Positions 1 to 64,000 of a DNA stretch of 64,000 bases are shown here, piece by piece. The notes beneath the pieces were generated by a model. The model was not told where the DNA came from, did no database searches, and saw only the letters and a list, made by a program, of their open reading frames with translations. Location: the NCBI GenBank assembly GCA_964057225.1, contig CAXKVF010000091.1, positions 1 to 64,000 on the forward strand, in the 5' to 3' direction. The position numbers and the translations under genes are program-made. The stretch comes from Auanema rhodensis. Its lineage: Eukaryota > Animalia > Nematoda. Numbering within the stretch: position 1 is the stretch's first letter; every line of letters starts with the position of its first letter.

Positions 1-3000
1 CGGTTTTCAAAATTAGATTCCCCATGTCCATATTAGTCTAAAAACAAATTTTTATTGATATTGGTTCATGGTAACCATGACTTTGAAATTTACGTGAACT
101 TTAATTTATGCTAATTAAATGTACACGTGATGTGCACTTGGTATGTAACTCGCTTCAAGTGAAAGATAAAGAGATGCGGTTTTCAAAATTAGATTCCCCA
201 TGTCCATATTAGTCTAAAAACAAATTTTTATTGATATTGGTGCATGGTAACCATGACTTTGAAATTTACGTGAACTTTAATTTATGCTAATTAAATGTAC
301 ACGTGATGTGCACTTGGTATGTAACTCGCTTCACGTGAAAGATAAAGAGATGCGGTTTTCAAAATTAGATTCCCCATGTCCATATTAGTCTAAAAACAAA
401 TTTTTATTGATATTGGTGCATGGTAACCATGACTTTGAAATTTACGTGAACTTTAATTTATGCTAATTAAATGTACACGTGATGTGCACTTGGTATGTAA
501 CTCGCTTCACGTGAAAGATAACGAGATGCGGTTTTCAAAATTAGATTCCCCATGTCCATATTAGTCTAAAAACAAATTTTTATTGATATTGGTGCATGGT
601 AACCATGACTTTGAAATTTACGTGAACTTTAATTTATGCTAATTAAATGTACACGTGATGGGCACTTGGTATGTAACTCGCTTCACGTGAAAGATAAAGA
701 GATGCGGTTTTCAAAATTAGATTCCCCATGTCCATATTAGTCTAAAAACAAATTTTTATTGATATTGGTTCATGGTAACCATGACTTTGAAATTTACGTG
801 AACTTTAATTTATGCTAATTAAATGTACACGTGATGTGCACTTGGTATGTAACTCGCTTCACGTGAAAGATAAAGAGATGCGGTTTTCAAAATTAGATTC
901 CCCATGTCCATATTAGTCTAAAAACAAATTTTTATTGATATTGGTTCATGGTAACCATGACTTTGAAATTTACGTGAACTTTAATTTATGCTAATTAAAT
1001 GTACACGTGATGTGCACTTGGTATGTAACTCGCTTCACGTGAAAGATAAGGAGATGCGGTTTTCAAAATTAGATTCCCCATGTCCATATTAGTCTAAAAA
1101 CAAATTTTTATTGATATTGGTGCATGGTAACCATGACTTTGAAATTTACGTGAACTTTAATTTATGCTAATTAAATGTACACGTGATGGGCACTTGGTAT
1201 GTAACTCGCTTCACGTGAAAGATAAAGAGATGCGGTTTTCAAAATTAGATTCCCCATGTCCATATTAGTCTAAAAACAAATTTTTATTGATATTGGTTCA
1301 TGGTAACCATGACTTTGAAATTTACGTGAACTTTAATTTATGCTAATTAAATGTACACGTGATGTGCACTTGGTATGTAACTCGCTTCACGTGAAAGATA
1401 AAGAGATGCGGTTTTCAAAATTAGATTCCCCATGTCCATATTAGTCTAAAAACAAATTTTTATTGATATTGGTTCATGGTAACCATGACTTTGAAATTTA
1501 CGTGAACTTTAATTTATGCTAATTAAATGTACACGTGATGTGCACTTGGTATGTAACTCGCTTCACGTGAAAGATAAAGAGATGCGGTTTTCAAAATTAG
1601 ATTCCCCATGTCCATATTAGTCTAAAAACAAATTTTTATTGATATTGGTGCATGGTAACCATGACTTTGAAATTTACGTGAACTTTAATTTATGCTAATT
1701 AAATGTACACGTGATGTGCACTTGGTATGTAACTCGCTTCACGTGAAAGATAAAGAGATGCGGTTTTCAAAATTAGATTCCCCATGTCCATATTAGTCTA
1801 AAAACAAATTTTTATTGATATTGGTGCATGGTAACCATGACTTTGAAATTTACGTGAACTTTAATTTATGCTAATTAAATGTACACGTGATGTGCACTTG
1901 GTATGTAACTCGCTTCACGTGAAAGATAACGAGATGCGGTTTTCAAAATTAGATTCCCCATGTCCATATTAGTCTAAAAACAAATTTTTATTGATATTGG
2001 TGCATGGTAACCATGACTTTGAAATTTACGTGAACTTTAATTTATGCTAATTAAATGTACACGTGATGGGCACTTGGTATGTAACTCGCTTCACGTGAAA
2101 GATAAAGAGATGCGGTTTTCAAAATTAGATTCCCCATGTCCATATTAGTCTAAAAACAAATTTTTATTGATATTGGTTCATGGTAACCATGACTTTGAAA
2201 TTTACGTGAACTTTAATTTATGCTAATTAAATGTACACGTGATGTGCACTTGGTATGTAACTCGCTTCACGTGAAAGATAAAGAGATGCGGTTTTCAAAA
2301 TTAGATTCCCCATGTCCATATTAGTCTAAAAACAAATTTTTATTGATATTGGTTCATGGTAACCATGACTTTGAAATTTACGTGAACTTTAATTTATGCT
2401 AATTAAATGTACACGTGATGTGCACTTGGTATGTAACTCGCTTCACGTGAAAGATAAAGAGATGCGGTTTTCAAAATTAGATTCCCTATGTCCATATTAG
2501 TCTAAAAACAAATTTTTATTGATATTGGTGCATGGTAACCATGACTTTGAAATTTACGTGAACTTTAATTTATGCTAATTAAATGTACACGTGATGTGCA
2601 CTTGGTATGTAACTCGCTTCACGTGAAAGATAAAGAGATGCGGTTTTCAAAATTAGATTCCCCATGTCCATATTAGTCTTAAAACAAATTTTTATTGATA
2701 TTGGTTCATGGTAACCATGACTTTGAAATTTACGTGAACTTTAATTTATGCTAATTAAATGTACACGTGATGTGCACTTGGTATGTAACTCGCTTCACGT
2801 GAAAGATAAAGAGATGCGGTTTTCAAAATTAGATTCCCCATGTCCATATTAGTCTAAAAACAAATTTTTATTGATATTGGTGCATGGTAACCATGACTTT
2901 GAAATTTACGTGAACTTTAATTTATGCTAATTAAATGTACACGTGATGTGCACTTGGTATGTAACTCGCTTCACGTGAAAGATAAAAAGATGCGGTTTTC

Positions 3001-6000
3001 AAAATTAGATTCCCCATGTCCATATTAGTCTAAAAACAAATTTTTATTGATATTGGTGCATGGTAACCATGACTTTGAAATTTACGTGAACTTTAATTTA
3101 TGCTAATTAAATGTACACGTGATGTGCACTTGGTATGTAACTCGCTTCACGTGAAAGATAAAGAGATGCGGTTTTCAAAATTAGATTCCCCATGTCCATA
3201 TTAGTCTAAAAACAAATTTTTATTGATATTGGTGCATGGTAACCATGACTTTGAAATTTACGTGAACTTTAATTTATGCTAATTAAATGTACACGTGATG
3301 TGCACTTGGTATGTAACTCGCTTCACGTGAAAGATAAAAAGATGCGGTTTTCAAAATTAGATTCCCCATGTCCATATTAGTCTAAAAACAAATTTTTATT
3401 GATATTGGTGCATGGTAACCATGACTTTGAAATTTACGTGAACTTTAATTTATGCTAATTAAATGTACACGTGATGTGCACTTGGTATGTAACTCGCTTC
3501 ACGTGAAAGATAAAGAGATGCGGTTTTCAAAATTAGATTCCCCATGTCCATATTAGTCGAAAAACAAATTTTTATTGATATTGGTGCATGGTAACCATGA
3601 CTTTGAAATTTACGTGAACTTTAATTTATGCTAATTAAATGTACACGTGATGTGCACTTGGTATGTAACTCGCTTCACGTGAAAGATGAAGAGATGCGGT
3701 TTTTAAAATTAGATTCCCCATGTCCATATTAGTCTAAAAACAAATTTTTATTGATATTGGTGCATGGTAACCATGACTTTGAAATTTACGTGAACTTTAA
3801 TTTATGCTAATTAAATGTACACGTGATGTGCACTTGGTATGTAACTCGCTTCACGTGAAAGATAAAGAGATGCGGTTTTCAAAATTAGATTCCCCATGTC
3901 CATATTAGTCTAAAAACAAATTTTTATTGATATTGGTTCATGGTAACCATGACTTTGAAATTTACGTGAACTTTAATTTATGCTAATTAAATGTACACGT
4001 GATGTGCACTTGGTATGTAACTCGCTTCACGTGAAAGATAAAGAGATGCGGTTTTCAAAATTAGATTCCCCATGTCCATATTAGTCTAAAAACAAATTTT
4101 TATTGATATTGGTGCATGGTAACCATGACTTTGAAATTTACGTGAACTTTAATTTATGCTAATTAAATGTACACGTGATGTGCACTTGGTATGTAACTCG
4201 CTTCACGTGAAAGATAAAGAGATGCGGTTTTCAAAATTAGATTCCCCATGTCCATATTAGTCTAAAAACAAATTTTTATTGATATTGGTGCATGGTAACC
4301 ATGACTTTGAAATTTACGTGAACTTTAATTTATGCTAATTAAATGTACACGTGATGTGCACTTGGTATGTAACTCGCTTCACGTGAAAGATAAAGAGATG
4401 CGGTTTCCAAAATTAGATTCCCCATGTCCATATTAGTCTAAAAACAAATTTTTATTGATATTGGTTCATGGTAACCATGACTTTGAAATTTACGTGAACT
4501 TTAATTTATGCTAATTAAATGTACACGTGATGTGCACTTGGTATGTAACTCGCTTCACGTGAAAGATAAAGAGATGCGGTTTTCAAAATTAGATTCCCCA
4601 TGTCCATATTAGTCTAAAAACAAATTTTTATTGATATTGGTGCATGGTAACCATGACTTTGAAATTTACGTGAACTTTAATTTATGCTAATTAAATGTAC
4701 ACGTGATGTGCACTTGGTATGTAACTCGCTTCACGTGAAAGATAAAGAGATGCGGTTTTCAAAATTAGATTCCCCATGTCCATATTAGTCTAAAAACAAA
4801 TTTTTATTGATATTGGTTCATGGTAACCATGACTTTGAAATTTACGTGAACTTTAATTTATGCTAATTAAATGTACACGTGATGTGCACTTGGTATGTAA
4901 CTCGCTTCACGTGAAAGATAAAGAAATGCGGTTTTCAAAATTAGATTCCCCATGTCCATATTAGTCTAAAAACAAATTTTTATTGATATTGGTGCATGGT
5001 AACCATGACTTTGAAATTTACGTGAACTTTAATTTATGCTAATTAAATGTACACGTGATGTGCACTTGGTATGTAACTCGCTTCACGTGAAAGATAAAGA
5101 GATGCGGTTTTCAAAATTAGATTCCCCATGTCCATATTAGTCTAAAAACAAATTTTTATTGATATTGGTGCATGGTAACCATGACTTTGAAATTTACGTG
5201 AACTTTAATTTATGCTAATTAAATGTACACGTGATGTGCACTTGGTATGTAACTCGCTTCACGTGAAAGATAAAGAGATGCGGTTTTCAAAATTAGATTC
5301 CCCATGTCCATATTAGTCTAAAAACAAATTTTTATTGATATTGGTTCATGGTAACCATGACTTTGAAATTTACGTGAACTTTAATTTATGCTAATTAAAT
5401 GTACACGTGATGTGCACTTGGTATGTAACTCGCTTCACGTGAAAGATAAAGAGATGCGGTTTTCAAAATTAGATTCCCTATGTCCATATTAGTCTAAAAA
5501 CAAATTTTTATTGATATTGGTGCATGGTAACCATGACTTTGAAATTTACGTGAACTTTAATTTATGCTAATTAAATGTACACGTGATGTGCACTTGGTAT
5601 GTAACTCGCTTCACGTGAAAGATAAAGAGATGCGGTTTTCAAAATTAGATTCCCCATGTCCATATTAGTCTAAAAACAAATTTTTATTGATATTGGTTCA
5701 TGGTAACCATGACTTTGAAATTTACGTGAACTTTAATTTATGCTAATTAAATGTACACGTGATGTGCACTTGGTATGTAACTCGCTTCACGTGAAAGATA
5801 AAAAGATGCGGTTTTCAAAATTAGATTCCCCATGTCCATATTAGTCTAAAAACAAATTTTTATTGATATTGGTGCATGGTAACCATGACTTTGAAATTTA
5901 CGTGAACTTTAATTTATGCAAATTAAATGTACACGTGATGTGCACTTGGTATGTAACTCGCTTCACGTGAAAGATAAAGAGATGCGGTTTTCAAAATTAG

Positions 6001-7872
6001 ATTCCCCATGTCCATATTAGTCGAAAAACAAATTTTTATTGATATTGGTGCATGGTAACCATGACTTTGAAATTTACGTGAACTTTAATTTATGCTAATT
6101 AAATGTACACGTGATGTGCACTTGGTATGTAACTCGCTTCACGTGAAAGATGAAGAGATGCGGTTTTTAAAATTAGATTCCCCATGTCCATATTAGTCTA
6201 AAAACAAATTTTTATTGATATTGGTGCATGGTAACCATGACTTTGAAATTTACGTGAACTTTAATTTATGTTAATTAAATGTACACGTGATGTGCACTTG
6301 GTATGTAACTCGCTTCACGTGAAAGATAAAGAGATGCGGTTTTCAAAATTAGATTCCCCATGTCCATATTAGTCTAAAAACAAATTTTTATTGATATTGG
6401 TTCATGGTAACCATGACTTTGAAATTTACGTGAACTTTAATTTATGCTAATTAAATGTACACGTGATGTGCACTTGGTATGTAACTCGCTTCACGTGAAA
6501 GATAAAGAGATGCGGTTTTCAAAATTAGATTCCCCATGTCCATATTAGTCTAAAAACAAATTTTTATTGATATTGGTGCATGGTAACCATGACTTTGAAA
6601 TTTACGTGAACTTTAATTTATGCTAATTAAATGTACACGTGATGTGCACTTGGTATGTAACTCGCTTCACGTGAAAGATAAAGAGATGCGGTTTTCAAAA
6701 TTAGATTCCCCATGTCCATATTAGTCTAAAAACAAATTTTTATTGATATTGGTGCATGGTAACCATGACTTTGAAATTTACGTGAACTTTAATTTATGCT
6801 AATTAAATGTACACGTGATGTGCACTTGGTATGTAACTCGCTTCACGTGAAAGATAAAGAGATGCGGTTTCCAAAATTAGATTCCCCATGTCCATATTAG
6901 TCTAAAAACAAATTTTTATTGATATTGGTTCATGGTAACCATGACTTTGAAATTTACGTGAACTTTAATTTATGCTAATTAAATGTACACGTGATGTGCA
7001 CTTGGTATGTAACTCGCTTCACGTGAAAGATAAAGAGATGCGGTTTTCAAAATTAGATTCCCCATGTCCATATTAGTCTAAAAACAAATTTTTATTGATA
7101 TTGGTGCATGGTAACCATGACTTTGAAATTTACGTGAACTTTAATTTATGCTAATTAAATGTACACGTGATGTGCACTTGGTATGTAACTCGCTTCACGT
7201 GAAAGATAAAGAGATGCGGTTTTCAAAATTAGATTCCCCATGTCCATATTAGTCTAAAAACAAATTTTTATTGATATTGGTTCATGGTAACCATGACTTT
7301 GAAATTTACGTGAACTTTAATTTATGCTAATTAAATGTACACGTGATGTGCACTTGGTATGTAACTCGCTTCACGTGAAAGATAAAGAAATGCGGTTTTC
7401 AAAATTAGATTCCCCATGTCCATATTAGTCTAAAAACAAATTTTTATTGATATTGGTGCATGGTAACCATGACTTTGAAATTTACGTGAACTTTAATTTA
7501 TGCTAATTAAATGTACACGTGATGTGCACTTGGTATGTAACTCGCTTCACGTGAAAGATAAAGAGATGCGGTTTTCAAAATTAGATTCCCCATGTCCATA
7601 TTAGTCTAAAAACAAATTTTTATTGATATTGGTGCATGGTAACCATGAATTTGAAATTTACGTGAACTTTAATTTATGCTAATTAAATGTACACGTGATG
7701 TGCACTTGGTATGTAACTCGTTTCACGTGAAAGATAAAGAGATGCGGTTTTCAAAATTAGATTCCCCATGTCCATATTAGTCGAAAAACAAATTTTTATT
7801 GATATTGGTGCATGGTAACCATGACTTTGAAATTTACGTGAACTTTAATTTATGCTAATTAAATGTACACGT
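1..7872. repeat. 176-bp tandem satellite array, left arm (~44.7 monomers; continues beyond window start)
   Basis: The unit CGGTTTTCAAAATTAG...GATAAAGAGATG restarts at 1, 177, ... 2641 and 5281 (multiples of 176). Copies differ by only 0-3 substitutions. Consensus has 57/176 G+C (~32%). Confidence 0.99.
7854..7872 (+). repeat. Target-site duplication, left copy (GCTAATTAAATGTACACGT, 19 bp)
   Basis: Satellite runs to ...GTACACGT at 7872 and then diverges. The same 19-mer reopens the satellite at 12246. The last 1-2 nt may be microhomology with the element 3' end. Confidence 0.93.
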
Positions 7873-8363
7873 TTAATGTTTATTGTTGTTCAATATCACA
7901 GGTTAAGACAGTAGCTGTTAAGTCATGGAGTGAAAAAATCAAGAACCATTCAATAAGAACATAAAAAAGGACTTTTAATATTGTAAGTTCGATAAGAGCT
8001 CGCTTATCTATGATCAATAGTGAACAGTCTGCCAAATAAAATTCTTGCTGTATGCTTGGGGTTTGTTCAGCACAATGGCTGACCTCACTAATGTGGTTGT
8101 TAGGTACGGTGGTACTCGTGATGTGAGGCAAGCCCGTTCTAGCAATTTGGAGGTAACTAGCGTCCGATCCGTATGACTAATGTCTATAGGAATAGTGACG
8201 AAGTAACAATTATTGAGAAGGGACAAAGAAAAATAGATGGTAGACTGTTGCCATGTGGTCATAGAGAAGTGTGAAAAAATACGAACTACAAATAAAAAGG
8301 AGCCTGATAAAAGAAAAAAAAATAGTTTTTAGAGAGGTGAGAACATTAATTACAATGGATGGT
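7873..8363 (-). other. LINE 3' UTR (~490 nt) with a predicted structured core (~7987-8249) and U-rich segments
   Basis: Lies between the ORF2 stop (8364) and the left TSD. Many nested complementary segments were found by eye. Confidence 0.8.
7879..7884 (-). terminator. AATAAA polyadenylation-like signal at the element 3' terminus
   Basis: Minus strand ends ...GAACAACAATAAACATTAA, then target. No poly(A) tract follows, so this may instead be part of a terminal short repeat. Confidence 0.45.
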
Positions 8364-11300
8364 TTACAAATCAATTGGAGCAGAGAGCAGGTGTTTTTTA
8401 AAATTATGAACATTAGTAAGGTTGATAAGGTTTTCAGGTAGATCGTTCCATGTTTTGATGCTTCTGTACTCAATACCATTTCTTGTCGCCTTTTTCCGAA
8501 GCTCGGGATAGTCGATATTCCATTGGTGTCTGCGAAGAGAGTGGGTGAAATGTTTAATTTGAAAAATTCTTAAAATACTGTCCGTTGATACGTCTTTAAT
8601 TTGAGAGAAATAGAAACCTAGATCAGTTACCTGTCTCCTGGTTGATAGTTCTTGAGCATTCAAAAAAGTGAGCTGACTTTCGTAGTCGGAAAAAATTCCT
8701 GCTCTTGAGAAGACTGCTCGCAAGAATTTTTTTTGAACCATCTCAATACGAGATATTTTTTTAGATACTTGGGGAGACCATATCACGGATGCATATTCAA
8801 GGATTGGTCGAACGTAGCTGCAAAAAAGGTTGAACATAAATGAAGGTGATCTAGAGTAGAAGCAACGTAGAAGGATGCGACATTTGAGAGCTGCGGCGCA
8901 AGAGATGGCGTTTATGTGACAATCAAATGTTAGATTGTTATCAGTTAAGACTCCAAGGTCTTTATAATGAGGTACAAAGTCTAAAGGAAACTCACCAAAG
9001 GTAAATGGCTCGGTGGGGTTGAGGGTTGAGCTATTATTGCACACAATCATAATTTTGGATTTGGTGGTGTTGACCATCATTCCATTATTTTTGCACCAGG
9101 CGTTGATTGTGTTTAAGGCAATCTGTAGACTTACCGGATTAGTACTGTATAGTTTGAGATCATCGGCAAAAAGTGTAGGATGAACGTCTTCAGGGAGAGA
9201 AGACGTAATGTCATTAATGTAGAAAAGGAATAGAAGAGGACCGAGAACAGTGCCTTGTGGGACACCACAAGATAAGTTTACAGAAGTAGAAAGAGAACCA
9301 TTGACAAGAACTGAGTAAGATCTGCCAGTGATGAAGTTTTTGAGAAAAGTTTGAAGAGAACCGCAGATACCAATGGTTTTAAATTTGTGGAAAAGAACCG
9401 AGTGATCAATTAGATCAAAAGCTTTAGAGAAGTCTATAAAAGCAGTATAGACTGGAATGTTTTTATCTAAACATGATCTCCAGGCAATATGATTGTTAAT
9501 GATTGCTGATATGGTATTACGTTTAGGAAGAAAAGCGTGCTGGTGAGCAGATATAGATCCAGTAGAAATGCCAAAGTGGAGGAGCGGGGGTGAAATGAGT
9601 CGCTCAAAAACTTTGGAAAGACTTGGTGTTAATGATATAGGGCGATAGTTTGAAGGATTAGAGCGATTTCCAGATTTGAAAACAGGACGGATCCAAGCTT
9701 TCTTCCAGTCCGGAGGGCATGAAGAAGAAACGAGTAAATTGTGAAAAATGAAGGCAAGTGGGTAGCAAAGAGTAGAGGCGCACTGATTAAGAAAATAGTA
9801 GGGAATGCCATCAGAAGAAGTAGAAACTCTGAGAGGAAGATGAGAAAGAACTTTATAGACTTTTTCGGGAGAAATGTCTATAAAATCAATGATAGAAGAA
9901 GGGCGAGAGGAGCTGTTGATTAAATCCGATGAAATACTTGGTTTGACAGAAAAAGAGCTTGCAAAAATGGAAGCTTTTTCTGTGTCTGTCGAGTATATTT
10001 CTTCACCAAGTCTAATCGTGGGGATATCTGAAGAGCAACCACCGAGACGAGTTCTACAGAAGCGATAAAAAAGTTTGGGGTTATTGGTTGAAGCAATGTG
10101 TTCTTCTTCCAAAATAGACTTTTGTTTAATAAGTCTATCTAGTTTTATAGTTAGTTTTTTGCGGAGAAGCTCGTCACGGTGGCAAATAGATGAACTGAGC
10201 CTTTTGATGTAACAGTAGAGATCCGCAATATTGCGGTCAACTTTTTTTCTACGCCTAGGTTGTTTGTGAGGAACGAATACAGAGATTATGGATTGTAGGA
10301 TGTTGATGAATTTGGAGTAAGAGTCAAGAGGGGAAAGACCAGATAATACCAAAGAAAAGTCGATGCTGACAAGATGGCGATTGATGGCATTGAAGTCGGC
10401 TCGATAGAAATTGAGTTGAGAAAAGTTGGAAAGTGAGGAGGTATTGAAGAGTGTATTGGAAGAGAAAGGAAGGGTATCCAGAGGGGATACAGGGGTGTTG
10501 ATGATGATGGAGAATGTAACCGAGAAGTGATCGGAGTTACCCAATGGAGGGGAGCGTGATATATTAGATATGATTGAAGGATTGTTTGTGATAAGGTAGT
10601 CTAAAATGTTGTTACCACGTGTAGGAAAATTGACAAGTTGATCAGAGTGACTACTTTGGAGAAATTGAATAATTGATTTACTAGAAGGAGATGAGAGTGA
10701 GGACTGAAGAAGATCCCAATTGATATTAGGAAAGTTCAGGTCACCCGTAATAAAGAAAGAGCGGTTAGAAATATGACCATTGAGATCAGAAAGATAAGAA
10801 CAAAAATCAGAGTGAGAAGCAGTAGGGGAACGATAACAAACGGAGAAAACCGAGTTGTTAGAGGTTAGAAGGATGGTAACATATTGAACCGATGAAGAGA
10901 GGGGTGAGGAGGAGAGTAAAATTGAGTTAATTTGTTTTTTTAAGAACAAAAGAGTACCACCGCCGCGTGAAGAATGCTTGTCTGCTCTGAATATGTTGTA
11001 ATGATCATTTAGAGGAAGATGATCAGAAGAAAAATCAGAAAACAGCCAAGATTCCGATATGGCGATGATATCAGGGGATGAGATAGAATGAATGATTGTG
11101 AGGAAATGAAGTTTATTGAGAATAGAACGTGCATTGTAACAGTGGACTGATAGTTTAACAGGGACATGAGAAGAAAGCAAGCATGGTGAAGAAGCGGTTT
11201 TAACGAAAGGACATGTTGTTACAGGACCGAGATAAAGATGTTGTATCGGATCCGCTTCTTGATCTAGTAGGAAGTTCGGCAGTAGGCTTAACAGAGCGTG

Positions 11301-11447
11301 GTGGATTCTTTCTTCTTCTTGGGCTAATAGAGGATTTTTTCTCCAGAGAAAGAATTTTTGACCTGCCAGTTGAGCGACTATTCCTACTAGATTTAGAAGG
11401 GGGGCTAGATATAACACCAGTATCAATATTGGACGGACATTGGACAT
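8364..11447 (-). CDS. LINE ORF2: apurinic-like endonuclease + reverse transcriptase (open frame 1027 aa; functional part probably begins ~11204 via +1 frameshift)
   Basis: APE motifs YNARS, ISESWL, YRSP, GDLN, LDY and SDH (~11160-10520). RT motifs NYRPISL, QHAF, FIDFSKAFD, GVPQGTVLGP, FADD (9170-9159) and KDLG. No internal stops or frameshifts. Confidence 0.96.
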   Translation of the reverse strand: MSNVRPILILVLYLAPLLNLVGIVAQLAGQKFFLWRKNPLLAQEEERIHHALLSLLPNFLLDQEADPIQHLYLGPVTTCPFVKTASSPCLLSSHVPVKLSVHCYNARSILNKLHFLTIIHSISSPDIIAISESWLFSDFSSDHLPLNDHYNIFRADKHSSRGGGTLLFLKKQINSILLSSSPLSSSVQYVTILLTSNNSVFSVCYRSPTASHSDFCSYLSDLNGHISNRSFFITGDLNFPNINWDLLQSSLSSPSSKSIIQFLQSSHSDQLVNFPTRGNNILDYLITNNPSIISNISRSPPLGNSDHFSVTFSIIINTPVSPLDTLPFSSNTLFNTSSLSNFSQLNFYRADFNAINRHLVSIDFSLVLSGLSPLDSYSKFINILQSIISVFVPHKQPRRRKKVDRNIADLYCYIKRLSSSICHRDELLRKKLTIKLDRLIKQKSILEEEHIASTNNPKLFYRFCRTRLGGCSSDIPTIRLGEEIYSTDTEKASIFASSFSVKPSISSDLINSSSRPSSIIDFIDISPEKVYKVLSHLPLRVSTSSDGIPYYFLNQCASTLCYPLAFIFHNLLVSSSCPPDWKKAWIRPVFKSGNRSNPSNYRPISLTPSLSKVFERLISPPLLHFGISTGSISAHQHAFLPKRNTISAIINNHIAWRSCLDKNIPVYTAFIDFSKAFDLIDHSVLFHKFKTIGICGSLQTFLKNFITGRSYSVLVNGSLSTSVNLSCGVPQGTVLGPLLFLFYINDITSSLPEDVHPTLFADDLKLYSTNPVSLQIALNTINAWCKNNGMMVNTTKSKIMIVCNNSSTLNPTEPFTFGEFPLDFVPHYKDLGVLTDNNLTFDCHINAISCAAALKCRILLRCFYSRSPSFMFNLFCSYVRPILEYASVIWSPQVSKKISRIEMVQKKFLRAVFSRAGIFSDYESQLTFLNAQELSTRRQVTDLGFYFSQIKDVSTDSILRIFQIKHFTHSLRRHQWNIDYPELRKKATRNGIEYRSIKTWNDLPENLINLTNVHNFKKHLLSAPIDL
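11200..11211 (-). promoter_or_regulatory. Putative +1 programmed ribosomal frameshift site UCC_UUU_CGU followed by the ORF1 stop UAA
   Basis: Minus strand reads ATG TCC TTT CGT TAA in the ORF1 frame and CCT TTC GTT AAA in the ORF2 frame. ORF2 is +1 relative to ORF1 (12240-11447=793, mod 3=1). The 9-mer is identical to the influenza A PA-X shift motif. Confidence 0.7.
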
Positions 11448-12240
11448 TTGAATTGGACTTAGAAACAGTAGAAGTATTTAGAGAAACTTGTGGAGTAGAA
11501 GTGGTTGAACGGGCAGTTGGTTTACGTGGAATCTTTATAAGTTTGAGATCGCGTACAATGAAAAGTGAGTCACTATTATCCAAATTTTTCGCTTTTGCTT
11601 CTTCGCGCAGTTTTTTTTCAAGATCTACCTCGAAGGGAAGATAATCGCGACGAATAAACGTTTTAGACAAGCTTTCAAAACATATGGCTTTGTTTGTCCT
11701 AATGGTTTCAATGATTTTGTCACGTAAATCAACTGTTGAACATGAAATAATGAGAGGGCCTGGAGAATTAGATTTGAGAGTTGAGCGAGTAATGGTTATT
11801 TGGTTGCTGTTAATCAAAGAAATCAAGGTGTCATCATTAGACTTTCCAGCTATAAGTTTGAGAAGGGCGGTAGGGTCCGAGGGAAACTCAGATGAATCGT
11901 GAGGAACCCTAAACCAAACCGCTCTTTTCAAGCGATAAGAATACCTTGATTCCTCAGATCGAACTTTTTGAACATGACACATAATACTGGTAGAAGTGGT
12001 TTGAGAAGGAGAAGAGGCATTGAAAGTTGGAACATTTAGGAGTTGTTGCTCTAAAGTATCGATACGTGATTTGAGGTTTGTTTCGATAGTTTTGATACGA
12101 GCTTCATTAGCTGCTACATTGATTTTAATACTGTTGAGTTCGTTTTTGATGTCAGATGAAAGTTGAGAGAAAGATTCTCGGAAAGATTTGGAAAGAGACT
12201 CAAGAGCATCAGTAAAGAAATCTTTTGTAACAGCTGTCAT
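11200..12240 (-). CDS. LINE ORF1 protein (346 aa): N-terminal coiled coil, central putative nucleic-acid-binding domain, basic Ser/Thr/Arg-rich tail
   Basis: First ORF of the element. It has a heptad-like LESLSKSF...IDTLEQQLL segment, an FIRRDY...LEKKLREEAK...FIVRDL block resembling ORF1 C-terminal domains of invertebrate CR1-like elements, and a low-complexity basic tail (PRRRKNPPR). Whether ATG 12240 is the native start is uncertain. Confidence 0.85.
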   Translation of the reverse strand: MTAVTKDFFTDALESLSKSFRESFSQLSSDIKNELNSIKINVAANEARIKTIETNLKSRIDTLEQQLLNVPTFNASSPSQTTSTSIMCHVQKVRSEESRYSYRLKRAVWFRVPHDSSEFPSDPTALLKLIAGKSNDDTLISLINSNQITITRSTLKSNSPGPLIISCSTVDLRDKIIETIRTNKAICFESLSKTFIRRDYLPFEVDLEKKLREEAKAKNLDNSDSLFIVRDLKLIKIPRKPTARSTTSTPQVSLNTSTVSKSNSNVQCPSNIDTGVISSPPSKSSRNSRSTGRSKILSLEKKSSISPRRRKNPPRSVKPTAELPTRSRSGSDTTSLSRSCNNMSFR

Positions 12241-12245
12241 ATTGA

Positions 12246-12264
12246 GCTAATTAAATGTACACGT
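12246..12264 (+). repeat. Target-site duplication, right copy (GCTAATTAAATGTACACGT, 19 bp)
   Basis: Identical to 7854-7872. Base 12245 (A) differs from the satellite consensus (T) and marks the element boundary. Confidence 0.93.
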
Positions 12265-15200
12265 GATGTGCACTTGGTATGTAACTCGCTTCACGTGAAA
12301 GATGAAGAGATGCGGTTTTTAAAATTAGATTCCCCATGTCCATATTAGTCTAAAAACAAATTTTTATTGATATTGGTGCATGGTAACCATGACTTTGAAA
12401 TTTACGTGAACTTTAATTTATGCAAATTAAATGTACACGTGATGTGCACTTGGTATGTAACTCGCTTCACGTGAAAGATAAAGAGATGCGGTTTTCAAAA
12501 TTAGATTCCCCATGTCCATATTAGTCGAAAAACAAATTTTTATTGATATTGGTGCATGGTAACCATGACTTTGAAATTTACGTGAACTTTAATTTATGCT
12601 AATTAAATGTACACGTGATGTGCACTTGGTATGTAACTCGCTTCACGTGAAAGATGAAGAGATGCGGTTTTTAAAATTAGATTCCCCATGTCCATATTAG
12701 TCTAAAAACAAATTTTTATTGATATTGGTGCATGGTAACCATGACTTTGAAATTTACGTGAACTTTAATTTATGCTAATTAAATGTACACGTGATGTGCA
12801 CTTGGTATGTAACTCGCTTCACGTGAAAGATAAAGAGATGCGGTTTTCAAAATTAGATTCCCCATGTCCATATTAGTCTAAAAACAAATTTTTATTGATA
12901 TTGGTGCATGGTAACCATGACTTTGAAATTTACGTGAACTTTAATTTATGCTAATTAAATGTACACGTGATGTGCACTTGGTATGTAACTCGCTTCACGT
13001 GAAAGATAAAGAGATGCGGTTTTCAAAATTAGATTCCCCATGTCCATATTAGTCTAAAAACAAATTTTTATTGATATTGGTTCATGGTAACCATGACTTT
13101 GAAATTTACGTGAACTTTAATTTATGCTAATTAAATGTACACGTGATGTGCACTTGGTATGTAACTCGCTTCACGTGAAAGATAAAGAAATGCGGTTTTC
13201 AAAATTAGATTCCCCATGTCCATATTAGTCTAAAAACAAATTTTTATTGATATTGGTGCATGGTAACCATGACTTTGAAATTTACGTGAACTTTAATTTA
13301 TGCTAATTAAATGTACACGTGATGTGCACTTGGTATGTAACTCGCTTCACGTGAAAGATAAAGAGATGCGGTTTTCAAAATTAGATTCCCCATGTCCATA
13401 TTAGTCTAAAAACAAATTTTTATTGATATTGGTGCATGGTAACCATGAATTTGAAATTTACGTGAACTTTAATTTATGCTAATTAAATGTACACGTGATG
13501 TGCACTTGGTATGTAACTCGCTTCACGTGAAAGATAAAGAGATGCGGTTTTCAAAATTAGATTCCCCATGTCCATATTAGTCGAAAAACAAATTTTTATT
13601 GATATTGGTGCATGGTAACCATGACTTTGAAATTTACGTGAACTTTAATTTATGCTAATTAAATGTACACGTGATGTGCACTTGGTATGTAACTCGCTTC
13701 ACGTGAAAGATGAAGAGATGCGGTTTTTAAAATTAGATTCCCCATGTCCATATTAGTCTAAAAACAAATTTTTATTGATATTGGTGCATGGTAACCATGA
13801 CTTTGAAATTTACGTGAACTTTAATTTATGCTAATTAAATGTACACGTGATGTGCACTTGGTATGTAACTCGCTTCACGTGAAAGATAAAGAGATGCGGT
13901 TTTCAAAATTAGATTCCCCATGTCCATATTAGTCTAAAAACAAATTTTTATTGATATTGGTTCATGGTAACCATGACTTTGAAATTTACGTGAACTTTAA
14001 TTTATGCTAATTAAATGTACACGTGATGTGCACTTGGTATGTAACTCGCTTCACGTGAAAGATAAAGAGATGCGGTTTTCAAAATTAGATTCCCCATGTC
14101 CATATTAGTCTAAAAACAAATTTTTATTGATATTGGTGCATGGTAACCATGACTTTGAAATTTACGTGAACTTTAATTTATGCTAATTAAATAAACACGT
14201 GATGTGCACTTGGTATGTAACTCGCTTCACGTGAAAGATGAAGAGATGCGGTTTTCAAAATTAGATTCCCCATGTCCATATTAGTCTAAAAACAAATTTT
14301 TATTGATATTGGTTCATGGTAACCATGACTTTGAAATTTACGTGAACTTTAATTTATGCTAATTAAATGTACACGTGATGTGCACTTGGTATGTAACTCG
14401 CTTCACGTGAAAGATAAAGAGATGCGGTTTTCAAAATTAGATTCCCCATGTCCATATTAGTCTAAAAACAAATTTTTATTGATATTGGTGCATGGTAACC
14501 ATGACTTTGAAATTTACGTGAACTTTAATTTATGCTAATTAAATGTACACGTGATGTGCACTTGGTATGTAACTCGCTTCACGTGAAAGATAAGGAGATG
14601 CGGTTTTCAAAATTAGATTCCCCATGTCCATATTAGTCTAAAAACAAATTTTTATTGATATTGGTGCATGGTAACCATGACTTTGAAATTTACGTGAACT
14701 TTAATTTATGCTAATTAAATGTACACGTGATGGGCACTTGGTATGTAACTCGCTTCACGTGAAAGATAAAGAGATGCGGTTTTCAAAATTAGATTCCCCA
14801 TGTCCATATTAGTCTAAAAACAAATTTTTATTGATATTGGTTCATGGTAACCATGACTTTGAAATTTACGTGAACTTTAATTTATGCTAATTAAATGTAC
14901 ACGTGATGGGCACTTGGTATGTAACTCGCTTCACGTGAAAGATAAAGAGATGCGGTTTTCAAAATTAGATTCCCCATGTCCATATTAGTCTAAAAACAAA
15001 TTTTTATTGATATTGGTTCATGGTAACCATGACTTTGAAATTTACGTGAACTTTAATTTATGCTAATTAAATGTACACGTGATGTGCACTTGGTATGTAA
15101 CTCGCTTCACGTGAAAGATAAAGAGATGCGGTTTTCAAAATTAGATTCCCCATGTCCATATTAGTCTAAAAACAAATTTTTATTGATATTGGTTCATGGT

Positions 15201-18200
15201 AACCATGACTTTGAAATTTACGTGAACTTTAATTTATGCTAATTAAATGTACACGTGATGTGCACTTGGTATGTAACTCGCTTCACGTGAAAGATAAAGA
15301 GATGCGGTTTTCAAAATTAGATTCCCCATGTCCATATTAGTCTAAAAACAAATTTTTATTGATATTGGTGCATGGTAACCATGACTTTGAAATTTACGTG
15401 AACTTTAATTTATGCTAATTAAATGTACACGTGATGTGCACTTGGTATGTAACTCGCTTCACGTGAAAGATAAGGAGATGCGGTTTTCAAAATTAGATTC
15501 CCCATGTCCATATTAGTCTAAAAACAAATTTTTATTGATATTGGTGCATGGTAACCATGACTTTGAAATTTACGTGAACTTTAATTTATGCTAATTAAAT
15601 GTACACGTGATGGGCACTTGGTATGTAACTCGCTTCACGTGAAAGATAAAGAGATGCGGTTTTCAAAATTAGATTCCCCATGTTCATATTAGTCTAAAAA
15701 CAAATTTTTATTGATATTGGTTCATGGTAACCATGACTTTGAAATTTACGTGAACTTTAATTTATGCTAATTAAATGTACACGTGATGTGCACTTGGTAT
15801 GTAACTCGCTTCACGTGAAAGATAAAGAGATGCGGTTTTCAAAATTAGATTCCCCATGTCCATATTAGTCTAAAAACAAATTTTTATTGATATTGGTTCA
15901 TGGTAACCATGACTTTGAAATTTACGTGAACTTTAATTTATGCTAATTAAATGTACACGTGATGTGCACTTGGTATGTAACTCGCTTCACGTGAAAGATA
16001 AAGAGATGCGGTTTTCAAAATTAGATTCCCCATGTCCATATTAGTCTAAAAACAAATTTTTATTGATATTGGTGCATGGTAACCATGACTTTGAAATTTA
16101 CGTGAACTTTAATTTATGCTAATTAAATGTACACGTGATGTGCACTTGGTATGTAACTCGCTTCACGTGAAAGATAAAGAGATGCGGTTTTCAAAATTAG
16201 ATTCCCCATGTCCATATTAGTCTAAAAACAAATTTTTATTGATATTGGTGCATGGTAACCATGACTTTGAAATTTACGTGAACTTTAATTTATGCTAATT
16301 AAATGTACACGTGATGTGCACTTGGTATGTAACTCGCTTCACGTGAAAGATAAGGAGATGCGGTTTTCAAAATTAGATTCCCCATGTCCATATTAGTCTA
16401 AAAACAAATTTTTATTGATATTGGTGCATGGTAACCATGACTTTGAAATTTACGTGAACTTTAATTTATGCTAATTAAATGTACACGTGATGGGCACTTG
16501 GTATGTAACTCGCTTCACGTGAAAGATAAAGAGATGCGGTTTTCAAAATTAGATTCCCCATGTTCATATTAGTCTAAAAACAAATTTTTATTGATATTGG
16601 TTCATGGTAACCATGACTTTGAAATTTACGTGAACTTTAATTTATGCTAATTAAATGTACACGTGATGTGCACTTGGTATGTAACTCGCTTCACGTGAAA
16701 GATAAAGAGATGCGGTTTTCAAAATTAGATTCCCCATGTCCATATTAGTCTAAAAACAAATTTTTATTGATATTGGTTCATGGTAACCATGACTTTGAAA
16801 TTTACGTGAACTTTAATTTATGCTAATTAAATGTACACGTGATGTGCACTTGGTATGTAACTCGCTTCACGTGAAAGATAAAGAGATGCGGTTTTCAAAA
16901 TTAGATTCCCCATGTCCATATTAGTCTAAAAACAAATTTTTATTGATATTGGTGCATGGTAACCATGACTTTGAAATTTACGTGAACTTTAATTTATGCT
17001 AATTAAATGTACACGTGATGTGCACTTGGTATGTAACTCGCTTCACGTGAAAGATAAAGAGATGCGGTTTTCAAAATTAGATTCCCCATGTCCATATTAG
17101 TCTAAAAACAAATTTTTATTGATATTGGTGCATGGTAACCATGACTTTGAAATTTACGTGAACTTTAATTTATGCTAATTAAATGTACACGTGATGTGCA
17201 CTTGGTATGTAACTCGCTTCACGTGAAAGATAACGAGATGCGGTTTTCAAAATTAGATTCCCCATGTCCATATTAGTCTAAAAACAAATTTTTATTGATA
17301 TTGGTGCATGGTAACCATGACTTTGAAATTTACGTGAACTTTAATTTATGCTAATTAAATGTACACGTGATGGGCACTTGGTATGTAACTCGCTTCACGT
17401 GAAAGATAAAGAGATGCGGTTTTCAAAATTAGATTCCCCATGTCCATATTAGTCTAAAAACAAATTTTTATTGATATTGGTTCATGGTAACCATGACTTT
17501 GAAATTTACGTGAACTTTAATTTATGCTAATTAAATGTACACGTGATGTGCACTTGGTATGTAACTCGCTTCACGTGAAAGATAAAGAGATGCGGTTTTC
17601 AAAATTAGATTCCCCATGTCCATATTAGTCTAAAAACAAATTTTTATTGATATTGGTTCATGGTAACCATGACTTTGAAATTTACGTGAACTTTAATTTA
17701 TGCTAATTAAATGTACACGTGATGTGCACTTGGTATGTAACTCGCTTCACGTGAAAGATAAGGAGATGCGGTTTTCAAAATTAGATTCCCCATGTCCATA
17801 TTAGTCTAAAAACAAATTTTTATTGATATTGGTGCATGGTAACCATGACTTTGAAATTTACGTGAACTTTAATTTATGCTAATTAAATGTACACGTGATG
17901 GGCACTTGGTATGTAACTCGCTTCACGTGAAAGATAAAGAGATGCGGTTTTCAAAATTAGATTCCCCATGTCCATATTAGTCTAAAAACAAATTTTTATT
18001 GATATTGGTTCATGGTAACCATGACTTTGAAATTTACGTGAACTTTAATTTATGCTAATTAAATGTACACGTGATGTGCACTTGGTATGTAACTCGCTTC
18101 ACGTGAAAGATAAAGAGATGCGGTTTTCAAAATTAGATTCCCCATGTCCATATTAGTCTAAAAACAAATTTTTATTGATATTGGTTCATGGTAACCATGA

Positions 18201-21200
18201 CTTTGAAATTTACGTGAACTTTAATTTATGCTAATTAAATGTACACGTGATGTGCACTTGGTATGTAACTCGCTTCACGTGAAAGATAAAGAGATGCGGT
18301 TTTCAAAATTAGATTCCCCATGTCCATATTAGTCTAAAAACAAATTTTTATTGATATTGGTGCATGGTAACCATGACTTTGAAATTTACGTGAACTTTAA
18401 TTTATGCTAATTAAATGTACACGTGATGTGCACTTGGTATGTAACTCGCTTCACGTGAAAGATAAAGAGATGCGGTTTTCAAAATTAGATTCCCCATGTC
18501 CATATTAGTCTAAAAACAAATTTTTATTGATATTGGTGCATGGTAACCATGACTTTGAAATTTACGTGAACTTTAATTTATGCTAATTAAATGTACACGT
18601 GATGTGCACTTGGTATGTAACTCGCTTCACGTGAAAGATAACGAGATGCGGTTTTCAAAATTAGATTCCCCATGTCCATATTAGTCTAAAAACAAATTTT
18701 TATTGATATTGGTGCATGGTAACCATGACTTTGAAATTTACGTGAACTTTAATTTATGCTAATTAAATGTACACGTGATGGGCACTTGGTATGTAACTCG
18801 CTTCACGTGAAAGATAAAGAGATGCGGTTTTCAAAATTAGATTCCCCATGTCCATATTAGTCTAAAAACAAATTTTTATTGATATTGGTTCATGGTAACC
18901 ATGACTTTGAAATTTACGTGAACTTTAATTTATGCTAATTAAATGTACACGTGATGTGCACTTGGTATGTAACTCGCTTCACGTGAAAGATAAAGAGATG
19001 CGGTTTTCAAAATTAGATTCCCCATGTCCATATTAGTCTAAAAACAAATTTTTATTGATATTGGTTCATGGTAACCATGACTTTGAAATTTACGTGAACT
19101 TTAATTTATGCTAATTAAATGTACACGTGATGTGCACTTGGTATGTAACTCGCTTCACGTGAAAGATAAAGAGATGCGGTTTTCAAAATTAGATTCCCTA
19201 TGTCCATATTAGTCTAAAAACAAATTTTTATTGATATTGGTGCATGGTAACCATGACTTTGAAATTTACGTGAACTTTAATTTATGCTAATTAAATGTAC
19301 ACGTGATGTGCACTTGGTATGTAACTCGCTTCACGTGAAAGATAAAAAGATGCGGTTTTCAAAATTAGATTCCCCATGTCCATATTAGTCTAAAAACAAA
19401 TTTTTATTGATATTGGTTCATGGTAACCATGACTTTGAAATTTACGTGAACTTTAATTTATGCTAATTAAATGTACACGTGATGTGCACTTGGTATGTAA
19501 CTCGCTTCACGTGAAAGATAAAGAGATGCGGTTTTCAAAATTAGATTCCCCATGTCCATATTAGTCTAAAAACAAATTTTTATTGATATTGGTGCATGGT
19601 AACCATGACTTTGAAATTTACGTGAACTTTAATTTATGCTAATTAAATGTACACGTGATGTGCACTTGGTATGTAACTCGCTTCACGTGAAAGATAAAAA
19701 GATGCGGTTTTCAAAATTAGATTCCCCATGTCCATATTAGTCTAAAAACAAATTTTTATTGATATTGGTGCATGGTAACCATGACTTTGAAATTTACGTG
19801 AACTTTAATTTATGCTAATTAAATGTACACGTGATGTGCACTTGGTATGTAACTCGCTTCACGTGAAAGATAAAGAGATGCGGTTTTCAAAATTAGATTC
19901 CCCATGTCCATATTAGTCGAAAAACAAATTTTTATTGATATTGGTGCATGGTAACCATGACTTTGAAATTTACGTGAACTTTAATTTATGCTAATTAAAT
20001 GTACACGTGATGTGCACTTGGTATGTAACTCGCTTCACGTGAAAGATGAAGAGATGCGGTTTTTAAAATTAGATTCCCCATGTCCATATTAGTCTAAAAA
20101 CAAATTTTTATTGATATTGGTGCATGGTAACCATGACTTTGAAATTTACGTGAACTTTAATTTATGCTAATTAAATGTACACGTGATGTGCACTTGGTAT
20201 GTAACTCGCTTCACGTGAAAGATAAAGAGATGCGGTTTTCAAAATTAGATTCCCCATGTCCATATTAGTCTAAAAACAAATTTTTATTGATATTGGTTCA
20301 TGGTAACCATGACTTTGAAATTTACGTGAACTTTAATTTATGCTAATTAAATGTACACGTGATGTGCACTTGGTATGTAACTCGCTTCACGTGAAAGATA
20401 AAGAGATGCGGTTTTCAAAATTAGATTCCCCATGTCCATATTAGTCTAAAAACAAATTTTTATTGATATTGGTGCATGGTAACCATGACTTTGAAATTTA
20501 CGTGAACTTTAATTTATGCTAATTAAATGTACACGTGATGTGCACTTGGTATGTAACTCGCTTCACGTGAAAGATAAAGAGATGCGGTTTTCAAAATTAG
20601 ATTCCCCATGTCCATATTAGTCTAAAAACAAATTTTTATTGATATTGGTGCATGGTAACCATGACTTTGAAATTTACGTGAACTTTAATTTATGCTAATT
20701 AAATGTACACGTGATGTGCACTTGGTATGTAACTCGCTTCACGTGAAAGATAAAGAGATGCGGTTTTCAAAATTAGATTCCCCATGTCCATATTAGTCTA
20801 AAAACAAATTTTTATTGATATTGGTTCATGGTAACCATGACTTTGAAATTTACGTGAACTTTAATTTATGCTAATTAAATGTACACGTGATGTGCACTTG
20901 GTATGTAACTCGCTTCACGTGAAAGATAAAGAGATGCGGTTTTCAAAATTAGATTCCCCATGTCCATATTAGTCTAAAAACAAACTTTTATTGATATTGG
21001 TGCATGGTAACCATGACTTTGAAATTTACGTGAACTTTAATTTATGCTAATTAAATGTACACGTGATGTGCACTTGGTATGTAACTCGCTTCACGTGAAA
21101 GATAAAGAGATGCGGTTTTCAAAATTAGATTCCCCATGTCCATATTAGTCTAAAAACAAATTTTTATTGATATTGGTTCATGGTAACCATGACTTTGAAA

Positions 21201-24200
21201 TTTACGTGAACTTTAATTTATGCTAATTAAATGTACACGTGATGTGCACTTGGTATGTAACTCGCTTCACGTGAAAGATAAAGAGATGCGGTTTTCAAAA
21301 TTAGATTCCCCATGTCCATATTAGTCTAAAAACAAATTTTTATTGATATTGGTGCATGGTAACCATGACTTTGAAATTTACGTGAACTTTAATTTATGCT
21401 AATTAAATGTACACGTGATGTGCACTTGGTATGTAACTCGCTTCACGTGAAAGATAAAGAGATGCGGTTTTCAAAATTAGATTCCCCATGTCCATATTAG
21501 TCTAAAAACAAATTTTTATTGATATTGGTGCATGGTAACCATGACTTTGAAATTTACGTGAACTTTAATTTATGCTAATTAAATGTACACGTGATGTGCA
21601 CTTGGTATGTAACTCGCTTCACGTGAAAGATAAAGAGATGCGGTTTTCAAAATTAGATTCCCCATGTCCATATTAGTCGAAAAACAAATTTTTATTGATA
21701 TTGGTGCATGGTAACCATGACTTTGAAATTTACGTGAACTTTAATTTATGCTAATTAAATGTACACGTGATGTGCACTTGGTATGTAACTAGCTTCACGT
21801 GAAAGATGAAGAGATGCGGTTTTTAAAATTAGATTCCCCATGTCCATATTAGTCTAAAAACAAATTTTTATTGATATTGGTGCATGGTAACCATGACTTT
21901 GAAATTTACGTGAACTTTAATTTATGCTAATTAAATGTACACGTGATGTGCACTTGGTATGTAACTCGCTTCACGTGAAAGATAAAGAGATGCGGTTTTC
22001 AAAATTAGATTCCCCATGTCCATATTAGTCTAAAAACAAATTTTTATTGATATTGGTTCATGGTAACCATGACTTTGAAATTTACGTGAACTTTAATTTA
22101 TGCTAATTAAATGTACACGTGATGTGCACTTGGTATGTAACTCGCTTCACGTGAAAGATAAAGAGATGCGGTTTTCAAAATTAGATTCCCCATGTCCATA
22201 TTAGTCTAAAAACAAATTTTTATTGATATTGGTGCATGGTAACCATGACTTTGAAATTTACGTGAACTTTAATTTATGCTAATTAAATGTACACGTGATG
22301 TGCACTTGGTATGTAACTCGCTTCACGTGAAAGATGAAGAGATGCGGTTTTCAAAATTAGATTCCCCATGTCCATATTAGTCTAAAAATAAATTTTTATT
22401 GATATTGGTGCATGGTAACCATGACTTTGAAATTTACGTGAACTTTAATTTATGCTAATTAAATGTACACGTGATGTGCACTTGGTATGTAACTCGCTTC
22501 ACGTGAAAGATAAAGAGATGCGGTTTTCAAAATTAGATTCCCCATGTCCATATTAGTCTAAAAACACATTTTTATTGATATTGGTGCATGGTAACCATGA
22601 CTTTGAAATTTACGTGAACTTTAATTTATGCTAATTAAATGTACACGTGATGTGCACTTGGTATGTAACTCGCTTCACGTGAAAGATAAAGAGATGCGGT
22701 TTTCAAAATTAGATTCCCCATGTCCATATTAGTCTAAAAACAAATTTTTATTGATATTGGTTCATGGTAACCATGACTTTGAAATTTACGTGAACTTTAA
22801 TTTATGCTAATTAAATGTACACGTGATGTGCACTTGGTATGTAACTCGCTTCACGTGAAAGATAAAGAGATGCGGTTTTCAAAATTAGATTCCCCATGTC
22901 CATATTAGTCTAAAAACAAATTTTTATTGATATTGGTGCATGGTAACCATGACTTTGAAATTTACGTGAACTTTAATTTATGCTAATTAAATGTACACGT
23001 GATGTGCACTTGGTATGTAACTCGCTTCACGTGAAAGATAAAGAGATGCGGTTTTCAAAATTAGATTCCCCATGTCCATATTAGTCTAAAAACAAATTTT
23101 TATTGATATTGGTGCATGGTAACCATGACTTTGAAATTTACGTGAACTTTAATTTATGCTAATTAAATGTACACGTGATGTGCACTTGGTATGTAACTCG
23201 CTTCACGTGAAAGATAAAGAGATGCGGTTTTCAAAATTAGATTCCCCATGTCCATATTAGTCTAAAAACAAATTTTTATTGATATTGGTGCATGGTAACC
23301 ATGACTTTGAAATTTACGTGAACTTTAATTTATGCTAATTAAATGTACACGTGATGTGCACTTGGTATGTAACTCGCTTCACGTGAAAGATAAAGAGATG
23401 CGGTTTTCAAAATTAGATTCCCCATGTCCATATTAGTCTAAAAACAAATTTTTATTGATATTGGTGCATGGTAACCATGACTTTGAAATTTACGTGAACT
23501 TTAATTTATGCTAATTAAATGTACACGTGATGTGCACTTGGTATGTAACTCGCTTCACGTGAAAGATAAAGAGATGCGGTTTTCAAAATTAGATTCCCCA
23601 TGTCCATATTAGTCTAAAAACAAATTTTTATTGATATTGGTTCATGGTAACCATGACTTTGAAATTCACGTGAACTTTAATTTATGCTAATTAAATGTAC
23701 ACGTGATGTGCACTTGGTATGTAACTCGCTTCACGTGAAAGATAAAGAGATGCGGTTTTCAAAATTAGATTCCCCATGTCCATATTAGTCTAAAAACAAA
23801 TTTTTATTGATATTGGTGCATGGTAACCATGACTTTGAAATTTACGTGAACTTTAATTTATGCTAATTAAATGTACACGTGATGTGCACTTGGTATGTAA
23901 CTCGCTTCACGTGAAAGATAAAGAGATGCGGTTTTCAAAATTAGATTCCCCATGTCCATATTAGTCTAAAAACAAATTTTTATTGATATTGGTGCATGGT
24001 AACCATGACTTTGAAATTTACGTGAACTTTAATTTATGCTAATTAAATGTACACGTGATGTGCACTTGGTATGTAACTCGCTTCACGTGAAAGATAAAGA
24101 GATGCGGTTTTCAAAATTAGATTCCCCATGTCCATATTAGTCTAAAAACAAATTTTTATTGATATTGGTTCATGGTAACCATGACTTTGAAATTTACGTG

Positions 24201-27200
24201 AACTTTAATTTATGCTAATTAAATGTACACGTGATGTGCACTTGGTATGTAACTCGCTTCACGTGAAAGATAAAGAGATGCAGTTTTCAAAATTAGATTC
24301 CCCATGTCCATATTAGTCTAAAAACAAATTTTTATTGATATTGGTGCATGGTAACCATGACTTTGAAATTTACGTGAACTTTAATTTATGCTAATTAAAT
24401 GTACACGTGATGTGCACTTGGTATGTAACTCGCTTCACGTGAAAGATAAAGAGATGCGGTTTTCAAAATTAGATTCCCCATGTCCATATTAGTCTAAAAA
24501 CAAATTTTTATTGATATTGGTTCATGGTAACCATGACTTTGAAATTCACGTGAACTTTAATTTATGCTAATTAAATGTACACGTGATGTGCACTTGGTAT
24601 GTAACTCGCTTCACGTGAAAGATAAAGAGATGCGGTTTTCAAAATTAGATTCCCCATGTCCATATTAGTCTAAAAACAAATTTTTATTGATATTGGTGCA
24701 TGGTAACCATGACTTTGAAATTTACGTGAACTTTAATTTATGCTAATTAAATGTACACGTGATGTGCACTTGGTATGTAACTCGCTTCACGTGAAAGATA
24801 AAGAGATGCGGTTTTCAAAATTAGATTCCCCATGTCCATATTAGTCTAAAAACAAATTTTTATTGATATTGGTGCATGGTAACCATGACTTTGAAATTTA
24901 CGTGAACTTTAATTTATGCTAATTAAATGTACACGTGATGTGCACTTGGTATGTAACTCGCTTCACGTGAAAGATAAAGAGATTCGGTTTTCAAAATTAG
25001 ATTGCCCATGTCCATATTAGTCTAAAAACAAATTTTTATTGATATTGGTTCATGGTAACCATGACTTTGAAATTTTCGTGAACTTTAATTTATGCTAATT
25101 AAATGTACACGTGATGTGCACTTGGTATGTAACTCGCTTCACGTGAAAGATAAAGAGATGCGGTTTTCAAAATTAGATTCCCCATGTCCATATTAGTCTA
25201 AAAACAAATTTTTATTGATATTGGTGCATGGTAACCATGACTTTGAAATTTACGTGAACTTTAATTTATGCTAATTAAATGTACACGTGATGTGCACTTG
25301 GTATGTAACTCGCTTCACGTGAAAGATAAAGAGATGCGGTTTTCAAAATTAGATTCCCCATGTCCATATTAGTCTAAAAACAAATTTTTATTGATATTGG
25401 TTCATGGTAACCATGACTTTGAAATTTACGTGAACTTTAATTTATGCTAATTAAATGTACACGTGATGTGCACTTGGTATGTAACTCGCTTCACGTGAAA
25501 GATAAAGAGATGCAGTTTTCAAAATTAGATTCCCCATGTCCATATTAGTCTAAAAACAAATTTTTATTGATATTGGTGCATGGTAACCATGACTTTGAAA
25601 TTTACGTGAACTTTAATTTATGCTAATTAAATGTACACGTGATGTGCACTTGGTATGTAACTCGCTTCACGTGAAAGATAAAGAGATGCGGTTTTCAAAA
25701 TTAGATTCCCCATGTCCATATTAGTCTAAAAACAAATTTTTATTGATATTGGTGCATGGTAACCATGACTTTGAAATTTACGTGAACTTTAATTTATGCT
25801 AATTAAATGTACACGTGATGTGCACTTGGTATGTAACTCGCTTCACGTGAAAGATGAAGAGATGCGGTTTTCAAAATTAGATTCCCCATGTCCATATTAG
25901 TCTAAAAACAAATTTTTATTGATATTGGTGCATGGTAACCATGACTTTGAAATTTACGTGAACTTTAATTTATGCTAATTAAATGTACACGTGATGTGCA
26001 CTTGGTATGTAACTCGCTTCACGTGAAAGATAAAGAGATGCGGTTTTCAAAATTAGATTCCCCATGTCCATATTAGTCTAAAAACAAATTTTTATTGATA
26101 TTGGTGCATGGTAACCATGACTTTGAAATTTACGTGAACTTTAATTTATGCTAATTAAATGTACACGTGATGTGCACTTGGTATGTAACTCGCTTCACGT
26201 GAAAGATAAAGAGATGCGGTTTTCAAAATTAGATTCCCCATGTCCATATTAGTCTAAAAACAAATTTTTATTGATATTGGTGCATGGTAACCATGACTTT
26301 GAAATTTACGTGAACTTTAATTTATGCTAATTAAATGTACACGTGATGTGCACTTGGTATGTAACTCGCTTCACGTGAAAGATAAAGAGATGCGGTTTTC
26401 AAAATTAGATTCCCCATGTCCATATTAGTCTAAAAACAAATTTTTATTGATATTGGTTCATGGTAACCATGACTTTGAAATTTACGTGAACTTTAATTTA
26501 TGCTAATTAAATGTACACGTGATGTGCACTTGGTATGTAACTCGCTTCACGTGAAAGATAAAGAGATGCGGTTTTCAAAATTAGATTCCCCATGTCCATA
26601 TTAGTCTAAAAACAAATTTTTATTGATATTGGTGCATGGTAACCATGACTTTGAAATTTACGTGAACTTTAATTTATGCTAATTAAATGTACACGTGATG
26701 TGCACTTGGTATGTAACTCGCTTCACGTGAAAGATGAAGAGATGCGGTTTTCAAAATTAGATTCCCCATGTCCATATTAGTCTAAAAACAAATTTTTATT
26801 GATATTGGTGCATGGTAACCATGACTTTGAAATTTACGTGAACTTTAATTTATGCTAATTAAATGTACACGTGATGTGCACTTGGTATGTAACTCGCTTC
26901 ACGTGAAAGATAAAGAGATGCGGTTTTCAAAATTAGATTCCCCATGTCCATATTAGTCTAAAAACAAATTTTTATTGATATTGGTGCATGGTAACCATGA
27001 CTTTGAAATTTACGTGAACTTTAATTTATGCTAATTAAATGTACACGTGATGTGCACTTGGTATGTAACTCGCTTCACGTGAAAGATAAAGAGATGCGGT
27101 TTTCAAAATTAGATTCCCCATGTCCATATTAGTCTAAAAACAAATTTTTATTGATATTGGTGCATGGTAACCATGACTTTGAAATTTACGTGAACTTTAA

Positions 27201-30200
27201 TTTATGCTAATTAAATGTACACGTGATGTGCACTTGGTATGTAACTCGCTTCACGTGAAAGATAAAGAGATGCGGTTTTCAAAATTAGATTCCCCATGTC
27301 CATATTAGTCTAAAAACAAATTTTTATTGATATTGGTTCATGGTAACCATGACTTTGAAATTTACGTGAACTTTAATTTATGCTAATTAAATGTACACGT
27401 GATGTGCACTTGGTATGTAACTCGCTTCACGTGAAAGATGAAGAGATGCGGTTTTCAAAATTAGATTCCCCATGTCCATATTAGTCTAAAAACAAATTTT
27501 TATTGATATTGGTGCATGGTAACCATGACTTTGAAATTTACGTGAACTTTAATTTATGCTAATTAAATGTACACGTGATGTGCACTTGGTATGTAACTCG
27601 CTTCACGTGAAAGATAAAGAGATGCGGTTTTCAAAATTAGATTCCCCATGTCCATATTAGTCTAAAAACAAATTTTTATTGATATTGGTGCATGGTAACC
27701 ATGACTTTGAAATTTACGTGAACTTTAATTTATGCTAATTAAATGTACACGTGATGTGCACTTGGTACGTAACTCGCTTCACGTGAAAGATAAATAGATG
27801 CGGTTTTCAAAATTAGATTCCCCATGTCCATATTAGTCTAAAAACAAATTTTTATTGATATTGGTTCATGGTAACCATGACTTTGAAATTTACGTGAACT
27901 TTAATTTATGCTAATTAAATGTACACGTGATGTGCACTTGGTATGTAACTCGCTTCACGTGAAAGATAAAGAGATGCGGTTTTCAAAATTAGATTCCCCA
28001 TGTCCATATTAGTCTAAAAACAAATTTTTATTAATATTGGTGCATGGTAACCATGACTTTGAAATTTACGTGAACTTTAATTCATGCTAATTAAATGTAC
28101 ACGTGATGTGCACTTGGTATTTAACTCGCTTCACGTGAAAGATAAAGAGATGCGGTTTTCAAAATTAGATTCCCCATGTCCATATTAGTCTAAAAACAAA
28201 TTTTTATTGATATTGGTGCATGGTAACCATGACTTTGAAATTTACGTGAACTTTAATTTATGCTAATTAAATGTACACGTGATGTGCACTTGGTATGTAA
28301 CTCGCTTCACGTGAAAGATAAAGAGATGCGGTTTTCAAAATTAGATTCCCCATGTCCATATTAGTCTAAAAACAAATTTTTATTGATATTGGTTCATGGT
28401 AACCATGACTTTGAAATTTACGTGAACTTTAATTTATGCTAATTAAATGTACACGTGATGTGCACTTCTTATGTAACTCGCTTCACGTGAAAGATAAAGA
28501 GATGCGGTTTTCAAAATTAGATTCCCCATGTCCATATTAGTCTAAAAACAAATTTTTATTGATATTGGTGCATGGTAACCATGACTTTGAAATTTACGTG
28601 AACTTTAATTTATGCTAATTAAATGTACACGTGATGTGCACTTGGTATGTAACTCGCTTCACGTGAAAGATAAAGAGATGCGGTTTTCAAAATTAGATTC
28701 CCCATGTCCATATTAGTCTAAAAACAAATTTTTATTGATATTGGTGCATGGTAACCATGACTTTGAAATTTACGTGAACTTTAATTTATGCTAATTAAAT
28801 GTACACGTGATGTGCACTTGGTATGTAACTCGCTTCACGTGAAAGATGAAATAGATGCGGTTTTCAAAATTAGATTCCCCATGTCCATATTAGTCTAAAA
28901 ACAAATTTTTATTGATATTGGTGCATGTTAACCATGACTTTGAAATTTACGTGAACTTTAATTTATGCTAATTAAATGTACACGTGATGTGCACTTGGTA
29001 TGTAACTCGCTTCACGTGAAAGATAAAGAGATGCGGTTTTCAAAATTAGATTCCCCATGTCCATATTAGTCTAAAAACAATTTTTTATTGATATTGGTGC
29101 ATGGTAACCATGACTTTGAAATTTACGTGAACTTTAATTTATGCTAATTAAATGTACACGTGATGTGCACTTGGTATGTAACTCGCTTCACGTGAAAGAT
29201 AAAGAGATGCGGTTTTCAAAATTAGATTCCCCATGTCCATATTAGTCTAAAAACAAATTTTTATTGATATTGGTGCATGGTAACCATGACTTTGAAATTT
29301 ACGTGAACTTTAATTTATGCTAATTAAATGTACACGTGATGTGCACTTGGTATGTAACTCGCTTCACGTGAAAGATGAAGAGATGCTGTTTTCAAAATTA
29401 GATTCCCCATGTCCATATTAGTCTAAAAACAAAATTTTATTGATATTGGTGCATGGTAACCATGACTTTGAAATTTACGTGAACTTTAATTTATACTAAT
29501 TAAATGTACACGTGATGTGCACTTTGTATGTAACTCGCTTCACGTGAAAGATAAAGAGATGCGGTTTTCAAAATTAGATTCCCCATGTCCATATTAGTCT
29601 AAAAACAAATTTTTATTGATATTGGTGCATGGTAACCATGACTTTGAAATTTACGTGAACTTTAATTTATGCTAATTAAATGTACACGTGATGTGCACTT
29701 GGTATGTAACTCGCTTCACGTGGAAGATAAAGAGATGCGGTTTTCAAAATTAGATTCCCCTTGTCCATATTAGTCTAAAAACAAATTTTTATTGATATTG
29801 GTTCATGGTAACCATGACTTTGAAATTTACGTGAACTTTAATTTATGCTAATTAAATGTACACGTGATGTGCACTTGGTATGTAACTCGCTTCACGTGAA
29901 AGATAAAGAGATGCGGTTTTCAAAATTAGATTCCCCATGTCCATATTAGTCTAAAAACAAATTTTTATTGATATTGGTGAATGGTAACCATGACTTTGAA
30001 ATTTACGTGAACTTTAATTTATGCTAATTAAATGTACACGTGATGTGCACTTGGTATGTAACTCGCTTCACGTGAAAGATGAAGAGATGCGGTTTTCAAA
30101 ATTAGATTCCCCATGTCCATATTAGTCTAAAAACAAATTTTTATTGATATTGGTGCATGGTAACCATGACTTTGAAATTTACGTGAACTTTAATTTATGC

Positions 30201-33200
30201 TAATTAAATGTACACGTGATGTGCACTTGGTATGTAACTCGCTTCACGTGAAAGATAAAGAGATGCGGTTTTCAAAATTAGATTCCCCATGTCCATATTA
30301 GTCTAAAAACAAATTTTTATTGATATTGGTTCATGGTAACCATGACTTTGAAATTTACGTGAACTTTAATTTATGCTAATTAAATGTACACGTGATGTGC
30401 ACTTGGTATGTAACTCGCTTCACGTGAACGATAAAGAGATGCGGTTTTCAAAATTAGATTCCCCATGTCCATATTAGTCTAAAAACAAATTTTTATTGAT
30501 ATTGGTGAATGGTAACCATGACTTTGAAATTTACGTGAACTTTAATTTATGCTAATTAAATGTACACGTGATGTGCACTTGGTATGTAACTCGCTTCACG
30601 TGAAAGATGAAGAGATGCGGTTTTCAAAATTAGATTCCCCATGTCCATATTAGTCTAAAAACAAATTTTTATTGATATTGGTGCATGGTAACCATGACTT
30701 TGAAATTTACGTGAACTTTAATTTATGCTAATTAAATGTACACGTGATGTGCACTTGGTATGTAACTCGCTTCACGTGAAAGATAAAGAGATGCGGTTTT
30801 CAAAATTAGATTCCCCATGTCCATATTAGTCTAAAAACAAATTTTTATTGATATTGGTTCATGGTAACCATGACTTTGAAATTTACGTGAACTTTAATTT
30901 ATGCTAATTAAATGTACACGTGATGTGCACTTGGTATGTAACTCGCTTCACGTGAAAGATAAAGAGATGCGGTTTTCAAAATTAGATTCCCCATGTCCAT
31001 ATTAGTCTAAAAACAAATTTTTATTGATATTGGTGCATGGTAACCATGACTTTGAAATTTACGTGAACTTTAATTTATGCTAATTAAATGTACACGTGAT
31101 GTGCACTTGGTATGTAACTCGCTTCACGTGAAAGATAAAGAGATGCGGTTTTCAAAATTAGATTCCCCATGTCCATATTAGTCTAAAAACAAATTTTTAA
31201 TGATATTGGTTCATGGTAACCATGACTTTGAAATTTACGTGAACTTTAATTTATGCTAATTAAATGTACACGTGATGTGCACTTGTTATGTAACTCGCTT
31301 CACGTGAAAGATAAAGAGATGCGGTTTTCAAAATTAGATTCCCCATGTCCATATTAGTCTAAAAACAAATTTTTATTGATATTGGTTCATGGTAACCATG
31401 ACTTTGAAATTTACGTGAACTTTAATTTATGCTAATTAAATGTACACGTGATGTGCACTCGGTATGTAACTCGCTTCACGTGAAAGATAAAGAGATGCAG
31501 TTTTCAAAATTAGATTCCCCATGTCCATATTAGTCTAAAAACAAATTTTTATTGATATTGGTGAATGGTAACCATGACTTTGAAATTTACGTGAACTTTA
31601 ATTTATGCTAATTAAATGTACACGTGATGTGCACTTGGTATGTAACTCGCTTCACGTGAAAGATGAAGAGATGCGGTTTTCAAAATTAGATTCCCCATGT
31701 CCATATTAGTCTAAAAACAAATTTTTATTGATATTGGTGCATGGTAACCATGACTTTGAAATTTACGTGAACTTTAATTTATGCTAATTAAATGTACACG
31801 TGATGTGCACTTGGTGTGTAACTCGCTTCACGTGAAAGATAAAGAGATGCGGTTTTCAAAATTAGATTCCCCATGTCCATATTAGTCTAAAAACAAATTT
31901 TTATTGATATTGGTTCATGGTAACCATGACTTTGAAATTTACGTGAACTTTAATTTATGCTAATTAAATGTACACGTGATGTGCACTTGGTATGTAACTC
32001 GCTTCACCTGAAAGATAAAGAGATGCGGTTTTCAAAATTAGATTCCCCATGTCCATATTAGTCTAAAAACAAATTTTTATTGATATTGGTGCATGGTAAC
32101 CATGACTTTGAAATTTACGTGAACTTTAATTTATGCTAATTAAATGTACACGTGATGTGCACTTGGTATGTAACTCGCTTCACGTGAAAGATAAAGAGAT
32201 GCGGTTTTCAAAATTAGATTCCCCATGTCCATATTAGTCTAAAAACAAATTTTTATTGATATTGGTTCATGGTAACCATGACTTTGAAATTTACGTGAAC
32301 TTTAATTTATGCTAATTAAATGTACACGTGATGTGCACTTGTTATGTAACTCGCTTCACGTGAAAGATAAAGAGATGCGGTTTTCAAAATTAGATTCCCC
32401 ATGTCCATATTAGTCTAAAAACAAATTTTTATTGATATTGGTGCATGGTAACCATGACTTTGAAATTTACGTGAACTTTAATTTATGCTAATTAAATGTA
32501 CACGTGATGTGCACTTGGTATGTAACTCGCTTCACGTGAAAGATAAAGAGATGCGGTTTTCAAAATTAGATTCCCCATGTCCATATTAGTCCAAAAACAA
32601 ATTTTTATTGATATTGGTGCATGGTAACCATGACTTTGAAATTTACGTGAACTTTAATTTATGCTAATTAAATGTACACGTGATGTGCACTTGGTATGTA
32701 ACTCGCTTCACGTGAAAGATGAAATAGATGCGGTTTTCAAAATTAGATTCCCCATGTCCATATTAGTCTAAAAACAAATTTTTATTGATATTGGTGCATG
32801 GTAACCATGACTTTGAAATTTACGTGAACTTTAATTTATGCTAATTAAATGTACACGTGATGTGCACTTGGTATGTAACTCGCTTCACGTGAAAGATAAA
32901 GAGATGCGGTTTTCAAAATTAGATTCCCCATGTCCATATTAGTCTAAAAACAAATTTTTATTGATATTGGTTCATGGTAACCATGACTTTGAAATTTACG
33001 TGAACTTTAATTTATGCTAATTAAATGTACACGTGATGTGCACTTGGTATGTAACTCGCTTCACGTGAACGATAAAGAGATGCGGTTTTCAAAATTAGAT
33101 TCCCCATGTCCATATTAGTCTAAAAACAAATTTTTATTGATATTGGTGAATGGTAACCATGACTTTGAAATTTACGTGAACTTTAATTTATGCTAATTAA

Positions 33201-36200
33201 ATGTACACGTGATGTGCACTTGGTATGTAACTCGCTTCACGTGAAAGATGAAGAGATGCGGTTTTCAAAATTAGATTCCCCATGTCCATATTAGTCTAAA
33301 AACAAATTTTTATTGATATTGGTGCATGGTAACCATGACTTTGAAATTTACGTGAACTTTAATTTATGCTAATTAAATGTACACGTGATGTGCACTTGGT
33401 ATGTAACTCGCTTCACGTGAAAGATAAAGAGATGCGGTTTTCAAAATTAGATTCCCCATGTCCATATTAGTCTAAAAACAAATTTTTATTGATATTGGTT
33501 CATGGTAACCATGACTTTGAAATTTACGTGAACTTTAATTTATGCTAATTAAATGTACACGTGATGTGCACTTGGTATGTAACTCGCTTCACGTGAAAGA
33601 TAAAGAGATGCGGTTTTCAAAATTAGATTCCCCATGTCCATATTAGTCTAAAAACAAATTTTTATTGATATTGGTGCATGGTAACCATGACTTTGAAATT
33701 TACGTGAACTTTAATTTATGCTAATTAAATGTACACGTGATGTGCACTTGGTATGTAACTCGCTTCACGTGAAAGATAAAGAGATGCGGTTTTCAAAATT
33801 AGATTCCCCATGTCCATATTAGTCTAAAAACAAATTTTTATTGATATTGGTTCATGGTAACCATGACTTTGAAATTTACGTGAACTTTAATTTATGCTAA
33901 TTAAATGTACACGTGATGTGCACTTGTTATGTAACTCGCTTCACGTGAAAGATAAAGAGATGCGGTTTTCAAAATTAGATTCCCCATGTCCATATTAGTC
34001 TAAAAACAAATTTTTATTGATATTGGTTCATGGTAACCATGACTTTGAAATTTACGTGAACTTTAATTTATGCTAATTAAATGTACACGTGATGTGCACT
34101 TGGTATGTAACTCGCTTCACGTGAAAGATAAAGAGATGCAGTTTTCAAAATTAGATTCCCCATGTCCATATTAGTCTAAAAACAAATTTTTATTGATATT
34201 GGTGAATGGTAACCATGACTTTGAAATTTACGTGAACTTTAATTTATGCTAATTAAATGTACACGTGATGTGCACTTGGTATGTAACTCGCTTCACGTGA
34301 AAGATGAAGAGATGCGGTTTTCAAAATTAGATTCCCCATGTCCATATTAGTCTAAAAACAAATTTTTATTGATATTGGTGCATGGTAACCATGACTTTGA
34401 AATTTACGTGAACTTTAATTTATGCTAATTAAATGTACACGTGATGTGCACTTGGTGTGTAACTCGCTTCACGTGAAAGATAAAGAGATGCGGTTTTCAA
34501 AATTAGATTCCCCATGTCCATATTAGTCTAAAAACAAATTTTTATTGATATTGGTTCATGGTAACCATGACTTTGAAATTTACGTGAACTTTAATTTATG
34601 CTAATTAAATGTACACGTGATGTGCACTTGGTATGTAACTCGCTTCACGTGAAAGATAAAGAGATGCGGTTTTCAAAATTAGATTCTCCATGTCCATATT
34701 AGTCTAAAAACAAATTTTTATTGATATTGGTGCATGGTAACCATGACTTTGAAATTTACGTGAACTTTAATTTATGCTAATTAAATGTACACGTGATGTG
34801 CACTTGGTATGTAACTCGCTTCACGTGAAAGATAAAGAGATGCGGTTTTCAAAATTAGATTCCCCATGTCCATATTAGTCTAAAAACAAATTTTTATTGA
34901 TATTGGTGCATGGTAACCATGACTTTGAAATTTACGTGAACTTTAATTTATGCTAATTAAATGTACACGTGATGTGCACTTGGTATGTAACTCGCTTCAC
35001 GTGAAAGATAAAGAGATGCGGTTTTCAAAATTAGATTCCCCATGTCCATATTAGTCTAAAAACAAATTTTTATTGATATTGGTGCATGGTAACCATGACT
35101 TTGAAATTTACGTGAACTTTAATTTATGCTAATTAAATGTACACGTGATGTGCACTTGGTATGTAACTCGCTTCACGTGAAAGATAAAGAGATGCGGTTT
35201 TCAAAATTAGATTCCCCATGTCCATATTAGTCTAAAAACAAATTTTTATTGATATTGGTGCATGGTAACCATGACTTTGAAATTTACGTGAACTTTAATT
35301 TATGCTAATTAAATGTACACGTGATGTGCACTTGGTATGTAACTCGCTTCACGTGAAAGATAAAGAGATGCGGTTTTCAAAATTAGATTCCCCATGTCCA
35401 TATTAGTCTAAAAACAAATTTTTATTGATATTGGTGCATGGTAACCATGACTTTGAAATTTACGTGAACTTTAATTTATGCTAATTAAATGTACACGTGA
35501 TGTGCACTTGGTATGTAACTCGCTTCACGTGAAAGATGAAGAGATGCTGTTTTCAAAATTAGATTCCCCATGTCCATATTAGTCTAAAAACAAAATTTTA
35601 TTGATATTGGTGCATGGTAACCATGACTTTGAAATTTACGTGAACTTTAATTTATACTAATTAAATGTACACGTGATGTGCACTTGGTATGTAACTCGCT
35701 TCACGTGAAAGATAAAGAGATGCGGTTTTCAAAATTAGATTCCCCATGTCCATATTAGTCTAAAAACAAATTTTTATTGATATTGGTGCATGGTAACCAT
35801 GACTTTGAAATTTACGTGAACTTTAATTTATGCTAATTAAATGTACACGTGATGTGCACTTGGTATGTAACTCGCTTCACGTGAAAGATAAAGAGATGCG
35901 GTTTTCAAAATTAGATTCCCCATGTCCATATTAGTCTAAAAACAAATTTTTATTGATATTGGTGCATGGTAACCATGACTTTGAAATTTACGTGAACTTT
36001 AATTTATGCTAATTAAATGTACACGTGATGTGCACTTGGTATGTAACTCGCTTCACGTGAAAGATGAAGAGATGCTGTTTTCAAAATTAGATTCCCCATG
36101 TCCATATTAGTCTAAAAACAAAATTTTATTGATATTGGTGCATGGTAACCATGACTTTGAAATTTACGTGAACTTTAATTTATACTAATTAAATGTACAC

Positions 36201-39200
36201 GTGATATGCACTTGGTATGTAACTCGCTTCACGTGAAAGATAAAGAGATGCGGTTTTCAAAATTAGATCCCCCATGTCCATATTAGTCTAAAAACAAATT
36301 TTTATTGATATTGGTGCATGGTAACCATGACTTTGAAATTTACGTGAACTTTAATTTATGCTAATTAAATGTACACGTGATGTGCACTTGGTATGTAACT
36401 CGCTTCACGTGAAAGATAAAGAGATGCGGTTTTCAAAATTAGATTCCCCATGTCCATATCAGTCTAAAAACAAATTTTTATTGATATTGGTGCATGGTAA
36501 CCATGACTTTGAAATTTACGTGAACTTTAATTTATGCTAATTAAATGTACACGTGATGTGCACTTGGTATGTAACTCGCTTCACGTGAAAGATAAAGAGA
36601 TGCGGTTTTCAAAATTAGATTCCCCATGTCCATATTAGTCTAAAAACAAATTTTTATTGATATTGGTGCATGGTAACCATGACTTTGAAATTTACGTGAA
36701 CTTTAATTTATGCTAATTAAATGTACACGTGATGTGCACTTGGTATGTAACTCGCTTCACGTGAAAGATAAAGAGATGCGGTTTTCAAAATTAGATTCCC
36801 CATGTCCATATTAGTCTAAAAACAAATTTTTATTGATATTGGTGCATGGTAACCATGACTTTGAAATTTACGTGAACTTTAATTTATGCTAATTAAATGT
36901 ACACGTGATGTGCACTTGGTATGTAACTCGCTTCACGTGAAAGATAAAGAGATGCGGTTTTCAAAATTAGATTCCCCATGTCCATATTAGTCTAAAAACA
37001 AATTTTTATTGATATTGGTGCATGGTAACCATGACTTTGAAATTTACGTGAACTTTAATTTATGCTAATTAAATGTACACGTGATGTGCACTTGGTATAT
37101 AACTCGCTTCACGTGAAAGATAAAGAGATGCGGTTTTCAAAATTAGATTCCCCATGTCCATATTAGTCTAAAAACAAATTTTTATTGATATTGCTTCATG
37201 GTAACCATGACTTTGAAATTTACGTGAACTTTAATTTATGCTAATTAAATGTACACGTGATGTGCACTTGGTATGTAACTCGCTTCACGTGAAAGATAAA
37301 GAGATGCGGTTTTCAAAATTAGATTCCCCATGTCCATATTAGTCTAAAAACAAATTTTTATTGATATTGGTGCATGGTAACCATGACTTTGAAATTTACG
37401 TGAACTTTAATTTATGCTAATTAAATGTACACTTGATGTGCACTTGGTATGTAACTCGCTTCACGTGAAAGATGAAGAGATGCGGTTTTCAAAATTAGAT
37501 TCCCCATGTCCATATTAGTCCAAAAACAAATTTTTATTGATATTGGTGCATGGTAACCATGACTTTGAAATTTACGTGAACTTTAATTTATGCTAATTAA
37601 ATGTACACGTGATGTGCACTTGGTATGTAACTCGCTTCACGTGAAAGATGAAGAGATGCGGTTTTCAAAATTAGATTCCCCATGTCCATATTAGTCTAAA
37701 AACAAATTTTTATTGATATTGGTGCATGGTAACCATGACTTTGAAATTTACGTGAACTTTAATTTATGCTAATTAAATGTACACGTGATGTGCACTTGGT
37801 ATGTAACTCGCTCCACGTGAAAGATAAAGAGATGCGGTTTTCAAAATTAGATTCCCCATGTCCATATTAGTCTAAAAACAAATTTTTATTGATATTGGTT
37901 CATGGTAACCATGACTTTGAAATTTACGTGAACTTTAATTTATGCTAATTAAATGTACACGTGATGTGCACTTGGTATGTAACTCGCTTCACGTGAAAGA
38001 TAAAGAGATGCGGTTTTCAAAATTAGATTCCCCATGTCCATATTAGTCTAAAAACAAATTTTTATTGATATTGGTTCATGGTAACCATGACTTTGAAATT
38101 TACGTGAACTTTAATTTATGCTAATTAAATGTACACGTGATATGCACTTGGTATGTAACTCGCTTCACGTGAAAGATAAAGAGATGCGGTTTTCAAAATT
38201 AGATCCCCCATGTCCATATTAGTCTAAAAACAAATTTTTATTGATATTGGTGCATGGTAACCATGACTTTGAAATTTACGTGAACTTTAATTTATGCTAA
38301 TTAAATGTACACGTGATGTGCACTTGGTATGTAACTCGCTTCACGTGAAAGATAAAGAGATGCGGTTTTCAAAATTAGATTCCCCATGTCCATATTAGTC
38401 TAAAAACAAATTTTTATTGATATTGCTTCATGGTAACCATGACTTTGAAATTTACGTGAACTTTAATTTATGCTAATTAAATGTACACGTGATGTGCACT
38501 TGGTATGTAACTCGCTTCACGTGAAAGATAAAGAGATGCGGTTTTCAAAATTAGATTTCCCATGTCCATATTAGTCTAAAAACAAATTTTTATTGATATT
38601 GGTTCATGGTAACCATGACTTCGAAATTTACGTGAACTTTAATTTATGCTAATTAAATGTACACGTGATGTGCACTTGGTATGTAACTCGCTTCACGTGA
38701 AAGATAAAGAGATGCGGTTTTCAAACTTAGATTCCCCATGTCCATATTAGTCTAAAAGAAATTTTTATTGATATTGCTTCATGGTAACCATGACTTTGAA
38801 ATTTACGTGAACTTTAATTTATGCTAATTAAATGTACACGTGATGTGCACTTGGTATGTAACTCGCTTCACGTGAAAGATAAAGAGATGCGGTTTTAAAA
38901 ATTAGATTCCCCATGTCCATATTAGTCTAAAAACAAATTTTTATTGATATTGGTTCATGGTAACCATGACTTTGAAATTTACGTGAACTTTAATTTATGC
39001 TAATTAAATGTACACGTGATGTGCACTTGGTATGTAACTCGCTTCACGTGAAAGATAAAGAGATGCGGTTTTCAAAATTAGATTCCCCATGTCCATATTA
39101 GTCTAAAAACAAATTTTTATTGATATTGCTTCATGGTAACCATGACTTTGAAATTTACGTGAACTTTAATTTATGCTAATTAAATGTACACGTGATGTGC

Positions 39201-42200
39201 ACTTGGTATGTAACTCGCTTCACGTGAAAGATAAAGAGATGCGGTTTTCAAAATTAGATTCCCCATGTCCATATTAGTCTAAAAACAAATTTTTATTGAT
39301 ATTGGTGCATGGTAACCATGACTTTGAAATTTACGTGAACTTTAATTTATGCCAATTAAATGTACACTTGATGTGCACTTGGTATGTAACTCGCTTCACG
39401 TGAAAGATGAAGAGATGCGGTTTTCAAAATTAGATTCCCCATGTCCATATTAGTCCAAAAACAAATTTTTATTGATATTGGTGCATGGTAACCATGACTT
39501 TGAAATTTACGTGAACTTTAATTTATGCTAATTAAATGTACACGTGATGTGCACTTGGTATGTAACTCGCTTCACGTGAAAGATAAGGAGATGCGGTTTT
39601 CAAAATTAGATTCCTCATGTCCATATTAGTCTAAAAACAAATTTTTATTGATATTGGTGCATGGTAACCATGACTTTGAAATTTACGTGAACTTTAATTT
39701 TTGCTAATTAAATGTACACGTGATGTGCACTTGGTATGTAACTCGCTTCACGTGAACGATAAAGAGATGCGGTTTTCAAAATTAGATTCCCCATGTCCAT
39801 ATTAGTCTAAAAACAAATTTTTATTGATATTGGTGCATGGTAACCATGACTTTGAAATTTACGTGAACTTTAATTTATGCTAATTAAATGTACACGTGAT
39901 GTGCACTTGGTATGTAACTCGCTTCACGTGAAAGATAAAGAGATGCGGTTTTCAAAATTAGATTCCCCATGTCCATATTAGTCTAAAAACAAATTTTTAT
40001 TGATTTGGTGCATGGTAACCATGACTTTGAAATTTACGTGAACTTTAATTTATGCTAATTAAATGTACACGTGATGTGCACTTGGTATGTAACTCGCTTC
40101 ACGTGAAAGATAAAGAGATGCGGTTTTCAAAATTAGATTCCCCATGTCCATATTAGTCTAAAAACAAATTTTTATTGATATTGGTGCATGGTAACCATGA
40201 CTTTGAAATTTACGTGAACTTTAATTTATGCTAATTAAATGTACACTTGATGTGCACTTGGTATGTAACTCGCTTCACGTGAAAGATAAAGAGATGCGGT
40301 TTTCAAAATTAGATTCCCCATGTCCATATTAGTCTAAAAACAAATTTTTATTGATATTGGTGCATGGTAACCATGACTTTGAAATTTACGTGAACTTTAA
40401 TTTATGCTAATTAAATGTACACTTGATGTGCACTTGGTATGTAACTCGCTTCACGTGAAAGATAAAGAGATGCGGTTTTCAAAATTAGATTCCCCATGTC
40501 CATATTAGTCTAAAAACAAATTTTTATTGATATTGGTTCATGGTAACCATGACTTTGAAATTTACGTGAACTTTAATTTATGCTAATTAAATGTACACTT
40601 GATGTGCACTTGGTATGTAACTCGCTTCACGTGAAAGATGAAGAGATGCGGTTTTCAAAATTAGATTCCCCATGTCCATATTAGTCCAAAAACAAATTTT
40701 TATTGATATTGGTGCATGGTAACCATGACTTTGAAATTTACGTGAACTTTAATTTATGCTAATTAAATGTACACGTGATGTGCACTTGGTATGTAACTCG
40801 CTTCACGTGAAAGATAAGGAGATGCGGTTTTCAAAATTAGATTCCTCATGTCCATATTAGTCTAAAAACAAATTTTTATTGATATTGGTGCATGGTAACC
40901 ATGCCTTTGAAATTTACGTGAACTTTAATTTATGCTAATTAAATGTACACGTGATGTGCACTTGGTATGTAGCTCGCTTCACGTGAAAGATAAAGAGATG
41001 CGGTTTTCAAAATTAGATTCCCCATGTCCATATTAGTCTAAAAACAAATTTTTATTGATTTGGTGCATGGTGACCATGACTTTGAAATTTACGTGAACTT
41101 TAATTTATGCTAATTAAATGTACACGTGATGTGCACTTGGTATGTAGCTCGCTTCACGTGAAAGATAAAGAGATGCGGTTTTCAAAATTAGATTCCCCAT
41201 GTCCATATTAGTCTAAAAACAAATTTTTATTGATTTGGTGCATGGTGACCATGACTTTGAAATTTACGTGAACTTTAATTTATGCTAATTAAATGTACAC
41301 GTGATGTGCACTTGGTATGTAACTCGCTTCACGTGAAAGATAAAGAGATGCGGTTTTCAAAATTAGATTCCCCATGTCCATATTAGTCTAAAAACAAATT
41401 TTTATTGATATTGGTTCATGGTAACCATGACTTCGAAATTTACGTGAACTTTAATTTATGCTAATTAAATGTACACGTGATGTGCACTTGGTATGTAACT
41501 CGCTTCACGTGAAAGATAAAGAGATGCGGTTTTCAAAATTAGATTCCCCATGTCCATATTAGTCTAAAAACAAATTTTTATTGATATTGCTTCATGGTAA
41601 CCATGACTTTGAAATTTACGTGAACTTTAATTTATGCTAATTAAATGTACACGTGATGTGCACTTGGTATGTAACTCGCTTCACGTGAAAGATAAAGAGA
41701 TGCGGTTTTCAAAATTAGATTCCCCATGTCCATATTAGTCTAAAAACAAATTTTTATTGATATTGCTTCATGGTAACCATGACTTTGAAATTTACGTGAA
41801 CTTTAATTTATGCTAATTAAATGTACACGTGATGTGCACTTGGTATGTAACTCGCTTCACGTGAAAGATAAAGAGATGCGGTTTTCAAAATTAGATTCCT
41901 CATGTCCATATTAGTCTAAAAACAAATTTTTATTGATATTGGTGCATGGTAACCATGACTTTGAAATTTACGTGAACTTTAATTTATGCTAATTGAATGT
42001 ACACGTGATGTGCACTTGGTATGTAACTCGCTTCACGTGAAAGATAAAGAGATGCGGTTTTCAAAATTAGATTCCTCATGTCCATATTAGTCTAAAAACA
42101 AATTTTTATTGATATTGGTGCATGGTAACCATGACTTTGAAATTTACGTGAACTTTAATTTATGCTAATTAAATGTACACGTGATGTGCACTTGGTATGT

Positions 42201-45200
42201 AACTCGCTTCACGTGAAAGATAAAGAGATGCGGTTTTCAAAATTAGATTCCCCATGTCCATATTAGTCTAAAAACAAATTTTCATTGATATTGGTTCATG
42301 GTAACCATGACTTTGAAATTTACGTGAACTTTAATTTATGCTAATTAAATGTACACGTGATGTGCACTTGGTATGTAACTCGCTTCACGTGAAAGATAAA
42401 GAGATGCGGTTTTCAAAATTAGATTCCCCATGTCAATATTAGTCTAAAAACAAATTTTTATTGATATTGGTGCATGGTAACCATGACTTTGAAATTTACG
42501 TGAACTTTAATTTATGCTAATTAAATGTACACGTGATGTGCACTTGGTATGTAACTCGCTTCACGTGAAAGATAAAGAGATGCGGTTTTCAAAATTAGAT
42601 TCCCCATGTCCATATTAGTCTAAAAACAAATTTTTATTGATATTGGTGCATGGTAACCATGACTTTGAAATTTACGTGAACTTTAATTTATGCTAATTAA
42701 ATGTACACGTGATGTGCACTTGGTATGTAACTCGCTTCACGTGAAAGATAAAGAGATGCGGTTTTCAAAATTAGATTCCTCATGTCCATATTAGTCTAAA
42801 AACAAATTTTTATTGATATTGGTTCATGGTAACCATGACTTTGAAATTTACGTGAACTTTAATTTATGCTAATTAAATGTACACGTGATGTGCACTTGGT
42901 ATGTAACTCGCTTCACGTGAAAGATAAAGAGATGCGGTTTTCAAAATTAGATTCCCCATGTCCATATTAGTCTAAAAACAAATTTTTATTGATATTGCTT
43001 CATGGTAACCATGACTTTGAAATTTACGTGAACTTTAATTTATGCTAATTAAATGTACACGTGATGTGCACTTGGTATGTAACTCGCTTCACGTGAAAGA
43101 TAAAGAGATGCGGTTTTCAAAATTAGATTCCCCATGTCCATATTAGTCTAAAAACAAATTTTTATTGATATTGGTGCATGGTAACCATGACTTTGAAATT
43201 TACGTGAACTTTAATTTATGCTAATTAAATGTACACGTGATGTGCACTTGGTATGTAACTCGCTTCACGTGAAAGATAAAGAGATGCGGTTTTCAAAATT
43301 AGATTCCCCATGTCCATATTAGTCTAAAAACAAATTTTTATTGATATTGGTTCATGGTAACCATGACTTTGAAATTTACGTGAACTTTAATTTATGCTAA
43401 TTAAATGTACACGTGATGTGCACTTGGTATGTAACTCGCTTCACGTGAAAGATAAAGAGATGCGGTTTTCAAAATTAGATTCCCCATGTCCATATTAGTC
43501 TAAAAACAAATTTTTATTGATATTGCTTCATGGTAACCATGACTTTGAAATTTACGTGAACTTTAATTTATGCTAATTAAATGTACACGTGATGTGCACT
43601 TGGTATGTAACTCGCTTCACGTGAAAGATAAAGAGATGCGGTTTTCAAAATTAGATTCCCCATGTCCATATTAGTCTAAAAACAAATTTTTATTGATATT
43701 GGTGCATGGTAACCATGACTTTGAAATTTACGTGAACTTTAATTTATGCTAATTAAATGTACACGTGATGTGCACTTGGTATGTAACTCGCTTCACGTGA
43801 AAGATAAAGAGATGCGGTTTTCAAAATTAGATTCCCCATGTCCATATTAGTCTAAAAACAAATTTTTATTGATATTGGTGCATGGTAACCATGACTTTGA
43901 AATTTACGTGAACTTTAATTTATGCTAATTAAATGTACACGTGATGTGCACTTGGTATGTAACTCGCTTCACGTGAAAGATAAAGAGATGCGGTTTTCAA
44001 AATTAGATTCTCCATGTCCATATTAGTCTAAAAACAAATTTTTATTGATATTGGTGCATGGTAACCATGACTTTGAAATTTACGTGAACTTTAATTTATG
44101 CTAATTAAATGTACACGTGATGTGCACTTGGTATGTAACTCGCTTCACGTGAAAGATAAAGAGATGCGGTTTTCAAAATTAGATTCCCCATGTCCATATT
44201 AGTCTAAAAACAAATTTTTATTGATTTGGTGCATGGTAACCATGACTTTGAAATTTACGTGAACTTTAATTTATGCTAATTAAATGTACACGTGATGTGC
44301 ACTTGGTATGTAACTCGCTTCACGTGAAAGATAAAGAGATGCGGTTTTCAAAATTAGATTCCCCATGTCCATATTAGTCTAAAAACAAATTTTTATTGAT
44401 ATTGCTTCATGGTAACCATGACTTTGAAATTTACGTGAACTTTAATTTATGCTAATTAAATGTACACGTGATGTGCACTTGGTATGTAACTCGCTTCACG
44501 TGAAAGATAAAGAGATGCGGTTTTCAAAATTAGATTCCTCATGTCCATATTAGTCTAAAAACAAATTTTTATTGATATTGGTGCATGGTAACCATGACTT
44601 TGAAATTTACGTGAACTTTAATTTATGCTAATTAAATGTACACGTGATGTGCACTTGGTATGTAACTCGCTTCACGTGAAAGATAAAGAGATGCGGTTTT
44701 CAAAATTAGATTCCCCATGTCCATATTAGTCTAAAAACAAATTTTTATTGATATTGGTGCATGGTAACCATGACTTTGAAATTTACGTGAACTTTAATTT
44801 ATGCTAATTAAATGTACACGTGATGTGCACTTGGTATGTAACTCGCTTCACGTGAAAGATAAAGAGATGCGGTTTTCAAAATTAGATTCTCCATGTCCAT
44901 ATTAGTCTAAAAACAAATTTTTATTGATATTGGTGCATGGTAACCATGACTTTGAAATTTACGTGAACTTTAATTTATGCTAATTAAATGTACACGTGAT
45001 GTGCACTTGGTATGTAACTCGCTTCACGTGAAAGATAAAGAGATGCGGTTTTCAAAATTAGATTCCCCATGTCCATATTAGTCTAAAAACAAATTTTTAT
45101 TGATATTGCTTCATGGTAACCATGACTTTGAAATTTACGTGAACTTTAATTTATGCTAATTAAATGTACACGTGATGTGCACTTGGTATGTAACTCGCTT

Positions 45201-48200
45201 CACGTGAAAGATAAAGAGATGCGGTTTTCAAAATTAGATTCCTCATGTCCATATTAGTCTAAAAACAAATTTTTATTGATATTGGTGCATGGTAACCATG
45301 ACTTTGAAATTTACGTGAACTTTAATTTATGCTAATTGAATGTACACGTGATGTGCACTTGGTATGTAACTCGCTTCACGTGAAAGATAAAGAGATGCGG
45401 TTTTCAAAATTAGATTCCTCATGTCCATATTAGTCTAAAAACAAATTTTTATTGATATTGGTGCATGGTAACCATGACTTTGAAATTTACGTGAACTTTA
45501 ATTTATGCTAATTAAATGTACACGTGATGTGCACTTGGTATGTAACTCGCTTCACGTGAAAGATAAAGAGATGCGGTTTTCAAAATTAGATTCCCCATGT
45601 CCATATTAGTCTAAAAACAAATTTTCATTGATATTGGTTCATGGTAACCATGACTTTGAAATTTACGTGAACTTTAATTTATGCTAATTAAATTTACACG
45701 TGATGTGCACTTGGTATGTAACTCGCTTCACGTGAAAGATAAAGAGATGCGGTTTTCAAAATTAGATTCCCCATGTCAATATTAGTCTAAAAACAAATTT
45801 TTATTGATATTGGTGCATGGTAACCATGACTTTGAAATTTACGTGAACTTTAATTTATGCTAATTAAATGTACACGTGATGTGCACTTGGTATGTAACTC
45901 GCTTCACGTGAAAGATAAAGAGATGCGGTTTTCAAAATTAGATTCCCCATGTCCATATTAGTCTAAAAACAAATTTTTATTGATATTGGTGCATGGTAAC
46001 CATGACTTTGAAATTTACGTGAACTTTAATTTATGCTAATTAAATGTACACGTGATGTGCACTTGGTATGTAACTCGCTTCACGTGAAAGATAAAGAGAT
46101 GCGGTTTTCAAAATTAGATTCCCCATGTCCATATTAGTCTAAAAACAAATTTTTATTGATATTGGTGCATGGTAACCATGACTTTGAAATTTACGTGAAC
46201 TTTAATTTATGCTAATTAAATGTACACGTGATGTGCACTTGGTATGTAACTCGCTTCACGTGAAAGATAAAGAGATGCGGTTTTCAAAATTAGATTCCCC
46301 ATGTCCATATTAGTCTAAAAACAAATTTTTATTGATTTGGTGCATGGTAACCATGACTTTGAAATTTACGTGAACTTTAATTTATGCTAATTAAATGTAC
46401 ACGTGATGTGCACTTGGTATGTAACTCGCTTCACGTGAAAGATAAAGAGATGCGGTTTTCAAAATTAGATTCCCCATGTCCATATTAGTCTAAAAACAAA
46501 TTTTTATTGATATTGCTTCATGGTAACCATGACTTTGAAATTTACGTGAACTTTAATTTATGCTAATTAAATGTACACGTGATGTGCACTTGGTATGTAA
46601 CTCGCTTCACGTGAAAGATAAAGAGATGCGGTTTTCAAAATTAGATTCCTCATGTCCATATTAGTCTAAAAACAAATTTTTATTGATATTGGTGCATGGT
46701 AACCATGACTTTGAAATTTACGTGAACTTTAATTTATGCTAATTGAATGTACACGTGATGTGCACTTGGTATGTAACTCGCTTCACGTGAAAGATAAAGA
46801 GATGCGGTTTTCAAAATTAGATTCCCCATGTCCATATTAGTCTAAAAACAAATTTTTATTGATTTGGTGCATGGTAACCATGACTTTGAAATTTACGTGA
46901 ACTTTAATTTATGCTAATTAAATGTACACGTGATGTGCACTTGGTATGTAACTCGCTTCACGTGAAAGATAAAGAGATGCGGTTTTCAAAATTAGATTCC
47001 CCATGTCCATATTAGTCTAAAAACAAATTTTTATTGATTTGGTGCATGGTAACCATGACTTTGAAATTTACGTGAACTTTAATTTATGCTAATTAAATGT
47101 ACACGTGATGTGCACTTGGTATGTAACTCGCTTCACGTGAAAGATAAAGAGATGCGGTTTTCAAAATTAGATTCCCCATGTCCATATTAGTCTAAAAACA
47201 AATTTTTATTGATTTGGTGCATGGTAACCATGACTTTGAAATTTACGTGAACTTTAATTTATGCTAATTAAATGTACACGTGATGTGCACTTGGTATGTA
47301 ACTCGCTTCACGTGAAAGATAAAGAGATGCGGTTTTCAAAATTAGATTCCCCATGTCCATATTAGTCTAAAAACAAATTTTTATTGATATTGGTGCATGG
47401 TAACCATGACTTTGAAATTTACGTGAACTTTAATTTATGCTAATTAAATGTACACGTGATGTGCACTTGGTATGTAACTCGCTTCACGTGAAAGATAAAG
47501 AGATGCGGTTTTCAAAATTAGATTCTTCATGTCCATATTAGTCTAAAAACAAATTTTTATTGATATTGGTGCATGGTAACCATGACTTTGAAATTTACGT
47601 GAACTTTAATTTATGCTAATTAAATGTACACGTGATGTGCACTTGGTATGTAACTCGCTTCACGTGAAAGATAAAGAGATGCGGTTTTCAAAATTAGATT
47701 CCCCATGTCCATATTAGTCTAAAAACAAATTTTTATTGATATTGGTTCATGGTAACCATGACTTTGAAATTTACGTGAACTTTAATTTATGCTAATTAAA
47801 TGTACACGTGATGTGCACTTGGTATGTAACTCGCTTCACGTGAAAGATAAAGAGATGCGGTTTTCAAAATTAGATTCCCCATGTCCATATTAGTCTAAAA
47901 ACAAATTTTTATTGATATTGCTTCATGGTAACCATGACTTTGAAATTTACGTGAACTTTAATTTATGCTAATTAAATGTACACGTGATGTGCACTTGGTA
48001 TGTAACTCGCTTCACGTGAAAGATAAAGAGATGCGGTTTTCAAAATTAGATTCCCCATGTCCACATTAGTCTAAAAACAAATTTTTATTGATATTGGTGC
48101 ATGGTAACCATGACTTTGAAATTTACGTGAACTTTAATTTATGCTAATTAAATGTACACTTGATGTGCACTTGGTATGTAACTCGCTTCACGTGAAAGAT

Positions 48201-51200
48201 GAAGAGATGCGGTTTTCAAAATTAGATTCCCCATGTCCATATTAGTCCAAAAACAAATTTTTATTGATATTGGTGCATGGTAACCATGACTTTGAAATTT
48301 ACGTGAACTTTAATTTATGCTAATTAAATGTACACGTGATGTGCACTTGGTATGTAACTCGCTTCACGTGAAAGATAAGAGATGCGGTTTTCAAAATTAG
48401 ATTCCTCATGTCCATATTAGTCTAAAAACAAATTTTTATTGATATTGGTGCATGGTAACCATGACTTTGAAATTTACGTGAACTTTAATTTATGCTAATT
48501 AAATGTACACGTGATGTGCACTTGGTATGTAACTCGCTTCACGTGAAAGATAAAGAGATGCGGTTTTCAAAATTAGATTCCTCATGTCCATATTAGTCTA
48601 AAAACAAATTTTTATTGATATTGGTGCATGGTAACCATGACTTTGAAATTTACGTGAACTTTAATTTATGCTAATTAAATGTACACGTGATGTGCACTTG
48701 GTATGTAACTCGCTTCACGTGAAAGATAAAGAGATGCGGTTTTCAAAATTAGATTCCCCATGTCCATATTAGTCTAAAAACAAATTTTTATTGATATTGG
48801 TTCATGGTAACCATGACTTTGAAATTTACGTGAACTTTAATTTATGCTAATTAAATGTACACGTGATGTGCACTTGGTATGTAACTCGCTTCACGTGAAA
48901 GATAAAGAGATGCGGTTTTCAAAATTAGATTCCCCATGTCCATATTAGTCTAAAAACAAATTTTTATTGATATTGCTTCATGGTAACCATGACTTTGAAA
49001 TTTACGTGAACTTTAATTTATGCTAATTAAATGTACACGTGATGTGCACTTGGTATGTAACTCGCTTCACGTGAAAGATAAAGAGATGCGGTTTTCAAAA
49101 TTAGATTCCCCATGTCCATATTAGTCTAAAAACAAATTTTTATTGATATTGGTGCATGGTAACCATGACTTTGAAATTTACGTGAACTTTAATTTATGCT
49201 AATTAAATGTACACGTGATGTGCACTTGGTATGTAACTCGCTTCACGTGAAAGATAAAGAGATGCGGTTTTCAAAATTAGATTCCCCATGTCCATCTTAG
49301 TCTAAAAACAAATTTTTATTGATATTGGTGCATGGTAACCATGACTTTGAAATTTACGTGAACTTTAATTTATGCTAATTAAATGTACACTTGATGTGCA
49401 CTTGGTATGTAACTCGCTTCACGTGAAAGATGAAGAGATGCGGTTTTCAAAATTAGATTCCCCATGTCCATATTAGTCTAAAAACAAATTTTTATTGATA
49501 TTGGTGCATGGTAACCATGACTTTGAAATTTACGTGAACTTTAATTTATGCTAATTAAATGTACACGTGATGTGCACTTGGTATGTAACTCGCTTCACGT
49601 GAAAGATAAAGAGATGCGGTTTTCAAAAATTAGATTCCCCATGTCCATATTAGTCTAAAAACAAATTTTTATTGATATTGGTGCATGGTAACCATGACTT
49701 TGAAATTTACGTGAACTTTAATTTATGCTAATTAAATGTACACGTGATGTGCACTTGGTATGTAACTCGCTTCACGTGAAAGATAAAGAGATGCGGTTTT
49801 CAAAATTAGATTCCCCATGTCCATATTAGTCTAAAAACAAATTTTTATTGATATTGGTTCATGGTAACCATGACTTTGAAATTTACGTGAACTTTAATTT
49901 ATGCTAATTAAATGTACACGTGATGTGCACTTGGTATGTAACTCGCTTCACGTGAAAGATAAAGAGATGCGGTTATCAAAATTAGATTCCCCATGTCCAT
50001 ATTAGTCTAAAAACAAATTTTTATTGATATTGGTGCATGGTAACCATGACTTTGAAATTTACGTGAACTTTAATTTATGCTAATTAAATGTACACGTGAT
50101 GTGCACTTGGTATGTAACTCGCTTCACGTGAAAGACAAAGAGATGCGGTTTTCAAAATTAGATTCCCCATGTCCATATTAGTCTAAAAACAAATTTTTAT
50201 TGATATTGCTTCATGGTAACCATGACTTTGAAATTTACGTGAACTTTAATTTATGCTAATTAAATGTACACGTGATGTGCACTTGGTATGTAACTCGCTT
50301 CACGTGAAAGATAAAGAGATGCGGTTTTCAAAATTAGATTCCCCATGTCCATATTAGTCTAAAAACAAATTTTTATTGATTTGGTGCATGGTAACCATGA
50401 CTTTGAAATTTACGTGAACTTTAATTTATGCTAATTAAATGTACACGTGATGTGCTCTTGGTATGTAACTCGCTTCACGTGAAAGATAAAGAGATGCGGT
50501 TTTCAAAATTAGATTCCCCATGTCCATATTAGTCTAAAAACAAATTTTTATTGATATTGCTTCATGGTAACCATGACTTTGAAATTTACGTCAACTTTAA
50601 TTTATGCTAATTAAATGTACACGTGATGTGCACTTGGTATGTAACTCGCTTCACGTGAAAGATGAAGAGATGCGGTTTTCAAAATTAGATTCCCCATGTC
50701 TATATTAGTCTAAAAACAAATTTTTATTGATATTGGTGCATGGTAACCATGACTTTGGAATTTACGTGAACTTTAATTTATGCTAATTAAATGTACACGT
50801 GATGTGCACTTGGTATGTAACTCGCTTCACGTGAAAGATAAAGAGATGCGGTTTTCAAAATTAGATTCCTCATGTCCATATTAGTCTAAAAACAAATTTT
50901 TATTGATATTGGTGCATGTAAACCATGACTTTGAAATTTACGTGAACTTTAATTTATGCTAATTAAATGTACACGTGATGTGCACTTGGTATGTAACTCG
51001 CTTCACGTGAAAGATAAAGAGATGCGGTTTTCAAAATTAGATTCCCCATGTCCATATTAGTCTAAAAACAAATTTTTATTGATATTGCTTCATGGTAACC
51101 ATGACTTTGAAATTTACGTCAACTTTAATTTATGCTAATTAAATGTACACGTGATGTGCACTTGGTATGTAACTCGCTTCACGTGAAAGATGAAGAGATG

Positions 51201-54200
51201 CGGTTTTCAAAATTAGATTCCCCATGTCTATATTAGTCTAAAAACAAATTTTTATTGATATTGGTGCATGGTAACCATGACTTTGGAATTTACGTGAACT
51301 TTAATTTATGCTAATTAAATGTACACGTGATGTGCACTTGGTATGTAACTCGCTTCACGTGAAAGATAAAGAGATGCGGTTTTCAAAATTAGATTCCTCA
51401 TGTCCATATTAGTCTAAAAACAAATTTTTATTGATATTGGTGCATGTAAACCATGACTTTGAAATTTACGTGAACTTTAATTTATGCTAATTAAATGTAC
51501 ACGTGATGTGCACTTGGTATGTAACTCGCTTCACGTGAAAGATAAAGAGATGCGATTTTCAAAATTAGATTCCCCATGTCCATATTAGTCTAAAAACAAA
51601 TTTTTATTGATATTGGTGCATGGTAACCATGACTTTGAAATTTACGTGAACTTTAATTTATGCTAATTAAATGTACACGTGATGTGCACTTGGTATGTAA
51701 CTCGCTTCACGTGAAAGATAAAGAGATGCGGTTTTCAAAATTAGATTCCCCATGTCCATATTAGTCTAAAAACAAATTTTTATTGATATTGGTGCATGGT
51801 AACCATGACTTTGAAATTTACGTGAACTTTAATTTATGCTAATTAAATGTACACGTGATGTGCACTTGGTATGTAACTCGCTTCACGTGAAAGATAAAGA
51901 GATGCGGTTTTCAAAATTAGATTCCCCATGTCCATATTAGTCTAAAAACAAATTTTTATTGATATTGCTTCATGGTAACCATGACTTTGAAATTTACGTG
52001 AACTTTAATTTATGCTAATTAAATGTACACGTGATGTGCACTTGGTATGTAACTCGCTTCACGTGAAAGATAAAGAGATGCGGTTTTCAAAATTAGATTC
52101 CCCATGTCCATATTAGTCTAAAAACAAATTTTTATTGATATTGGTGCATGGTAACCATGACTTTGAAATTTACGTGAACTTTAATTTATGCTAATTAAAT
52201 GTACACGTGATGTGCACTTGGTATGTAACTCGCTTCACGTGAAAGATAAAGAGATGCGGTTTTCAAAATTAGATTCCCCATGTCCATTTTAGTCTAAAAA
52301 CAAATTTTTATTGATATTGGTGCATGGTAACCATGACTTTGAAATTTACGTGAACTTTAATTTATGCTAATTAAATGTACACGTGATGTGCACTTGGTAT
52401 GTAACTCGCTTCACGTGAAAGATAAAGAGATGCGGTTTTCAAAATTAGATTCCCCATGTCCATATTAGTCTAAAAACAAATTTTTATTGATATTGGTGCA
52501 TGGTAACCATGACTTTGAAATTTACGTGAACTTTAATTTATGCTAATTAAATGTACACGTGATGTGCACTTGGTATGTAACTCGCTTCACGTGAAAGATA
52601 AAGAGATGCGGTTTTCAAAATTAGATTCCCCATGTCCATATTAGTCTAAAAACAAATTTTTATTGATATTGGTGCATGGTAACCATGACTTTGAAATTTA
52701 CGTGAACTTTAATTTATGCTAATTAAATGTACACGTGATGTGCACTTGGTATGTAACTCGCTTCACGTGAAAGATAAAGAGATGCGGTTTTCAAAATTAG
52801 ATTCCCCATGTCCATATTAGTCTAAAAACAAATTTTTATTGATATTGGTTCATGGTAACCATGACTTTGAAATTTACGTGAACTTTAATTTATGCTAATT
52901 AAATGTACACGTGATGTGCACTTGGTATGTAACTCGCTTCACGTGAAAGATGAAGAGATGCGGTTTTCAAAATTAGATTCCCCATGTCCATATTAGTCTA
53001 AAAACAAATTTTTATTGATATTGGTGCATGGTAACCATGACTTTGAAATTTACGTGAACTTTAATTTATGCTAATTAAATGTACACGTGATGTGCACTTG
53101 GTATGTAACTCGCTTCACGTGAAAGATAAAGAGATGCGGTTTTCAAAATTAGATTACCCATGTCCATATTAGTCTAAAAACAAATTTTTATTGATATTGG
53201 TGCATGGTAACCATGACTTTGAAATTTTCGTGAACTTTAATTTATGCTAATTAAATTTACACGTGATGTGCACTTGGTATGTAACTCGCTTCACGTGAAA
53301 GATAAAGAGATGCGGTTTTCAAAATTAGATTCCCCATGTCCATATTAGTCTAAAAACAAATTTTTATTGATATTGGTGCATGGTAACCATGACTTTGAAA
53401 TTTACGTGAACTTTAATTTATGCTAATTAAATGTACACGTGATGTGCACTCGGTATGTAACTCGCTTCACGTGAAAGATGAAGAGATGCGGTTTTCAAAA
53501 TTAGATTCCTCATGTCCATATTAGTCTAAAAACAAATTTTTATTGATATTGGTGCATGGTAACCATGACTTTGAAATTTACGTGAACTTTAATTTATGCT
53601 AATTAAATGTACACTTGATGTGCACTTGGTATGTAACTCGCTTCACGTGAAAGATGAAGAGATGCGGTTTTCAAAATTAGATTCCCCATGTCCATATTAG
53701 TCTAAAAACAAATTTTTATTGATATTGGTGTATGGTAACCATGACTTTGAAATTTACGTGAACTTTAATTTATGCTAATTAAATGTACACGTGATGTGCA
53801 CTTGGTATGTAACTCGCTTCACGTGAAAGATAAAGAGATGCGGTTTTCAAAAATTAGATTCCCCATGTCCATATTAGTCTAAAAACAAATTTTTATTGAT
53901 ATTGGTGCATGGTAACCATGACTTTGAAATTTACGTGAACTTTAATTTATGCTAATTAAATGTACACGTGATGTGCACTTGGTATGTAACTCGCTTCACG
54001 TGAAAGATAAAGAGATGCGGTTTTCAAAATTAGATTCCCCATGTCCATATTAGTCTAAAAACAAATTTTTATTGATATTGGTTCATGGTAACCATGACTT
54101 TGAAATTTACGTGAACTTTAATTTATGCTAATTAAATGTACACGTGATGTGCACTTGGTATGTAACTCGCTTCACGTGAAAGATAAAGAGATGCGGTTAT

Positions 54201-57200
54201 CAAAATTAGATTCCCCATGTCCATATTAGTCTAAAAACAAATTTTTATTGATATTGGTGCATGGTAACCATGACTTTGAAATTTACGTGAACTTTAATTT
54301 ATGCTAATTAAATGTACACGTGATGTGCACTTGGTATGTAACTCGCTTCACGTGAAAGACAAAGAGATGCGGTTTTCAAAATTAGATTCCCCATGTCCAT
54401 ATTAGTCTAAAAACAAATTTTTATTGATATTGCTTCATGGTAACCATGACTTTGAAATTTACGTGAACTTTAATTTATGCTAATTAAATGTACACGTGAT
54501 GTGCACTTGGTATGTAACTCGCTTCACGTGAAAGATAAAGAGATGCGGTTTTCAAAATTAGATTCCCCATGTCCATATTAGTCTAAAAACAAATTTTTAT
54601 TGATTTGGTGCATGGTAACCATGACTTTGAAATTTACGTGAACTTTAATTTATGCTAATTAAATGTACACGTGATGTGCACTTGGTATGTAACTCGCTTC
54701 ACGTGAAAGATAAAGAGATGCGGTTTTCAAAATTAGATTCCCCATGTCCATATTAGTCTAAAAACAAATTTTTATTGATATTGCTTCATGGTAACCATGA
54801 CTTTGAAATTTACGTCAACTTTAATTTATGCTAATTAAATGTACACGTGATGTGCACTTGGTATGTAACTCGCTTCACGTGAAAGATAAAGAGATGCGGT
54901 TATCAAAATTAGATTCCCCATGTCCATATTAGTCTAAAAACAAATTTTTATTGATATTGGTGCATGGTAACCATGACTTTGAAATTTACGTGAACTTTAA
55001 TTTATGCTAATTAAATGTACACGTGATGTGCACTTGGTATGTAACTCGCTTCACGTGAAAGATAAAGAGATGCGGTTTTCAAAATTAGATTCCCCATGTC
55101 CATATTAGTCTAAAAACAAATTTTTATTGATATTGCTTCATGGTAACCATGACTTTGAAATTTACGTGAACTTTAATTTATGCTAATTAAATGTACACGT
55201 GATGTGCACTTGGTATGTAACTCGCTTCACGTGAAAGATAAAGAGATGCGGTTTTCAAAATTAGATTCCCCATGTCCATATTAGTCTAAAAACAAATTTT
55301 TATTGATTTGGTGCATGGTAACCATGACTTTGAAATTTACGTGAACTTTAATTTATGCTAATTAAATGTACACGTGATGTGCTCTTGGTATGTAACTCGC
55401 TTCACGTGAAAGATAAAGAGATGCGGTTTTCAAAATTAGATTCCCCATGTCCATATTAGTCTAAAAACAAATTTTTATTGATATTGCTTCATGGTAACCA
55501 TGACTTTGAAATTTACGTCAACTTTAATTTATGCTAATTAAATGTACACGTGATGTGCACTTGGTATGTAACTCGCTTCACGTGAAAGATGAAGAGATGC
55601 GGTTTTCAAAATTAGATTCCCCATGTCTATATTAGTCTAAAAACAAATTTTTATTGATATTGGTGCATGGTAACCATGACTTTGGAATTTACGTGAACTT
55701 TAATTTATGCTAATTAAATGTACACGTGATGTGCACTTGGTATGTAACTCGCTTCACGTGAAAGATAAAGAGATGCGGTTTTCAAAATTAGATTCCTCAT
55801 GTCCATATTAGTCTAAAAACAAATTTTTATTGATATTGGTGCATGTAAACCATGACTTTGAAATTTACGTGAACTTTAATTTATGCTAATTAAATGTACA
55901 CGTGATGTGCACTTGGTATGTAACTCGCTTCACGTGAAAGATAAAGAGATGCGGTTTTCAAAATTAGATTCCCCATGTCCATATTAGTCTAAAAACAAAT
56001 TTTTATTGATATTGGTGCATGGTAACCATGACTTTGAAATTTACGTGAACTTTAATTTATGCTAATTAAATGTACACGTGATGTGCACTTGGTATGTAAC
56101 TCGCTTCACGTGAAAGATAAAGAGATGCGGTTTTCAAAATTAGATTCCCCATGTCCATATTAGTCTAAAAACAAATTTTTATTGATATTGGTGCATGGTA
56201 ACCATGACTTTGAAATTTACGTGAACTTTAATTTATGCTAATTAAATGTACACGTGATGTGCACTTGGTATGTAACTCGCTTCACGTGAAAGATAAAGAG
56301 ATGCGGTTTTCAAAATTAGATTCCCCATGTCCATATTAGTCTAAAAACAAATTTTTATTGATATTGGTGCATGGTAACCATGACTTTGAAATTTACGTGA
56401 ACTTTAATTTATGCTAATTAAATGTACACGTGATGTGCACTTGGTATGTAACTCGCTTCACGTGAAAGATAAAGAGATGCGGTTTTCAAAATTAGATTCC
56501 CCATGTCCATATTAGTCTAAAAACAAATTTTTATTGATATTGGTGCATGGTAACCATGACTTTGAAATTTACGTGAACTTTAATTTATGCTAATTAAATG
56601 TACACGTGATGTGCACTTGGTATGTAACTCGCTTCACGTGAAAGATGAAGAGATGCGGTTTTCAAAATTAGATTCCCCATGTCCATTTTAGTCTAAAAAC
56701 AAATTTTTATTGATATTGGTGCATGGTAACCATGACTTTGAAATTTACGTGAACTTTAATTTATGCTAATTAAATGTACACGTGATGTGCACTTGGTATG
56801 TAACTCGCTTCACGTGAAAGATAAAGAGATGCGGTTTTCAAAATTAGATTCCCCATGTCCATATTAGTCTAAAAACAAATTTTTATTGATATTGGTGCAT
56901 GGTAACCATGACTTTGAAATTTACGTGAACTTTAATTTATGCTAATTAAATGTACACGTGATGTGCACTTGGTATGTAACTCGCTTCACGTGAAAGATAA
57001 AGAGATGCGGTTTTCAAAATTAGATTCCCCATGTCCATATTAGTCTAAAAACAAATTTTTATTGATATTGGTGCATGGTAACCATGACTTTGAAATTTAC
57101 GTGAACTTTAATTTATGCTAATTAAATGTACACGTGATGTGCACTTGGTATGTAACTCGCTTCACGTGAAAGATAAAGAGATGCGGTTTTCAAAATTAGA

Positions 57201-60200
57201 TTCCCCATGTCCATATTAGTCTAAAAACAAATTTTTATTGATATTGGTGCATGGTAACCATGACTTTGAAATTTACGTGAACTTTAATTTATGCTAATTA
57301 AATGTACACGTGATGTGCACTTGGTATGTAACTCGCTTCACGTGAAAGATGAAGAGATGCGGTTTTCAAAATTAGATTCCCCATGTCCATATTAGTCTAA
57401 AAACAAATTTTTATTGATATTGGTGCATGGTAACCATGACTTTGAAATTTACGTGAACTTTAATTTATGCTAATTAAATGTACACGTGATGTGCACTTGG
57501 TATGTAACTCGCTTCACGTGAAAGATAAAGAGATGCGGTTTTCAAAATTAGATTCCCCATGTCCATATTAGTCTAAAAACAAATTTTTATTGATATTGGT
57601 GCATGGTAACCATGACTTTGGAATTTACGTGAACTTTAATTTATGCTAATTAAATGTACACGTGATGTGCACTTGGTATGTAACTCGCTTCACGTGAAAG
57701 ATAAAGAGATGCGGTTTTCAAAATTAGATTCCCCATGTCCATATTAGTCTAAAAACAAATTTTTATTGATATTGGTGCATGTAAACCATGACTTTGAAAT
57801 TTACGTGAACTTTAATTTATGCTAATTAAATGTACACGTGATGTGCACTTGGTATGTAACTCGCTTCACGTGAAAGATAAAGAGATGCGGTTTTCAAAAT
57901 TAGATTCCCCATGTCCATATTAGTCTAAAAACAAATTTTTATTGATATTGGTGCATGGTAACCATGACTTTGAAATTTACGTGAACTTTAATTTATGCTA
58001 ATTAAATGTACACGTGATGTGCACTTGGTATGTAACTCGCTTCACGTGAAAGATAAAGAGATGCGGTTTTCAAAATTAGATTCCCCATGTCCATATTAGT
58101 CTAAAAACAAATTTTTATTGATATTGGTGCATGGTAACCATGACTTTGAAATTTACGTGAACTTTAATTTATGCTAATTAAATGTACACGTGATGTGCAC
58201 TTGGTATGTAACTCGCTTCACGTGAAAGATAAAGAGATGCGGTTTTCAAAATTAGATTCCCCATGTCCATATTAGTCTAAAAACAAATTTTTATTGATAT
58301 TGCTTCATGGTAACCATGACTTTGAAATTTACGTGAACTTTAATTTATGCTAATTAAATGTACACGTGATGTGCACTTGGTATGTAACTCGCTTCACGTG
58401 AAAGATAAAGAGATGCGGTTTTCAAAATTAGATTCCCCATGTCCATATTAGTCTAAAAACAAATTTTTATTGATATTGGTGCATGGTAACCATGACTTTG
58501 AAATTTACGTGAACTTTAATTTATGCTAATTAAATGTACACGTGATGTGCACTTGGTATGTAACTCGCTTCACGTGAAAGATAAAGAGATGCGGTTTTCA
58601 AAATTAGATTCCCCATGTCCATTTTAGTCTAAAAACAAATTTTTATTGATATTGGTGCATGGTAACCATGACTTTGAAATTTACGTGAACTTTAATTTAT
58701 GCTAATTAAATGTACACGTGATGTGCACTTGGTATGTAACTCGCTTCACGTGAAAGATAAAGAGATGCGGTTTTCAAAATTAGATTCCCCATGTCCATAT
58801 TAGTCTAAAAACAAATTTTTATTGATATTGGTGCATGGTAACCATGACTTTGAAATTTACGTGAACTTTAATTTATGCTAATTAAATGTACACGTGATGT
58901 GCACTTGGTATGTAACTCGCTTCACGTGAAAGATAAAGAGATGCGGTTTTCAAAATTAGATTCCCCATGTCCATATTAGTCTAAAAACAAATTTTTATTG
59001 ATATTGGTGCATGGTAACCATGACTTTGAAATTTACGTGAACTTTAATTTATGCTAATTAAATGTACACGTGATGTGCACTTGGTATGTAACTCGCTTCA
59101 CGTGGAAGATAAAGAGATGCGGTTTTCAAAATTAGATTCCCTATGTCCATATTAGTCTAAAAACAAATTTTTATTGATATTGGTGCATGGTAACCATGAC
59201 TTTGAAATTTACGTGAACTTTAATTTATGCTAATTAAATGTACACGTGATGTGCACTTGGTATGTAACTCGCTTCACGTTAAAGATAAAGAGATGCGGTT
59301 TTCAAAATTAGATTCCCCATGTCCATATTAGTCTAAAAACAAATTTTTATTGATATTGGTGCATGGTAACCATGACTTTGAAATTTACGTGAACTTTAAT
59401 TTATGCTAATTAAATGTACACGTGATGTGCACTTGGTATGTAACTCGCTTCACGTGAAAGATAAAGAGATTCGGTTTTCAAAATTATATTCCCCATGTCC
59501 ATATTAGTCTAAAAACAAATTTTTATTGATATTGGTGCATGGTAACCATGACTTTGAAATTTACGTGAACTTTAATTTATGCTAATTAAATGTACACGTG
59601 ATGTGCACTTGGTATGTAACTCGCTTCACGTGAAAGATAAAGAGATGCGGTTTTCAAAATTAGATTCCCCATGTCCATATTAGTCTAAAAACAAATTTTT
59701 ATTGATATTGGTGCATGGTAACCATGACTTTGAAATTTACGTGAACTTTAATTTATGCTAATTAAATGTACACGTGATGTGCACTTGGTATGTAACTCGC
59801 TTCACGTGAAAGATAAAGAGATGCGGTTTTCAAAATTAGATTCCCCATGTCCATATTAGTCTAAAAACAAATTTTTATTGATATTGGTGCATGGTAACCA
59901 TGACTTTGAAATTTACGTGAACTTTAATTTATGCTAATTAAATGTACACGTGATGTGCACTTGGTATGTAACTCGCTTCACGTGAAAGATAAAGAGATGC
60001 GGTTTTCAAAATTAGATTCCCCATGTCCATATTAGTCTAAAAACAAATTTTTATTGATATTGGTGCATGGTAACCATGACTTTGAAATTTACGTGAACTT
60101 TAATTTATGCTAATTAAATGTACACGTGATGTGCACTTGGTATGTAACTCGCTTCACGTGAAAGATAAAGAGATGCGGTTTTCAAAATTAGATTCCCCAT

Positions 60201-63200
60201 GTCCATATTAGTCTAAAAACAAATTTTTATTGATATTGGTGCATGGTAACCATGACTTTGAACTTTACGTGAACTTTAATTTATGCTAATTAAATGTACA
60301 CTTGATGTGCACTCGGTATGTAACTCGCTTCACGTGAAAGATAAAGAGATGCGGTTTTCAAAATTAGATTCCCCATGTCCATATTAGTCTAAAAACAAAT
60401 TTTTATTGATATTGGTGCATGGTAACCATGACTTTGAAATTTACGTGAACTTTAATTTATGCTAATTAAATGTACACTTGATGTGCACTCGGTATGTAAC
60501 TCGCTTCACGTGAAAGATAAAGAGATGCGGTTTTCAAAATTAGATTCCCCATGTCCATATTAATCTAAAAACAAATTTTTATTGATATTGGTGCATGGTA
60601 ACCATGACTTTGAAATTTACGTGAACTTTAATTTATGCTAATTAAATGTACACGTGATGTGCACTTGGTATGTAACTCGCTTCACGTGAAAGATGAAGAG
60701 ATGCGGTTTTCAAAATTAGATTACCCATGTCCATATTAGTCTAAAAACAAATTTTTATTGATATTGGTTCATGGTAACCATGACTTTGAAATTTTCGTGA
60801 ACTTTAATTTATGCTAATTAAATGTACACGTGATGTGCACTTGGTATGTAACTCGCTTCACGTGAAAGATAAAGAGATGCGGTTTTCAAAATTAGATTCC
60901 CCATGTCCATATTAGTCTAAAAACAAATTTTTATTGATATTGGTGCATGGTAACCATGACTTTGAACTTTACGTGAACTTTAATTTATGCTAATTAAATG
61001 TACACTTGATGTGCACTCGGTATGTAACTCGCTTCACGTGAAAGATAAAGAGATGCGGTTTTCAAAATTAGATTCCCCATGTCCATATTAGTCTAAAAAC
61101 AAATTTTTATTGATATTGGTGCATGGTAACCATGACTTTGAAATTTACGTGAACTTTAATTTATGCTAATTAAATGTACACTTGATGTGCACTCGGTATG
61201 TAACTCGCTTCACGTGAAAGATAAAGAGATGCGGTTTTCAAAATTAGATTCCTCATGTCCATATTAGTCTAAAAACAAATTTTTATTGATATTGGTGCAT
61301 GGTAACCATGACTTTGAAATTTACGTGATCTTTAATTTATGCTAATTAAATGTACACGTGATGTGCACTTGGTATGTAACTCGCTTCACGTGAAAGATAA
61401 AGAGATGCGGTTTTCAAAATTAGATTCCCCATGTCCATATTAGTCTAAAAACAAATTTTTATTGATATTGGTGCATGGTAACCATGACTTTGAACTTTAC
61501 GTGAACTTTAATTTATGCTAATTAAATGTACACGTGATGTGCACTTGGTATGTAACTCGCTTCACGTGAAAGATAAAGAGATGCGGTTTTCAAAATTAGA
61601 TTCCCCATGTCCATATTAGTCTAAAAACAAATTTTTATTGATATTGGTTCATGGTAACCATGACTTTGAAATTTACGTGAACTTTAATTTATGCTAATTA
61701 AATGTACACGTGATGTGCACTTGGTATGTAACTCGCTTCACGTGAAAGATGAAGAGATGCGGTTTTCAAAATTAGATTCCCCATGTCCATATTAGTCTAA
61801 AAACAAATTTTTATTGATATTGGTGCATGGTAACCATGACTTTGAAATTTACGTGAACTTTAATTTATGCTAATTAAATGTACACGTGATGTGCACTTGG
61901 TATGTAACTCGCTTCACGTGAAAGATAAAGAGATGCGGTTTTCAAAATTAGATTACCCATGTCCATATTAGTCTAAAAACAAATTTTTATTGATATTGGT
62001 GCATGGTAACCATGACTTTGAAATTTTCGTGAACTTTAATTTATGCTAATTAAATTTACACGTGATGTGCACTTGGTATGTAACTCGCTTCACGTGAAAG
62101 ATGAAGAGATGCGGTTTTCAAAATTAGATTCCCCATGTCCATATTAGTCTAAAAACAAATTTTTATTGATATTGGTGCATGGTAACCATGACTTTGAAAT
62201 TTACGTGAACTTTAATTTATGCTAATTAAATGTACACGTGATGTGCACTCGGTATGTAACTCGCTTCACGTGAAAGATGAAGAGATGCGGTTTTCAAAAT
62301 TAGATTCCTCATGTCCATATTAGTCTAAAAACAAATTTTTATTGATATTGGTGCATGGTAACCATGACTTTGAAATTTACGTGAACTTTAATTTATGCTA
62401 ATTAAATGTACACGTGATGTGCACTTGGTATGTAACTCGCTTCACGTGAAAGATAAAGAGATGCGGTTTTCAAAATTAGATTCCCCATGTCCATATTAGT
62501 CTAAAAACAAATTTTTATTGATATTGGTGTATGGTAACCATGACTTTGGAATTTACGTGAACTTTAATTTATGCTAATTAAATGTACACGTGATGTGCAC
62601 TTGGTATGTAACTCGCTTCACGTCAAAGATAAAGAGATGCGGTTTTTAAAATTAGATTCCCCTTGTCCATATTAGTCTAAAAACAAATTTTTATTGATAT
62701 TGGTTCATGGTAACCATGACTTTGAAATTTACGTGAACTTTAATTTATGCTAATTAAATGTACACGTGATGTGCACTCGGTATGTAACTCGCTTCACGTG
62801 AAAGATAAAGAGATGCGGTTTTCAAAATTAGATTCCCCATGTCCATATTAGTCTAAAAACAAATTTTTATTGATATTGGTGCGTGGTAACCATGACTTTG
62901 AAATTTACGTGAACTTTAATTTATGCTAATTAAATGTACACGTGATGTGCACTTGGTATGTAACTCGCTTCACGTGAAAGATAAAGAGATGCGGTTTTCA
63001 AAATTAGATTCCCCATGTCCATATTAGTCTAAAAACAAATTTTTATTGATATTGGTGCATGGTAACCATGACTTTGAAATTTACGTGAACTTTAATTTAT
63101 GCTAATTAAATGTACACGTGATGTGCACTTGGTATGTAACTCGCTTCACGTGAAAGATAAAGAGATGCGGTTTTCAAAATTAGATTCCCCATGTCCATAT

Positions 63201-64000
63201 TAGTCTAAAAACAAATTTTTATTGATATTGGTGCATGGTAACCATGACTTTGAAATTTACGTGAACTTTAATTTATGCTAATTAAATGTACACGTGATGT
63301 GCACTTGGTATGTAACTCGCTTCACGTGAAAGATAAAGAGATGCGGTTTTCAAAATTAGATTCCCCATGTCCATATTAGTCTAAAAACAAATTTTTATTG
63401 ATATTGGTGCATGGTAACCATGACTTTGAAATTTACGTGAACTTTAATTTATGCTAATTAAATGTACACGTGATGTGCACTTGGTATGTAACTCGCTTCA
63501 CGTGAAAGATAAAGAGATGCGGTTTTCAAAATTAGATTCCCCATGTCCATATTAGTCTAAAAACAAATTTTTATTGATATTGGTTCATGGTAACCATGAC
63601 TTTGAAATTTACGTGAACTTTAATTTATGCTAATTAAATGTACACGTGATGTGCACTTGGTATGTAACTCGCTTCACGTAAAAGATAAAGAGATGCGGTT
63701 TTCAAAATTAGATTCCCCATGTCCATATTAGTCTAAAAACAAATTTTATTGATATTGGTTCATGGTAACCATGACTTTGAAATTTACGTGAACTTTAATT
63801 TATGCTAATTAAATGTACACGTGATGTGCACTTGGTATGTAACTCGCTTCACGTTAAAGATAAAGAGATGCGGTTTTCAAAATTAGATTCCCCATGTCCA
63901 TATTAGTCTAAAAACAAATTTTATTGATATTGGTTCATGGTAACCATGACTTTGAAATTTACGTGAACTTTAATTTATGCTAATTAAATGTACACGTGAT
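12246..64000. repeat. 176-bp tandem satellite array, right arm (~294 monomers; continues beyond window end)
   Basis: Same monomer and orientation as the left arm. Exact 176-bp phase is kept to ~28850 (unit starts 12841, 15481, 18121, 20761, 23401, 26041, 28681), after which occasional 175/177-bp monomers appear. Confidence 0.99.

What the first reader, a model, noticed from the sequence alone, without database searches (positions are those of the whole stretch)
11200..11211. LINE appears to express ORF2 through an influenza PA-X-type +1 frameshift (UCC_UUU_CGU_UAA)
Seen in sequence: the last three sense codons of ORF1 are UCC UUU CGU, followed by UAA. ORF2 is in the +1 frame, where UUU_C becomes UUC, so tRNA-Phe can re-pair perfectly. 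The APE domain starts about 15 codons later (VKTASSPCLLSSHVPVKLSVHCYNARS). After Met1 at 11447 the next in-frame Met is residue 790 (9080), beyond the RT FADD motif, so there is no AUG for re-initiation after the ORF1 stop. The 81 residues before the site are Leu/Ile/Val-rich and look like an off-frame reading of ORF1's Ser/Thr/Pro tail. Established knowledge: UCC_UUU_CGU is the +1 shift site of influenza A PA-X, UUU_CGN is the proposed site in amalgaviruses, and the well-studied LINEs (human L1, SART1) make ORF2 by termination/re-initiation or coupling. Inference: this element makes a low-abundance gag-pol-like fusion ...NNMSF/VKTASS... of 345+946=1291 aa. I do not know of this motif being described in a non-LTR retrotransposon, but I cannot check the literature.
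Basis: partly seen in the sequence, partly recalled or inferred. Interest (0 to 1): 0.9.

Follow-up and report, generated by a model that had tools for sequence, protein, structure and literature searches.

The report
Flu-type frameshift in a nematode LINE
An intact jumping gene (a LINE) of a roundworm ends its first gene on the exact nine-letter sequence at which influenza ribosomes slip one base forward, and it likely makes its copying enzyme by that slip, a signal so far described in viruses and a few host genes rather than in LINEs.

Summary
Observation confirmed. A CR1-type nematode LINE (12245-7873, minus strand, 19-bp target-site duplication) sits in a 176-bp satellite. ORF1 (L1-ORF1p-like fold) ends UCC_UUU_CGU_UAA. 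ORF2 lies in the +1 frame; its only AUG before the RT's FADD motif is 240 nt upstream, behind 12 other AUGs. The endonuclease fold starts about 12 codons after the site. Contigs of two studies list no indel in either ORF, and variants are mostly synonymous, so ORF2 is likely in use. New evidence: the three closest ORF1 relatives (27-34% identity, NCBI proteins of Auanema sp. JU1783) also end S/T-F-R(-K)-stop, at the end of a disordered tail (0 of 20,000 shuffles). The 81-residue 'leader' looks like an off-frame shadow. Missing: DNA of those relatives, so the codons and the frame there are untested, and there is no expression data. Best reading: PA-X-type +1 frameshift giving a low-level ORF1-ORF2 fusion (about 0.75). 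Main rival: AUG-independent reinitiation. Earlier scan notes reported -1 slips in other LINEs; no note returned described this motif. My searches of the open-access library found no paper on the motif in a LINE.

The parts
7873..12245 (-). CR1-type LINE insertion, about 4.37 kb, the only long non-satellite stretch in the window
12246..12264 (-). 5' copy of the 19-bp target-site duplication (satellite sequence)
7854..7872 (-). 3' copy of the 19-bp target-site duplication
11200..12240 (-). ORF1, 346 aa: coiled coil (2-68), RRM- and CTD-like core (107-238), disordered tail (243-346) ending S-F-R-stop
   Evidence: human L1 ORF1p trimer 2yko, E 1.8e-4; nematode relatives
11200..11211 (-). UCC_UUU_CGU_UAA: inferred +1 shift site (P-site tRNA-Phe UUU to UUC) and ORF1 stop
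   Evidence: sequence; function inferred
8364..11204 (-). ORF2 from the first +1 codon after the shift, 946 aa: APE endonuclease and reverse transcriptase
11205..11447 (-). 81-codon open stretch from ATG 11447 in the ORF2 frame; likely an off-frame shadow of the ORF1 tail, not a translated leader
7873..8363 (-). 3' UTR, about 490 nt, with a T-rich stretch after the stop
1..64000 (.). 176-bp satellite array (about 363 copies called across the window) that hosts the insertion

Best explanation
This nematode CR1-type LINE ends ORF1 on UCC_UUU_CGU_UAA with an AUG-less ORF2 continuing in the +1 frame, and a small share of ribosomes likely slip one base forward there to make an ORF1-ORF2 fusion that supplies the endonuclease and reverse transcriptase. 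Shown: the sequence, the frames, the absence of a usable AUG, the domain boundaries, intact ORFs with mostly synonymous variation, and F-R at the C-terminus of three distant ORF1 relatives. Inferred from influenza PA-X and PLEKHM2: with UUU in the P site and CGU in the A site, tRNA-Phe re-pairs to UUC, at roughly 1% and without an RNA structure. Most ribosomes would read CGU and stop, giving abundant ORF1p. The fusion (...NNMSF/VKTASS..., 1291 aa) would be predicted to carry ORF1p's coiled coil, joined through about 100 disordered residues to the enzyme; whether it is cleaved is unknown. It is also inferred that the relatives' F-R is encoded UUU_CGN.
For: Exact match to a cassette validated in mammalian systems without cis-stimulators, in the last three sense codons and in the frame needed (chance about 1e-4 within the last 10 codons). 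The L1 endonuclease aligns from residue 3 to model residue 94, so the site at residues 81/82 lies about 10 codons before where L1 ORF2p begins (Z 22.7, rmsd 3.0, 211 aligned). ORF2 seems used: 15 of 21 classified ORF2 variants and 11 of 16 ORF1 variants are synonymous, against about 23-24% expected. No indel is listed in the ORFs; one contig at full local depth covers 10516-11234 without gaps. The three best full-length ORF1 hits end SFRK*, SFR* and TFRK*. FR in the last 3 residues of all four proteins: 0 of 20,000 shuffles, 0 of 94 offsets. They form one clade with about 4 changes per site of summed branch length, and the tail is predicted disordered (pLDDT under 50 for 243-346). Even if S-F-R were fixed for protein reasons, these codons plus the +1 frame have a chance of about 0.016. 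AUG-less ORF2 entry is common in CR1-group elements: 9 of 20 scorable background loci lack an in-frame Met, several with readthrough- or -1-type signals 45-90 nt before the same endonuclease motif; the window's site is at 73 nt.
Against: No DNA of the three relatives was obtained (searches returned none). Their F-R(-K)-stop could be encoded otherwise; R* and K* also fit an overlapping A-UGA start-stop. The four FR-ending proteins are one clade, so this is one origin, not four. The 20 other nematode-type ORF1 hits fetched do not end in FR (several are partial or spliced gene models). The tail has some protein-level conservation (9 of 104 columns invariant), so a terminal peptide motif is possible. 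CGU is common in this element, so a hungry-codon pause is not expected. The cassette has not been tested in nematode ribosomes in any paper I saw. The classified variants are the 37 in-ORF rows among the 40 best-supported of 292, and mix subfamilies. The junction of the roughly 90%-identical second subfamily was not displayed.
Confidence: 0.75

Rival explanations
1. Termination-reinitiation without an AUG: ribosomes stop at UAA and a few restart on a near-cognate codon in the ORF2 frame, such as UUG at 11180 (20 nt after the stop). This gives a separate ORF2p, as for L1. The conserved F-R would be a protein motif or part of a reinitiation signal.
For: UUG 11180 would start ORF2 almost exactly where L1 ORF2p starts. 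A passage in PMC1965478 says mammalian L1 tolerates replacing its ORF2 AUG with other sense codons (the passage is cut off). Reinitiation is reported for SART1. A free ORF2p matches the best-studied LINEs.
Against: It does not explain why the codons are UCC UUU CGU and the frame is +1 (joint chance about 0.016 given S-F-R). UUG 11180 has a pyrimidine-rich context and an out-of-frame AUG 4 nt before it. No stable structure was found downstream of the stop (z 0.46), whereas SART1 needs one.
Confidence: 0.13
2. ORF2 starts at ATG 11447 on a separate or processed mRNA (internal promoter, or trans-splicing as nematodes do for operons) and carries an 81-residue hydrophobic leader.
For: The frame is open from ATG 11447 into the endonuclease. 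A weak acceptor-like TTTCTAAG ends 11 nt before the ATG. Trans-splicing is standard in nematodes (own knowledge).
Against: Synonymous resampling of the ORF1 tail keeps the +1 frame open for 90 or more codons in 26% of trials. It also yields an in-frame Met in 16% and the same Leu/Ile/Val share (0.37 +/- 0.05 against 0.36 observed). The variant at 11332, carried at full depth in both deep runs, is silent in ORF1 and Pro>Leu in the leader. Twelve AUGs lie upstream. The leader is modelled as low-confidence helices outside the fold. An AAG acceptor is a poor one (own knowledge).
Confidence: 0.06
3. The family normally has ORF1 and ORF2 in one frame, or an AUG at the junction, and this copy or assembly carries an indel or mutation that happens to spell the motif.
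For: Only the best-supported variants were displayed, and copy number is unknown. A chance TCCTTTCG lies just after an ORF1 stop in 1 of 80 background loci (L062).
Against: No indel is listed in either ORF in four runs of two studies, and a gap-free contig at full local depth covers the junction. Relatives' ORF1s stop at the same F-R position.
Confidence: 0.03
4. Cis-splicing joins ORF1 to ORF2 in frame and removes the junction.
For: Gene models of Pristionchus relatives join ORF1 and the endonuclease, though these are automatic predictions.
Against: A simple scan found no GTRAG donor in 12240-11100 and no T-rich acceptor in the ORF2 phase in 11800-11100. Spliced RNA would be retrotransposed without the intron (general knowledge).
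Confidence: 0.03

Closest known systems
Influenza A virus PA-X +1 frameshift (UCC_UUU_CGU; PMC3498833, passages read)
   Same: Identical nine letters, the same +1 geometry with P-site UUU to UUC, and no downstream structure.
   Different: In PA-X the site is inside a long ORF and gives a truncated accessory protein. Here it is the last three codons of ORF1 and would give access to the essential enzyme. CGU is rare in the hosts of influenza but common in this element.
Amalgavirus and ZbV-Z ORF1+2 fusion at UUU_CGN (PMC5052127, passages read)
   Same: Closest in logic: a coiled-coil ORF1, a polymerase ORF2 in the +1 frame, and the motif in the overlap.
   Different: dsRNA viruses with an RdRp; overlaps of 287-968 nt; the motif there is also a proposal from conservation.
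Human PLEKHM2 (UCC_UUU_CGG, about 1.3%, peptide-confirmed; PMC11451614, passages read) and predicted ASXL1
   Same: The same motif class works in a nuclear-encoded animal mRNA without a required structure.
   Different: Host genes that gain an alternative C-terminus; vertebrates; not mobile elements.
Ty1/Ty3 gag-pol +1 frameshifts; Dictyostelium TRE5-A/TRE3-A -1 frameshift; Drosophila R1A/R1B overlaps (PMC5911963, PMC2718515, passages read)
   Same: A retrotransposon reaching its enzyme ORF by a frame change. R1A ORFs overlap by 7 bp in the -2 (=+1) frame.
   Different: Ty1/Ty3 are LTR elements with other motifs. TRE is -1. The R1 passage names no shift motif.
Nematode CR1/T1-clade LINEs (C. 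elegans LINE2A/C/E, listed in PMC11662393)
   Same: ORF1 + APE-RT ORF2; all named ORF1 hits but one are nematode proteins (P0057 is filed under a fungus); APE and RT Pfam domains.
   Different: The window's element and three Auanema ORF1s form a separate, well-supported clade ending in F-R. I could not compare it directly with the C. elegans families.
Human L1 and Bombyx SART1 (termination-reinitiation)
   Same: Bicistronic LINE, L1-like ORF1p fold and endonuclease fold.
   Different: Those have an AUG at or after the ORF1 stop and make a free ORF2p (for SART1, for L1). Here there is no such AUG.

Membership tests
PA-X-type +1 frameshift site | (Y)CC_UUU_CGN in the zero frame | tested here: met
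   UCC_UUU_CGU at 11211-11203 in the ORF1 frame
PA-X-type +1 frameshift site | Functional ORF continuing in the +1 frame from UUU_C | tested here: met
   946 open codons with APE and RT; mostly synonymous variation
PA-X-type +1 frameshift site | Motif conserved at nucleotide level beyond protein need in relatives | tested here: inconclusive
   S/T-F-R is kept in 3 of 3 close ORF1 relatives at protein level; no DNA for them
PA-X-type +1 frameshift site | No required downstream RNA structure | tested here: met
   The 100 nt after the stop fold no better than shuffles (z 0.46); no long-range pairing with the 3' UTR
PA-X-type +1 frameshift site | Slowly decoded A-site CGN codon | tested here: inconclusive
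   CGU is common in the element; host tRNA levels unknown; PMC5052127 suggests CGN acts for reasons other than rarity
PA-X-type +1 frameshift site | Transframe product shown by reporter or mass spectrometry | not testable with these tools
   needs bench work
APE-type non-LTR retrotransposon (LINE) | ORF2 with APE endonuclease and RT; ORF1 with coiled coil and RRM; target-site duplication; no LTR | tested here: met
CR1 clade | RT groups with reference CR1 elements in a tree | not tested
   No named CR1 reference was available. The assignment rests on recalled motif likeness and on nematode ORF1 hits; best ORF2 hits are unnamed, at 25-30% identity
Stop-start coupled LINEs (SART1 type) | AUG overlapping or just after the ORF1 stop, in the ORF2 frame | tested here: not met
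   No ORF2-frame AUG between 11447 and 9080
-1 frameshift LINEs (TRE type; earlier scan notes) | X_XXY_YYZ heptamer with ORF2 in the -1 frame | tested here: not met
   ORF2 is +1; no such heptamer within 150 nt before the endonuclease motif

The most novel reading that the evidence does not exclude
A clade of nematode LINEs has kept the influenza PA-X frameshift cassette at the very end of ORF1 over about four substitutions per site and makes its reverse transcriptase only as a retrovirus-like ORF1-ORF2 fusion. Together with the readthrough and -1 signals seen at the same position in other CR1-group elements, this would mean that fusion by recoding, not reinitiation, is a usual way for CR1-group LINEs to make ORF2p, with the type of signal swapped between lineages.
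Probability: 0.55. Interest if true: 0.78.

Novelty: new variant of a known kind. Interest (0 to 1): 0.63.

Why it matters
How LINEs translate ORF2 is known from only a few elements, where ORF2p is a free protein made by reinitiation. A fusion would tether the enzyme to the ORF1p trimer through the coiled coil (inferred), set the ORF1p:ORF2p ratio at about 100:1 by a nine-letter signal, and give a simple route to cis-preference. It would extend the PA-X cassette from RNA viruses and vertebrate genes to a retrotransposon and to nematodes, where it can be tested with a standard reporter. It also gives annotators a rule: an ORF1 ending S-F-R marks the true start of ORF2, and the upstream AUG leader is probably spurious.

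Tried and rejected
No whole genome is held. No RNA holder was listed. DNA of close relatives was not found: viral contigs, metagenome contigs (52, 64) and genome contigs with the ORF1 alignment (53) gave nothing. Exact look-ups of 10 window-derived proteins found none, and ORF1 itself is not in the collection (41). The word-indexed search found no ORF1 relative (10) and no longer fused form among proteins of 1657-4730 aa (37); that length range excludes a 1291-aa fusion, so it is uninformative. The ESM Atlas gave only unnamed clusters under 0.9 (72). A closer read-level view of the junction was not obtained, so the junction of the second subfamily stays unseen. Long-range pairing of the junction with the 3' UTR, suggested by earlier scan notes: 30-mers after the stop pair at -13 to -15 kcal/mol against an element mean of -13.6 +/- 3.5, so rejected (77). 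A 9-bp inverted repeat flanks the site (11260-11252 with 11197-11189), but the region folds no better than shuffles (z -0.56); not used. P0042 (5679-aa repeat protein) was dropped from the 24 ORF1 hits as a coiled-coil match. Kojima 2005 is not held. The A. melissensis genome paper has no readable supplements (66); a repeat library there could bear on the claim. Literature searches with no paper describing this motif in a LINE: (open-access library only; subscription papers and Repbase reports not covered; most hits judged from listings). Earlier-finding look-ups were empty.

Full report
The window is a 176-bp satellite array with one long insertion on the minus strand, 12245-7873, flanked by a 19-bp target-site duplication. 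The insertion holds ORF1 (12240-11200, 346 aa) and a frame open from 11477 to 8364 with APE endonuclease and RT domains. The ORF1 model (4-sequence alignment, mean pLDDT 65) has a coiled coil, an RRM/CTD-like core and a disordered tail from residue 243; its best fold match is human L1 ORF1p (E 1.8e-4). The named ORF1 relatives are nematode proteins, apart from one filed under a fungus. This is a nematode LINE; the CR1 label rests on recalled motif likeness and was not tested with a tree of named references.

ORF1 ends TCC TTT CGT TAA and ORF2 is in the +1 frame. The only ORF2-frame AUG before the RT's FADD motif is 11447, which has 12 AUGs upstream of it; the next is 9080. The eight-letter core is expected 0.73 times in 64 kb, so position is what counts. 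From the element's own codon use, the exact nine letters have a chance of about 1e-4 in the last 10 codons and 8e-4 in the 92-codon overlap; UUU_CGN alone has 0.10 in the overlap. These figures are not corrected for the many LINEs and motifs that a scan looks at.

ORF2 needs an entry route. Contigs of four runs from two studies were laid on 8200-12400 (two runs deep, two sparse; one may be the source sample). All seven listed indels lie outside the ORFs. One contig at the full local depth covers 10516-11234 with one silent change and no gap, which argues against an assembly error or a copy-specific indel; it extends only 23 bases upstream of the motif. The tool showed 40 of 292 differences. 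I classified the 37 that lie in the ORFs and dropped one in the 3' UTR and two in the satellite: 11 of 16 in ORF1 and 15 of 21 in ORF2 are synonymous, against 23-24% expected. These rows are the best supported and mix subfamilies, so the p-values are only indicative. A second subfamily about 90% identical is present, but its junction was not displayed.

The upstream AUG looks accidental. Resampling synonymous codons of the ORF1 tail leaves the +1 frame open for 90 or more codons in 26% of trials. It also gives an in-frame Met in 16% and reproduces the Leu/Ile/Val content (0.37 +/- 0.05 against 0.36). The single listed variant in the overlap is silent in ORF1 and changes the leader; one site is weak evidence. 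In a model of leader plus endonuclease, the fold starts at residue 94-95. It aligns with L1 endonuclease from L1 residue 3 (Z 22.7, rmsd 3.0, 211 aligned). The shift site (residues 81/82) thus lies about 10 codons before the position of L1's Met1.

Conservation is the main new evidence. A search of 1.84 billion representatives gave 24 hits; I dropped one long repeat protein and read 23. The three best full-length hits (27-34% identity; Auanema sp. JU1783) end ...GLTSFRK*...CQNSFR* and ...HSTFRK*. FR is shared within the last three residues of all four proteins; no shared dipeptide arose there in 20,000 shuffles of the tails or at 94 other offsets. The residue before F is S, S, S, T, each of which has an NCC codon. 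The four form one clade (100/99) whose core domain spans about four changes per site: a single origin, but long retention in a disordered tail. The other 20 hits do not end in FR; several are partial or spliced models. A protein-level reason cannot be excluded, since 9 of 104 tail columns are invariant. The relatives' R* and K* ends would also fit an A-UGA overlap. Yet even granting S-F-R, the window's codons plus the +1 frame have a chance of about 0.016. I could not get the relatives' DNA, so this is the gap in the argument.

Background. A search of prokaryotic genome contigs returned 80 CR1-group loci, evidently eukaryotic contaminants of bins. In 20 of 80 my pattern found the endonuclease start with 150 nt or more upstream. 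Nine of these 20 (six families by eye) have no in-frame Met. Among them are same-frame stops 66-72 nt upstream (L001 UGA_CAA_UUG; L035), -1 frames with U_UUU_UUA (L030, L033) or A_AAA_AAC (L074), and one +1 frame without an evident motif (L075). None of the 20 has UUUCG within 150 nt. The window's site sits 73 nt before the same motif. Against my reading, L062 has a chance TCCTTTCG just after its ORF1 stop in a geometry that cannot work. So AUG-less entry is common in this group and the PA-X motif is not general.

Mechanism. By analogy with PA-X (about 1.3%, P-site slip on UUU_C, UCC stimulating; PMC3498833 passages; PMC5009743 passages) and PLEKHM2 (about 1.3%, peptide-confirmed, no required structure; PMC11451614 passages), a few ribosomes would slip at UUU_C and make a 1291-aa fusion. 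There is no downstream structure and no pairing with the 3' UTR, which fits this class. CGU is common in the element, so a hungry-codon pause is doubtful; PMC5052127 notes that CGN may act for other reasons (passages). The main rival is AUG-independent reinitiation, for example at UUG 11180; L1 is said to tolerate a non-AUG start (PMC1965478 passage), and SART1 reinitiates with a downstream structure (PMC10275272 passages).

Prior art. Frame changes into LINE ORF2 are in print: -1 for TRE5-A/TRE3-A (PMC5911963 passages), HeT-A gag, and R1A/R1B overlaps in -2 and -1 frames (PMC2718515 passages). Earlier AI notes of this scan propose -1 slips in CR1 and other LINEs. The vertebrate CR1 survey section that I read does not discuss ORF2 translation (PMC13343379 section 15). 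Searches showed no paper on UCC_UUU_CGN in a LINE; they cover only the open-access library, and most hits were judged from listings. PMC11662393 and the A. rhodense preprint were read as passages for context only.

Verdict: a real feature, probably a programmed +1 frameshift (0.75). It is a known signal in a class of element where I found no report of it: a new variant of a known kind, interest 0.63.

Noticed in passing
window 12245-12240; table 8 (X2 record 24, X8 record 32): The window's copy begins only 5 nt before the ORF1 ATG.
   Followed up: no
window 8200-11714: A second subfamily about 88-90% identical (for example 28 differences over 10709-10998, 32 over 11391-11714, no gaps) at about a quarter to a third of the depth.
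   Followed up: partly
L001:1700-1712; L069 and L070 (123 nt before the endonuclease motif); L071; L035: CR1-group elements with ORF1 and ORF2 in one frame separated by a single stop; L001 (UGA CAA UUG) and L069/L070 (UGA CAA) resemble readthrough contexts (motif recalled). L001 and L035 have no Met before the endonuclease.
   Followed up: partly
L030 and L033 near 4955-4962; L074 near 1068-1075; L026, L039, L044: AUG-less ORF2 in the -1 frame with slippery heptamers (U_UUU_UUA, A_AAA_AAC; C_UUU_UUA in a decayed family), in line with earlier scan notes on -1 slips in CR1.
   Followed up: partly
L075:1100-1294: ORF2 in the +1 frame with no Met before the endonuclease and no recognised shift motif; ORF1 ends CAG UAA UAG and is weakly similar to the nematode ORF1 profile (E 1e-5).
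   Followed up: no
P0047 cluster, P0048, P0049, P0051, P0058, P0062-P0064: Many other nematode ORF1s end in Ala or Leu before the stop, which would fit an A-UGA stop-start overlap; DNA not seen.
   Followed up: no
L001-L080: At least 132 stretches of eukaryotic LINE sequence lie in contigs of prokaryotic genome bins, i.e. host contamination in species-representative genomes.
   Followed up: no
window 11260-11252 and 11197-11189: A perfect 9-bp inverted repeat flanks the shift site; the region's folding is not better than shuffles.
   Followed up: yes
window 1-64000: The 176-bp satellite is 93% homogeneous and has summed contig depth in the millions in two runs.
   Followed up: no
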